Assembly: GCA_025558095.1 (NCBI GenBank)
Contig: JAIVFI010000025.1
Coordinates: 1 to 64,000 of the forward strand
DNA length: 64,000 nucleotides
Origin: Hyaloraphidium curvatum SAG 235-1
Lineage: Eukaryota > Fungi > Monoblepharomycota
Direction: 5' to 3'
A model generated the notes under the pieces. It had not been told where the DNA came from, searched no databases, and was given only the letters and a program-made list of their open reading frames with translations. The position numbers were made by a program, and so were the translations under genes. Positions 1 through 64,000 of this stretch are shown here, piece by piece; the stretch's first letter is position 1; every line of letters starts with the position of its first letter.

Positions 1-1415
1 CACTTCTTGGGGGCGCCGTAGATTTCCTTGGGGAACATGGCGATTCCCACAGGCAGGTGGGGGCGTACGCGGCCGCGAGGAAGGTCCCGAAGTCGTGCTT
101 CATGGTCTCGTAGTAGAGGCGGGTGGACGAGGTGATGGCGTTGCTGCGGACGCGCGGCGGGGTGAGATGCGGGCCGGCGACGGGAGCGGCAGCGGGGCCC
201 ACTTGACGTAGTAGATCATGACATTGGTCAGGAGCCTGTCGGTCGAGATGGTGGGCGGGAAGTCCTTCTCCCCCCTCAGATCGGTCCACCCGTGGAACTT
301 CTCCGCGATCCAGGCCAGAACCCCCACGGGCGAGTCCGAGAGCCCGTGGCCGAGCGTCTGCGGCTTGGTCTGCTGGATGCGCTGGTACCCCGTCTCCTCC
401 TCCGCAAAGTGCTGCATGGCGCCGAGCATCTTCTTCTCCGCGTCGGTGAAGCCGGGCATGTCGGCGGCGATGGTCTCGGGGGAGGGAGGGGGCACGATGA
501 CCATATTCAGCTGGCGTTGGCGATGGGAGGGGAGGGTGAAGGTGAGGGGGGGGGGGGGGGGGGGGGTCGGTGAGGGGAGGGGGAAAGAGTGAGGGGACGG
601 CGGCGGGGTGGGACGGGAGCGGCGCCCCACGTGGATTCGCGCCGGCAGTTCTCGTGGTGGAAGCCCCGACGGCACTGCGAGATGATGGCGCCCCCAGTCG
701 CCGCCCTGGGACAGTACTTGGTGTACCTTTCGGGGACCGGATCAGTAGCTCTCACCGGGCCAGGCACGAGCCCGATACCCCACCCAGCCCGCCCATTAGC
801 TCGTTGAGAGTCTTTGCCATCTGCCTGATCCCCGAACCCTTGACCTTGGGGGCGCTGCCCGTCGTCCGGGGAGGGATTAGCATCGTGCCCGGAAGGCCGA
901 CCTCGCGCGGGGGGCCCACCTCGAGAAGCCGTACCCGGGGAGAGACGGCACCACCACGTGGTAGTCCTCCAGCTTCGCGAATCAGCTCGTGGAACTCGTA
1001 GAAGGAGCCCTGTATGAGGTGGGGGGCATGGGAGACACGCGTCGGTGTCAACCAAGCGCGCCGGGGGGCCGCGGCGGGCGCCGGGAGGGGACCCCACCGG
1101 CCAGCCGTGGATAAGCAGCAGCGGCACGGCATCCTTCTTGGCCGACGGCTTGTGGATGAAGTGCACGTCGATCCCGTTGGCCTCGGCCTTGAAGTGCGGG
1201 TGCGCGTTGAGCTCGCGCTCGGCCCTGCGCCAGTCGTACGACTTCCACGCCTCGGCGAGCTTCTTCACGACGCTCGTGGGGATGCCGTACTCCCAGCCGG
1301 CAAGCTCGTCGGGGATCGACGCGTCGGGCCAGTCGGTCAGCTCGAGCTTCTGCTTCAGCCGGTCGAGCTTGGCGTCGGGCACCGCGATGGTGAAGGGCTT
1401 CGGGGAGAGCGGCAT
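1..1415 (-). pseudogene. Mirror copy of the epoxide hydrolase, cut off at the window start and frameshifted (probably low-quality sequence)
   Basis: Same N-terminus as 32290+ (MPLSPKPF...HGWP). Indels versus the intact copy, e.g. ttcgcgaatc vs ttcggaatc near 978, an inflated G run at about 546-567, and a broken QGGDWG motif. Confidence 0.8.
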
Positions 1416-1787
1416 CGCGGGGCGGGTGGCGCGGCCGGACGGCGGGAGGGGCCGCAGGACGTGGGTGAGCTCGCGTCGGGCGGACGGAAGCTTGCCGCCG
1501 TGGTGGGGCTATCCTACGTTGTCCGCCGCTACATGAGCGCAACCTCCGTCCGTCAACCTTCCCATACGCCATACGCGAGCATTGCCATTGCAAATCCAGT
1601 CGGGTGTCCCGGCGCGGCGGGGTCCTGGTTTGGCATGCCGTCCAGGCGCATCCCGGTCACCACGCGCTAGCTAGATCGCCGGATCGGCATCCCGCTGCCC
1701 GGTCCGTCGAAAGCGGTCCGGAGCGAGACAAGCGACGGACGGGCCCGAACGCCCCCGTACAGCGGCGGCAGATGCCATCGTCCGCGC

Positions 1788-3074
1788 TCACTCCACCATC
1801 GGCCGCCTCAGGTTGAAGTGCTTCTCCTCCCTCCGCTTGACCCACTTGTTGGGCCCCACCTCCACGATGGCGTTCCAGTTCGGCACCGCGACCCTCCGTT
1901 CGGTCCACCCGACCTCCCGCGCCCCGTTCTCGGTCACGTTCAGGTACCCCGTGTCCGTGACGTACTTTGCGCACACCTCGCGCCGCCGGGGGGCGGGTGG
2001 CCGGCCGTAGTGGACGGTGGCGTTCGTGGCGTGGCGTTCCCGGAAGAAGCACGCCTCGCCCTTTGCGCAGCAGTCCAGGAAGAACGGGCTCGGCCCGAAC
2101 TCGGCGCGCTTCCATCCCCCGAGGGGCTTGGTGGCGTCTACGAACAGCTCCAGCATCCGCTCGCCGTTGAGCAGCGTCCGGCCGGGATCGACGGCCGCGA
2201 TGGCGGCGTCCATGGAGCCGTTGAGCATGTGGTCCCATTGCGAGAGGAACCAGTCGGCCATGTGCCGCGGGAGGAAGGCGTGCCGGTCGTTCAGGCCGCC
2301 GTAGGCGTCGTTGGTGGTCGTCCACAGCGTGTCGGGCCGCGAGGCGAGCAGCGACAGGGGCGGGTACGGCCCGACGTGGACCAGCTGCAGCCGTGTCCAG
2401 ACGACAAAGTCGTAGCGGAAGGCGCGGCCCAGCTCGGCGGAGCGCTGCTGCTCCCCCGCGCGGATGGCGTCCAGGCAGCGCCGCCGGGCCAGCACCGAGG
2501 GCAGGCTGGCGCCCGTCGCGTTGAACGCGGGGCCGATGGCGTTCTCGACCTCGCCGAAGCGGCGGAGGAGGTCCAGGGTCGTTTTGGACGCGCCGGCCGT
2601 GATGAGGTCCGTGTAGCCCTTTGAGGTGGTCATGGGCGGCACCTCGACGGCCATGAGCCGGCCCCAGCGCTCCCCCGACGACGGCAGCCCGAAAATGGGC
2701 GACGCCTCCATCCACTGCCGCGTCTCGACGTCGAAGGCGCGCTCCTGCCTCGAAAAGTCCGCGTCCCTCGCCAGCAGCGCCTCCAGCACGCCCTTGAGCG
2801 GCCCGGGCGCGTCGCCCGGCGGCGGGAACAGCCGGTGGTGCGTCACGACGGCGTACACGTCGGCGTCGAGCGGCTCGAGCAGGTGCTTGTGGAGCAGGTC
2901 GGCGTGCGCGAGGATGTTGAGCCGGAAGCCGTCGGTGCCGCACACCGCCACGCGCGGGTGCGCCGGCGGGCGGTACGCGGCGGGCGCGGCAAACAGCTGC
3001 CAGAATAACGCCAGCGCGCCGCCGACCTGCAGCGCAAACAGCAGGTTGCGCCGCGTGGGCGCGGGGCACCGCAT
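1788..3074 (-). CDS. Type II membrane glycosyltransferase-like protein (mirror of 30631-31917)
   Basis: ORF translation identical to the arm-2 copy. Confidence 0.7.
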   Translation of the reverse strand: MRCPAPTRRNLLFALQVGGALALFWQLFAAPAAYRPPAHPRVAVCGTDGFRLNILAHADLLHKHLLEPLDADVYAVVTHHRLFPPPGDAPGPLKGVLEALLARDADFSRQERAFDVETRQWMEASPIFGLPSSGERWGRLMAVEVPPMTTSKGYTDLITAGASKTTLDLLRRFGEVENAIGPAFNATGASLPSVLARRRCLDAIRAGEQQRSAELGRAFRYDFVVWTRLQLVHVGPYPPLSLLASRPDTLWTTTNDAYGGLNDRHAFLPRHMADWFLSQWDHMLNGSMDAAIAAVDPGRTLLNGERMLELFVDATKPLGGWKRAEFGPSPFFLDCCAKGEACFFRERHATNATVHYGRPPAPRRREVCAKYVTDTGYLNVTENGAREVGWTERRVAVPNWNAIVEVGPNKWVKRREEKHFNLRRPMVE

Positions 3075-3202
3075 TCGGGTTGCTGGCAAAGTGACCCGCG
3101 TCCCTCCGACCCTCCCGCTACCCCAGCAGTCACATCTGAAACATGGTACGAGACATGGATTGAGGGCGCCCTAACATCATTGTCTGCACCGGAAAGGGCC
3201 CG

Positions 3203-3436
3203 CTAGCGCCTCCCGCATGTCCCGCCGCCCCCCGCAGCGTCCGGTTCGGACACCGTTACGGTAACCACCGCGACCACCGTCGTCCGCGTCGGCTTCGGGA
3301 AGCCGGGGTCGAACGGGAGGAAGAGCGCGAGGACGAGACCGACAAGCGAGAGCAGGAGGAGGTACGTGGTGGTGCCTCGGGCGGGTTGCGCAGAGAGGGA
3401 GACGGCGCGCCGGCGCAGGTCCGAAGTGTCGTCCAT
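3203..3436 (-). CDS. Small single-TM protein (mirror of 30269-30502)
   Basis: ATG-started 77-aa ORF with hydrophobic stretch YLLLLSLVGLVLALFLPF. Confidence 0.35.
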   Translation of the reverse strand: MDDTSDLRRRAVSLSAQPARGTTTYLLLLSLVGLVLALFLPFDPGFPKPTRTTVVAVVTVTVSEPDAAGGGGTCGRR

Positions 3437-3744
3437 CGGATCGTCCCGGCTTGCAGCTGCAGATGAAACTGCAACCGGGGCAGAGCGGTACGGGCAGGAG
3501 GACGGGGTTTGTCCGAGTCGTAGTCGGGGGCCCTGCAATGGAGTCCGATTTGGTGACGTGGCCCTGGAAGGGAGGACGACCCAAAACCGCATCGCAAAAC
3601 TGATCGATCCACAAAGCACAAAGCCCGTTACAAGCAACTGTCGGACCCGGCATATTTTTCAGCCTCGCCACGCGCCAGCAGCACACCGCACCGCACGACC
3701 ACGCCGCTCCTCTCCACGCCCACTATTTCCTTCCCACCCTCATA

Positions 3745-6323
3745 CTACCGAATGTACCCCTGGAACGCCCTGTCCCCCGCCATCGCCGCCCGCGCAAACG
3801 CCACCGGCATCTCCGCCCCCGGCCCCGGCTCGCGCGCCTCCGCGGGCACCAGGTCGTCCGCCATGGGCACCGGCTCGGGATCGGGCAGCGGTTCGTCGCC
3901 CGCCGGGGCCGGGGGGGCGGAGATGCCGGCGGCCGCGACGGCGGCGTGGAAGTCCTTGGCTGCCTTCAATGCTGCAGGGGAGCGTCAGCCCGGGCCGATC
4001 CCATGGGGCCGCACGGGACGTACCGAGCGGCCGGTAGGTCCACCCCACCACGTCCAGGAACCGCGCCACGACCCCCACCTCCTCCTCGTACCCCATCCCC
4101 GCCGCCCCGACCCTCACCGCGGCCAGCAGTATGTTCCCCGCCCTCAGCGCCGTGGCCACCTGGCTGAGGTGGCCCCACCGCAGCCGGGGATCGTCGGCCA
4201 TCTGCGAGCGCAGCATGCGCACGGCGACGGCGGCGCCTTCGAGCACCGAGAGGAAGGCGGGGGAGGAGAACATGTCGGGCGAGGCGCGCGAGGCGTCGCC
4301 CTCGAAGAGGGATTCCATGCGGAGCGAGTGGAGCATGGTCGCGGTCATGAAGAAGGAGTGGGCGTGGCCGCGGGAAGGAAAGTAGGCGGGCCAGGAGGCG
4401 AAGAAGGCCGACGCGTCGCCGGATTCGAAGAGCGGGCGGAGGGCGGGGGGGAAGGCGAGCGGGACGGCGGCGACGAGGGCGTCCACGTGCGCGTTCAGGA
4501 GGCGGTACGCCGTCTCGGCGGGGCGGTCGAGCGCGGGGTCCTGGGTCATCAGGGCGAGCGGCGACACGCGGTGCGCGAGGGCGTGCGCGCGGAGGCGGTG
4601 CTTTAGGTGGCGGAGGAAGGTGCCGAAGACGAGGAGCGTGCCGCTGTAGGCCCGATGCGAGAAGGAGGAGCCGACGGCCTCGCGGACGGCACGCACGCGC
4701 TCCGCGTCGCCGACGTCCGAGGCGAAGAGCGGGGAAAAGTCGGCGACGGCCGGCGGCGCCGTCCCCGGCGTCCTGTACAGAACGTTGAACGCCTCCTCCG
4801 GGCTCGCCATGTCGAAGAAGCCGTCGTGCGCGGGGAGCACCATCGGCCTCGAAAAGTAGGGGAAGTAGGGCTCCCGCCCGCTCGTGTACCCCGTGAGGAT
4901 GTCCAGGCACAGGCACCCGATCCACGCGCGGGCCTTGGTCTCGCGCACGACCCACTCGTCCGCCGTGCGGGGCTCGGCCGTCAGCGCGTCGCGGTTGCCC
5001 CGCGCCGGGTCGGCGCACAGCGCGACGACGAGGTCCACGGTCCGCTCCAGCAGCGGGAACATCCTCGCCACGAGCCCCGACGGGATCCAGAAGTTGTACA
5101 GGAACAGGAGCACCAGCACGGCCTCCATGTCCGTCATGGCGCGGGAGCCCTCGGGCCGGCCGTAGTACCCGTTGAGCAGCATGTCCCGCGCGGCGTCGCA
5201 GTAGGCCCTCCCTGCGCGGATCCGGTCGGCGTCCGAGAGCCCGGGCACGTCGGCGAAGCGGGTGCCCAGGGCCGCCATGGCGAAGAGCAGCGCGTTGGGC
5301 TGGTGCGGCCCGAAGAGGGGGGAGCCGCGGGTCGAAGGAGCGAATGCGCGCTCGAAGGTGGTGCGGTGCACGGCGGGCGAGAGCGGGTGCGAGTGCGCCC
5401 AGTAGGCGGCGATGGAGGGCAGCAGGACGTCGGGGAGCGGTTGCGGGTCGAGGGAGAGCGAGCTCACGGGGCGGAGCGTCGTGGTGGAAGACGGGGCCCG
5501 CGGCACGGCGGGGAGCTGCGGCGGCCTGGGCCGCGGCCACGGCGCCGGGAGGGTCGACAGCGGTTCCGTCGGCGAGGCGAGGCCGCAGAAGGCGGCCTGC
5601 TGCCCCCTGGACAGGGGGCCGAAATCGCCGCCGGGCGCACCGTAGCTGTGCAGCGAGCCCGAGCTCACGACCGATGCCGCCACGGAGCCCGAGGCCAGGC
5701 CCGATCCCGAGGCGAACACCGATCCCGAGGCCGCGACCGATCCCGGGACCAGGGTGCCCGAGCCGTCGATGCCAACCTCCTCGTACTCGCCGTCCTCGTC
5801 CTGTCCCGAGCTCCTGCTGTCGGAGCCCGACGAAGGCGAGTCCTGCTCCGCGAGCTTGCCGGCGGCGGCGAGGGCGGCTGCCCTGCGGCCTGACAGCGCC
5901 CTGGACGAGCCTGCGGGGGCCGCATCGCCGCCGTCCGCGGAATCGGTCCCTCCAGAGGTCCGTGAAGATGTCCGCTCGTTATTCCCGGCCCCGGCGGGTG
6001 CGTGTGCCGTGCCGTTGTTCGTGGTCCGCCTCGCCCCCCCGCCGCCGGCCTTCCTGTGGCCGCCCGAAACCGCGTGGCCCTTGCTCGCGCGCTTCAGCCG
6101 CTCCAGCCGCCGCCGCGAAACGGTCGGGTCGGGCGGCCGGCAGTCGGTGCGGGCCAGCCGGGCACACCGCGAGCACGGCGGCGCGCCCGTGGGGTAGTCG
6201 CACCGGCGCTGCGGGGAATCGCGGTCAGCAAGGCTTCTCGAGGACATCGCAACCCGATAAAATCACCTTCAGGCTGAAACAGGTCGAGCAGCTCGGCAGC
6301 CGCGGATCCTCGGGCGCCGCCAT
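3745..6323 (-). CDS. Zn2Cys6 transcription factor (mirror of 27382-29960)
   Basis: ORF translation identical to the arm-2 copy; two introns. Confidence 0.85.
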
Positions 6324-7777
6324 GGTCGGGCGAGCCTAAACCGCCGCCCGCTCGCCGCCCTCGGCCCGTTCCGTCCGGCACCCTTCTCCCCGGCGTCGCC
6401 TCCGGCTGGCGGACGGGGGCGGCCCGGCGGGCAACCGAAGTGAGAGAAGAGCGGTGCTTCCGCCACCCGGCGACTCGGGACTCGGCCTTTGCGCCAACAA
6501 TCCAAAATGTCGAGGCAACCCTGGCCCACGGAGGCCTGCTCGCCGGCGCTACCCCGCCTCGGTCCTCTATGCCCCAGCACGAACCGTCGGCCCGGTGCAC
6601 CGGCTCGCCGCTCCGGCCGCGGGCGGTTAAAGCGCGCCGGGCCTGGGCATCCAGGAAGGGACCGCCCGCCGACGGTCTCCGCCGCGGCGCCGGGGGCCGA
6701 GGCCCGCGTCCCGCCGCCCCGGCAGTCGCGGAATCGGATCGCGGGCAGGGGTTGCAGTGGCCCGTGCGCGATTCTACTTGCCGGGATCGCAGGATGGGGT
6801 TGCGGTGGTTTCGCGCATCCCGGGTCCCGCCACCGGGTAGAGCTGCATCCGCATCGCGGGGCCCCCGAGGAGCGGCGAAGGCACGGAAACCTCCCATCGC
6901 ATCGCTCCGCCGCCCCGCGGCCGCGTCCGGGGGCGGAAACGCCGGCGGCCAGCCTTGCGGGTCGCGGGTCCGATAGAGTTGCCCGCCTCCCCGACGGCCG
7001 ACGCGCGGATTCGGCACAGCACGCGTCCGATCCCACCCCGATCCGCTTCGCGTCCCGTCCCGCGCCGGACAAGGGGGACGGCTGGTGCGTTCCCGGATTC
7101 CGTTGGGCCGGTTTCGCGTGGTGCCGCGGCCCGCGGATGCGCGGCGCGGGTGGTTCGGGCGCCCCACGGCGTGCCCAGGCCCGACGGCCAACGACCGGAC
7201 CGCTTCGCCACATGGAACCGTCGATCGATCCGATTTCTCGCGGCCCCGGTACCGCGGGCTTTCAAGTCAACGCCGCGCGCCCGGGTCCGAGGGTCGAGGC
7301 GGTCCCACGCGACCGAGCCGGCGGCACCGTCCCGTTCGCCTGCTTGCTCGGAACGGATCGCCGGCGACATTGGATCGGGCACCTCGGAACACGCGCAAAC
7401 GAAGGGATACGTACATCGGCTCTTCGGAGCGCCGCCTACAACGTCTAAAACCGTGTCGGCCGAGAAGGAAAGACACTTGCCGCAGGAGACCGGGAACCCT
7501 TCACAACCGCAAACCCCGACTCCAATCCGAAAAGCGCTCCGCCGCAGCGCATCGTCCATAATGCTCTCTGCAACGCATCATCCATAATCCTCCCGATGCA
7601 CGGCCCCGTCCGAGTCCCCCCCGACCGTGCCCATCAGAGCCTCCCCGCGAGGCATCCCCCGTCCCTCCCCCCCCGATCCCTGCCGCACCCCTCGCACCGC
7701 ATCCCCCGGCCGGCGAACATCCCCTCCGACGCCCTGCGGGGTTGGTCTGCCAGCAACGCCAACGCGCAGTTCCGCGT

Positions 7778-8179
7778 TCACAGGCGGGCGGAGGAGCTCG
7801 CCCTGCGCGGGCACGGCGGGCCGCACGGCGGGCCCGCCTCCGTCTCGTCCTCCGAATCCTCCGCCGCATCCTCGTCGTCGTCGAAAACCGGCACTGGAAG
7901 CGGCCTGCAGTACTCCACGTGGCACTCGACGCACAGCGCATTGTCCCCCGCCCTCGCACGGCGGTGCCCGCACGGCGACAGCTCCCCCAGCCACGCGAGC
8001 ATCGCGGGCGGGATGGCCGCGGCGAACAGCGTGCGCCGCACATCGACCCCGTTCCGCACGGCGGCGGGGAGGCTGCGGTTCGCGAGGGCGGGAAAGTCGG
8101 GCGCGGCGAACGCGGCAGGCGGTGCCGGGTTCGGCGGCGGCGCGGCGGCGGCAGGGCCGGGGCGGCCGCCGCTGCCCAT
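7778..8179 (-). CDS. Small C-x-H..C-x-x-C-H protein with acidic tail (mirror of 25526-25927)
   Basis: CGHRRARAGDNALCVECH motif followed by DDDEDAAEDSEDE. Confidence 0.5.
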   Translation of the reverse strand: MGSGGRPGPAAAAPPPNPAPPAAFAAPDFPALANRSLPAAVRNGVDVRRTLFAAAIPPAMLAWLGELSPCGHRRARAGDNALCVECHVEYCRPLPVPVFDDDEDAAEDSEDETEAGPPCGPPCPRRASSSARL

Positions 8180-9295
8180 TGCCCGTGGCGCGGCGCGGAT
8201 TCCGCCCGGCGGTCGCGGAGGGGTTGCGCAGACGGGGGGCGGAAGGCGGAGGATGCGCGGTCCAGGCCTCGGACCGCAGGCCGCCGCAGGGCCGGAAGTG
8301 CCTGCCCCGCGGGCCGCGGGGGCTCCGGGGACCCGCGGAGGCAGCGAAGGGAAGGCTGCGGGAAGTTTCCCGCCTCGATGCGGGGGCGGATGGGGCCTCG
8401 TTTCGGCGGGAGCGGAGGCGGCCAGTGACGACCCCGCCCGACCCGGCATCCACCGAACCCCGAACCAAGCGGATCAATGCGATCCCGTGCGGCACGGCGC
8501 ATCCTGGTCTCTGTTGGAAGTTTTCGCGCCGCCGCCCTGCGCTCCTGCGCGCGTCGCAACCGGCCGCCCGGGCCCAGGCGAAGCCGGGGCGGCGTCGATC
8601 GCTGGCGTTGCGTCCTGCAGCGCCGCAGGCCACGATGGACCGTGCATGGAAAGACGGCCGATCATGCAGCAAAACCCTATCCCGCCTCAAAGCCGTCCTG
8701 CACGGACGGATCGTTGGACACGGCCGCGTGTGGGTGAGGACGGGGCTGCTAGTCGAGCAGCACCACGTCAGGGACCGGGGCGAGACGACAGGAGAACGGG
8801 GGAAGGCCGGTCTAATGTCGGTGGCGAAGATAGTACAGGGTCCGCCGGCGGCGGCAACACAAAAAGTCCACGCCCGTCCCAAACCCACGTCCGTCGGTCT
8901 CCCCTGAACGGGCCGCAGGTCCGTTCACAGTGGGTGCCGGGGGAGGCGATCTCGGGTACTGTCGTAGCACCCCGATCGCACAACAAAGTCGCAGGCGAAC
9001 GTGGCGTGCGGCACCTCCGGACCGGGCAAACCGAACCGGACCCGGTAAACCGAGCAGCGCGAGCATATCTTTGTACCTCACTCGGTGCGCGGGGTGGTTG
9101 GAAATCTCGGCGGTGTCCTCGCCTGCCGTTCGCTTCGCGCTCCCTCCCATCAATCAATCGCCGGAGCATGGTCTAACGTCGTTCATCCCCCCTGGCGACT
9201 TTGGCGCGGTGTCGGCGGCCGTGGACCGCAGGGACAGTCATCCCGCCCCGCGTTCCAGCCCGCCCCGACCGCCCGCTCTTGCCCCGTCCGCTGCG

Positions 9296-10552
9296 ATGAG
9301 CGCCGTCCCCCGGCCCGGCGGTGGCCCCGCCCCGGACGCCGCGCCGCCGGGGGGACCAGGCGGGTCTGTGGACCGGGCGCCGTCGGGGCGCAGCGTGGCG
9401 GCCGGGTCGGTGGCGTCGTCGGCATCGGAGGGCGCGGCGCCCCGCGGCCCGACCGGTGCGGGGCCGGACGACGAGGAAGCCATTTTCAAGCACGGCCGGG
9501 CGCGGCGTAGAGCCTACAAGGACGTCGGGAGGGAGCTGGGCGTGGGCGTCGAGGCCCACGTCCGCGCCGTGCGCTGCGTCGCCACCAACGGCATATTTGC
9601 CCTCAAGAAGGTCATGAAACCCATGGGGCCGGAGCTGCCGGACATTCTGAGGGCCGCCAGGGCGCGGTGGGACCGCATCGCGCCCGTTGCCGCCTCCCAC
9701 CCGAGCATGCCCCGGTTCGTCGAGGGTTTCGAGTCCGCGGACGCCTTTTATGCGGTCATGGAGGTGCTCCCAGACTCGCTGGACTCGTTTCTCGCCCGGA
9801 GGGGCGGCCGGTTGGACGAGGGGGAGGCGGCGGAGGCGATGCGGCCGCTGCTCTCGGCGCTGGCGCACCTCCACGCCCACGGGATCATCCACCGGGACGT
9901 GAAGCCGGCCAACCTGCTGTTCAGAGAGCACGGCCGCCCGGGGACGCTCTGCCTCGCGGACCTCGCCAGCGTGTTCTGCTCGCCGCACCCTTCCCTGCCG
10001 GCCCTTGTGCCGCGGGGGCACAGGCAGGCCTTCCCGGCGGTGGGCACGCCGTACTACCTCAGCCCAGAGGCGGCGGCGGGCGGGCCGTACGATTGCAAAA
10101 CGGATTTGTGGGCCGCGGGGGTGGTGCTCTGCGAGATGTTGAGGGGGAGGACGCCGTTCGAGGATTCGGCGAGCATGGCGGAGCTGTTTGCGAGGGTGGT
10201 CGCGGCGGACGTGGACATGCCAGCGGCGGGGGAAATGCCCGAGGGCGCCCGCGACCTGCTGGCGAGGCTGCTCTCGCGGCACCCGGAGGGCAGGCCGTCG
10301 GCGGCCGAGGCGCTGGGGCACCCGTGGCTGGGCCCCGCCCGCGCCACCTCCCCGGATGGCGCCGACGCCCCGCCGACGCCGGCATCGCTGCCCTGGGAAC
10401 CTCCGACGGACCTCGCCGAGGCGCCGTGGTGGGCTGCGCAAGCGGTGCCCAAGGGCGGGCCGTTCCGGACCACGCTCGCGCAGTCGGGCATCCGCGTGGT
10501 GTGGGATCCGGGGGAGGGGGTGCTGCGCGTTGCGGAGGGGGGGTTTCCGTGA
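9296..10552 (+). CDS. Ser/Thr protein kinase, CAMK-like (mirror of 23153-24409)
   Basis: LGVGVEAHV, ALKKV, HRDVKPANLL, DLA, GTPYYLSPE, DLWAAGV motifs. Confidence 0.9.
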   Translation: MSAVPRPGGGPAPDAAPPGGPGGSVDRAPSGRSVAAGSVASSASEGAAPRGPTGAGPDDEEAIFKHGRARRRAYKDVGRELGVGVEAHVRAVRCVATNGIFALKKVMKPMGPELPDILRAARARWDRIAPVAASHPSMPRFVEGFESADAFYAVMEVLPDSLDSFLARRGGRLDEGEAAEAMRPLLSALAHLHAHGIIHRDVKPANLLFREHGRPGTLCLADLASVFCSPHPSLPALVPRGHRQAFPAVGTPYYLSPEAAAGGPYDCKTDLWAAGVVLCEMLRGRTPFEDSASMAELFARVVAADVDMPAAGEMPEGARDLLARLLSRHPEGRPSAAEALGHPWLGPARATSPDGADAPPTPASLPWEPPTDLAEAPWWAAQAVPKGGPFRTTLAQSGIRVVWDPGEGVLRVAEGGFP

Positions 10553-11104
10553 TCGGAACCGGCAACGGAGGGGGGGTTGTTACGGGGTGGTCGGTTCGGT
10601 GACGAGGGTTTGTGCGCGAGAGGAATGTGTGACTCAACCTCACCGCCCGTCCCCCGTTGCACCCCGCGCAGCGTCCGCGCCTTCCGCCGCACGCACCGCG
10701 TTCCCGCCCGTGCCAGAGAACTCACTCCCTCGCGCGGTCCCGCGAACCCGCTGGGCTCTCGGGAGGGGTTCCCCCTGTCGGCCGCGCCGACACGGCCCCG
10801 GCCCTTCCGCCCCCGCCGCCCCGACGTCCTTCCGCCGCCTTGGCGGCCCGCGCCGGGCCTGCCTCCCGCACGAGGAAGTGGGATGAGCGCATTGGCTAGC
10901 TGGCGACGGTGCCGCGGACGGATGGCCGGGGAATCCGCGCGTCCCGCAAGATCGGGTCGTCGGTGCCGATTCGGGTCCCCAAGGTGAGCTCGGGCGCCGG
11001 CGGACGGGGGAGGCACGGAAGAGGGCCGATGCATCCGCCGAGGTCGTCCGGAATTTCCACGCAGCAATGCACCTTGTTCGTGCGCATCCCCGTGCGAGCG
11101 AGGC

Positions 11105-11126
11105 GGGGGGGGGGGGGGGGGGGGGG
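11105..11126 (+). repeat. Poly-G tract (G22); mirror is C21 at 22580-22600
   Basis: Direct reading; accounts for the 1-nt offset between arms. Confidence 0.95.
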
Positions 11127-11727
11127 CGAATTTCGGGGGACGGGGGCGCCGACCCTCGCCGGCCGATGCCGCCGTCGCGGTCTCCCGCGCTCGAAGGCCG
11201 ACGGGGCGGGCCGGAGAAAAACCCGGGCGGTGCGGACGATGTATGGGATTGAACTGGGGGGTTGGAGGGGGTCGGGAGGCGGAGCGGAGCGCGGGAGGCG
11301 CTGAGGCGCGAGGAATGGTTCGGGCGGTGTTGGGTGGCGCAACACCACCGCCTCCAGCATCGCGGGGCGGGGAGGCGCGGCCGCCGTTCCCGTGCGAGAC
11401 GTGCACCGCCCGCGAGTCTCCTTGGATGCGGTTTGGCCCCCCGACGCGGGTCGGGGAGGTGCGTCAGGCGGCCAAGATCCCATCTGCCGGCCGATCGGCC
11501 GTCCGGCGGGCCTGGACCCGCCCCGCACATACGTCCCTCCGCCCCGCGTGCGCCCGATCCGGCCGGCCCGCCCTCCCGGGCGTTCGTCCAACCCTCCGAA
11601 TCCGTCCTGCGCACGGTCGGTGCCCGGCGTGCTGCGGGGCGCGAGAGCGGGCGGCGCGTCGGCACTGCGGCGACCCTGGAGGCGGGCCCCTGCTCCCGGC
11701 TGGTCCTCGGCCTTCAACACCCAAGCG

Positions 11728-13919
11728 ATGCCGCCGCCCGAGTCCGCGGCCGCGTCGCTCCACACACCCGCCGAACACACGCCGGGGACGGAGGCCTGCG
11801 AGCGCTGCCGCCGCCGGGGGTGGGAGGCGTCCGCCGCCGCACCGCCCGCCGCTGACTCGCGTTTCTCGACAGTCACCGGTGCCCCGGGGGGTTCCCCTGC
11901 GCCCTTTGCCTCGCTGCCAACGCGCGCTGCCAGATGCGGGGGGTCCGCAGGCCGGCGGCGCCGCGGGGCGGCTCGCCGCACGCCTTCCTGCCGCTCTCGC
12001 CGCCGCCCTCCGCCACGCTGGGGATTCTGGAGCCGCCGCCGCCCGCCGGCCCCGCCACGCAGCCCTTCTTCGAGCCGCTCTCGACCTCGATCATCGCGGG
12101 CAAGGCGGCTGCCTACGCCGCGCTGCTCGCTGCGCAGGGCCCGCCCGGCCTCGCTGCCTCCCACACGCCGGGCGCGCTGCCGCCGACGCCCGAGGAGCCG
12201 CGCAACGCCGCCTTCTCGACGGAGCCGGCGCTCTTTTCCTTCTCGCCCCAGGCGGTGTTCCCCGAGCTGTTCGAGCACGGCCCGCGCCGCACGTCGCACG
12301 GCTCGTCGTCCAGGCACCCGGGCTCCTTCTCCGCCGCCGCATCCGTCGCATCCGGCGACTCGTCGGGGCCCTCGGTCGCATCGTACCGCTCCCTGCCCCC
12401 TCACCGGCCCCCGCACACCCACCACGGGCTGACAATGGACGCCGTCGTCGTCTCGGACGCCGGCGCCCTGGTCCCCGTGCTCTCGGCCAGCCTGGGCTCC
12501 CCCGCCGCATCCGCCTACTCGGCCCTCGCACCCTTGTCGCTCTCCCCGAATCCCCTGCCCTTTTCCGCCTTCCCGCCGCCGCCGCAGGACCCGCCCGAGG
12601 ACCTGGACCTCGAGCCGGGAGCGGTCCCGCTCCTGCACGCATTCGCGTTCTTCCTCCCCCTGCCGCCCGTCATTTCCCGCGCGGCATTCCAGCGCTGCTC
12701 GGGGGCCGGGGGGCAGGCAGCGCCGGTGCCGCCAAACCTGCTGCTCGCCTACTCGGACACCCTGCTGCTGCTCGTCCTCGCGTGGGCGGGGGCCGAAGCC
12801 CTTGCGGAGGGCAGGGCCGAGCTGCCCGAGGGCGCGTGCATCTCGCGGACGCTGGATGCCCGGGCCGTGGCGGACGGACTGAGGGAGATGGCGCGGCCGA
12901 TGGTGGCCCGGGCCCTCAGGGGGCTGCTGGACTCGCCGGCCAGGGGGAGGCAGGCGATGGTCCCGGGAATGCTTTCGCGGCTCGCGTCGATCGCGGTGGC
13001 GGCGAGGATGATGCCTCAGGACAGGAGGGGTGGCAGGTCGCCGTGGACGGGCGCGCTGCTCGCCGCCGTGCGCGAGCTGGGCATCCTCCCGGCCTTGGCT
13101 TCCCCGGTGCCGCCGACGGACCCGTCTTCCTTCCTCGAGGAGCGCGAGTGGCTCCGCGTGGCGTGGCACCTCGCCGCCGCGGACGTGCTCGCCGGCGGCT
13201 TCTCCTCGACACCCCCGAGCCTCACGCTTGAAGCCATCCGCGCGCTGCCGCTGCCGTGCGACGACGCGCACTGCGAGGCCGCGCTGCAGCTCTGTGGCTC
13301 CCGCAGCCCCGTCGCCCTCCCCGTCGGATGGGCGAGACCCGTGGTGCCGACGGCGGGGGACCTCTCGGACCTGCTCGCCAACGGCGGCCCCGACCCCCTC
13401 CCCGCACTGCAATCCGATGCCCTCCCCTTCCTGGCCGCGGACCTCCTCTCCCGCGTCCGCGCCTTCCGCGGCTCCCTTCCCCCCGGGCTCTCCCTCGCGG
13501 ACCTCGCCATCCTCTCCCTCCCCCCCTCGGGCTCGTCCTCCTCCATCCCCCCGCGCATCCCTCAGGAGCGGCTCCCTCGCCTGCTCGCCCAGCGCGCATC
13601 GCTGCTGAGGTCGCAGGCCTTGCTGTCTGCCCTGCTCCCCCCCGACGCCCCCGACCCGCTCCCCACCTCGCTGTGCGCCCTCTCCCTCCTGCGCCTCCTC
13701 GAACCCCCCTCGCACCCCCCGGACGGATGGACCGCCCGCTGGGCCCCGCACTTTTCGCGCGCCGCGCTCGCCGCCCTCGAAGCATCACGGTGCGCGCACG
13801 CCCACGCGGAGGCGGGGCAGGCGCTCAGGAGGCTGCAGGGGTGGGCGGGGACCGAGGCGCCGGGCGCGCAGGTGGGGTTGGGGGAGGCGGCGGATGCGTG
13901 CGGGAGGGGGGGGTGGTGA
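11728..13919 (+). CDS. Zn2Cys6 transcription factor with degenerate fungal-TF middle homology region (mirror of 19787-21978)
   Basis: Removing intron 11820-11872 (GT..GCTGAC..AG) gives CERCRRRGHRCPGGFPCALCLAANARC, in frame with ORF 11934-13919; EEREWLRVAW...D...LPLPCDD motif. Confidence 0.85.
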
Positions 13920-14622
13920 GCCGGGGGGGTGGGGCGGGGATTCCCCGCCGCGCGCGCCTCGGTGGAGAGGCGGATGTACATAGCGGCGTCCGTGTGAATT
14001 GATGCGGATGCGTGATGCGGTGGCGGGTCGAGGTCCGGCGGGTGTCCGATGGGGTTGCGTTGGGGCTGTGCGGTGGTGCCGACGCGTTCATTCCTTCCCC
14101 TTCCGGCGACCATCCGCCTGCCGGAGTGCGATCCGCTAGGAAGCCCGCGTTTCGGCGGCTTGGGACGGGCAGTTGAGAGACCAGCCCGCCTCGGGGATGC
14201 AGTTGCCTGAGCCGGGTGGCGGGTGCGGGCTGTCGGCGAGGCGGGCGGACAAAGGGGACCGCCCGGGCGCACGGGACCGGGGATCCAAGGCTCCCGTGCA
14301 CGGGGACGAGCCGGGAAGCAGTCATCCCTCCCGCGTTGCTTGCCGCGTGCGATTGTCGCGGCGGGTCGGACCGGAGCATCGGAAGGTAGGGTGGCCCAGG
14401 CCGGCAACGGGCCCCGATGCGCCGACCCGGCATGCAACGGGGGCCTCCTAACCAAATCCGCTCCGTCCGGGCATGCCAAATGAGATAGCTTTCGTGCCCC
14501 ACGCGCCCTTGCTGCATCCGTGGATTCGCCGGCTGCGGGCGCATTTGCCTTGAGAGGACCGGCCGGCGGCTGGCCAGCGCGTGCGCCGCACCGCCGACCG
14601 CCTGTGGGCCCCGGGCCCCGCG

Positions 14623-16670
14623 ATGGCGCCCCGGGAGCTTGCGTGCGAGCCGTGCTCGAGACGGAAGCGGCCGTGCCGGCGGAGCCGCGCCGGCGGGCCG
14701 TGCAGCCGCTGCCTGCGGCTGGGCGACGGCGACAAGTGCGTGCCGGTCGACCCGACGCTCAGCAGGCGACAACGCGAGCGGCTGAAGCGGGAGGAGCGGG
14801 CGGCCGCGGAGGGGCCCACGCCGCACGCCGCATCGAGCGTGTCGCCGGCCGCCGGAGGGCGCGAGGGCTCGCCGGGCTCGGTCGGCAGCCCGCGCGGTGG
14901 CCGCTCGTCGTCGGGCCCGGCCCCCCACGCCGACCGGGCAGCCACGCCTCTCAGCGCCGCATCGGGCGCGGGCGGACCGGGGGCGGGCATCCCCTACGCC
15001 GCAGAGATCGAGGCGTACCTGGCCTCGTCGGTGCCGCGGCCGCCCGACGCCGCCGACTCGCTGCCCGACGCCGCGCTCTTCCCCGCGATCGCAGCCTACT
15101 GGGACATACACAACGTCATCTCCCCCGTCCTCCACCGCCTGGCATTCGAGGAGGCCTTCCTGGCGCCCGGCCCGCTGTACGGCAGCAGGCCCGTGGTGCT
15201 CCTGCTTGCGATGGCTGCCCGGGGCGCCCGCGGCGCCGAGATGCCCGGCGTGCCGGAGGAGGAGCGGCTGCGCTACGCCCGCGCCTTCTTCGCCCGCGCC
15301 CGCGACCTGCTGCTGGCCGCGGGAGCCGACCCGCCGGCCGACCGCAGGCTGACGCCCCTCGAGGCGAGCCAGGCCGCCCTCATTCTGATCGTCGCGGCGC
15401 TGCCCAACGGCATGGAAGGGGACCTGGACACGCTCATCGCCTACCTCGCCGCCAACATGGCCCTCCTCGGCCCCGACGACGACGGCCCACCCGCCGCGCC
15501 CATCGCCCACCTGCGCCGCGAGCTAGTGGTGCGGCTGCGCGTGTTCCAGACCTCGTCGGACCAGCTAGCAGCGCGGATCAGGCACGGCCAGCCGCTGCTC
15601 GGCGAGAGCGGCTTCGCCCTGCCGCGCGAGATGCCCGTCCCCGAGGGCATCTTCGAGCTGCCCTACGCCGGCGCCGCAGCATGGGGATCCGCCCCGCGGC
15701 TCGTCCTGGACCTCTCCCCGCTCGTGGCGTCCGAGCCGGACCCGGACGCGGTGCGCGCCGCCGTCGCCGACGTGATGCCGGGCATCTTTGCCGGGTGGTG
15801 CTCCCGCCTCGCCATGCTCTTCACCGCCGCCGCGCTGCACCGCCTGCAGGGCCGCCTGCGCTCGCTGTCCCGCTCCTCGGGGATCGACCCCATGAAGCTC
15901 GCCTCGCGCGATCCCTCGCCGGACGACACCCCCGAGGAGGTGCTCTACCGGTGCCTCGCCGGCGCCTCGGACGCCGCCGTCTCGGCCCTCGCCTCGGCTT
16001 TCCCCGCGCACGTCGCGGAGCCGCTGCACTCGGGTGACCCCTCCCCCCTGCTCGACCCGTCGTGCCCGTACTTCCCCGACGTCCGCCACGGCCACGCCTT
16101 CCTCTCGACCTACCTCGATTTCTGCGGGCACGGCATCCGGTCGTGGTTCTCGGATCCCGGCGTGCCGGACGACCGCTTCTTCGCCTCGACGCAGTTCCTC
16201 GCCGCCCTCGAGTGGGCCATCGTCGGCACGGGGATCATGCGCGGGCAGCTCCGCTCGGACCCGCGGCTGCGGTGGGCCAAGCCCGCCGCCGCGATCCCCG
16301 CGCTCGCGATCGGCGGGCTGCAGGCGGCGGCGCTGCGGGCGTGCGGGAGGGTGGGCGGGGGGCCCGGGGGGCTGCTGCCCGAGGGGGTGCTGGCGGACTG
16401 GATCGAGGACGCCGAGACGGCGGCGACGTACGTGGAGGCGGTGGCGACGCAGCTTCAGACGCTGGGTGGGTGGACTCGCGGGTCTGCGTGCCCATTGCGT
16501 GGCTGACGTGCATCCCCCTCCCCTTCCGACGACCCGCAGTGCCCATCGCCAAGGGCTTCCGCACCATGATCGCCGACACACGGCGCGCCGCGCTCTCCCC
16601 CGATGCCTCGGAGCCACCTCCAGCGTCGTTTGGCGGGACCGTGCTGCTGGGCGAGGCGTGGCTTAGTTAG
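14623..16670 (+). CDS. Telomere-adjacent Zn2Cys6 transcription factor; stop codon lies in the telomeric repeat
   Basis: CEPCSRRKRPC..CSRC..C cluster and PVLHRLAF MHR start. Intron 16466-16539 (GTGGGT..GCTGAC..CAG); last exon VPIAKGFRTM...GEAWLS then TAG at 16668-16670. Confidence 0.85.
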
Positions 16671-16789
16671 GTTAGGTTAGGTTAGGTTAGGGTTTAGGTT
16701 AGGTTAGGTTAGGTTAGGTTAGGTTAGGTTAGGTTAGGTTAGGTTAGGTTAGGTTAGGTAGGTTAGGTTAGGTTAGGTTAGGTTAGGTT
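16663..16789 (+). repeat. Telomeric repeat array (TTAGG)n
   Basis: About 25 tandem TTAGG units, G-rich strand pointing away from the genes, as expected at a chromosome end. Confidence 0.9.
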
Positions 16790-17062
16790 CGTTCGGAGTC
16801 GGTTCGGTTCGGTTCTGTATTCGGTCGGTTCCAGGGTTCGGTCTCTCTCGCCCCCACCCCGGCGGCGGCGGCCCCGTCGCGCGCTCCCTCTCTCCCTCCC
16901 CTCACCCTCACCTACCCCTCCCCCCCTCCCTCCCCCTCCCTCCCCTCCCCTAACTACCCTAACCCTCCCCTCCCTCCCTCACCTCACCTAACCTACCCTA
17001 CCCTACCTCCACCTCCACCTCACCTCACCTACCCTACCCTCCTCCCCACGCCATCGCCCACA
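16790..17062. other. Palindrome junction: degraded GGTTC units then degraded (CCTAA)n-like C-rich tract
   Basis: ggttcggttc..., then cctaac/cctacc/cctcac variants; an imperfect reverse complement of 16644-16660 at about 17046-17062. Confidence 0.8.
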
Positions 17063-19083
17063 CACGGTCCCGCCAAACGACGCTGGAGGTGGCTCCGAGG
17101 CATCGGGGGAGAGCGCGGCGCGCCGTGTGTCGGCGATCATGGTGCGGAAGCCCTTGGCGATGGGCACTGCGGGTCGTCGGAAGGGGAGGGGGATGCACGT
17201 CAGCCACGCAATGGGCACGCAGACCCGCGAGTCCACCCACCCAGCGTCTGAAGCTGCGTCGCCACCGCCTCCACGTACGTCGCCGCCGTCTCGGCGTCCT
17301 CGATCCAGTCCGCCAGCACCCCCTCGGGCAGCAGCCCCCCGGGCCCCCCGCCCACCCTCCCGCACGCCCGCAGCGCCGCCGCCTGCAGCCCGCCGATCGC
17401 GAGCGCGGGGATCGCGGCGGCGGGCTTGGCCCACCGCAGCCGCGGGTCCGAGCGGAGCTGCCCGCGCATGATCCCCGTGCCGACGATGGCCCACTCGAGG
17501 GCGGCGAGGAACTGCGTCGAGGCGAAGAAGCGGTCGTCCGGCACGCCGGGATCCGAGAACCACGACCGGATGCCGTGCCCGCAGAAATCGAGGTAGGTCG
17601 AGAGGAAGGCGTGGCCGTGGCGGACGTCGGGGAAGTACGGGCACGACGGGTCGAGCAGGGGGGAGGGGTCACCCGAGTGCAGCGGCTCCGCGACGTGCGC
17701 GGGGAAAGCCGAGGCGAGGGCCGAGACGGCGGCGTCCGAGGCGCCGGCGAGGCACCGGTAGAGCACCTCCTCGGGGGTGTCGTCCGGCGAGGGATCGCGC
17801 GAGGCGAGCTTCATGGGGTCGATCCCCGAGGAGCGGGACAGCGAGCGCAGGCGGCCCTGCAGGCGGTGCAGCGCGGCGGCGGTGAAGAGCATGGCGAGGC
17901 GGGAGCACCACCCGGCAAAGATGCCCGGCATCACGTCGGCGACGGCGGCGCGCACCGCGTCCGGGTCCGGCTCGGACGCCACGAGCGGGGAGAGGTCCAG
18001 GACGAGCCGCGGGGCGGATCCCCATGCTGCGGCGCCGGCGTAGGGCAGCTCGAAGATGCCCTCGGGGACGGGCATCTCGCGCGGCAGGGCGAAGCCGCTC
18101 TCGCCGAGCAGCGGCTGGCCGTGCCTGATCCGCGCTGCTAGCTGGTCCGACGAGGTCTGGAACACGCGCAGCCGCACCACTAGCTCGCGGCGCAGGTGGG
18201 CGATGGGCGCGGCGGGTGGGCCGTCGTCGTCGGGGCCGAGGAGGGCCATGTTGGCGGCGAGGTAGGCGATGAGCGTGTCCAGGTCCCCTTCCATGCCGTT
18301 GGGCAGCGCCGCGACGATCAGAATGAGGGCGGCCTGGCTCGCCTCGAGGGGCGTCAGCCTGCGGTCGGCCGGCGGGTCGGCTCCCGCGGCCAGCAGCAGG
18401 TCGCGGGCGCGGGCGAAGAAGGCGCGGGCGTAGCGCAGCCGCTCCTCCTCCGGCACGCCGGGCATCTCGGCGCCGCGGGCGCCCCGGGCAGCCATCGCAA
18501 GCAGGAGCACCACGGGCCTGCTGCCGTACAGCGGGCCGGGCGCCAGGAAGGCCTCCTCGAATGCCAGGCGGTGGAGGACGGGGGAGATGACGTTGTGTAT
18601 GTCCCAGTAGGCTGCGATCGCGGGGAAGAGCGCGGCGTCGGGCAGCGAGTCGGCGGCGTCGGGCGGCCGCGGCACCGACGAGGCCAGGTACGCCTCGATC
18701 TCTGCGGCGTAGGGGATGCCCGCCCCCGGTCCGCCCGCGCCCGATGCGGCGCTGAGAGGCGTGGCTGCCCGGTCGGCGTGGGGGGCCGGGCCCGACGACG
18801 AGCGGCCACCGCGCGGGCTGCCGACCGAGCCCGGCGAGCCCTCGCGCCCTCCGGCGGCCGGCGACACGCTCGATGCGGCGTGCGGCGTGGGCCCCTCCGC
18901 GGCCGCCCGCTCCTCCCGCTTCAGCCGCTCGCGTTGTCGCCTGCTGAGCGTCGGGTCGACCGGCACGCACTTGTCGCCGTCGCCCAGCCGCAGGCAGCGG
19001 CTGCACGGCCCGCCGGCGCGGCTCCGCCGGCACGGCCGCTTCCGTCTCGAGCACGGCTCGCACGCAAGCTCCCGGGGCGCCAT
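17036..19083 (-). CDS. Zn2Cys6 transcription factor, telomere-proximal (last codons garbled in this copy)
   Basis: Mirror of 14623-16670. Confidence 0.85.
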
Positions 19084-19786
19084 CGCGGGGCCCGGGGCCC
19101 ACAGGCGGTCGGCGGTGCGGCGCACGCGCTGGCCAGCCGCCGGCCGGTCCTCTCAAGGCAAATGCGCCCGCAGCCGGCGAATCCACGGATGCAGCAAGGG
19201 CGCGTGGGGCACGAAAGCTATCTCATTTGGCATGCCCGGACGGAGCGGATTTGGTTAGGAGGCCCCCGTTGCATGCCGGGTCGGCGCATCGGGGCCCGTT
19301 GCCGGCCTGGGCCACCCTACCTTCCGATGCTCCGGTCCGACCCGCCGCGACAATCGCACGCGGCAAGCAACGCGGGAGGGATGACTGCTTCCCGGCTCGT
19401 CCCCGTGCACGGGAGCCTTGGATCCCCGGTCCCGTGCGCCCGGGCGGTCCCCTTTGTCCGCCCGCCTCGCCGACAGCCCGCACCCGCCACCCGGCTCAGG
19501 CAACTGCATCCCCGAGGCGGGCTGGTCTCTCAACTGCCCGTCCCAAGCCGCCGAAACGCGGGCTTCCTAGCGGATCGCACTCCGGCAGGCGGATGGTCGC
19601 CGGAAGGGGAAGGAATGAACGCGTCGGCACCACCGCACAGCCCCAACGCAACCCCATCGGACACCCGCCGGACCTCGACCCGCCACCGCATCACGCATCC
19701 GCATCAATTCACACGGACGCCGCTATGTACATCCGCCTCTCCACCGAGGCGCGCGCGGCGGGGAATCCCCGCCCCACCCCCCCGGC

Positions 19787-21978
19787 TCACCACCCCCCCC
19801 TCCCGCACGCATCCGCCGCCTCCCCCAACCCCACCTGCGCGCCCGGCGCCTCGGTCCCCGCCCACCCCTGCAGCCTCCTGAGCGCCTGCCCCGCCTCCGC
19901 GTGGGCGTGCGCGCACCGTGATGCTTCGAGGGCGGCGAGCGCGGCGCGCGAAAAGTGCGGGGCCCAGCGGGCGGTCCATCCGTCCGGGGGGTGCGAGGGG
20001 GGTTCGAGGAGGCGCAGGAGGGAGAGGGCGCACAGCGAGGTGGGGAGCGGGTCGGGGGCGTCGGGGGGGAGCAGGGCAGACAGCAAGGCCTGCGACCTCA
20101 GCAGCGATGCGCGCTGGGCGAGCAGGCGAGGGAGCCGCTCCTGAGGGATGCGCGGGGGGATGGAGGAGGACGAGCCCGAGGGGGGGAGGGAGAGGATGGC
20201 GAGGTCCGCGAGGGAGAGCCCGGGGGGAAGGGAGCCGCGGAAGGCGCGGACGCGGGAGAGGAGGTCCGCGGCCAGGAAGGGGAGGGCATCGGATTGCAGT
20301 GCGGGGAGGGGGTCGGGGCCGCCGTTGGCGAGCAGGTCCGAGAGGTCCCCCGCCGTCGGCACCACGGGTCTCGCCCATCCGACGGGGAGGGCGACGGGGC
20401 TGCGGGAGCCACAGAGCTGCAGCGCGGCCTCGCAGTGCGCGTCGTCGCACGGCAGCGGCAGCGCGCGGATGGCTTCAAGCGTGAGGCTCGGGGGTGTCGA
20501 GGAGAAGCCGCCGGCGAGCACGTCCGCGGCGGCGAGGTGCCACGCCACGCGGAGCCACTCGCGCTCCTCGAGGAAGGAAGACGGGTCCGTCGGCGGCACC
20601 GGGGAAGCCAAGGCCGGGAGGATGCCCAGCTCGCGCACGGCGGCGAGCAGCGCGCCCGTCCACGGCGACCTGCCACCCCTCCTGTCCTGAGGCATCATCC
20701 TCGCCGCCACCGCGATCGACGCGAGCCGCGAAAGCATTCCCGGGACCATCGCCTGCCTCCCCCTGGCCGGCGAGTCCAGCAGCCCCCTGAGGGCCCGGGC
20801 CACCATCGGCCGCGCCATCTCCCTCAGTCCGTCCGCCACGGCCCGGGCATCCAGCGTCCGCGAGATGCACGCGCCCTCGGGCAGCTCGGCCCTGCCCTCC
20901 GCAAGGGCTTCGGCCCCCGCCCACGCGAGGACGAGCAGCAGCAGGGTGTCCGAGTAGGCGAGCAGCAGGTTTGGCGGCACCGGCGCTGCCTGCCCCCCGG
21001 CCCCCGAGCAGCGCTGGAATGCCGCGCGGGAAATGACGGGCGGCAGGGGGAGGAAGAACGCGAATGCGTGCAGGAGCGGGACCGCTCCCGGCTCGAGGTC
21101 CAGGTCCTCGGGCGGGTCCTGCGGCGGCGGCGGGAAGGCGGAAAAGGGCAGGGGATTCGGGGAGAGCGACAAGGGTGCGAGGGCCGAGTAGGCGGATGCG
21201 GCGGGGGAGCCCAGGCTGGCCGAGAGCACGGGGACCAGGGCGCCGGCGTCCGAGACGACGACGGCGTCCATTGTCAGCCCGTGGTGGGTGTGCGGGGGCC
21301 GGTGAGGGGGCAGGGAGCGGTACGATGCGACCGAGGGCCCCGACGAGTCGCCGGATGCGACGGATGCGGCGGCGGAGAAGGAGCCCGGGTGCCTGGACGA
21401 CGAGCCGTGCGACGTGCGGCGCGGGCCGTGCTCGAACAGCTCGGGGAACACCGCCTGGGGCGAGAAGGAAAAGAGCGCCGGCTCCGTCGAGAAGGCGGCG
21501 TTGCGCGGCTCCTCGGGCGTCGGCGGCAGCGCGCCCGGCGTGTGGGAGGCAGCGAGGCCGGGCGGGCCCTGCGCAGCGAGCAGCGCGGCGTAGGCAGCCG
21601 CCTTGCCCGCGATGATCGAGGTCGAGAGCGGCTCGAAGAAGGGCTGCGTGGCGGGGCCGGCGGGCGGCGGCGGCTCCAGAATCCCCAGCGTGGCGGAGGG
21701 CGGCGGCGAGAGCGGCAGGAAGGCGTGCGGCGAGCCGCCCCGCGGCGCCGCCGGCCTGCGGACCCCCCGCATCTGGCAGCGCGCGTTGGCAGCGAGGCAA
21801 AGGGCGCAGGGGAACCCCCCGGGGCACCGGTGACTGTCGAGAAACGCGAGTCAGCGGCGGGCGGTGCGGCGGCGGACGCCTCCCACCCCCGGCGGCGGCA
21901 GCGCTCGCAGGCCTCCGTCCCCGGCGTGTGTTCGGCGGGTGTGTGGAGCGACGCGGCCGCGGACTCGGGCGGCGGCAT
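19787..21978 (-). CDS. Zn2Cys6 transcription factor (one intron inside the Zn cluster)
   Basis: Mirror of 11728-13919; C-x2-C-x6-C-x5-C-x2-C-x6-C after splicing. Confidence 0.85.
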
Positions 21979-23152
21979 CGCTTGGGTGTTGAAGGCCGAG
22001 GACCAGCCGGGAGCAGGGGCCCGCCTCCAGGGTCGCCGCAGTGCCGACGCGCCGCCCGCTCTCGCGCCCCGCAGCACGCCGGGCACCGACCGTGCGCAGG
22101 ACGGATTCGGAGGGTTGGACGAACGCCCGGGAGGGCGGGCCGGCCGGATCGGGCGCACGCGGGGCGGAGGGACGTATGTGCGGGGCGGGTCCAGGCCCGC
22201 CGGACGGCCGATCGGCCGGCAGATGGGATCTTGGCCGCCTGACGCACCTCCCCGACCCGCGTCGGGGGGCCAAACCGCATCCAAGGAGACTCGCGGGCGG
22301 TGCACGTCTCGCACGGGAACGGCGGCCGCGCCTCCCCGCCCCGCGATGCTGGAGGCGGTGGTGTTGCGCCACCCAACACCGCCCGAACCATTCCTCGCGC
22401 CTCAGCGCCTCCCGCGCTCCGCTCCGCCTCCCGACCCCCTCCAACCCCCCAGTTCAATCCCATACATCGTCCGCACCGCCCGGGTTTTTCTCCGGCCCGC
22501 CCCGTCGGCCTTCGAGCGCGGGAGACCGCGACGGCGGCATCGGCCGGCGAGGGTCGGCGCCCCCGTCCCCCGAAATTCGCCCCCCCCCCCCCCCCCCCCC
22601 GCCTCGCTCGCACGGGGATGCGCACGAACAAGGTGCATTGCTGCGTGGAAATTCCGGACGACCTCGGCGGATGCATCGGCCCTCTTCCGTGCCTCCCCCG
22701 TCCGCCGGCGCCCGAGCTCACCTTGGGGACCCGAATCGGCACCGACGACCCGATCTTGCGGGACGCGCGGATTCCCCGGCCATCCGTCCGCGGCACCGTC
22801 GCCAGCTAGCCAATGCGCTCATCCCACTTCCTCGTGCGGGAGGCAGGCCCGGCGCGGGCCGCCAAGGCGGCGGAAGGACGTCGGGGCGGCGGGGGCGGAA
22901 GGGCCGGGGCCGTGTCGGCGCGGCCGACAGGGGGAACCCCTCCCGAGAGCCCAGCGGGTTCGCGGGACCGCGCGAGGGAGTGAGTTCTCTGGCACGGGCG
23001 GGAACGCGGTGCGTGCGGCGGAAGGCGCGGACGCTGCGCGGGGTGCAACGGGGGACGGGCGGTGAGGTTGAGTCACACATTCCTCTCGCGCACAAACCCT
23101 CGTCACCGAACCGACCACCCCGTAACAACCCCCCCTCCGTTGCCGGTTCCGA

Positions 23153-24409
23153 TCACGGAAACCCCCCCTCCGCAACGCGCAGCACCCCCTCCCCCGGATC
23201 CCACACCACGCGGATGCCCGACTGCGCGAGCGTGGTCCGGAACGGCCCGCCCTTGGGCACCGCTTGCGCAGCCCACCACGGCGCCTCGGCGAGGTCCGTC
23301 GGAGGTTCCCAGGGCAGCGATGCCGGCGTCGGCGGGGCGTCGGCGCCATCCGGGGAGGTGGCGCGGGCGGGGCCCAGCCACGGGTGCCCCAGCGCCTCGG
23401 CCGCCGACGGCCTGCCCTCCGGGTGCCGCGAGAGCAGCCTCGCCAGCAGGTCGCGGGCGCCCTCGGGCATTTCCCCCGCCGCTGGCATGTCCACGTCCGC
23501 CGCGACCACCCTCGCAAACAGCTCCGCCATGCTCGCCGAATCCTCGAACGGCGTCCTCCCCCTCAACATCTCGCAGAGCACCACCCCCGCGGCCCACAAA
23601 TCCGTTTTGCAATCGTACGGCCCGCCCGCCGCCGCCTCTGGGCTGAGGTAGTACGGCGTGCCCACCGCCGGGAAGGCCTGCCTGTGCCCCCGCGGCACAA
23701 GGGCCGGCAGGGAAGGGTGCGGCGAGCAGAACACGCTGGCGAGGTCCGCGAGGCAGAGCGTCCCCGGGCGGCCGTGCTCTCTGAACAGCAGGTTGGCCGG
23801 CTTCACGTCCCGGTGGATGATCCCGTGGGCGTGGAGGTGCGCCAGCGCCGAGAGCAGCGGCCGCATCGCCTCCGCCGCCTCCCCCTCGTCCAACCGGCCG
23901 CCCCTCCGGGCGAGAAACGAGTCCAGCGAGTCTGGGAGCACCTCCATGACCGCATAAAAGGCGTCCGCGGACTCGAAACCCTCGACGAACCGGGGCATGC
24001 TCGGGTGGGAGGCGGCAACGGGCGCGATGCGGTCCCACCGCGCCCTGGCGGCCCTCAGAATGTCCGGCAGCTCCGGCCCCATGGGTTTCATGACCTTCTT
24101 GAGGGCAAATATGCCGTTGGTGGCGACGCAGCGCACGGCGCGGACGTGGGCCTCGACGCCCACGCCCAGCTCCCTCCCGACGTCCTTGTAGGCTCTACGC
24201 CGCGCCCGGCCGTGCTTGAAAATGGCTTCCTCGTCGTCCGGCCCCGCACCGGTCGGGCCGCGGGGCGCCGCGCCCTCCGATGCCGACGACGCCACCGACC
24301 CGGCCGCCACGCTGCGCCCCGACGGCGCCCGGTCCACAGACCCGCCTGGTCCCCCCGGCGGCGCGGCGTCCGGGGCGGGGCCACCGCCGGGCCGGGGGAC
24401 GGCGCTCAT
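23153..24409 (-). CDS. Ser/Thr protein kinase, CAMK-like, intronless, DFG replaced by DLA
   Basis: Kinase subdomain motifs present; start set at ATG of MSAVPRPG. Confidence 0.9.
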   Translation of the reverse strand: MSAVPRPGGGPAPDAAPPGGPGGSVDRAPSGRSVAAGSVASSASEGAAPRGPTGAGPDDEEAIFKHGRARRRAYKDVGRELGVGVEAHVRAVRCVATNGIFALKKVMKPMGPELPDILRAARARWDRIAPVAASHPSMPRFVEGFESADAFYAVMEVLPDSLDSFLARRGGRLDEGEAAEAMRPLLSALAHLHAHGIIHRDVKPANLLFREHGRPGTLCLADLASVFCSPHPSLPALVPRGHRQAFPAVGTPYYLSPEAAAGGPYDCKTDLWAAGVVLCEMLRGRTPFEDSASMAELFARVVAADVDMPAAGEMPEGARDLLARLLSRHPEGRPSAAEALGHPWLGPARATSPDGADAPPTPASLPWEPPTDLAEAPWWAAQAVPKGGPFRTTLAQSGIRVVWDPGEGVLRVAEGGFP

Positions 24410-25525
24410 CGCAGCGGACGGGGCAAGAGCGGGCGGTCGGGGCGGGCTGGAACGCGGGGCGGGATGACTGTCCCTGCGGTCCACGGCCGCCGACACCGCG
24501 CCAAAGTCGCCAGGGGGGATGAACGACGTTAGACCATGCTCCGGCGATTGATTGATGGGAGGGAGCGCGAAGCGAACGGCAGGCGAGGACACCGCCGAGA
24601 TTTCCAACCACCCCGCGCACCGAGTGAGGTACAAAGATATGCTCGCGCTGCTCGGTTTACCGGGTCCGGTTCGGTTTGCCCGGTCCGGAGGTGCCGCACG
24701 CCACGTTCGCCTGCGACTTTGTTGTGCGATCGGGGTGCTACGACAGTACCCGAGATCGCCTCCCCCGGCACCCACTGTGAACGGACCTGCGGCCCGTTCA
24801 GGGGAGACCGACGGACGTGGGTTTGGGACGGGCGTGGACTTTTTGTGTTGCCGCCGCCGGCGGACCCTGTACTATCTTCGCCACCGACATTAGACCGGCC
24901 TTCCCCCGTTCTCCTGTCGTCTCGCCCCGGTCCCTGACGTGGTGCTGCTCGACTAGCAGCCCCGTCCTCACCCACACGCGGCCGTGTCCAACGATCCGTC
25001 CGTGCAGGACGGCTTTGAGGCGGGATAGGGTTTTGCTGCATGATCGGCCGTCTTTCCATGCACGGTCCATCGTGGCCTGCGGCGCTGCAGGACGCAACGC
25101 CAGCGATCGACGCCGCCCCGGCTTCGCCTGGGCCCGGGCGGCCGGTTGCGACGCGCGCAGGAGCGCAGGGCGGCGGCGCGAAAACTTCCAACAGAGACCA
25201 GGATGCGCCGTGCCGCACGGGATCGCATTGATCCGCTTGGTTCGGGGTTCGGTGGATGCCGGGTCGGGCGGGGTCGTCACTGGCCGCCTCCGCTCCCGCC
25301 GAAACGAGGCCCCATCCGCCCCCGCATCGAGGCGGGAAACTTCCCGCAGCCTTCCCTTCGCTGCCTCCGCGGGTCCCCGGAGCCCCCGCGGCCCGCGGGG
25401 CAGGCACTTCCGGCCCTGCGGCGGCCTGCGGTCCGAGGCCTGGACCGCGCATCCTCCGCCTTCCGCCCCCCGTCTGCGCAACCCCTCCGCGACCGCCGGG
25501 CGGAATCCGCGCCGCGCCACGGGCA

Positions 25526-25927
25526 ATGGGCAGCGGCGGCCGCCCCGGCCCTGCCGCCGCCGCGCCGCCGCCGAACCCGGCACCGCCTGCCGCGTTCGCC
25601 GCGCCCGACTTTCCCGCCCTCGCGAACCGCAGCCTCCCCGCCGCCGTGCGGAACGGGGTCGATGTGCGGCGCACGCTGTTCGCCGCGGCCATCCCGCCCG
25701 CGATGCTCGCGTGGCTGGGGGAGCTGTCGCCGTGCGGGCACCGCCGTGCGAGGGCGGGGGACAATGCGCTGTGCGTCGAGTGCCACGTGGAGTACTGCAG
25801 GCCGCTTCCAGTGCCGGTTTTCGACGACGACGAGGATGCGGCGGAGGATTCGGAGGACGAGACGGAGGCGGGCCCGCCGTGCGGCCCGCCGTGCCCGCGC
25901 AGGGCGAGCTCCTCCGCCCGCCTGTGA
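25526..25927 (+). CDS. Small C-x-H..C-x-x-C-H protein with acidic tail
   Basis: ATG start; motif resembles those in 41135-41938 and 53048-53797. Confidence 0.5.
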   Translation: MGSGGRPGPAAAAPPPNPAPPAAFAAPDFPALANRSLPAAVRNGVDVRRTLFAAAIPPAMLAWLGELSPCGHRRARAGDNALCVECHVEYCRPLPVPVFDDDEDAAEDSEDETEAGPPCGPPCPRRASSSARL

Positions 25928-27381
25928 ACGCGGAACTGCGCGTTGGCGTTGCTGGCAGACCAACCCCGCAGGGCGTCGGAGGGGATGTTCGCCGGCCGGG
26001 GGATGCGGTGCGAGGGGTGCGGCAGGGATCGGGGGGGGAGGGACGGGGGATGCCTCGCGGGGAGGCTCTGATGGGCACGGTCGGGGGGGACTCGGACGGG
26101 GCCGTGCATCGGGAGGATTATGGATGATGCGTTGCAGAGAGCATTATGGACGATGCGCTGCGGCGGAGCGCTTTTCGGATTGGAGTCGGGGTTTGCGGTT
26201 GTGAAGGGTTCCCGGTCTCCTGCGGCAAGTGTCTTTCCTTCTCGGCCGACACGGTTTTAGACGTTGTAGGCGGCGCTCCGAAGAGCCGATGTACGTATCC
26301 CTTCGTTTGCGCGTGTTCCGAGGTGCCCGATCCAATGTCGCCGGCGATCCGTTCCGAGCAAGCAGGCGAACGGGACGGTGCCGCCGGCTCGGTCGCGTGG
26401 GACCGCCTCGACCCTCGGACCCGGGCGCGCGGCGTTGACTTGAAAGCCCGCGGTACCGGGGCCGCGAGAAATCGGATCGATCGACGGTTCCATGTGGCGA
26501 AGCGGTCCGGTCGTTGGCCGTCGGGCCTGGGCACGCCGTGGGGCGCCCGAACCACCCGCGCCGCGCATCCGCGGGCCGCGGCACCACGCGAAACCGGCCC
26601 AACGGAATCCGGGAACGCACCAGCCGTCCCCCTTGTCCGGCGCGGGACGGGACGCGAAGCGGATCGGGGTGGGATCGGACGCGTGCTGTGCCGAATCCGC
26701 GCGTCGGCCGTCGGGGAGGCGGGCAACTCTATCGGACCCGCGACCCGCAAGGCTGGCCGCCGGCGTTTCCGCCCCCGGACGCGGCCGCGGGGCGGCGGAG
26801 CGATGCGATGGGAGGTTTCCGTGCCTTCGCCGCTCCTCGGGGGCCCCGCGATGCGGATGCAGCTCTACCCGGTGGCGGGACCCGGGATGCGCGAAACCAC
26901 CGCAACCCCATCCTGCGATCCCGGCAAGTAGAATCGCGCACGGGCCACTGCAACCCCTGCCCGCGATCCGATTCCGCGACTGCCGGGGCGGCGGGACGCG
27001 GGCCTCGGCCCCCGGCGCCGCGGCGGAGACCGTCGGCGGGCGGTCCCTTCCTGGATGCCCAGGCCCGGCGCGCTTTAACCGCCCGCGGCCGGAGCGGCGA
27101 GCCGGTGCACCGGGCCGACGGTTCGTGCTGGGGCATAGAGGACCGAGGCGGGGTAGCGCCGGCGAGCAGGCCTCCGTGGGCCAGGGTTGCCTCGACATTT
27201 TGGATTGTTGGCGCAAAGGCCGAGTCCCGAGTCGCCGGGTGGCGGAAGCACCGCTCTTCTCTCACTTCGGTTGCCCGCCGGGCCGCCCCCGTCCGCCAGC
27301 CGGAGGCGACGCCGGGGAGAAGGGTGCCGGACGGAACGGGCCGAGGGCGGCGAGCGGGCGGCGGTTTAGGCTCGCCCGACC

Positions 27382-29960
27382 ATGGCGGCGCCCGAGGATC
27401 CGCGGCTGCCGAGCTGCTCGACCTGTTTCAGCCTGAAGGTGATTTTATCGGGTTGCGATGTCCTCGAGAAGCCTTGCTGACCGCGATTCCCCGCAGCGCC
27501 GGTGCGACTACCCCACGGGCGCGCCGCCGTGCTCGCGGTGTGCCCGGCTGGCCCGCACCGACTGCCGGCCGCCCGACCCGACCGTTTCGCGGCGGCGGCT
27601 GGAGCGGCTGAAGCGCGCGAGCAAGGGCCACGCGGTTTCGGGCGGCCACAGGAAGGCCGGCGGCGGGGGGGCGAGGCGGACCACGAACAACGGCACGGCA
27701 CACGCACCCGCCGGGGCCGGGAATAACGAGCGGACATCTTCACGGACCTCTGGAGGGACCGATTCCGCGGACGGCGGCGATGCGGCCCCCGCAGGCTCGT
27801 CCAGGGCGCTGTCAGGCCGCAGGGCAGCCGCCCTCGCCGCCGCCGGCAAGCTCGCGGAGCAGGACTCGCCTTCGTCGGGCTCCGACAGCAGGAGCTCGGG
27901 ACAGGACGAGGACGGCGAGTACGAGGAGGTTGGCATCGACGGCTCGGGCACCCTGGTCCCGGGATCGGTCGCGGCCTCGGGATCGGTGTTCGCCTCGGGA
28001 TCGGGCCTGGCCTCGGGCTCCGTGGCGGCATCGGTCGTGAGCTCGGGCTCGCTGCACAGCTACGGTGCGCCCGGCGGCGATTTCGGCCCCCTGTCCAGGG
28101 GGCAGCAGGCCGCCTTCTGCGGCCTCGCCTCGCCGACGGAACCGCTGTCGACCCTCCCGGCGCCGTGGCCGCGGCCCAGGCCGCCGCAGCTCCCCGCCGT
28201 GCCGCGGGCCCCGTCTTCCACCACGACGCTCCGCCCCGTGAGCTCGCTCTCCCTCGACCCGCAACCGCTCCCCGACGTCCTGCTGCCCTCCATCGCCGCC
28301 TACTGGGCGCACTCGCACCCGCTCTCGCCCGCCGTGCACCGCACCACCTTCGAGCGCGCATTCGCTCCTTCGACCCGCGGCTCCCCCCTCTTCGGGCCGC
28401 ACCAGCCCAACGCGCTGCTCTTCGCCATGGCGGCCCTGGGCACCCGCTTCGCCGACGTGCCCGGGCTCTCGGACGCCGACCGGATCCGCGCAGGGAGGGC
28501 CTACTGCGACGCCGCGCGGGACATGCTGCTCAACGGGTACTACGGCCGGCCCGAGGGCTCCCGCGCCATGACGGACATGGAGGCCGTGCTGGTGCTCCTG
28601 TTCCTGTACAACTTCTGGATCCCGTCGGGGCTCGTGGCGAGGATGTTCCCGCTGCTGGAGCGGACCGTGGACCTCGTCGTCGCGCTGTGCGCCGACCCGG
28701 CGCGGGGCAACCGCGACGCGCTGACGGCCGAGCCCCGCACGGCGGACGAGTGGGTCGTGCGCGAGACCAAGGCCCGCGCGTGGATCGGGTGCCTGTGCCT
28801 GGACATCCTCACGGGGTACACGAGCGGGCGGGAGCCCTACTTCCCCTACTTTTCGAGGCCGATGGTGCTCCCCGCGCACGACGGCTTCTTCGACATGGCG
28901 AGCCCGGAGGAGGCGTTCAACGTTCTGTACAGGACGCCGGGGACGGCGCCGCCGGCCGTCGCCGACTTTTCCCCGCTCTTCGCCTCGGACGTCGGCGACG
29001 CGGAGCGCGTGCGTGCCGTCCGCGAGGCCGTCGGCTCCTCCTTCTCGCATCGGGCCTACAGCGGCACGCTCCTCGTCTTCGGCACCTTCCTCCGCCACCT
29101 AAAGCACCGCCTCCGCGCGCACGCCCTCGCGCACCGCGTGTCGCCGCTCGCCCTGATGACCCAGGACCCCGCGCTCGACCGCCCCGCCGAGACGGCGTAC
29201 CGCCTCCTGAACGCGCACGTGGACGCCCTCGTCGCCGCCGTCCCGCTCGCCTTCCCCCCCGCCCTCCGCCCGCTCTTCGAATCCGGCGACGCGTCGGCCT
29301 TCTTCGCCTCCTGGCCCGCCTACTTTCCTTCCCGCGGCCACGCCCACTCCTTCTTCATGACCGCGACCATGCTCCACTCGCTCCGCATGGAATCCCTCTT
29401 CGAGGGCGACGCCTCGCGCGCCTCGCCCGACATGTTCTCCTCCCCCGCCTTCCTCTCGGTGCTCGAAGGCGCCGCCGTCGCCGTGCGCATGCTGCGCTCG
29501 CAGATGGCCGACGATCCCCGGCTGCGGTGGGGCCACCTCAGCCAGGTGGCCACGGCGCTGAGGGCGGGGAACATACTGCTGGCCGCGGTGAGGGTCGGGG
29601 CGGCGGGGATGGGGTACGAGGAGGAGGTGGGGGTCGTGGCGCGGTTCCTGGACGTGGTGGGGTGGACCTACCGGCCGCTCGGTACGTCCCGTGCGGCCCC
29701 ATGGGATCGGCCCGGGCTGACGCTCCCCTGCAGCATTGAAGGCAGCCAAGGACTTCCACGCCGCCGTCGCGGCCGCCGGCATCTCCGCCCCCCCGGCCCC
29801 GGCGGGCGACGAACCGCTGCCCGATCCCGAGCCGGTGCCCATGGCGGACGACCTGGTGCCCGCGGAGGCGCGCGAGCCGGGGCCGGGGGCGGAGATGCCG
29901 GTGGCGTTTGCGCGGGCGGCGATGGCGGGGGACAGGGCGTTCCAGGGGTACATTCGGTAG
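27382..29960 (+). CDS. Zn2Cys6 transcription factor with fungal-specific TF domain
   Basis: Exon 1 MAAPEDPRLPSCSTCFSLK, intron 27439-27496, then RRCDYPTGAPPCSRCARLARTDC; PAVHRTTF and RETKARAW..D MHR motifs; intron 29682-29733; stop at 29960. Confidence 0.9.
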
Positions 29961-30268
29961 TATGAGGGTGGGAAGGAAATAGTGGGCGTGGAGAGGAGCG
30001 GCGTGGTCGTGCGGTGCGGTGTGCTGCTGGCGCGTGGCGAGGCTGAAAAATATGCCGGGTCCGACAGTTGCTTGTAACGGGCTTTGTGCTTTGTGGATCG
30101 ATCAGTTTTGCGATGCGGTTTTGGGTCGTCCTCCCTTCCAGGGCCACGTCACCAAATCGGACTCCATTGCAGGGCCCCCGACTACGACTCGGACAAACCC
30201 CGTCCTCCTGCCCGTACCGCTCTGCCCCGGTTGCAGTTTCATCTGCAGCTGCAAGCCGGGACGATCCG

Positions 30269-30502
30269 ATGGACGACACTTCGGACCTGCGCCGGCGCGC
30301 CGTCTCCCTCTCTGCGCAACCCGCCCGAGGCACCACCACGTACCTCCTCCTGCTCTCGCTTGTCGGTCTCGTCCTCGCGCTCTTCCTCCCGTTCGACCCC
30401 GGCTTCCCGAAGCCGACGCGGACGACGGTGGTCGCGGTGGTTACCGTAACGGTGTCCGAACCGGACGCTGCGGGGGGCGGCGGGACATGCGGGAGGCGCT
30501 AG
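30269..30502 (+). CDS. Small single-TM protein or remnant of a type II membrane gene
   Basis: 77-aa ORF with one hydrophobic helix; no recognised family. Confidence 0.35.
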   Translation: MDDTSDLRRRAVSLSAQPARGTTTYLLLLSLVGLVLALFLPFDPGFPKPTRTTVVAVVTVTVSEPDAAGGGGTCGRR

Positions 30503-30630
30503 CGGGCCCTTTCCGGTGCAGACAATGATGTTAGGGCGCCCTCAATCCATGTCTCGTACCATGTTTCAGATGTGACTGCTGGGGTAGCGGGAGGGTCGGA
30601 GGGACGCGGGTCACTTTGCCAGCAACCCGA

Positions 30631-31917
30631 ATGCGGTGCCCCGCGCCCACGCGGCGCAACCTGCTGTTTGCGCTGCAGGTCGGCGGCGCGCTGGCGTTAT
30701 TCTGGCAGCTGTTTGCCGCGCCCGCCGCGTACCGCCCGCCGGCGCACCCGCGCGTGGCGGTGTGCGGCACCGACGGCTTCCGGCTCAACATCCTCGCGCA
30801 CGCCGACCTGCTCCACAAGCACCTGCTCGAGCCGCTCGACGCCGACGTGTACGCCGTCGTGACGCACCACCGGCTGTTCCCGCCGCCGGGCGACGCGCCC
30901 GGGCCGCTCAAGGGCGTGCTGGAGGCGCTGCTGGCGAGGGACGCGGACTTTTCGAGGCAGGAGCGCGCCTTCGACGTCGAGACGCGGCAGTGGATGGAGG
31001 CGTCGCCCATTTTCGGGCTGCCGTCGTCGGGGGAGCGCTGGGGCCGGCTCATGGCCGTCGAGGTGCCGCCCATGACCACCTCAAAGGGCTACACGGACCT
31101 CATCACGGCCGGCGCGTCCAAAACGACCCTGGACCTCCTCCGCCGCTTCGGCGAGGTCGAGAACGCCATCGGCCCCGCGTTCAACGCGACGGGCGCCAGC
31201 CTGCCCTCGGTGCTGGCCCGGCGGCGCTGCCTGGACGCCATCCGCGCGGGGGAGCAGCAGCGCTCCGCCGAGCTGGGCCGCGCCTTCCGCTACGACTTTG
31301 TCGTCTGGACACGGCTGCAGCTGGTCCACGTCGGGCCGTACCCGCCCCTGTCGCTGCTCGCCTCGCGGCCCGACACGCTGTGGACGACCACCAACGACGC
31401 CTACGGCGGCCTGAACGACCGGCACGCCTTCCTCCCGCGGCACATGGCCGACTGGTTCCTCTCGCAATGGGACCACATGCTCAACGGCTCCATGGACGCC
31501 GCCATCGCGGCCGTCGATCCCGGCCGGACGCTGCTCAACGGCGAGCGGATGCTGGAGCTGTTCGTAGACGCCACCAAGCCCCTCGGGGGATGGAAGCGCG
31601 CCGAGTTCGGGCCGAGCCCGTTCTTCCTGGACTGCTGCGCAAAGGGCGAGGCGTGCTTCTTCCGGGAACGCCACGCCACGAACGCCACCGTCCACTACGG
31701 CCGGCCACCCGCCCCCCGGCGGCGCGAGGTGTGCGCAAAGTACGTCACGGACACGGGGTACCTGAACGTGACCGAGAACGGGGCGCGGGAGGTCGGGTGG
31801 ACCGAACGGAGGGTCGCGGTGCCGAACTGGAACGCCATCGTGGAGGTGGGGCCCAACAAGTGGGTCAAGCGGAGGGAGGAGAAGCACTTCAACCTGAGGC
31901 GGCCGATGGTGGAGTGA
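30631..31917 (+). CDS. Type II membrane putative glycosyltransferase-like protein
   Basis: N-terminal signal anchor; YDFVVWTRLQL...GGLNDRHAF...ER motifs resembling uncharacterised GT-like proteins; strong GC3 codon bias. Confidence 0.7.
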   Translation: MRCPAPTRRNLLFALQVGGALALFWQLFAAPAAYRPPAHPRVAVCGTDGFRLNILAHADLLHKHLLEPLDADVYAVVTHHRLFPPPGDAPGPLKGVLEALLARDADFSRQERAFDVETRQWMEASPIFGLPSSGERWGRLMAVEVPPMTTSKGYTDLITAGASKTTLDLLRRFGEVENAIGPAFNATGASLPSVLARRRCLDAIRAGEQQRSAELGRAFRYDFVVWTRLQLVHVGPYPPLSLLASRPDTLWTTTNDAYGGLNDRHAFLPRHMADWFLSQWDHMLNGSMDAAIAAVDPGRTLLNGERMLELFVDATKPLGGWKRAEFGPSPFFLDCCAKGEACFFRERHATNATVHYGRPPAPRRREVCAKYVTDTGYLNVTENGAREVGWTERRVAVPNWNAIVEVGPNKWVKRREEKHFNLRRPMVE

Positions 31918-32289
31918 GCGCGGACGATGGCATCTGCCGCCGCTGTACGGGGGCGTTCGGGCCCGTCCGTCGCTTGTCTCGCTCCGGACCGCTTTCGACG
32001 GACCGGGCAGCGGGATGCCGATCCGGCGATCTAGCTAGCGCGTGGTGACCGGGATGCGCCTGGACGGCATGCCAAACCAGGACCCCGCCGCGCCGGGACA
32101 CCCGACTGGATTTGCAATGGCAATGCTCGCGTATGGCGTATGGGAAGGTTGACGGACGGAGGTTGCGCTCATGTAGCGGCGGACAACGTAGGATAGCCCC
32201 ACCACGGCGGCAAGCTTCCGTCCGCCCGACGCGAGCTCACCCACGTCCTGCGGCCCCTCCCGCCGTCCGGCCGCGCCACCCGCCCCGCG

Positions 32290-33867
32290 ATGCCGCTCTC
32301 CCCGAAGCCCTTCACCATCGCGGTGCCCGACGCCAAGCTCGACCGGCTGAAGCAGAAGCTCGAGCTGACCGACTGGCCCGACGCGTCGATCCCCGACGAG
32401 CTTGCCGGCTGGGAGTACGGCATCCCCACGAGCGTCGTGAAGAAGCTCGCCGAGGCGTGGAAGTCGTACGACTGGCGCAGGGCCGAGCGCGAGCTCAACG
32501 CGCACCCGCACTTCAAGGCCGAGGCCAACGGGATCGACGTGCACTTCATCCACAAGCCGTCGGCCAAGAAGGATGCCGTGCCGCTGCTGCTTATCCACGG
32601 CTGGCCGGTGGGGTCCCCTCCCGGCGCCCGCCGCGGCCCCCCGGCGCGCTTGGTTGACACCGACGCGTGTCTCCCATGCCCCCCACCTCATACAGGGCTC
32701 CTTCTACGAGTTCCACGAGCTGATTCCGAAGCTGGAGGACTACCACGTGGTGGTGCCGTCTCTCCCCGGGTACGGCTTCTCGAGGTGGGCCCCCCGCGCG
32801 AGGTCGGCCTTCCGGCACGATGCTAATCCCTCCCGGACGACGGGCAGCGCCCCCAAGGTCAAGGGGTTCGGGATCAGGCAGATGGCAAAGACTCTCAACG
32901 AGCTAATGGTCGGGCTGGGGTGGGTATCGGGCTCGTGCCTGGCCCGGTGAGAGCTACTGATCCCGGTCCCCGAAAGGTACACCAAGTACGTGTCCCAGGG
33001 CGGCGACTGGGGCGCCATCATCTCGCAGTGCCTCGGGGCGTTCCACCACGAGAACTGCCGCGCGATCCACGTGGGCGCCGCTCCCGTCCCACCCCGCCGC
33101 CGTCCCCTCACTCTTTCCCTCACCTTCACCCTCCCCTCTCCCATCGCCAACGCCAGCTGAATATGGTCATCGTGCCCCCTCCCTCCCCCGAGACCATCGC
33201 CGCCGACATGCCCGGCTTCACCGACGCGGAGAAGAAGATGCTCGGCGCCATGCAGCACTTTGCGGAGGAGGAGACGGGGTACCAGCGCATCCAGCAGACC
33301 AAGCCGCAGACGCTCGGCCACGGGCTCTCGGACTCGCCCGTGGGGGTTCTGGCCTGGATCGCGGAGAAGTTCCACGGGTGGACCGATCTGAGGGGGGAGA
33401 AGGACTTCCCGCCCACCATCTCGACCGACAGGCTCCTGACCAATGTCATGATCTACTACGTCAAGTGGGCCCCGCTGCCGCTCCCGTCGCCGGCCCGCAT
33501 CTCACCCCGCCGCGCGTCCGCAGCAACGCCATCACCTCGTCCACCCGCCTCTACTACGAGACCATGAAGCACGACTTCGGGACCTTCCTCGCGGCCGCGT
33601 ACGCCCCCACCCTGCCTGTGGGAATCGCCATGTTCCCCAAGGAAATCTACGGCGCCCCCAAGAAGTGGGCGGAAAGGACGTTCCCCGGCCTGGTCAGGTA
33701 CGAGCCGTTCGAGAACGGCGGGCATTTCGCGGCCATGGAGGAGCCCGAGGTGCTGCTGGGGGAAGTACTGGCGTTCCTGGGGACCGAGGTGGGTGCTGCA
33801 TTGCTGCCGGGGCGTTGGTGCGGGGCTGACGGCGGGGGGGCAGGAGGTCAAAAAGGCGCTGGCGTGA
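32290..33867 (+). CDS. Epoxide hydrolase (EHN plus alpha/beta hydrolase), six introns
   Basis: YDWRRAE, HGWP^GSFYEF, PSLPGYGFS, QGGDWG nucleophile, LSDSPVGVLAWIAEKF, GGHFAAMEEP; stop TGA at 33865-33867 after the last intron. Confidence 0.95.
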
Positions 33868-34122
33868 TGGATCGCGCCGAAGGGGGGTCGCGGCCGTCGG
33901 AACACGGGGATCATGAGGCGTCGGACGATCCTGAATACACTGGTCCTAATCCGACCAGCTTCGGTCTTTCTGCGTGGCAGATCGGGCCTGACTCGCGGTT
34001 CCCGACGCCAAGACCCCGCGCTTGCCCCGTGGCAAGTTTCCGCGTCTCCCAAACAACCGTGTCCTCTCCCCGTCCGGAACACAGAAACAGCCCTCCCGCG
34101 CCCGGTCTTTCCCGCCGCAGCC

Positions 34123-35375
34123 ATGGCCACGCGCGAGGACGGCCGCGCCATCAATTCGCTCATGGACGCGCAGCGCGACATCTCGTACCGCTTCGCGGGC
34201 GACGGCGTGGATTACAAGCTGCAGGGCACGGACAGGAGCCCCGAGACGCTGGAGAGGGTGGATAAGCTGCTGAAGGACGGGTGGGTCGGCCGCGGCGGGA
34301 CCGGGAAGCCGTGCTGACCCGCGGTTCGTGCCCTGGCCGGCGGTCGATCTCCAGCTATGTCATTATCGAGAAACTGGTGCCCGAGGAACTGTGCCGGAAG
34401 GTCAAGGATGCCGTGCACAGCATACCGGGCTACACCGGCAAGAACTACCTCGAGGCAGGTCTCCCTCTCGTGCTCCCGGCCGGTCCGGGCCGACCCTCGC
34501 CCCCGCGCAGGGCGAGACCACCCGCCGGGTCGACCACCTGGTCAACAAGCTCTCCGTCGTCGAGCCGCTGGTCATGCACCCCAAGGTCCTGGCCATCCTG
34601 GACCACGTGCTGAACCCCAACTACCTGCTCTCGGCGAGCCAGGCCATCGAGATCCTGCCTGGGGAGCACAAGCAGCCGTGGCACAACGTGGGCTTCCCGG
34701 CGTTCCGCGCAATGGGGCCGTGCGCTGACCCGATCCGTGGGCAGGACGACAACTACACCCGCGCGCCCCGGCCGCGCAAGTTCTTCTTCGTCAACTGCTT
34801 CTGGGCCATGGTGCGCCGCCTCCCCCGCTCCCCCTCGCCCATCCAATGATCCCCAACCTGCGCAGGACGACTTCACGAGGGAAAACGGAGGCACCCACAT
34901 CATCCCCGGCTCGCACCTCTGGGGCGAAGACCGCTACCCCGAGCCCAACGACCCCGAGCAGGGTATCCGGTTTGCGGCGCCGGCGGGCAGCGTGTGCCTG
35001 TTCGTGTCGACGGCGTGGCACGCCGGCGGCGCGAACACGACGACGAGGCCGAGGATGGCGGTCGCGTGCGTGTACGGGGAGCCGTGGGTTGTGGGTGTCC
35101 CTCGGCGTGCCGCAGCGATGGGACGGGTCTGACGCAGCCGCGTGGCACAGAGGCCGTACGAGAACCACTTCCTCGTCACGGATCCGGCGACGGTGCTCCG
35201 CATGCCGCAGCGGTTGCAGGCGCTGCTGGGGTACAGCGTGTGCACGCCGCTGGTGGGGAGGGTGGACGGGCGGCACCCGATCCGGGCGCTGGAGAGGGAG
35301 GAAGGGGGCAAGGCGAGGGTGCGGTACGCGGAGCGGATCGAGGACGCGGTGCAGGGAGGGGAGGCGAAGCTCTAG
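34123..35375 (+). CDS. Phytanoyl-CoA dioxygenase family (PhyH) Fe(II)/2-oxoglutarate dioxygenase, multi-exon
   Basis: DG^YVII, QPWHN^DD (HxD), DDFTRENGGTHIIPGSHLW, WHAGGANTTTRPR motifs. Confidence 0.92.
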
Positions 35376-35487
35376 GTGGAACCGGTCGCAGGGTGCTGGA
35401 TGGTCGTGTTTGCTCTTGCCGCGCTAAAAGAAGTGGGAGATGACATGCCTGCAGGGTCTTCGCTCCCATCCGGGTCAGGCTCCCCCC

Positions 35488-36186
35488 TCACTCCACCTTC
35501 TCGGCCCTTGCCGCCGCCTGCCCTTGGAGCCACCTCCTGTCCGCCTCCTCGAGGATCCACCCCAGCTCCTCCGACGACCTCCGCTTGTCGGCGAACCCCA
35601 TCTCCTCCAGGATCTCTGCCTGCCCCATGAGGCACCCCTGCCACGCGGCGTCGAGCGCGGCGCACCCCTTCCACCGCTCCCTCCACGGCCCGCGCCACAG
35701 GCACTTGCGGTACTCGAACTCGAGGTCCGCGCAGTTCTCTGCCGCCCCTGCCCGCGGGTCCATCCGCCGCAGCCTGTTGGCGGGGGACAGGAAGGCCTCC
35801 TGCTGGTCTGCGCGGTCCTTTGCCTGCGCGTCCGCGAGCAGCTTCCTCTCCTCGGCGGTGGCGGGCGCGCCGGCCAGCGGGAAGTACGGCCGGTCGTAGG
35901 CACGCGGGTCGACCTGCGACGCGGGCGGCGGGCGGTCGGCGGGCTGCGTGCGCCCGGGCCAGCCCGAGGGGGCGGGCGGCGGCTTCCTTCCGTCGGCGTC
36001 GGGCTCGGCGGCCGGGGACGTGCCGGGCAGCACGCCGAGGGAGCGCAGGCCGGAGAGGGCCGACGCGTGCGCGGCGCGGAAGAACGCGGCCGTGCGCCGG
36101 TCCAGCTCGTCCAAGACCGAGGAAGTGGGAGCGTCCGAGGAGGGCGGAGGCGTAGGAGTCGTGGGATCGCGGGAGGAGGACGACAT
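35488..36186 (-). CDS. Twin Cx9C protein, probable mitochondrial intermembrane-space protein
   Basis: C-ADLEFEYRK-C and C-AALDAAWQG-C in an ATG-started 232-aa ORF. Confidence 0.7.
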   Translation of the reverse strand: MSSSSRDPTTPTPPPSSDAPTSSVLDELDRRTAAFFRAAHASALSGLRSLGVLPGTSPAAEPDADGRKPPPAPSGWPGRTQPADRPPPASQVDPRAYDRPYFPLAGAPATAEERKLLADAQAKDRADQQEAFLSPANRLRRMDPRAGAAENCADLEFEYRKCLWRGPWRERWKGCAALDAAWQGCLMGQAEILEEMGFADKRRSSEELGWILEEADRRWLQGQAAARAEKVE

Positions 36187-36570
36187 GGCGGCGGAAGAGA
36201 CGAAGGTCGGGCCGACGCGTCGGTTTGTTTACGTCCCGGACCGCAGTGTCGGGCGGTGTCTCGGGACCATTCAGTCCCGCATGATGATCAACGGGAAGCT
36301 GCATCAGCCTGAAATCGTCTCCCGTGCTTTGCCCCGCACAAGCTTTTTGGTTGCTCCATCCGTATGGAAGAGACTGCATGGGCGCGGGATCCGGACGCCG
36401 GTTCCGTGCATGCCTGCCGCGCACCCGGACCCCCTCACGGACCCGCACGCGCCGCGCTCCCGTCCGACGAATAAGATGTTCCCACATACACGACGCAGCG
36501 TAGCATAGATACCATAGCAATAGTCCCGAAACCGACGCAACGGGTCGATGGATGCCCGGCCCAGCAGCGT

Positions 36571-38056
36571 TCAGTGCTTGTGTCCCCACCAGCCGTTGCC
36601 CCAGCACTTTCCGTACATGGCCTGGCAGTTCTCGGGAGCTGGGCGCGGGAAACCCATCGTCAGCTCCGGCACGCCCACCTTCGCGAGCAGGAGAACGTAC
36701 CGCAGTGGTCCCTCCTGTCCCCGCACCACCCGTACGTCGAGCAGCATTCCTGGCCCCACTGGCCGTCGCACTTGGCGCCGCCGAAGGCGGCGCCGCAGCG
36801 GCCGTTGGAGTTCGGCGGCGGCGGCGGGGGCGGCGGGGGAGGAGGGCTGGGCGGGTGGCCGCCGCAGGAGTTGCCGAAGGAGTACATGGATTGGCAGTTG
36901 TCGCACTGTCGCACGCGGAGGGGAACATGTCAGCCGATGAGGAAGCTGCGGGCGGGGAACACCGTAGGGGACACCCACGTACTGGCCTCCGCTGCCGCAG
37001 TACCCGAACTGCGAGCAGCACGGGCCCTCGGGGTAGCAGGTGGCGACGCCAGCGCCGCAGCGGCCGTCGGTGGACACGGGGAGCGGCGACGGCGGCGGGG
37101 GCGGGGGCGACGGGCCCGGCGGCGGGGGCGGGGGCGGGGGGGGCGAGGGGCCGGAGCCGCAGCCGGGGGAGTAGACGGTGGCGTACATCTTGAGGTCGTT
37201 GTTGGGGCCAAAGACCCACTGCGAGAGGGTGGAAAGCGTCAGCATCGTATCGCGGGGAGAAGGAAGCGCCCCCGGCTCGGCGACGCACCTTGTCGTAGAT
37301 GTTGCACGCGCTCACGTCCGCGATGTGCACGAACGCCGGGATCAGCGACGGGTTGTCCCCCCTGGGCGGCACCAGCAGGATCCAGTACTTGTTGGGCGGC
37401 ACGGGCACGGACAGATACGGCGTCGCGGTGCCGTATGCCAGGTCGGGGTCGCCGCCGGCCAGCCCGGACTCGGAGAGCACAGTGACGGCGACGGTGCCGA
37501 CGTTGGGGGCCAGGTGGTACGCGCGCAGCTTGGCCTGGCCGTTGGCGGTGGGCGAGAGGTCGTCGTTGAAGACGTCCAGCTTGCTGTAAGGGGGGTAACT
37601 GCGTCAGCGGACACGAAGACTTGACGGGATCGAGGATCGCCACTCACACATTGTTCTGGGCCAGAACGCCGGTGGCGGCGATGGTGTACGCCTGGCCTGC
37701 GCCGGCGTTGATGTTGGCCTGGGTGACGACGTTGTTGGGCTGGCCGGCGACGGTGACCTTGACCGAGACTTGACGCGGGGGAGCAAGAGGTCAGCCTGCG
37801 AGGCGATGGCCGGATCTACCCCGGGCGGCCACCCACCGGGCCCGGCGTTGACGTTCAGGTAGCCCGACACGGAGAAGTAGGCAAAGTTCTGGAGCACCAG
37901 CGCGTTGTTGACGTAGACGTCGACGGCCGGCGCGTCGTACACGGCGTGCACGGCGCGGGCCATCGCCGTCCCGCCGCCGTTGTTGGCTGCGGCGGGCGAT
38001 GCGAGGGCGAGGGCGAGGAGGGCCGCCGCGAGGGCGAGGAGGCCGGGGGCGCGCAT
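36571..38056 (-). CDS. Secreted DUF4397-like protein with two C-terminal chitin-binding (CBM18/hevein) domains
   Basis: Signal peptide; ARAVHAVYDAPAVDVYVN and spliced DDLSPTANGQAKLRAYHLAPN repeats; poly-Pro linkers; GRCG..C..CCSQFGYCG and GRCG..C..CCSTYGWCG; several introns. Confidence 0.85.
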
Positions 38057-38339
38057 GGCGGCGGCGGCGGTTCGCGGGGGACCGCGGGCGGCGGCGGGCG
38101 CAGGAGGCACCGGGGGGGCTCCGCCGGCCGCGGGGGTGCGATCGTCGATCGGGCGATGCCGGCGCCGCGGCGATGCGCTCCGGCGGCGGGGGGCGCGGCT
38201 TCGGTGGTCGCGGGGGATCGGTCTGGGGCTCAGGCGAGGGAGCGGCGCCCCGACGAAAACGGTCGAATGTCATCCCGGAAGAGGCGCTGCCGCTGCTCGC
38301 ACACTACACGCATACATGCTGCAATACACAGCTCGATTC

Positions 38340-38969
38340 CTACCTCGACTGGAGAACGCGGTCGACGAAGGCCAGCGCCCGGTCCGCAGCCCACGCCGTC
38401 CTGCCCCCCAGGAAGTGATCCGCCCCCGGCACCTCCTCCGCCTCGCAGGCCGCCCACCCGCCGACCAGCCCCCGCACCTTGGCGGCCGGCGCGAACTGGT
38501 CCCTCTCGGGGCTCAGCAGCAGCTTGGGCCTCGGGTCCGATGCCGCCTTGGGGGTCTTTTGGCCCGTCAGCGGCGGGGCGAGCGCGACCCAGCCGGCCAG
38601 CCCCGCAGAGTCCGAGTCCAGGGCGACCACGGAGCCGAAGCTGTAGCCGACGGCAAAGATCGGCACCCCCGGCACCTTTTCGGATAGCACCTTGATCGCC
38701 GCCTCGCAGTCGAGCACCTCGCCGACCCCGTTTCCGAATGAGCCGGTCGACTCGTTGACCCCGCGGAAATCGAACCGCAGCGCCGCGATGCCCGCCCTCG
38801 GAAACGCTTTGAAGACGGCATCGACTGCGGAATTGAACCTGTCGCCGCCGTACTGCGGATGTGGGTGGCACACGACGGCGGCGGCGCGGGCCGGGCCGGT
38901 GGGGAGGGAGAGGTCGCCCGCGAGGAGGCAGCCGTCCGGCGTCGGGATCGCCAGCTCCGTGACGGACAT
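38340..38969 (-). CDS. Bacterial-type alpha/beta hydrolase, intronless
   Basis: CHPHPQYGG, LRFDFRGV, GYSFG nucleophile elbow, DQF and ADHF triad residues. Confidence 0.92.
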   Translation of the reverse strand: MSVTELAIPTPDGCLLAGDLSLPTGPARAAAVVCHPHPQYGGDRFNSAVDAVFKAFPRAGIAALRFDFRGVNESTGSFGNGVGEVLDCEAAIKVLSEKVPGVPIFAVGYSFGSVVALDSDSAGLAGWVALAPPLTGQKTPKAASDPRPKLLLSPERDQFAPAAKVRGLVGGWAACEAEEVPGADHFLGGRTAWAADRALAFVDRVLQSR

Positions 38970-39052
38970 TATCCGTGCGTCGAATGCGCAGGCGGCTCGG
39001 AGGATTCCGGGGGGCAGCCGATGCCGATGGGAGACGCTCCGGGAGCGGGCCG

Positions 39053-39480
39053 ATGAGACGAGACGCGCTGCACGCAAGCGCGTTGAACCCCGCGGATGCC
39101 CATTCTTCGTCCGAGAGTTCGATCCGCCGAGCGCTCGATATGACCGTTAACCAGATTGGGGATATTTCGGTGCGGATTGGTACTGGTAGACTGCAATTGA
39201 CGCAGGAGGGCACGGAGGTCCTCGAAGGCGCGAAGACCTGGGCTAATGCCGTCTTGGATTGCGTCCTCGGTCAGCCCTTCGCCCGGCTGGCCGACAGGTC
39301 GCTGCGTCGCGCGAAAAGCACCCTCAATGTGGGACACCTTGGCGACGGCTGCGATCTGTGCTCGGGGAAGCGGACCGGCTGCTGCGGTGCTCGGCGTGCA
39401 CGGTCACGCGGTGCTGCGGTCGCAGGTGCCAGCGGGCGGCGTGGAAGGAGCACAAGGACGTGTGCAGGCAGTGGTCTTGA
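39053..39480 (+). pseudogene. MYND zinc-finger protein with a 1-nt frameshift at 39364-39367 (error or pseudogene)
   Basis: CDLC in one frame and EADRLLRCSACTVTRCCGRRCQRAAWKEHKDVC in the next; adding one G to GGGG joins them. Confidence 0.7.
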
Positions 39481-39778
39481 CGGCTCGGTCGAAGGAACAC
39501 AGGGACATCTATCTGGAGGCAGTGGTCGTGACGGCTTGGCCGAAGGGGGATGGAGGCCGCTAGTCGCTTGGTGAATGGTCGAATCGCTCCCGTAGGACAG
39601 CCAGCGAACGTTTGATCCTCCTATCCTCCATCCATGGATTTGGAATCGCCCGTATGGCAGCGCAGGGACGTGAGATGCCGCAACGCAACGGCAGCGGGGC
39701 TATGCTGACCGTCACGCACCCACGAACACGCCGTCCAGAGCAGGGGACGGCGTCTGCAGCCGCCGACCATCCCCCAAA

Positions 39779-40990
39779 ATGCGGCCTAATGTGCTGTTCG
39801 TGCTCTACGCCTCGCTGCTCGCGGGATTCGCGGCGGCGCCGGCGTCCGCCGAGGTGCCCGGGCTTGTCCCCCGGGACCCGGTCGATCGGCCCATCGCGGC
39901 CGGATCGCAGCCCGGGGAGCACCGTGCGCAGGCCGCGCGCGCCCTCGAGCCCCGCCAGCGCCGCACGACCACCCGCCGCCCCGCCGTGCCGACGCTCGCG
40001 GCCGTCGACCGCGTGGTGAACCCGCAGGTCGGCACCGCGGCTCCCGGCATCGCCGTGCTGGTCACGCGGCGCGGCGTGCCGATCCATGTCAAGGGCTACG
40101 GGTTCGCCGACCTCGCCAGCAGGAGAAGGATCACGCCCGACACGGCGTTCGACCTGGCCTCGGTGTCGAAGCAGTTCACCGGGCTCGCCGCCAAGCTGCT
40201 GCAGTCGCGCCGCCGCCTGTCCCTCGACACCCGCCTGGCCGCGCTGATCCCCGTGCTGGCCCGCTCGCCCGCCGACGGCGCCCGCCCCGTGCGCGTGGGC
40301 GACGTGCTCCGCCACCTGTCCGGCTTTGCAGACTACGAAGACGACCCCGACTTTGCCCCGTCGACCACCAACGCCCAGGTGATGGCCTGGCTGGCCCGAC
40401 AGCCGCTGGCCCGCCGTCCGGGCACCGCCTTCGAGTACTCCAACACGGGCTACCTCGCACTCGCCTCGGCCGTGGGCGCCGCCGCCGGCATGCCGTTCGC
40501 ATCCTACCTCCGCACGAGGGTGTTCGACCCGCTGGGCATGCGCGCGACGGACGTGTTCCGGCCGGCGCGGGGCACCCCGCTCGCGCTGGGCTACGCCGGG
40601 CGCTCGCCTCCCTTCACGCGCGCCGCGGAGCCCACGGCGGTGCTCGGCGACGGCAACGTCTTCAGCACCATCAACGACCTGGCCAAGTACGAGCGCTCCT
40701 TCTTCACCGGCGCGCTGCTGAACGCTTCCGCGCGCGCCGACCTCTTCTCCAACGGGAGGCTCGACTCGGGCCGCCCCGTTGTGGACGACGAGGACGGTTC
40801 GGGGTACGGATTCGGGTGGTCGCTGTGGGAGCAGGGCGGCTCGCGGTATGTCGGCCATTCGGGGGCCTGGACGGGGTACTCGACCATGTACCTGCGCAAC
40901 CTGCGGACGGGGGTGAGCGTGGTGGTGCTGTCCAACGGGGAGGAGCTGGAGGTGCAGACGCTGGCGGAGCAGATCGAGGCGGTCGTCTGA
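39779..40990 (+). CDS. Secreted serine beta-lactamase/penicillin-binding-protein family hydrolase, intronless
   Basis: Signal peptide; SVSK (SxxK), YSN and HSG motifs. Confidence 0.93.
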   Translation: MRPNVLFVLYASLLAGFAAAPASAEVPGLVPRDPVDRPIAAGSQPGEHRAQAARALEPRQRRTTTRRPAVPTLAAVDRVVNPQVGTAAPGIAVLVTRRGVPIHVKGYGFADLASRRRITPDTAFDLASVSKQFTGLAAKLLQSRRRLSLDTRLAALIPVLARSPADGARPVRVGDVLRHLSGFADYEDDPDFAPSTTNAQVMAWLARQPLARRPGTAFEYSNTGYLALASAVGAAAGMPFASYLRTRVFDPLGMRATDVFRPARGTPLALGYAGRSPPFTRAAEPTAVLGDGNVFSTINDLAKYERSFFTGALLNASARADLFSNGRLDSGRPVVDDEDGSGYGFGWSLWEQGGSRYVGHSGAWTGYSTMYLRNLRTGVSVVVLSNGEELEVQTLAEQIEAVV

Positions 40991-41134
40991 GCGAGCAGGC
41001 GAACTAGTGTGTGATCGTGGAAAGTGTTGTGTTGCAGCAGAGTGCACGTGTGCAGGTGGGCCGCGCTGGCTCCCCGTTCAATGCGAGCGGCTATGTACAG
41101 ATGTCTCCTGCCCATCTCCCGGCGTCCGGTCCCG

Positions 41135-41938
41135 TCACCGCAATGTCTGCGGGAGATGCCAGGCGGACCCGCCCCCCAGATCGGCTCCCTCCGAGTGCAG
41201 CGGCGACCCCACATCCCCCATCCAGGCCGCCCCTCCCTCCCCCGGGAACGGGAAATCGCCTCCCGCCCAGGTCGGCTCCCACACGTCCTCCTCCCCGTCC
41301 CCGGCGTCGCTCCCCGTGAGCACGAACCCGTGCCCGCCGTCCTCGTCCCACGACTCCGGTATGCCCCACCCCCGCACGCTGGCGATCGCGGGGGCTTCGA
41401 GCCCGTCGCTCCAGTTGTCCTTCTTGCGGTCGGCGTACTCGTCGGCCGAGTAGGTCTCGTGCACCGTGTTGGACGGGGCGAAGCGCACGGATTTGCGGCT
41501 CGAGGCCGAGGGGGTGCGGTCCCGGCCGGACACCGAGGTGCGCAGGCACGAGGCCGAGGGCGCACGCTGCGATGCCAGTCGGGGTTTCGGAAGTCCGTGG
41601 CGGCTCAGGTGGCAGGCAAAGCAGTAGCCCTCCTCGTGGGGGGCGTGCGGGCACCCGAAACCGCCGTCGGAGCCGTCGCCGAGGTCCGTCGAGCCATCCC
41701 CGCAGTCCTCATGAAAGCTCAATATCGGGGCGTCCGAGGGGGACGCCCAGCCGCCCCCGTTGGGTCCCGCCGGGGGTGCCGGGGGTGCATCGGAGGCCGG
41801 CCCGGGCGCCGGCCCGTCCTCGTACCGCGCCCACCACGGCGCGTCGGCCGCGGCGCCGCCCATTTCGTTCGTCGTCAGGCCGAGCTGGACCAGCTTCTCG
41901 TCTTGTTCGTTGCGTTCGCGGAGTTCAGGTTCCGTCAT
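41135..41938 (-). CDS. Disordered protein with CPH..CFACH motif and PP1-docking motif
   Basis: CPHAPHEEGYCFACH; KSVRFAPSNTVHETYSADEYADR. Confidence 0.75.
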   Translation of the reverse strand: MTEPELRERNEQDEKLVQLGLTTNEMGGAAADAPWWARYEDGPAPGPASDAPPAPPAGPNGGGWASPSDAPILSFHEDCGDGSTDLGDGSDGGFGCPHAPHEEGYCFACHLSRHGLPKPRLASQRAPSASCLRTSVSGRDRTPSASSRKSVRFAPSNTVHETYSADEYADRKKDNWSDGLEAPAIASVRGWGIPESWDEDGGHGFVLTGSDAGDGEEDVWEPTWAGGDFPFPGEGGAAWMGDVGSPLHSEGADLGGGSAWHLPQTLR

Positions 41939-42687
41939 GAGCCGGCCGGTCGGTCGGATTCGCAGACCCTCCCAGAAGGATCCCAAGGGCGCAGCAGAAG
42001 GGTCCGGCGCGCCACAACCTCACTGGCGCCGTGCCCCGAACTCCGGCGCCCGCGGCAGGCTCGCAACGCAAAGCAAGGTGTTTGGAGTGGTCGTCCCCGC
42101 CACCATCGGGACGGGCGGCTGCCGAGCGAGCGTCCCTTGGGGCCCCGAATCCGCGGATGAGTCAACGCGTCCCAAGTGGCCGATCCGGAAGAAACCGGCA
42201 CCGCCCCGACGACGGATGCGGAGCCGCAATAGCGCGGTGGGAAGCGGGATCGATGCGGCGAAGCCGGACCGGAAAGCCGTTCGGCTGTTTGTGTGCGAGG
42301 ATTCGGTGGGAAGGACGGCAGGCCGGGTGAGCGGGCGGCTTGCGGCCGCGGCGATGGGACGTAGCGGGCCGCATCCGCCGCGCCGCCGCCGCCGGCAGCC
42401 GCTCGGCTTGGCCGGACCGGGAAAACGGAGCGTTGCGGAGCTCGCGGGGTCGAGGGCACTGCTCGGCCTCGTCGCATTGGACACGCCGGGCCTGCGGTGG
42501 ACCGGGTCTGCGAGGCGGTTCGTCCGGTTCGGCACAACGTACCGTTGCGCTGGCCCGAACATTCAGGTCGGAATGCAACTTTGGACCCGGTATCATTTCC
42601 AATGGCCGGATGTGCTTAGGATCATGTTTGAGCAGCAACACGAAGCTGTTCGATGGCCCGCTCTTCTTCCCTCCCCCAACGCTTCGC

Positions 42688-44042
42688 TCACGACCTCTCC
42701 CTCCTCAACCTCCTCGAAAGCTGGATGTCGCAAGGCCGCACCACATCCCTGCATGCGTGTATCCCCGCGAGGTTGGTGTCCTCGAAAAGCCCCACGAGGT
42801 ACGCCTCGGTCGCCTCATGCAGCGCCTCGATCGCCCCGGGCGTCCACACCAGGTCGTGCGCGAAATCCGCACCAATCTCGTGGATCAGAGCCGCAAACCT
42901 CTCCGGGACGAAGCACGGCCCCGCGCGCTGCTGCTCCCGCCTGATCTCCGCGATCGCGCGGAGATCTCCCGGCGCGAGGGCGGCGAGGGCGACCGCGCCT
43001 CGCCCAGGGGACCCCGGAGCTGCCTGAGCGCGCGGAGGGGCACGGGCCCGCGGGCGAGCGCGTCGAGTGCGCGGAAGCCGAGGCCGGCGAGCTCCGAGAG
43101 CAAGTCCGAGGCGGGGTCCTCTGCGTCGGGGCCGTTCCCGGCGGAGGCCTGCTCGTAGAGGTCGGGGGCGTCCGTCTGCAGGGACATGGCGTAGTCGGCC
43201 TGTGCGCGGTATTCCTCCATCTCGTCCTCCAGGACGTCGATGTCCTCCTCGATCTCCTCCAGCAGACGCAGACCCGGCTCGCGGTTCTCATACGGCGTTG
43301 CGGCGCCGGGCATCAGCTCGTCCAGGTGCCGCAACGCGTCCTCGACCCTGCATGCCACCGCCCAGGCATCGTCCTCCCCGTCGATCTCAGCCTCGGCGGC
43401 GATGACTGCGTCCCAGGCCGCCTCGGCGCGCTCCGCATCCGTGGAGCCAAGGGCATCCCACGCGCCGGGGTCGGTGAACATGTCCTCGAATTCCTCCTGG
43501 GCGATGGCCGCTTCTTCGTCGGCCTCCTCGGGGTCGTCGAGAACAGAGCCGTTCGAGGCGGATTCGGTCCCCCCGTCGCTCCCGCTGAGCAAGCTCTCGG
43601 AATCCGAGCCCGATTCGTCGTCCCAATCCGAATCCGGCCCGTCTTCCGCCGAATCCGCCGCCCCGTCGTCGTCCCAGTACTCCACCGGGCACGTGTCCCA
43701 CCTCACGGAATCTCCGTCCACCGTCCTGCGCCAGGCGAACCCCTCGTCCCCCTTCACGTGCCTCGCCAACCCCCACAGCGCGTCCTTCCCAGCCACCGCG
43801 GCGATGGCCCGCAGCAGCTCATCCAGCTGCTCCGGATCCTTTGCTGCGCGTGCGACTGCGTCTGCGAGGGTCGCTTCGCGCTCCGGTGATTGGGACGGCG
43901 CGGGCCGTTTCCGGGGGCGCGTCGGGGTCGGCTCCGTCCGCGGCGAGGAGGGCGGCGCGGCCTCCGACGGTGCGGCGCAGGCTTCCGCGTGGACCGCGAC
44001 AGGGACGGGGCAGGCCCCGTGCGGGCCGCGCAATTCGGCCAT
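42688..44042 (-). CDS. Acidic-domain protein apparently fused to a divergent C-terminal histone H3 fold (1-nt frameshift at about 42995)
   Basis: The minus frame ending in TGA at 42688-42690 reads EIRREQQ...FAALIHEIGADFAHDLVWTPGAIEALHEATEAYLVGLFEDTNLAGIHACRDVVRPCDIQLSRRLRRERS. It has no start codon of its own and overlaps the end of the D/E-rich ORF starting at 44042. Confidence 0.85.
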
Positions 44043-44405
44043 TGCAGGAAGGGAGAAAGGAAGTAAGGACAAAGGACTCGATCAATGGCGATTCGTTAGA
44101 GACTTCGTCGAGCAAGAACTCCAGGACACGCGTTAACTATCCAGTTCACAGAGAAAGCCATAGAAATGGAGTATCGAGACGGCCAGCTGCCGTTCAGGCG
44201 CCGAGGCGGGTGCCTTCCTATTGGAAGTGGCAAAAGTCATCCAACCGCAGTGAGCTCTGATCTCGACGTCGGCAAGGTCTTCTACTTCAGTGATCAACGT
44301 TTGCTTCGTTGCAAGCCGTCCGGACTTGCATCGATGGTGGGCTGTTGGGGGACATTACCTCGCGCGTGGGGACCGCAATCGCATGCGCCGCCGCCTAGCA
44401 CAAAG

Positions 44406-45986
44406 ATGGAGCAAAGGGACGTGGAACCCCTCCCTTTTACCGCGCGGGACTTTCTGGCTCTGTTCCCCGCGGCGCCGCAGCCGCCCGAGACGCTCCTGCC
44501 GCGCGACTGTGCGCCGGACGCGTTCGACCCCGCCGCCGAGCTGCGCGGCCAGGATCCGCTGGGCGTGGACGCCTTCCTCCGCGAGCTGAGGTCGCGGAGC
44601 AGACTGCTATCGGCGCAGACGCGGCTCGCGCTCTGGTTGGCAGCGCTTCCGGAGTGGTTCGGGGGTGCCGTCGTCCAACAGTTCTCTTGGATCGCCCTCG
44701 CGCTCGCTCTACTGGTCCCGCTGTGGGTCTTCAATGCTTCCCTTGGTCTCTTCGATACCGTACCGCTGGCCATGGGGACCGCGGCCATCGTCGTCGCCTG
44801 TTCCATGTGGATCTTGTTCATCGTTGCGCGGACCGACTTCCGGGCGTGGATCGTTGCGGGCCGGTACTCGGCCGGCGTTTCCCTGGACAATCACGTCCAC
44901 GCCACCGTGGTACGGTGGTGCCAAGCCGCCCGCGGCGCCGCGGCATCCGCCGAGGCGTGCGAGACAGCCCGGGAGCTCGCCCGGGGCTGCGGTTCCGTCC
45001 TCGGCAAGCATGAAGAGGGAGACGCGTTCTGCAGCTGTGCGCGGGTGGGCTGCGCCGGCACCCTGGCGCGGAATGCGGCGCGGCTCCAGGCCTGCTATGC
45101 TGCCTCCCAAGTCATCAACCTTTGGTACATCTTGTCGCTCGTGTGGACTCCACTTTTCTCCGCGGCATACGTCCCGCTCACGTACACGACTTGGTGGAGC
45201 GGCACGCTTGCCGCGGCGTACATCGCCGTCGCTTCATTTCGGGCGTTTTACAACTCGTCGCGCATCCTTCTTCTGACCACTGCCCATCTTGACTTGGAGC
45301 AGAGGATCCAGCACCCGTCTTGTTCGGCTGTCCTTGTCCTCGATGATCATGAGGCACCGGGAGGCACTGCTTGAAGCGACCATAACCGTGCCTCCTTCGC
45401 TACTTAATGGTTCTGAGGCTTATGTCCGACTCCATGGGGCTCTGTCGCGGAGATGGAAAGATCGTGCTCAGCGCGCCACCAGCGCAACAATGATCATTGT
45501 CTGCTCCTTCGCGGCCCTCCAGGGGCTCGTCTTCAACGTCGCGGGGGACGCTTGCGTCCCCATGTGGGTGCTGGCCATGATAGCCTTCAACCTGCGCCTG
45601 ATCTTTGTCGACGCCGTGATCCTGGCGGCGTCCAACGCCAAGCCGATTCGATCGTTGACCTTTACCGCAACGCCGTTCGGGAGATTGTGGAGCTGGTCCA
45701 CTACGCGCGGACGGCTTCCGCCCCCGCGGGCGCGGCCGACACGGAGGAGGGACGGCTGGCGCGTGTCGACGCCCTGGCGTCGCTCTCGGAGAACGCGGAG
45801 ATCCTGCGCGCCTTTGTCGCCGGGGACCAGCACCGCGCCCGATTCTTTGGCCTGGTCGCGACGATGAGCCTCGTGCGGACGCTGGCGGTCACCCTGTTCA
45901 CGGTGCTGCTGGGGCTGTGGACGATCTTCCGCGGTGCGGGGATCCGGTTCGTCGTGGACGTGGCCTGCCCGGCCGTGGGGAGCTGA
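44406..45986 (+). CDS. Seven-transmembrane protein, candidate gustatory-receptor-like (7TMIC); two homopolymer frameshifts
   Basis: ORFs 44166-45374, 45289-45867 and 45453-45986 join with single-C indels at about 45315 and 45638; seven hydrophobic segments. Confidence 0.7.
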
Positions 45987-46048
45987 GAAGGGGCGCGGCA
46001 GGCAGGGAAACGGGCAGATGCAATCATGCAGATTCCACCACGACGTCC

Positions 46049-46441
46049 TCACGACCACTCCATGCAGATGTCCCTGTGCCGTTTCCACGCCGCACGCTGG
46101 CAATCGCGCCCGCAGTACCGCGTGACGCGGCACCCCGAACACCGCAGGAGCCCGTCCGACTCTGCGCGGCACTGGTCGCACGAGTCCGGAATCAACACGG
46201 CCCCAATCGTCCTCCGCGCGAACCGCAGCTCGTCCATCACCTCCGGTGGACCCTCGCCGTAGACCGCCGCCCACACGAACTTCGAGTGACGCCACGCCGG
46301 CTCCTGGCCAAGCTTGGAGGGGTCGAGCGTCGGACCTTTGCGGAGGGGCTCCAGGAGCTTCTGCAAGGCAAAGTCCGCGGCGCTGAGGTGGCACTCAACC
46401 GCGGCCCCGCAGCCGACCTCGTCAAACGAGTCCCACGACAT
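46049..46441 (-). CDS. MYND zinc-finger protein
   Basis: CDQC...LLRCSGCRVTRYCGRDCQRAAWKRHRDIC. Confidence 0.85.
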   Translation of the reverse strand: MSWDSFDEVGCGAAVECHLSAADFALQKLLEPLRKGPTLDPSKLGQEPAWRHSKFVWAAVYGEGPPEVMDELRFARRTIGAVLIPDSCDQCRAESDGLLRCSGCRVTRYCGRDCQRAAWKRHRDICMEWS

Positions 46442-46990
46442 GGTGTTCGAAGAAAGAAGTGTGTAGCGCGCGCGAGCGGAGGAAGGGGGCGGCGCAGGGG
46501 ACAGCGGGGGATGGGACCGCGAGTGCTGAAGGTGCGGAGAGCCTTCGGTGACTCCATGCCCCGTCCCCTGCACTGCATGGACGTAGTGCTTTCACCTATT
46601 CCATTTACCCTGGGGCATTTTTGCATCGCTGTCTACATTTGGGTTTGCGGCTACTGACTCTGCTCCCAGGTAAGCACCTCGGCGAGCCAATTGACCCATC
46701 CCGGCACCGTTCGGCGCTTCATCCCAGTTTCGTTCTTTTCATGGTCCATTTCCTTCCAGAGCCTGTCTCTCTCTCCGTGATCATTGTTGGTGGCAACCAG
46801 GGTCGCCCCGGAAAGCTGCTCGTCCGCGTCATCTGCCCTTTCCTCAAGGCGGCCGACCTGGTCCCCCCGGTATCTGCGGCTCCAACCAGCTCCGCAACGT
46901 CGTTACACGAAAAGCGAAGCCCTGCCCCCCGAAATTTACCCTTCCATCTCGTAGAGCCACTGAGCCGTGCCCTCCGCCCGACGACTTACC

Positions 46991-47293
46991 TCACCGGCCG
47001 CCCTCCCAGCCGCCGTGGACGCCCCCTAAATCCCCGCGAACCGTGTTCGTGTTTGCGCGGCGGCCCCGCCCCGGCCCATCGCGAACTGTAGCCCGCGAGC
47101 CAAGCTTCCCATCGGCCCACCATTCCGAGGCACCGTTGCCGGGGGAGTGCCGCTCGGCCCCCCTGACGGCGGGAATCCCCGCCAAACAGCCGAAGCACGG
47201 CGCCGCGGCGTCCTTGTCGGCGTAGTGCGCGCACGGCCGTGGCTCGCTGCAGGGAAGGCCGGGGAAGGAGGCAGGCGCGAGGGAACCCGGCAT
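46991..47293 (-). CDS. Possible small or decayed member of the C-x-H..C-x-x-C family
   Basis: CAHYADKDAAAPCFGC after an ATG; remainder uninformative. Confidence 0.3.
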   Translation of the reverse strand: MPGSLAPASFPGLPCSEPRPCAHYADKDAAAPCFGCLAGIPAVRGAERHSPGNGASEWWADGKLGSRATVRDGPGRGRRANTNTVRGDLGGVHGGWEGGR

Positions 47294-47661
47294 TCTGCTT
47301 CCAACGGTGTTTGCAGAAGGGACGTGCGGCCCGCGTCCCCAAGGCCGCACGACCGCCGAGGGATTGTGGCGATTCCATTCCCCGACGCGGCGCCGCAAAA
47401 CAACGCCGCCCCTCCGGAATTGCATCGTGATGCATGCACCGGAAAGCGGAATTCATTCCGCTTGAAACCGTTGGTCCTGAAGCGACGGTGGGGGTGTGGT
47501 CCGAGTAGCGCAATGTGCGCAGGTGGCCCACGGCGGGATCCTCATGCCGATCCCTGGTCGACGACTATCGGCCCCGCGCCCGCAATAGAAGAAGCCATGC
47601 TCAGCTGCATTCTATCAAATCTAGTCTTCCAAGAGCAAAGAGGTGCGGTTCCAACGGCAAA

Positions 47662-49715
47662 TCAAGCCATCCCCCCTCCGTGCTTCATCGCGTCCGACCC
47701 CAGCTTCTTCTTGCGCATCCCCATCGAACAGATCAGCACCGCCGCCGCGAACCCGATCACCACGCGGAACATGAGCGCCAGCGTGTCCACGTAGGCCTGC
47801 TGCACCGGCACCCGCAGATCGTCGGGCAGCGAGGCGATGGCCGCGGGGGACTGGATGAAGGGCTCGATGGGGGTGCCGGGCGGAAGGTTCGCGGCCAGCT
47901 TGGGGCCGAGGGTGACGGTGTAGATCACGCCGAGGACGGCGATGCCGACTGTGGCGCCCAGGATCTGTGGGGCGAGGAGCATAAGCTGCAGGTCACATGG
48001 GATTGGGGCGCGCGAACAGACCTGCCAGAAGGAGATGTTGGCGGTGACCTCCGCCACCCGCCTCTGCTCCGTCGACCCCTGTGCGACCAGCATCACGAGC
48101 TGCACGATGCATCCGCACCCGAGCCCGGCGATGATCAGGAACCCAATCTTCTCGCCCGTGCTGCTGTTGAGGTTGAGCAGCGAGATGAGCGCCGCGCCGA
48201 CGGCGGCGAAGATGGCGCCGCCGGGGATCCACGGCCAGGCGTGGCCATTGATGGTGACAACGGCGCCGGCGACGATGTTGGAAAAGACGACGGCGAGGAT
48301 AAAGGGCAGGGTTGAGATGCCCGCCTGCGAGGCGCTCTGGCCGGCGGCGACCTCTGGATTGGGGAAGAGGTAAGAAGGGGCCTATCGCAACGTCCAGCGA
48401 CCCGCTCACGGAAGTAGATGGGAATGTAGTACGAGATGCCAAAGAAGGTGGTGCCGACAAAGAACGCCGTGATGAGCGCCGACAGGATCTCGCGGTTCCG
48501 ATAGAAATCGTTGGGCAGGATCCCGTGGCCCTTGGGGTGCAGCACCTCCCACGCCGTGAAGGCGGCGAGAACGAGCGCGCCGACAACCATGAACGAGATG
48601 ACGAACGCGCTGTTCCAAGGGTGGTCGACGCCGCCCGTGGTCAGGCCGACGAGGAAGAAGCAGACGCCCACGGCGAGCAGGCTGGTGCCGATCCAGTCAA
48701 GCTTCTTGAGCTTGGAAAGGATCGACTCGGGGTGCTCGGAAACGGGGGCCTTGGGCATCTTGAGGAAGAAGATGACGGTGAGGATGGTGATGGCGCCGAT
48801 GGGGAGGTTGATGTAGAATGCTGGAATGGGCGGGATGAGCCTGGCCGCATGAGATGTCCGCGACGCAACACGCACCCCATCGCCAGGTCAGCTTGTCGAC
48901 GAAGACGCCGCCGAGGAGCGGTCCTGCGACGCTGGCGATACCGAACATGGCGCCGATGATGCCCGAATAGGCCCCGCGCTGCAAAATTGCAGAGCATGTG
49001 AGTGACTCGTATTGCCCTAAAGCTGCGCGAGGCCCACCTTCTCGATGGGCACGAAGTCGGCGATGATAACCAGAACGAGCGAAAAGATGGCGCCTCCTCC
49101 CAGCCCGGCGATAGCCCTCCCGATAATGAGCACGGTCATGTTGGGCGCGACCCCGCACACGAGGGAGCCGAGCTCGAAAAGGCCGATGGCGATCAGGAAC
49201 ACGGGCTTGCGACCGAAGATGTCTGCCAGCTCGCCGTACGTGGGGATGAAGGGGATCGAGGTGAGGAAGTAGGCGATGCCGATCCAAGAGAGGCCCGAGA
49301 CGGTCTGGAAGTCCGTGACCACCTGGGGAATGGCGATCGAGACGATGGTCTGATCCAGGGCAGCGAGGAAGACGGCGAGGGCGAGCCCGACAAAGAGCAT
49401 GAAGAAGCTGAACTTGGACAGGCCGTGCAGGCTCGGCGGTTCCGCCGGCACGCCGGGCGCTTCGTCCAAGATGTCCTCGTCGACGTCCTTCTTGGCCTCC
49501 CCGGTGCTGCCGGCCAGCTTCTCCGCCGGAGCCGGCTCGGCGTGCAAGTCCGCGGTCTGCGCCGAGTCCGAGTCCGCGGCCGGGGCGTCCGCCATGGTTT
49601 CGGGGCTCTCGGCCGGGAGGGGCGAAGGTGGCGCGGGCGGCGAGGGGACGGCGGCCGCGGCGCCGGCGTCGGTCGGGGCGGGCAGGGCCGCTCCGTCCAC
49701 AGTGTTCGAGGCCAT
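47662..49715 (-). CDS. MFS drug:H+ antiporter (DHA2-like, 14 TMS), multi-exon
   Basis: [60 protein letters not shown] motifs. Confidence 0.95.
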
Positions 49716-50884
49716 GGCGGACTTTCGCGCTGCTTTGTCTTCAAGGCCTGAAGGCGGAGGAAAAGCAGGCGGAAGAACAGGGAACCGGGTCGGCCGGTGG
49801 TTTCGAGACGCACCAGCCAAGCGGCGACCTTTGCCTCCAATGGCGCACCGGACACGGATGCGCAGTGAATGCCGAAACACGAGACTCGTACTGCGGATTG
49901 TGGCGGGCAAGGCTTGGCAGAATGTGCCCTGCAGCCCCGATCCGTGTTTCGTTGGTGCTTGGGAGCGCTTGCGTCTGTGGCGCATCGGCCGCATCGGAAC
50001 AATCAAAGGCGGCCGGGAACGGGACACTGCGGAAGGCGTCAGACGTCACCAGCGGAAGAATCGATTGCACGGCCTCGACTTGTTCCGAAGATGGGCTTTG
50101 AGCCGGTCACATTCTCGCCCTGGCTGCACCGAGCGCTCGGGTCGATGGTCGCATCCTCTGGTCTTCGTCAACGTCCGCGCCGCCTCGTCGTCCCGGTCAG
50201 AGCCCAGTCGGTGACGGATTCAGATCTCAAAGTTCAGCCTAGCCGCCCGACCCCATCCTCTTGATTCGTAACCGACCTGGAGTAGAGCAGAGGTCTGGAG
50301 GCAAAGGCACAGACGCACGCCCGCCAACCCAGAATCTTCGCCGCACTTCGATTCAGCCTAGTTCGAGCATGTGATCATCGCACCGCGGGGCCTCGACGTG
50401 CAGTTCCCGAGGACGGCGTGGCGATGGGGGCAGTGTTGCTCGTTTAGGAGGTTCCGGTGCAGCCACGGGCGGTCGGTGGGTTTTGATGCGGTGCCATCGT
50501 GACATGAGCTGCAGCGGCGCCCATGCATAGGTGGCAGCGGTTTTGGTAATTGGATCTCGGAACTCTATATCGCGCAACACCGGCATGCACAGCCACTCGG
50601 CACCTCTCGCCCCCAAGTGCATCCCCCGTCCGGAGCGCCGCACCCGCCGGTCGCGAGGTCGTCGCGACAGAAGCCGTTTTGCGAGAGGATGTTTTAGCGC
50701 AGGGCCTGCTCTGCCACGAGCCCGCAGATAAGCGTCGGAGGTTGCATTCGGAACAGAAGAAGAACAAGCCCAGCCTGGCTGAACATCTTTCGAGATTTCC
50801 ACGATTGAATCCCCCCCAGTCTTCTGCGATCTGCGTTCCCTGAACTCAGGCACCAACGATATCGAGCCGTAGAAACTGGCCACG

Positions 50885-52997
50885 ATGGCTTCCGACAGCC
50901 CGAACGGCGCGGCCCTGCCCACTCCGACAGACGCCGCCCTCGCTGCCTCGGTTTCCTCGCCGCAAGCTGCACCGTCGCCCCCCTCGCCCCTGAACCCCGC
51001 CACCATGGCGGACGTTCCTGCCCCGGACTCGGACTCGGAGCAGACCGCCGACGCGCTCGCAGAGAAGTCGGCCAACGGCCTCGCCGCCAAGGGAAAGGAG
51101 GACGCGGACGTTGACATCCTGGACGACGCGCGCCCGGGCCTGCCCGAGGAGCCGCCCAGCCTGCACGGCCTCTCCAAGTTCAGCTTCTTCATGCTCTTTG
51201 TCGGGCTATTGCTTGCCGTCTTCCTCGCCGCCCTGGACCAGACCATCGTCGCCATAGCCATCCCGCAGGTCGTCACGGACTTCCAGACCGTCTCGGGCCT
51301 CTCATGGATCGGCGTCGCATACTTCCTCACCGCTGTGCCCTTCATCCCCACGTACGGCGAGCTGGCAGACATCTTCGGCCGCAAGCCCGTGTTCCTGGCC
51401 TCCATCGGCCTGTTCGAGCTGGGCAGTCTCGTGTGCGGGTTCGCGCCCAACATGACCGTACTCATCGTGCGTTTGCTTTGTCCGCTTGATGCTGCTTGCT
51501 GCGAGGGCTAACTCGGTTCCGTAGATCGGAAGGGCCATCGCGGGGTTGGGAGGCGGTGCAATCTTTTCGCTCGTGCTTGTCATCATCGCGGACTTTGTGC
51601 CCATAGAAAGGGTGGGTGTCGCAGCCGTTCCTGCATCTGGCCGTCGCTTACCTAGGGTTCACTCTGCAGCGTGGGGTCTTCACGGGCATCGTCGGCGGCG
51701 TCTACGGCATCGCAAGCGTTGCAGGACCCCTCCTCGGCGGCGTCTTTGTCGACAAGCTCACCTGGCGATGGGGTGCGTGGCGCCGCATGGACGTTGGTAT
51801 GCTCGTACTGAAGCCCAATATCTGCATCGGCAACAGCATTCTTCATCAACCTCCCCATCGGCGCCGTCACCATCCTCGCCGTCATCTTCTTCCTCAAGAT
51901 GCCCAAAACTCCCGAGGCAGAGCATCCCGAGTCCATCCTCTCCAAGCTGAAGAAGCTCGACTGGATCGGAACCGGCCTGCTTGCCGCGGGTGTCTGCCTG
52001 TTCCTAGTCGGCCTGACGACGGGCGGCGTCGACCACCCCTGGAACTCGGCCTTCGTGATTGGATTCATGGTCTCCGGCGCCGTCGTCCTCGCCGGCTTCA
52101 CGGCGTGGGAGGTGCTGCACCCCAAGGGGCACGGGATCCTGCCCAACGACTTCTACCGCAACCGCGAGATCCTGTCGGCGCTCATCTGCGCATTCTTTGT
52201 CGGCATGACCTTCTTCGGCATCTCGTACTACATCCCCATTTACTTCCGTGGGGCGCCTCCCTGGCTCACCGTTCGCTTCCGCCTTACCTCCTCCTCAATG
52301 CAGAGGTCGCCGCCGGCCAGACAGCCTCGCAAGCCGGCATCTCCACACTCCCCTTCATCCTCGCCGTCGTAATCGCCAACGTATTCGCAGGCGGCAGCGT
52401 CACCATGAACGGCCACGCGTGGCCCTGGATCCCCGGCGGCGCCATCTTCGCAGCCGTCGGCGCGGCCCTCATCTCGCTGCTGAACCTCAACAGCAGCACG
52501 GGCGAGAAGATCGGCTTCCTGATCATCGCCGGACTTGGTTGCGGATGCATGGTGATGAGCGTCATGCTGGTCGCGCAGGGGTCGACGGACCAGAAGCGGG
52601 TGTCCGAGGTCACCGCCAACATCTCCTTCTGGCAGGTTGGTTGCCGTCCCCAACGTCCCCGCGAAGCCTTAGCTGATCTCTTCGTCCCCCACAGGTCCTC
52701 GGAGCCACAGTCGGCATCGCTGTCCTCGGCGTGATCTACACCGTCACCCTCGGCCCCAAGCTGGCCGCGAACCTTCCGCCCGGCACCCCCATCGAGCCCT
52801 TCATCCAGTCCCCCGCGGCCATCGCCTCGCTGCCCGACGATCTGCGGGTGCCGGTGCAGCAGGCCTACGTGGACACGCTGGCGCTCATGTTCCGCGTGGT
52901 GATCGGGTTCGCGGGGGCCGTGCTGATCTGTTCGATGGGGATGCGCAAGAAGAAGCTGAGCTCGGAAGTCATGGGGCACGGGGGAGGGATGGCATAA
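50885..52997 (+). CDS. MFS drug:H+ antiporter (DHA2-like), divergently oriented paralog of 47662-49715
   Basis: Same motifs; largely shared intron positions. Confidence 0.95.
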
Positions 52998-53047
52998 GTG
53001 CCGTTGGAACCACCATTCTTGGAAAGCTAGACCATAGAAAGGCTCGG

Positions 53048-53797
53048 CTATCCGTTTGCCCTCGCTTCCCGGAGCGCTTCCATGTCGCCGTCCGGATTCG
53101 TGAGAGTTCGCTCCGCTTCGTCGTTCCCATCGATGCCCAGTGGGCTGCAGTTTCCAACCACCGAGTCCCACCGGAGCACCCCAGTATCTTCAATCCGTCC
53201 GTCAATCCGTCCGGCGGGGTAGCCGACCTGCGTCCAGTCGTCGTCCTCGTCGTCCTCGTCCCCCGCCTCAATACCGACATTTTCATTCTCGGCTTCCGTG
53301 TCCCTGAATTCTCCCGCCGTTTCCGCGCCGACCTCCCCGTCCGCGGCGTATAGTGACCGCGCTGGGTACTCGGCCTTTGACCATGTGGGCCGCACGTCCA
53401 CCCGCGGGTCGAACCGCACCCGCTTCCTGTGCCTCCTATCGGGATCGGGAGGGAACGTCCGGAACCGCTCCGACGGCGGCGGCAGCTTTTCGAACTGCTC
53501 CCCAAAGTCGGGCGTGGCAAACTCGTCGCTCCGACCGGCAGGCGGCCACCCCGGCGCCGGCAGCACCGCGTCCAGCCCGCGTGGAAACCTCCGCACCCCC
53601 TCCGACGCGTCCGTCCGCTCCGGAGGAGGGAGAGGGGGTGCGTGGCACGCGTAACAAAATGCCCCCGCTTCCGGGTAGTGCGGGCACGCGCGGTTGGTCT
53701 CCCGCCCGTCCCATTCCGCCTGCGCGGCCTCGGCGCCCTCCGGCGGACGCGGCCCCCGCGCTTCCGCCGCGGGCGACGCGGGACCGCCGCGCTCCAT
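53048..53797 (-). CDS. Disordered protein with CPH..CYACH motif and PP1-docking motif
   Basis: CPHYPEAGAFCYACH; KRVRFDPRVDVRPTWSKAEYPAR; acidic tail. Confidence 0.75.
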   Translation of the reverse strand: MERGGPASPAAEARGPRPPEGAEAAQAEWDGRETNRACPHYPEAGAFCYACHAPPLPPPERTDASEGVRRFPRGLDAVLPAPGWPPAGRSDEFATPDFGEQFEKLPPPSERFRTFPPDPDRRHRKRVRFDPRVDVRPTWSKAEYPARSLYAADGEVGAETAGEFRDTEAENENVGIEAGDEDDEDDDWTQVGYPAGRIDGRIEDTGVLRWDSVVGNCSPLGIDGNDEAERTLTNPDGDMEALREARANG

Positions 53798-54131
53798 GCC
53801 CGCAAAGACGCGTTGTTTGCCGCTGGTGGCGTCCGGCCAATCAATTGCGGCCGATCGCTGCCGCCAGTAGTCACCTCGCCGATCGCGGAGCTCGGGATGC
53901 GTAGGACGGCCTGCGACCAGGAGCCATGGTTCGGAGATGTCATGAAATGCATTCCCAGATGCTTACAGGGGCATGCGGATGCATGAATGCCCCGGTGTCA
54001 AGGCGGGCGGGCGGAGGTCCGGCCGCGGTGGCAAAGGCCCGGACCGGCCGAGCCAAAATCCTCGCTCCCGCCGCTTCTCCTCCGGCAACCGGTCGATCGA
54101 TTGACTGACAAGGGAGCACGACAGTTCTATA

Positions 54132-55155
54132 TCATTCAGCCACAATCTGAGGTTCGTACTTGTCGAAGAGGAAGGACTCGGTGTCGAACGTCTTTCCTTT
54201 CCTGGCCGCCGGATCCATCCCGTTGCGCCGCATGAGGTTCTCCCAGTGCGCCCAGGATCCGGCAAAGTGGATCACAAAGTCCCCATGCTGGAAAAGGACG
54301 TCAGATCCGACGCTTCGACTCGTGAACCGCAACACAGTCGGTGCCCACCTGCCAGGTCCGCCCGTTGGTCCCGTCCTCGAGGCTCTCCGTGCACCCGATC
54401 TCCTCGGCGTTCCCATTCAAGACCGTCTGGGGAGCGAAAGCCGTCCTCGCCCTGATCTCGGGGTCGGTCTCGAATAGCCTCGCCATCGCGTCCTGCTCCG
54501 ACGCCCGCTCCGGGTCCTTGACGGCCAGCTCGGCCCTCATCGACCAGAGCCGGCTCAGATAGTCCCTCGACCAGGCCGATCGGCGGATCATGTAGCTGCC
54601 GGCGTTGATCCCGTTGCAGTCGCGGGACAGGATCATCTCGAGCTCCGGCCCGTCGGGATGGGCCGCCCGGTGCGCCAGCTTGGCCTCGGCGACCACGCCA
54701 GCGAGCGGCACGGAAAGGTTCGTGATGAGCGTGTCGAGATCGAGCCACCAGGCCCAGTGCTCCGGAACCCCGACAGGGGGTTCGCTCCAGTCGGAAGCCG
54801 AGGTCCGCCCCACCGCCTCCCGGCTGAGCCCGTCGATCCTGCTCGAACCGAAAAGAGTCAGCTCCATCGCCGGGATCTTGCTCCACATTGCATCTCCGGG
54901 CCACAATGCCTCGAGGTGCAGCGCCCAGCGGTGCCCGTTCCGTCGTACGAAACGCTGCTTGTTGAGCAGGCTCATGTGGAGCCAGGGGCCTTTTCGTCCG
55001 GGGCTGGCGATGTTGACGAGGGTGAACTCGGGCTCCGCAGGTTCGGCGGCGGCCACGGCGTGAAGCCGGGGAGCCGGAGTCTGGCCGCGTCGCGCAAACA
55101 GCAGCGACAGCACGACCAGCGCCGCGAGGGTCAAGACCGCCGCGAGGCGTATCAT
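54132..55155 (-). CDS. Glycosyltransferase family 34 (Mnn10/Gmh-like), one intron
   Basis: Signal anchor; WSKIPA, WWLDLDTLITN (DxD), DCNGINAGS, EQDAM, WQ^HGDFVIHFAG. Confidence 0.92.
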
Positions 55156-55631
55156 GGACAGGATTCTCCGCCGCCCGAGGCGGCCGGGACCGGTTTCCAG
55201 CTGAAGCGGCATGGCGGCTGCGTCGATGTGCGGAAGGCCCGGTCACCTTTTGAGAGCGGAGTTTCTGTGCAACCGCTGTGCCCGAACGACACACACTCCA
55301 AAACGATGCAGCATTGCAGCTCTTTCGAGCTATGTCGGCGCTCGCTGCATGGCATCCTGTTTCGAGTTCTGGGCCCCCCTTCCAGCTGCTACCTTTGAAG
55401 CTTTCTCAATCTGCGATGCAATCGGAAGAACGAATCACTTTTTTCCCGGGCCTACACATCCCTCCACCGCTGATCACCCCACACGATCTACGTTCACGAC
55501 ATCAACGAGAGAATGATGCTGGAGGGCAGGCGCGGGAAGATGGCCGCGGACGAGGCAAGCCTCACGCAACATCCGCAAATGGCCTGGAACGAATCACCCC
55601 TTCAAGCATAACACGTCTATAATAGATCAAG

Positions 55632-58600
55632 CTAAAAGATCCTGTCGTTCCACCTGGGTATCAGCGGACCCTTCTTCGGCTTCTTCCCCCTCCCCGCACC
55701 GGCACCCGGCCCGGGCAACAGCATGTCCTCGTCCTCCTTCGAATGGACGTCCTTTGCGTCCCCGTCCCTCCCGTCGAGCTCGACCGTCTCCATCCCCAGC
55801 CACTCCCCGCTCTTGCTCCTCTCCATCGCCATGCTTGCCCGCTCCGCGACCTGCGCCTCGCGCATCTCCCTCGCCGTGCGCTTCCTCTCGTCGCGCTCCT
55901 TGCCCTGCTCTACCCAGCGCCCCACGATCCGGTCCACAAACAGCCACTCCCACAGCACGACGCAGCAGATAAAGTCCAGGAAGAACATTCCCGTCATGAA
56001 GAGGCGGAAGGTGCTGGGGATGTCGGGCAGGATGCCAAAGATCTGGTACCAGGCCCAGCTGAGCCAGACCGCCGCCGGCGGCGTGAGGAGGAGGAGCAGG
56101 ATCAGGATGAGGGCGAGGAGAAGGTAGATGACGTAGACAGTGTCCGTCCAGATCGGGGCGCGGAAGCGCGAGACCGCCGTGAAGGCCCAGGCGGCGGTAT
56201 AGAACTGCGTGTGGCCGAACAGCCAGGAAACGTTGTTCTCGTACGTCGTGAAGAGCCAGTTCCATCGGACCTGAGAAGTACGCGTCAGCCAGCGAGACTT
56301 GAGAATGCGACTCGACTGACCTGGAGATTCGAGTCGGGGTCGATGACGTAGCACGGGTACAGATCGTCCGGATCCGAGCCCGGCAGCGGTTGGAACGTCA
56401 GGGGGTCCAGCCCGACTGTTGCCTCTTCCAGCGAGCAGAACCACGGCGAATGGTACATGGCCACGATTACCAGAGTGAAGAAACCCAGGAAAAGCAGGAT
56501 CTGGCCGAGGATGGAGGTGACGACCTGCGGGTGGAACAGCGAGTCGGTCGGGCGCCGATCCGAGAGCTTATCGGCCGGGCCGAGGTTGAGCATGAACAGC
56601 TGCAGGCCAAAGACGACAATGAGGTCGTCGAAAAAGTACTCGTTGTTGGCGATGTTCGAGTGGATGTGCTGCAGATAGAAGGCGAACTGTGGATGCGACA
56701 CAGCACCTCGAGTCAGACATGCGAAGTCCCAACTCAAGGGTTGGTCGGCACCCACGGTGAGCTGGACGACTGGGTACATGAGCATGAACTTGAAGGCGGT
56801 GAAAGACGTCTCGAGCGCGCAGCGCCCCTCCATGAGCAGCTTGACCATGTCCGAGACCCGCTTGCTCCTGCTCGTGAAGGGCGCCACAATGGACGCCTCG
56901 GCGTCCGACAGCGCCAGCCCGACGTGCGCAGCCTTGAGCGCGCCGCAGTCGTTCATCCCGTCCCCGCACATGGCCACCACCTCCCCGCGCGCAATGTGCT
57001 CCTCCACGATTCTCGTCTTCATGGTCGGCCGGATCCGCGCCAGCACCGCCGCCCGGGCCACCACCCACTTCTCCATCCCCGGATCCCCGTCGGGTGGGTG
57101 CGTGGCCAGCAGCTCCAGGCACCTCGCCGTGACCGCCAGCGCGTGCTTCGGGTGCGACAACAGCTGCGAATGCAGCAGCGCGGGCGGCACCAGGAGGTCC
57201 TCCCTCCGCGTGGCTTCGCACGTCAGCGCGCCGTCACGCGCGTCGAGCACGTAGCACTCGTCTTCGGGCCCGTCGCCGACGATGCCGACCTTCCTGGCGA
57301 CCCAGATCCCCGTGCGCACGTCGTCGCCCGTAACCATCACGTTGCGCACCGCCGCCTCCTTGAGTGCCGCAATGGCGGGCGCCGAGGACTGCTTGACCGG
57401 GTTGCGCATCAACAGCAGCCCGGCAAAGGTGCAGCCGCGCTCCACCTCCCCGCGGGTCCAGTGCAGCGCGTCGGCCGGCACCGCGCGGACGGCCATGGCG
57501 AGCACGTACATGCCGTTACCGGCCAGCGCCCGCACCTTGGCGTCCCAATCGTCCGGCGCGGGGAGGGTGGCGGGGTCGCAAGCTGCCCGCACCGAGTCCG
57601 GTGACCCCTTGACGGTCGCGACCAGCTCACCCGACGGGAGCAGCACGACCGACGAGGAAAGCTGCAGCGCGTTGTCGAACGCGAACCTCCGCATGATGTG
57701 CAGCGCCTCCCCGTCCGGTGTCCGCACGGTCGCCACCGCCTGCGCGTCCGGATCCGGGAGCGGCTCCGGCTCCGCCAAAAGCGCGCATCCAGTGCCCCTG
57801 AACATCGCCAACTCCAGCGGTTGCCCGAGCAACCCGTCGTCAGCCTCCCCCGGGTCGTCCTCTTCGGGATCGTGCCCGTGGTGCGGCGGCAGCGGCACCG
57901 CCGAGCGCAGCACGGAATGGCACGTGGCCATGACCAGCGCCGCCGGATCGCCGACGGGGTTTCTCGCCCCCGCGGGCCCGGGCGGTCTGGCTTCCCAGCC
58001 GGACTTGGCGTCCCACGCCTCGAGGCCTTCCGAGACCACGCCCTCGCGGGTGAGCGTGCCGGTCTTGTCCCAGCAGACGAGCGTGACGCGGCCGGCAAAG
58101 TTGATGCGCGGGGGGTCGATGCAGCCGATCCCGTGGCGCGCGCGGAGGCGCGCGAGGGAGAAGCCGGTACCGATGGTGAGGACGATCGGGAGGGCGGGCG
58201 GGATTGCAATCGTGATCATGTCTGTGGGCAGAGTGTCAGCTCTCGAACACCCAGATGGACGCGAATGGCAACCCACCGAGGGCCGTGACCCACATCCCCT
58301 CGCTCCGCGTGCCTCGCTGTATCCCCTCCACCACGCGCTTGACCACCCCTACGACGGCGATCGCGAACAGTATGGCCAGGAACTTGAGGCTGTCCGAGTA
58401 GAACTTGAACGGCGGCGAGGTCGGGAACAGGAGGGAGCGGTGGAGCACCGAGAGCGGGGAGGCGGGGATCGGGGTGACCACGATGGCGAGCACTGGGCCG
58501 CCGCGGGCGTGGGAGGAGGTCGGCGTGGCCGCAGGCGGCACCGGGGAGGGGAAGCCGTCAGCGTCGACTTCGGTGGGTGCGAGGTCGGGGAAGGCCGGGA

Positions 58601-59876
58601 AGGCGGGGGGCGAGGTGGCGAGGATCCTCGAGCCGGCGTTGAGGAGGCCGCCACGAAGAGGCGCGCCGCTGCCAAACTCGGGCGCGGTCCGGATCACGGG
58701 TGCCGACTCGCCAGTAAGCCCGGATTCGTCGACGGTGGCGCCGCCTTGAAGGAGGAGCAGGTCGGCCGGCACGGGCATGGGGAGGTCCGGCGAAGAGGGG
58801 TCGGGGAGCACGACGATGTCGCCCAGCACGAGGTCCGAGGTGGGCAGGTGCACGGCCTTACAGAGGTGGTCAAAGTCCGGCGCGGGCGAAACCGGGCGTG
58901 AGAGATTCGCAAAGACATTGGTGAAAGCGGGGATGGGTTCGAACGGGCCGACCGGCCGAAGGACGCTGGAATGACGGCACCGATTGTCATCCCTGGTGAG
59001 CTTTTGGCCCCGTCGGTCAACCCACCTGACGAACCCTTCGGTGCCCGACATGGCCCTGACACCCTTTTCCGCCTGTGCCACGCTCCAGGCCTCCCACGTT
59101 ACGCTCCCGAAAGACATCACAAACACGAGGACCGAGAACGTGATGTAGCCCTCGTACATCCAGATGGCCGAGGCAAACACCTGGAACACGAAGAACGGTG
59201 ACAGCAGCCGCGGCAGCAGCAGCTTCCAGAAGGGCGTCAGGGGGAACGACAGCGTGTTGCGGCCGTCGCGGATCCGCAGCAGCCGCGCCAAAGCGTCCGA
59301 GACCGGCTTCGGAGGCAGCGCGACCGCGTCCAGGGCCGTCGTGGGCTCGTGCGCCACAAAGTCCGCTGCCAGAGGGTGGTAATGGTATGGCACACCGCGG
59401 TGCGAGAAGCGAACGATAAAGTTGTAGACGGGCGAGTCTGGTGCGAGGCCGTGCGCCGATTTAAAGGCCCCTACGGCCCAATCGGGCAGCCGATCGCGTG
59501 CCAGGGCATGCTGCGTCCATTTCTCGTCCGTCAAAACCAGGACGGCGGGTGTCCGGGCCCGGGCGAACCACCTGGGCTCGCCCTCTGTCCTCGCGATCTC
59601 CTCTGCCGCTTCCCGCGGCGAGCAGCGCTTCCGCCACACGCGGCACGCCCAGCGGGGGAACCAGCGGCCGAGCAGCAGAAAGGTGCCCAGGCTGAGCACC
59701 GTCAGCAGCGTCCCGAGCGCGATGCGGGCCACATTGTGTCTCGAAAAGAGCGCGGAGTAGAACTCCGCCGCCGGCCGCGGCGAGCGGGACGGCACGGCGT
59801 ACGGGTCCGCCGCGGGCACGCTCGGCGCCTCCTCCTCGCCGCCGCTGTCCGACGGCCCGCCACCCGGCCCCGTCAT
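55632..59876 (-). CDS. P5B-type P-type ATPase (ATP13A2/Ypk9-like), multi-exon
   Basis: LTGES, PPALP (P5B signature), DKTGTLT, KGSP, VTGD, MCGDGMNDCGALKAA. Confidence 0.95.
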
Positions 59877-60046
59877 CGCGCGCCCGGGCCGTGAAATCGG
59901 CGCGCGTGGTTCGTGGGTCGTTCGCGGGTGCAGCCGTTCGCAGACGGCGGGACCCAAGAGGGGACCGAACGTCAAACGATGGATCGGCGGAGGAGTAAGT
60001 ACAGCACTAATCGAAAGGACATATCGAGCTCTCCAAGGTCGCATCG

Positions 60047-60208
60047 ATCGTTGGATTTGGCTGGATGCGGCCTGAGTTTCCGAGTCCCATCAGCTAGACA
60101 GAATCTGCTCTTCTGTTCTCGTCCAAGCCGCAATCCTACTCTCCGCCTTGATTACTCGTTGCGCTAGAGACCCATAGATCGCCTCATCGCCATGACCCTC
60201 GATGGCGG
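60047..60208. repeat. Decayed direct copy of 62371-62521 (3' coding end of the DUF1206 gene)
   Basis: 60155-60208 vs 62468-62521 match at 50 of 54 nt; patchier similarity upstream. Confidence 0.8.
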
Positions 60209-60252
60209 TCTTTTTGTAATGTGACAGGAGCCTGTCTCGCCATTTGCCAAAG

Positions 60253-62191
60253 ATGCCTTCCTCCACAACGCGCGTGGCTGTCGTCGGCGCTGGACAGTTC
60301 ACGAATCGGTCGCGGCGCTGCGATGATTCGGCGTTGGAGCCCGTGGCTCTCATGGAAGTCGCCGTCCGCCGCGCATTCGAGGACGCGTCCGGGGGCGATG
60401 CCGCGCTCGCCGCCCACCTGAGAGCCCTCGTCGACGCCGTCACCGTCATTTCATTCTCTTCGTGGACATACGATGACGCACCGTCGCTCGTCGCCTCGCG
60501 CTGCGGGCTCGTGGGCGTCGCCCCTCAGAACCGGATCTACTCGGAGTCTGGTGGAACTTCGGTTCGTGTTGAAGTGTTTCTCGTGTCCTTAAGTCTGATT
60601 CTTTGGTCAGCCATTGAAGAGCATCGACGCCGCCGCACGGAGGATCGCGGCTGGCGAAATCCGGCTGGCTCTCATCGTCGGCGCCGAGGCGTGGGCTTCG
60701 CGGTCAGCTTTTGGCTCCTCGGACCCTCCCTGGACACTCTCTACCAAAAAGGCAGCGGCTTCGGGCTCTCTCCAGCAAACCCTGGAAGTGTTTTCGGATG
60801 GCTCGGAGTACCTCGCCCGCCACCAGGTGGTCCAACCCATGCACGCCTTCTCCCTCTACGAAAATGCCTTGCGGAAAGCACGGGGCATGAGCAAAAGCGC
60901 TGCGGACGAGGAGAACGGGGAGCTCATGAAAGAGTATTCCACCGTTGCTGCCCAAAATGCCGAGTACGCATGGTTCCCGGACCGGCGGACCAGGGAGCAG
61001 ATCTGCACCGTCTCTCCGCAGAATCGGATGGTGTCCTACCCTTGTGCGTGCTTCTTCATCCCCTGCGGAATCGAACTGATGCCTCGATCCGCCTTCAGGG
61101 CCGGTGCTAATGAACTCGATCATGGCCGTAAACCAGGCCGCCTGCGTCCTCGTCGCCTCCACCGACCTCCTCTCGTCGCTCGGCTCCCCCCTCGCCCGAC
61201 CGATCTTTATCGCCGGTGCCGCGGGCACGGCGGACTCGGACGACATCCTCGAGCGGAGGGACTACCATTCGAGTCCGGGGGCAGGGCTGGCGATGAAGAC
61301 GGCGATGGAGATTGCGGGAGTCAGCACCGCGGCGGAGCTGGATTACATTGATCTCTACTCCTGCTTCCCATCATCGCCAAAGTGAGAGCTTGCGCCGACC
61401 ATAGCGGCAGCGCGCCTTCAACTGAGGCACGAATCCACAGGCTGGCAGCACAGGCACTCGGCATACCCGTCCTCAACCCGTCCCGGCCCCGCACCGTCAC
61501 TGGCGGTCTCGCAAGCTTCGGAGGCATGCACTGCCTTGTCTCATCTATCGCAGGTGCTTCCTGACACGTCCGTCTCAGGACCCGGATCGAACTACTCGAT
61601 GCACGCCGTCTGCTTCATGGTTCAGCGACTCCGCGAGCAATCGGCATCCTCCTCCGGCACCTCCGGGCACAACAGCCGCGGCTTGGTCTACAGCCCAGGC
61701 GACTGGGTGCGAAAACATCGTACGTGTGCCGGCTTGAGCGGTTGTGGAGCCTGTTTTGACGTTCCCGCAGAGGCCATGGTGTTTTCCACCGCAATCCCTC
61801 CTCGGCCGTATCCTCCCGCGCCGCCTTTGCCGCCCAAGTTGAACCTCGAACACCCTCCGCTGCGGGATCATCTTGCTCCGGGCGAGTCGCAGACGGCGAC
61901 CATCGAGACTTTCTCCGTCTTGGTACGTGGGACCGCCGCCCCTCGCTGGAGCGTTCAGCTTACACGCCACAGTTCGACCGCGCGAGCGTGCCGACGATCG
62001 GCTTCGCCATCCTTCGCCTCGCGACGGGCGAGCGGACGCTGGCCAACTGCGCCGGCGGCAGCGCGACCGCGGCCTGGCTAATCGACCCTGCGACGGAACC
62101 CATCGGCGCGACGGTGAAGGTGTGGACGGACGGCAGCCCTGGGAAGGAGACAAACTGGTTCGAGATGGCAGGCTCTAAACCCAATCTGTAG
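60253..62191 (+). CDS. Thiolase-like protein (acetyl-CoA acetyltransferase family with extra C-terminal domain), multi-exon
   Basis: VVGAGQ..EPVALM, LIVGAEA, LYENALR, NRMVSYP, VNQAA, DLYSCFP, TVTGGLASFG^GPGSNYSMHA, ATIETFSV. Confidence 0.9.
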
Positions 62192-62263
62192 GTCAAACTA
62201 TAGTAGAGGCACTCGGACTCGTGCTCTTCTGCCAGCCATTGCCGCTATCTGAGTCTTAAGGAT

Positions 62264-63695
62264 TCAAACCAGGCTGGATCCGACAGGGCCCGTAATTCTA
62301 AACATAGATTCGCATGAGTATGTACAGGATCGGTCAAAATTTGAGATCTTGACTTGCGAGACCGCCACTGTCGGTTGAGTTGGCTGGATGGAGGACGGAG
62401 CGGCCGCGCCTTTCCCGCCGGGCCAGAACCTGCGCTTCCAACCCGCGATCTTGCTTTCCGCCTCCGCCTCGTTGCGCTCGAGACCCATAGATCGCCGCAT
62501 CGCCTTGACCCTCGACGGCGGCTCGGTCGGGAACAGTTTGTACCAGAGGCCGGCAACGACCTACAGGGGGGGAAGTCACCGATCTGCTGAACGCCCGCGA
62601 AAGCACTCTTTCGTAGCACCTACGGCATATGTCCCGTACAGTATCAGCCCCAGCCCCAAGAACACCATGCAGAACCGCCCGAATCCCGTGGTCTTGAACT
62701 GCTCAAGCCCCGACCCAATGTAGTTCGACCCGTTAAGCCCCGCCGACGCCGGCACCCCTTCGGCGGCCTTGAAGAAGAGCACGGCGCATGCCATGAACAC
62801 CACCGCACGGGCGAGGATGCCCGCCTGGCCGAGCACGTACACGGCCATGCGCTCCCACCGGCGGGGTGCGATCTTGTTGGGATCGAGGTCGCGCTTGAAG
62901 CTCCCCGTCAGGGCGGGGACAAGCTGACTGAGGAAGGCGCAGAGGAAGCCGAGCCCGACTATGGCGAGCCCGGCGCGGCCGGCAGTGGTCTGGGCCCAAC
63001 AGTCGAGGCCAGAGCATGGGGCGCCGCTCGATGACGTCGAAGCTGTCGGGTGAGAGAAGAGGGGAAGAAGTAGATGCAGTAGATTATATACCTGCGATGC
63101 GTTTTTCGGAGGGAGGATTGATGGTTGATCGGCAAGTCGAGTTCGAATAGTTGAAGCCAAGTCAATCGGTTTCGGGTAAGCCACCAGACGAAGCACGAGA
63201 ACTCACATGGAACCCGACACGAATGGAGAGAGCCTGAACTTGAAGAAGTTGCCCACGGCGCCCTTTTCGGTGTCGTATCCGGCTCCGACGACGCACTGCC
63301 GCGAAAGTTGAGGATGATCAGAGCCGTCCGAATGCGGCGCTTTCAGCGCCCACCTCGAAGTACCGCCAGAAGGCATAGAGCAGTAGCCCAATGCCCAGGA
63401 TCACGAGCAACGGTTCCCCCGCGTCCCCGACGAGCAGGAACGCCCCAACCGGCGAGCCATGACCCGCCGACGCCGGGTCGCCGAGCCCGGACCTGATGGT
63501 TATCCCGCCCAGGATGGCGTACACGACGCCCTTTGCCGTCCAGCCGATACGCCCGGCGACGACGTCGAACGTTCGCGCCCGCCGGCTGTGCGGGCCTCGG
63601 GGATTGTTGAACTTGAACCAGAGGGCGCGGGAGTGGCGCGACGCGGCGGCCGCGGCGTCGCGAGCCACGGCCTCCGCCTTTTCGGGGATGTCCAT
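62264..63695 (-). CDS. DUF1206-type polytopic membrane protein, multi-exon
   Basis: RIGWTAKGVVYAILG, GLLLYAFWRYFE, GQAGILARAVVF, GLGLILYG repeats; exact 3' end uncertain. Confidence 0.8.
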
Positions 63696-63869
63696 CGCCT
63701 GGGTGGCGCAGAGAAGCGAAAGGCAGACCGACGGGTTGCCGAGTGCAAACTGTTGCTGACGTGGCCCGGGACCGAGGCTGGTACGTCACAGCCCCACAAG
63801 CGACCACCCTGATCCTCGAAAGAAAAGTCTATGATGATGCCCAGATTGCAGCGCTACACACCCATCGGC

Positions 63870-64000
63870 CTATGCCAAGTCCTCCGACGCCCTCTTCGAT
63901 CCGCCCAAAGTCGAGTTTGTGTCCGACTTGGCCGAACCGTCCGAACCCGGCGACGCCGGGACGTCGGCGTCCGAGATGGTCAGCGCGATGGGCGCCGCCC
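63870..64000 (-). CDS. 3' end of a gene entering from beyond the window
   Basis: Open frame AAPIALTISDADV...KRASEDLA then TAG at 63870-63872. Confidence 0.4.
   Translation of the reverse strand, partial: AAPIALTISDADVPASPGSDGSAKSDTNSTLGGSKRASEDLA

Follow-up and report, generated by a model that had tools for sequence, protein, structure and literature searches.

The virus-encoded histones known so far either build nucleosomes or closely resemble the histones of the host. Lone H3 proteins with extended N-termini have been described from giant viruses, namely Dishui Lake phycodnavirus, Sylvanvirus and mimivirus-related MAGs (Talbert et al. 2022, PMC9145170), and in two proteins from 'late phycodnavirus' MAGs the extensions are of about 170 residues and have no known homology (PMC9145170). 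The fold of these lone viral H3s is 73-87% identical to host H3 and keeps the DNA contacts and most of the modification sites (PMC9145170), and the proteins are presumed to act together with host histones. Single viral histones with an altered N-terminus are also encoded by the Cotesia bracovirus (the H4 protein CvBV-H4) and by pandoravirus (H2B) and are believed to gain entry to host chromatin pathways and disturb them, but their folds bind DNA, their basic or mixed tails are kept, and they are believed to become part of nucleosomes and not to stop nucleosomes from assembling (PMC9145170). In the giant-virus histone fusions, which include the H4-H3 doublets of the Marseilleviridae and H2B-H2A-H4-H3 quadruplets such as P0115, a histone fold is joined to other histone folds, and the products build nucleosome-like particles.

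We describe here a gene that is single-copy in a fungal assembly (31.9 Mb, 55 contigs), together with a family of relatives from viral contigs, in which an H3-like fold follows a long acidic region. The gene lies on the minus strand of the 64,000-nt stretch of DNA that was analysed as a whole and is called the window below (G000:C25:1-64000). Like the described lone viral H3s, the members of the acidic family combine a virus-encoded H3 fold with a non-canonical N-terminal extension, but in this family and in the fungal gene the fold is only about 50% identical, the DNA contacts and the basic tail have been lost, and there are 200-400 acidic residues instead. We found no description of an acidic viral H3 type lacking DNA contacts in PMC9145170 or in bioRxiv 10.1101/2024.12.06.627149. 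The nearest outgroups in our tree were the H3 moieties of the multi-histone fusions (wider clade 91/91), and the P0115 quadruplet and the fungal gene have in common Y54E, GPC after the alpha-N helix, and R72H (LVHEIG in P0115, LIHEIG in the fungus). The two differ in that the fungal gene joins its fold to a non-histone region, and in that the H3 fold of P0115 is still positive (net +2) whereas that of the fungal protein has a net charge of -3.

The gene is divided between two reading frames that are offset by one base. The acidic N-terminal region (43011..44042, minus strand; 344 aa), delimited by its codon starts (44150-3k), GC3 and charge, begins with an ATG at 44042, and its frame stays open down to a stop of its own at 42885. 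The H3-like frame (minus strand, codon starts 44148-3k) reads PGDLRAIAEIRREQQRAGPCFVPERFAALIHEIGADFAHDLVWTPGAIEALHEATEAYLVGLFEDTNLAGIHACRDVVRPCDIQLSRRLRRERS and ends with a TGA at 42688..42690 (minus strand), placed by ORF listing and translation; it runs on for 199 codons free of stops, none of them an ATG, and the ORF lists give only a 53-aa ORF with a GTG start. The fold itself, with alpha-N followed by alpha1-L1-alpha2-L2-alpha3, occupies 42691..42972 (minus strand; 94 aa, to a C-terminal RRERS). In the acidic ORF frame GC3 is 0.82-0.97 down to about 43010, beyond which the signal is lost, and in the H3-like frame it is 0.82-0.88 from about 43010 onward. Since GC3 is high in one frame and then in the other, both parts look coding, with the frame switch falling within 43010-42962; the interval that holds the break (42962..43010, minus strand) was delimited by this codon-position GC switch and by codon-by-codon reading. 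We take the acidic ORF and the H3-like fold to be one gene and not two, because the H3 frame lacks an ATG, because the GC3 periodicity changes frame within about 50 nt, and because the same two parts form a single uninterrupted ORF in the relatives.

The N-terminal region of 344 aa contains 83 D/E residues (24%), giving it a net charge of -56 and a pI of 4.1. Residues 1-56 are Pro/Ala-rich and predicted to be disordered, and the acidic core extends from about residue 121 to 300. A basic patch resembling a nuclear localisation signal, PRKRP, is found at residues 43-47 (43902..43916, minus strand) and constitutes a putative NLS. In some viral members of the family, the L011 and L040 ORFs, a KRKR motif stands just ahead of the alpha-N helix.

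The stretch 42691-42972 encodes a true H3-type histone fold with an alpha-N helix. It matched the Pfam family Histone (PF00125) with an E-value of 2.4e-12, and its best matches among the solved structures of the PDB were all H3 (E 3e-22, residues 43-134). The alignment to H3 was gapless from E50, with one 1-residue gap before residue 47; 46 of the 93 aligned positions were identical to the H3 consensus, and EAYLVGLFEDTNL was identical between the fungal fold and canonical H3. Overall, the fold was 52-54% identical to canonical H3 and 42-48% identical to members of the acidic family. The substitutions include R49A, K56Q, R63V, K64P, R69A, R72H, K79A, R83V, K115C, T118V and K122C, and every one of nine basic DNA-contact residues (R49, K56, R63, K64, R69, R72, R83, K115 and K122) is replaced by a non-basic one, only R52/R53 and R116 being kept. 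Also kept are the hydrophobic core, alpha2 with the identical segment just given, H113, D123, L126, R128/R129, R131 and R134.

Canonical H3/H3.3 and CenH3 (CENP-A/Cse4) have the same fold as the fungal gene and the same H113, D123, L126 and R129. In contrast to them, the fungal protein has no basic tail with K4, K9, K27 and K36, the upstream acidic region being without similarity to the H3 tail, and its fold has no loop-1 insertion and is net negative (pI 5.8), where canonical H3 ranges from +6 to +8. Basic DNA contacts, a net positive fold and a basic tail, the marks of a nucleosomal H3, are all absent from it. Much of this had been described in an earlier note on the same DNA, and its account held up well: the H3 fold does lie in a frame missing from the ORF track, and the two frames are one base apart, an offset that, according to the note, one extra G at about 42995 would make good. 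The claimed gapless alignment to H3 residues 50-135 was recovered from E50 onward, the identity of E97-L109 was seen again against solved H3 chains, the list of eleven replaced residues from R49A to K122C was correct throughout against the H3 consensus, and H113, R116, D123, L126 and R129 are retained in the alignment. The acidic region with PRKRP that it gave as about 350 aa in place of the tail is the region of 344 aa and net charge -56 described above.

Searches and folding used the H3 piece and the N-terminal piece separately. We searched 1.84 billion representative proteins exhaustively with HMMER, using a 105-aa H3 piece as the query. The search returned H3s in their thousands, with an identity of about 52%, and one 100% match (P0001, 105 aa like the query), which was taken to be the query itself; no close or fungal orthologue was found among these proteins. 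In the best single-domain matches, the H3 fold stood at the extreme C-terminus of a long protein. These matches belong to a family of about 10 distinct proteins of 301-500 aa, in each of which one uninterrupted ORF encodes an N-terminus that is acidic and an H3-like fold at the C-terminus: P0022 (465 aa), P0025/P0154 (463/456 aa), P0050 (452 aa), P0031 (489 aa; P0031/P0155) and P0023 (301 aa), with P0158 (463 aa), P0159 (441 aa) and the L011 and L040 ORFs (about 460-500 aa) added by later searches. Their N-termini contain 23-31% D/E, with net charges of -30 to -78 in the seven that were computed, and their folds have net charges of -1 to -11.

Changes relative to canonical H3 that are common to the fungal gene and the family comprise Y54E (8/8 members), K64P (7/8), S86P (7/8), F84W (6/8), S57R (5/8), V89I (5/8) and R49A (4/8). 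Moreover, R63, K79 and K115 are replaced in the fungal gene and in all eight members, and K122 in the fungal gene and in seven of the eight. Sixteen derived residues of the fungal gene recur in at least two of the eight members, it is identical to the family in 14 of the 15 columns that are invariant there (the fifteenth has changed from V to I), and the family signature (Y54E, K64P, F84W and S86P, with R63, K115 and K122 lost) is complete. In a careful ML tree (45 rows and 94 columns, with long branches), the family and the fungal gene formed one clade (UFboot 87 / SH-aLRT 87) in which the fungal gene was nested, and a quick tree of 74 rows contained the same clade with a support of 84. Forcing the fungal gene outside the viral group cost 15.5 lnL, a placement that was not rejected by the AU test (p 0.142). 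Membership of the fungal gene in the family is well supported by its characters and by the ML tree, if not proven statistically, and we regard this membership, together with a viral origin of the gene, as highly probable.

The resemblance of the N-termini is of another kind. The fungal region matched no Pfam family, and no homologue was found by word search or in the ESM Atlas. Comparison of the fungal with the viral N-termini by hhalign gave E-values of 0.14-0.17, which are not significant, and the score of an HMM comparison was reached by 660 of 2000 shuffles and is likewise insignificant. The likeness consists in length, charge and helical character, with 344 aa and a net charge of -56 in the fungus as against 206-394 aa and -30 to -78 in the viral family. 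An AF2 single-sequence model of the fungal region, of low confidence (pLDDT 53), contained helices at residues 53-95 and 171-331; in the AF2 model of the viral member P0158 the N-terminus was all-helical with no confident global fold (pTM 0.35), and a BFVD search matched the histone fold and nothing else. By eye only, collinear short motifs were seen in the fungal and viral N-termini, for example one ending in PDL(F/Y).

The relatives are found in a giant-virus setting. P0159 is encoded on a 221-kb metagenomic contig with two PARP_regulatory genes of the poxvirus type (poly(A) polymerase regulatory subunit), as well as ADP-ribosylglycohydrolases, a deoxynucleotide monophosphate kinase (DNMK) and a RING protein. 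Directly upstream of P0159, and divergently transcribed, lies an HU gene (PF00216, E 2e-19); HU is also found upstream of P0154, on a 28-kb contig of 65% GC. The HU neighbour, confirmed in L009 and L012, occurs in two viral lineages. An 81-kb viral contig from IMG/VR carries the L011 copy together with Erv1/Alr and a giant-virus poly(A) polymerase catalytic subunit, and a neighbouring 760-aa ORF of L007 (67.5% GC) is 62% identical to its L011 counterpart. The contigs of the family span 36-68% GC. A pattern scan of 185,579 species genomes of bacteria and archaea (GTDB) found no member, and a bacterial origin of the relatives was rejected because none was found in these genomes. Judging from these sequences, the acidic H3-like proteins appear to form a family of giant viruses (Nucleocytoviricota) that is apparently undescribed.

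The earlier note had proposed a search for homologues of the same architecture and a tree with H3 and viral histones, and had speculated on a kinship with giant-virus histone fusions. The search yielded the family of about 10 proteins with uninterrupted ORFs; the tree places the fungal gene inside that family at 87/87, though an outside placement was not rejected by the AU test; and the speculative kinship, with the relatives found on giant-virus contigs, has become the best-supported part.

The genes around the fungal copy are those of a fungus. The window contains Zn2Cys6/Fungal_trans factors, a kinase, a beta-lactamase-family protein, an epoxide hydrolase, TRI12 and MFS transporters, a GMA12/MNN10 transferase and a P5 ATPase, and no flanking ORF of the gene matched the viral loci, the neighbours being fungal or of unknown function. 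HU was not found anywhere in the fungal assembly, and neither were the giant-virus hallmarks MCP (PF04451), VLTF3 (PF04947) and poly(A) polymerase (PF19244), for which the controls were also silent, so that the sensitivity of these searches is unproven. With the same reservation as to hallmark sensitivity, we rejected an integrated giant virus (GEVE), given the lack of hallmark genes in the assembly and of viral neighbours at the locus. The window also contains a perfect inverted repeat (979-16643 and 17063-32726), at the centre of which about 25 TTAGG repeats are followed by noisy sequence. The start of the contig is a fold-back artefact with raw-read-like noise, and it looks as if the assembler had read around a chromosome end; the H3-like gene then lies in a subtelomeric position, about 26 kb from the telomere-like repeat.

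On balance, the explanation that we favour, with moderate confidence, is that a single gene of a giant-virus family of putative H3 decoys has been captured by the fungus, and that the break in its frame is somewhat more likely an error of assembly than a lesion. A single gene would have moved horizontally from a giant virus to the fungus and into a subtelomeric region, which we infer to be the most economical history. The direction from virus to fungus is suggested by the distribution, with several diverse viral lineages as against one fungal genome when compared across the 1.84 billion representative proteins, the viral and metagenomic contigs and the bacterial and archaeal genomes, and by the nested position in the tree.

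Whether the fungal copy is intact depends on the frame break, the interval of which (42962-43010) is rich in G/C homopolymers with a local GC content of up to 85%. Contigs of three public runs (X1, X2 and X3, from two studies of the same organism) were placed on 41000-46000. At the junction X1 leaves 42875-43003 uncovered, X2 42826-43011 and X3 42926-43124, and among the contigs listed the 78 nt of 42926-43003 are the sole stretch of 41000-46000 that is uncovered in all three runs; this stretch has a GC content of 78%, peaking at 85%, and many G/C runs. Where present, the run contigs agree with the assembly, apart from three 1-nt deletions found in X2 only (43113, 43358 and 45289), the first two of which lie inside the gene and were taken as errors of a low-depth run because, combined, they run into a stop at 43313-43315. 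The depth of X3 was 63 over 42615-42925, 114 over 43125-43868 and 11 over the lower-GC flank at 44033-44490, a pattern that would fit one transcript; since the RNA nature of X3 is a guess, and no spliced joints were seen anywhere in its contigs, we did not count it as evidence of expression.

Two ways in which a cell might read across the break were considered and rejected. An intron could join the frames through 107 GT..AG pairs, none of which both keeps the conserved AIAEIRR and resembles the introns of the genome, as modelled from the H3 genes of the host (GTG/GTA donor, CTRAC branch in the form CTGAC/CTAAC, T-rich tract, length of 56-96 nt). A programmed -1 frameshift was rejected as no slippery heptamer of the form X XXY YYZ occurs in the break interval.

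We consider the break to be probably an assembly error, since it lies in the sole uncovered stretch, where an uncorrected long-read error would preferentially fall, and since the fold-back noise at the contig start indicates that unpolished sequence exists elsewhere in the assembly. A real frameshift is possible but somewhat doubtful. The strongest alternative to an intact gene is a dead relic, that is, a giant-virus gene, acquired by a lone transfer or left as the last remnant of a viral element, which a real frameshift of one base has turned into a pseudogene that has no function in the fungus. The break as it stands in the assembly, with no credible intron or slippery site, speaks for such a relic, as do the subtelomeric position of the gene, its single copy, the lack of a fungal orthologue among 1.8 billion representative proteins and an N-terminal similarity to the viral proteins that is no longer detectable. 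Yet the 1.35 kb contain no second lesion, both parts give a strong codon-position GC signal, 14 of the 15 residues that are invariant in the family have survived, and the lesion falls inside the 78 nt left uncovered by the short-read runs, which a random lesion in the gene would do with a chance of about 6%. Long open frames are common in DNA of 70% GC, so that intactness alone is weak evidence either way. We judge the relic to be less likely, and lean towards a fungal copy that is intact.

The host has histones of its own with which the H3-like gene can be compared: four canonical H3 genes, each of which has two introns and encodes an alpha2 of the AIG type, presumably as in Dikarya, and a CenH3 whose loop 1 is long (G000:C2:761934-762433), from which it follows that the H3-like gene is neither. 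Radial spoke 3 and STE3, sought as pointers to the identity of the host, were both absent from the matches, which says nothing either way. The H3-like gene could nevertheless be a home-grown H3 paralogue, for example a retrocopy, that became joined to an acidic ORF and came to resemble the viral proteins in architecture by convergence. As would be expected of a retrocopy, it lacks the two introns that the H3 genes of the host carry; its identity to canonical H3 (52-54%) is above that to any family member; it has the same EAYLVGLFEDTNL as canonical H3 and a C-terminus, RRLRRERS, like the RRLRGERS of the host; and the AU test allows a placement outside the viral group (p 0.142). Any two long branches are, however, expected to be closer in identity to the short-branched canonical H3 than to one another, and a paralogue would have had to arrive independently at the 16 derived residues found in at least two of the eight members, including the rare combination of Y54E, K64P, F84W and S86P. 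With the clade support of 87/87 and an N-terminus that matches the family in length and charge also standing against it, we hold such convergence to be very improbable.

A nucleosomal variant that wraps DNA, whether a centromeric or another specialised H3 with an unusually long tail, is less probable still. The H3 fold is complete with its alpha-N helix, and F84W occurs in the host CenH3 also, but all nine DNA-contact positions listed above are non-basic and the fold is net negative. We excluded an identity as CenH3 (CENP-A/Cse4), since the fold has no loop-1 insertion and the separate CenH3 of the host has a long one. Least probable of all is the literal reading of the assembly as two features that have nothing to do with each other, namely an acidic ORF terminating at the stop at 42885 and a separate, untranslated H3 fragment, as beyond about 43010 the coding signal passes from the acidic frame to the H3 frame, a start codon is missing from the latter, and every relative has both parts, in this order, in a single ORF.

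In the structures of nucleosomes and of Asf1-H3-H4 complexes, the residues kept here, H113, D123, L126 and R129 among them, form the interface with H4, the H3-H3' four-helix bundle and the Asf1 site. A protein with these residues may replace H3 in the H3-H4 pair or on a histone chaperone by way of its core and its alpha2/alpha3 surfaces, and the resulting complex would have no hold on DNA at the alpha-N, L1 and dyad sites. The arm with a net charge of -56 might act as a DNA mimic within the same protein and shield what basic surface is left, the outcome being either a histone sink or decoy or a surrogate of H3 that serves as its own chaperone. Long D/E tracts shield the basic surfaces of histones in nucleoplasmin, in Nap1 and in the acidic tails of Asf1, Spt16 and DAXX. 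The fungal protein has no sequence or fold relationship to such acidic chaperones and DNA mimics, and the likeness would be one of functional analogy; by that analogy, an acidic region covalently joined to a histone fold would make the protein partner and shield at once. In the viruses, a protein of this kind might keep host histones off the viral DNA, which would fit the adjacent HU gene, or it might disturb or starve the assembly of host chromatin. This mechanism of binding to H4 or chaperones with no hold on DNA, which we read from the pattern of kept and replaced residues, is put forward tentatively. A broader picture, in which viruses of several lineages encode an 'anti-histone', often along with a genome-packaging HU, and in which a non-flagellated, Dikarya-like fungus keeps a captured copy working, seems improbable to us at present.

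If the proposed mechanism is true, a viral H3 that has given up its DNA contacts, kept its partner surfaces and gained an arm with a charge of -50 to -80 would represent a strategy different from those of the viral histones known so far, namely competition for H4 and chaperones. The fungal copy points to gene flow from giant viruses into the fungus and, if this is borne out, would mark past contact with giant viruses in a fungal group, which we infer to be Dikarya-like, that was treated as uninfected by the 2026 Mycodnaviridae paper (PMC13533422). Should the fungal copy be intact, it would offer a tractable cellular setting for the effects of the protein on chromatin; should the frame break be real, it would be a recent molecular fossil, and still the lead that exposed the family. 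As a side observation on the host's histone complement, an aberrant H3 paralogue was also seen on contig C3 of the host.

In the viral contigs L007 and L011, an ORF of 760-770 AA that matches no Pfam family lies directly downstream of the acidic H3-like gene (L007:2663-4939 and L011:2429-4738). The two copies are 62% identical to each other, on contigs of very different GC content (67% in L007 vs. 48% in L011), and this similarity, together with the shared position, marks the ORF as a conserved giant-virus gene without an assigned function. In two viral lineages, represented by L009 and L012, a HU-type gene (Bac_DNA_binding; L009:6728-7114 and L012:9541-9921) sits immediately upstream of the acidic H3-like gene and is divergently transcribed from it; the two may form a functional pair.

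Three proteins (P0115, P0156, and P0157; 703-709 AA), taken from Logan contigs of about 2.3 kb, have the apparent make-up of quadruple histone fusions in the order H2B-H2A-H4-H3, and they contain acidic linkers. Their H3 portion has three features in common with the fungal acidic H3-like gene: Y54E, the GPC motif, and R72H.

Elsewhere in the H. curvatum assembly, an aberrant H3 paralogue (L006; G000:C3:246468-246883, minus strand) combines a canonical N-terminal tail and α1 with a degenerate α2-α3 region (EDYVVQLMGETQIMAVHARRVTI) and an altered C-terminus (PKDINLALRLHHKNAL), and its intron positions are retained; this paralogue is either in decay or an unusual variant. The host CenH3 (L016; G000:C2:761934-762433, minus strand), encoded in three exons, is distinguished by the length of its loop 1 (EYVSLQFEAGETAGMRWQG), and its N-terminus is basic and divergent.

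Adjoining the fungal H3-like gene is a multi-pass membrane protein gene (window 44166-46000, plus strand), whose frame shifts near 45290-45420 and returns near 45650. At the first of these shifts the sequence resembles an intron (CTGAC ... CAG near 45273-45301), and at the second there is no space for one. Among the three public sequencing runs compared, a 1-nt deletion was found exactly at 45289 in X2 only, with X1 and X3 matching the assembly there.

Near the contig start, two perfect inverted repeat arms of 15.7 kb (window 979-16643 and 17063-32726; 100% complementary) flank a 419-nt centre (16660-17060) of about 25 TTAGG copies followed by degenerate, raw-read-like sequence. The arrangement looks like a fold-back chimera in which the assembler read around an apparent chromosome end, and window 1-16.8 kb is therefore probably a mirror-image artefact, with the true telomere probably near 16.7 kb.
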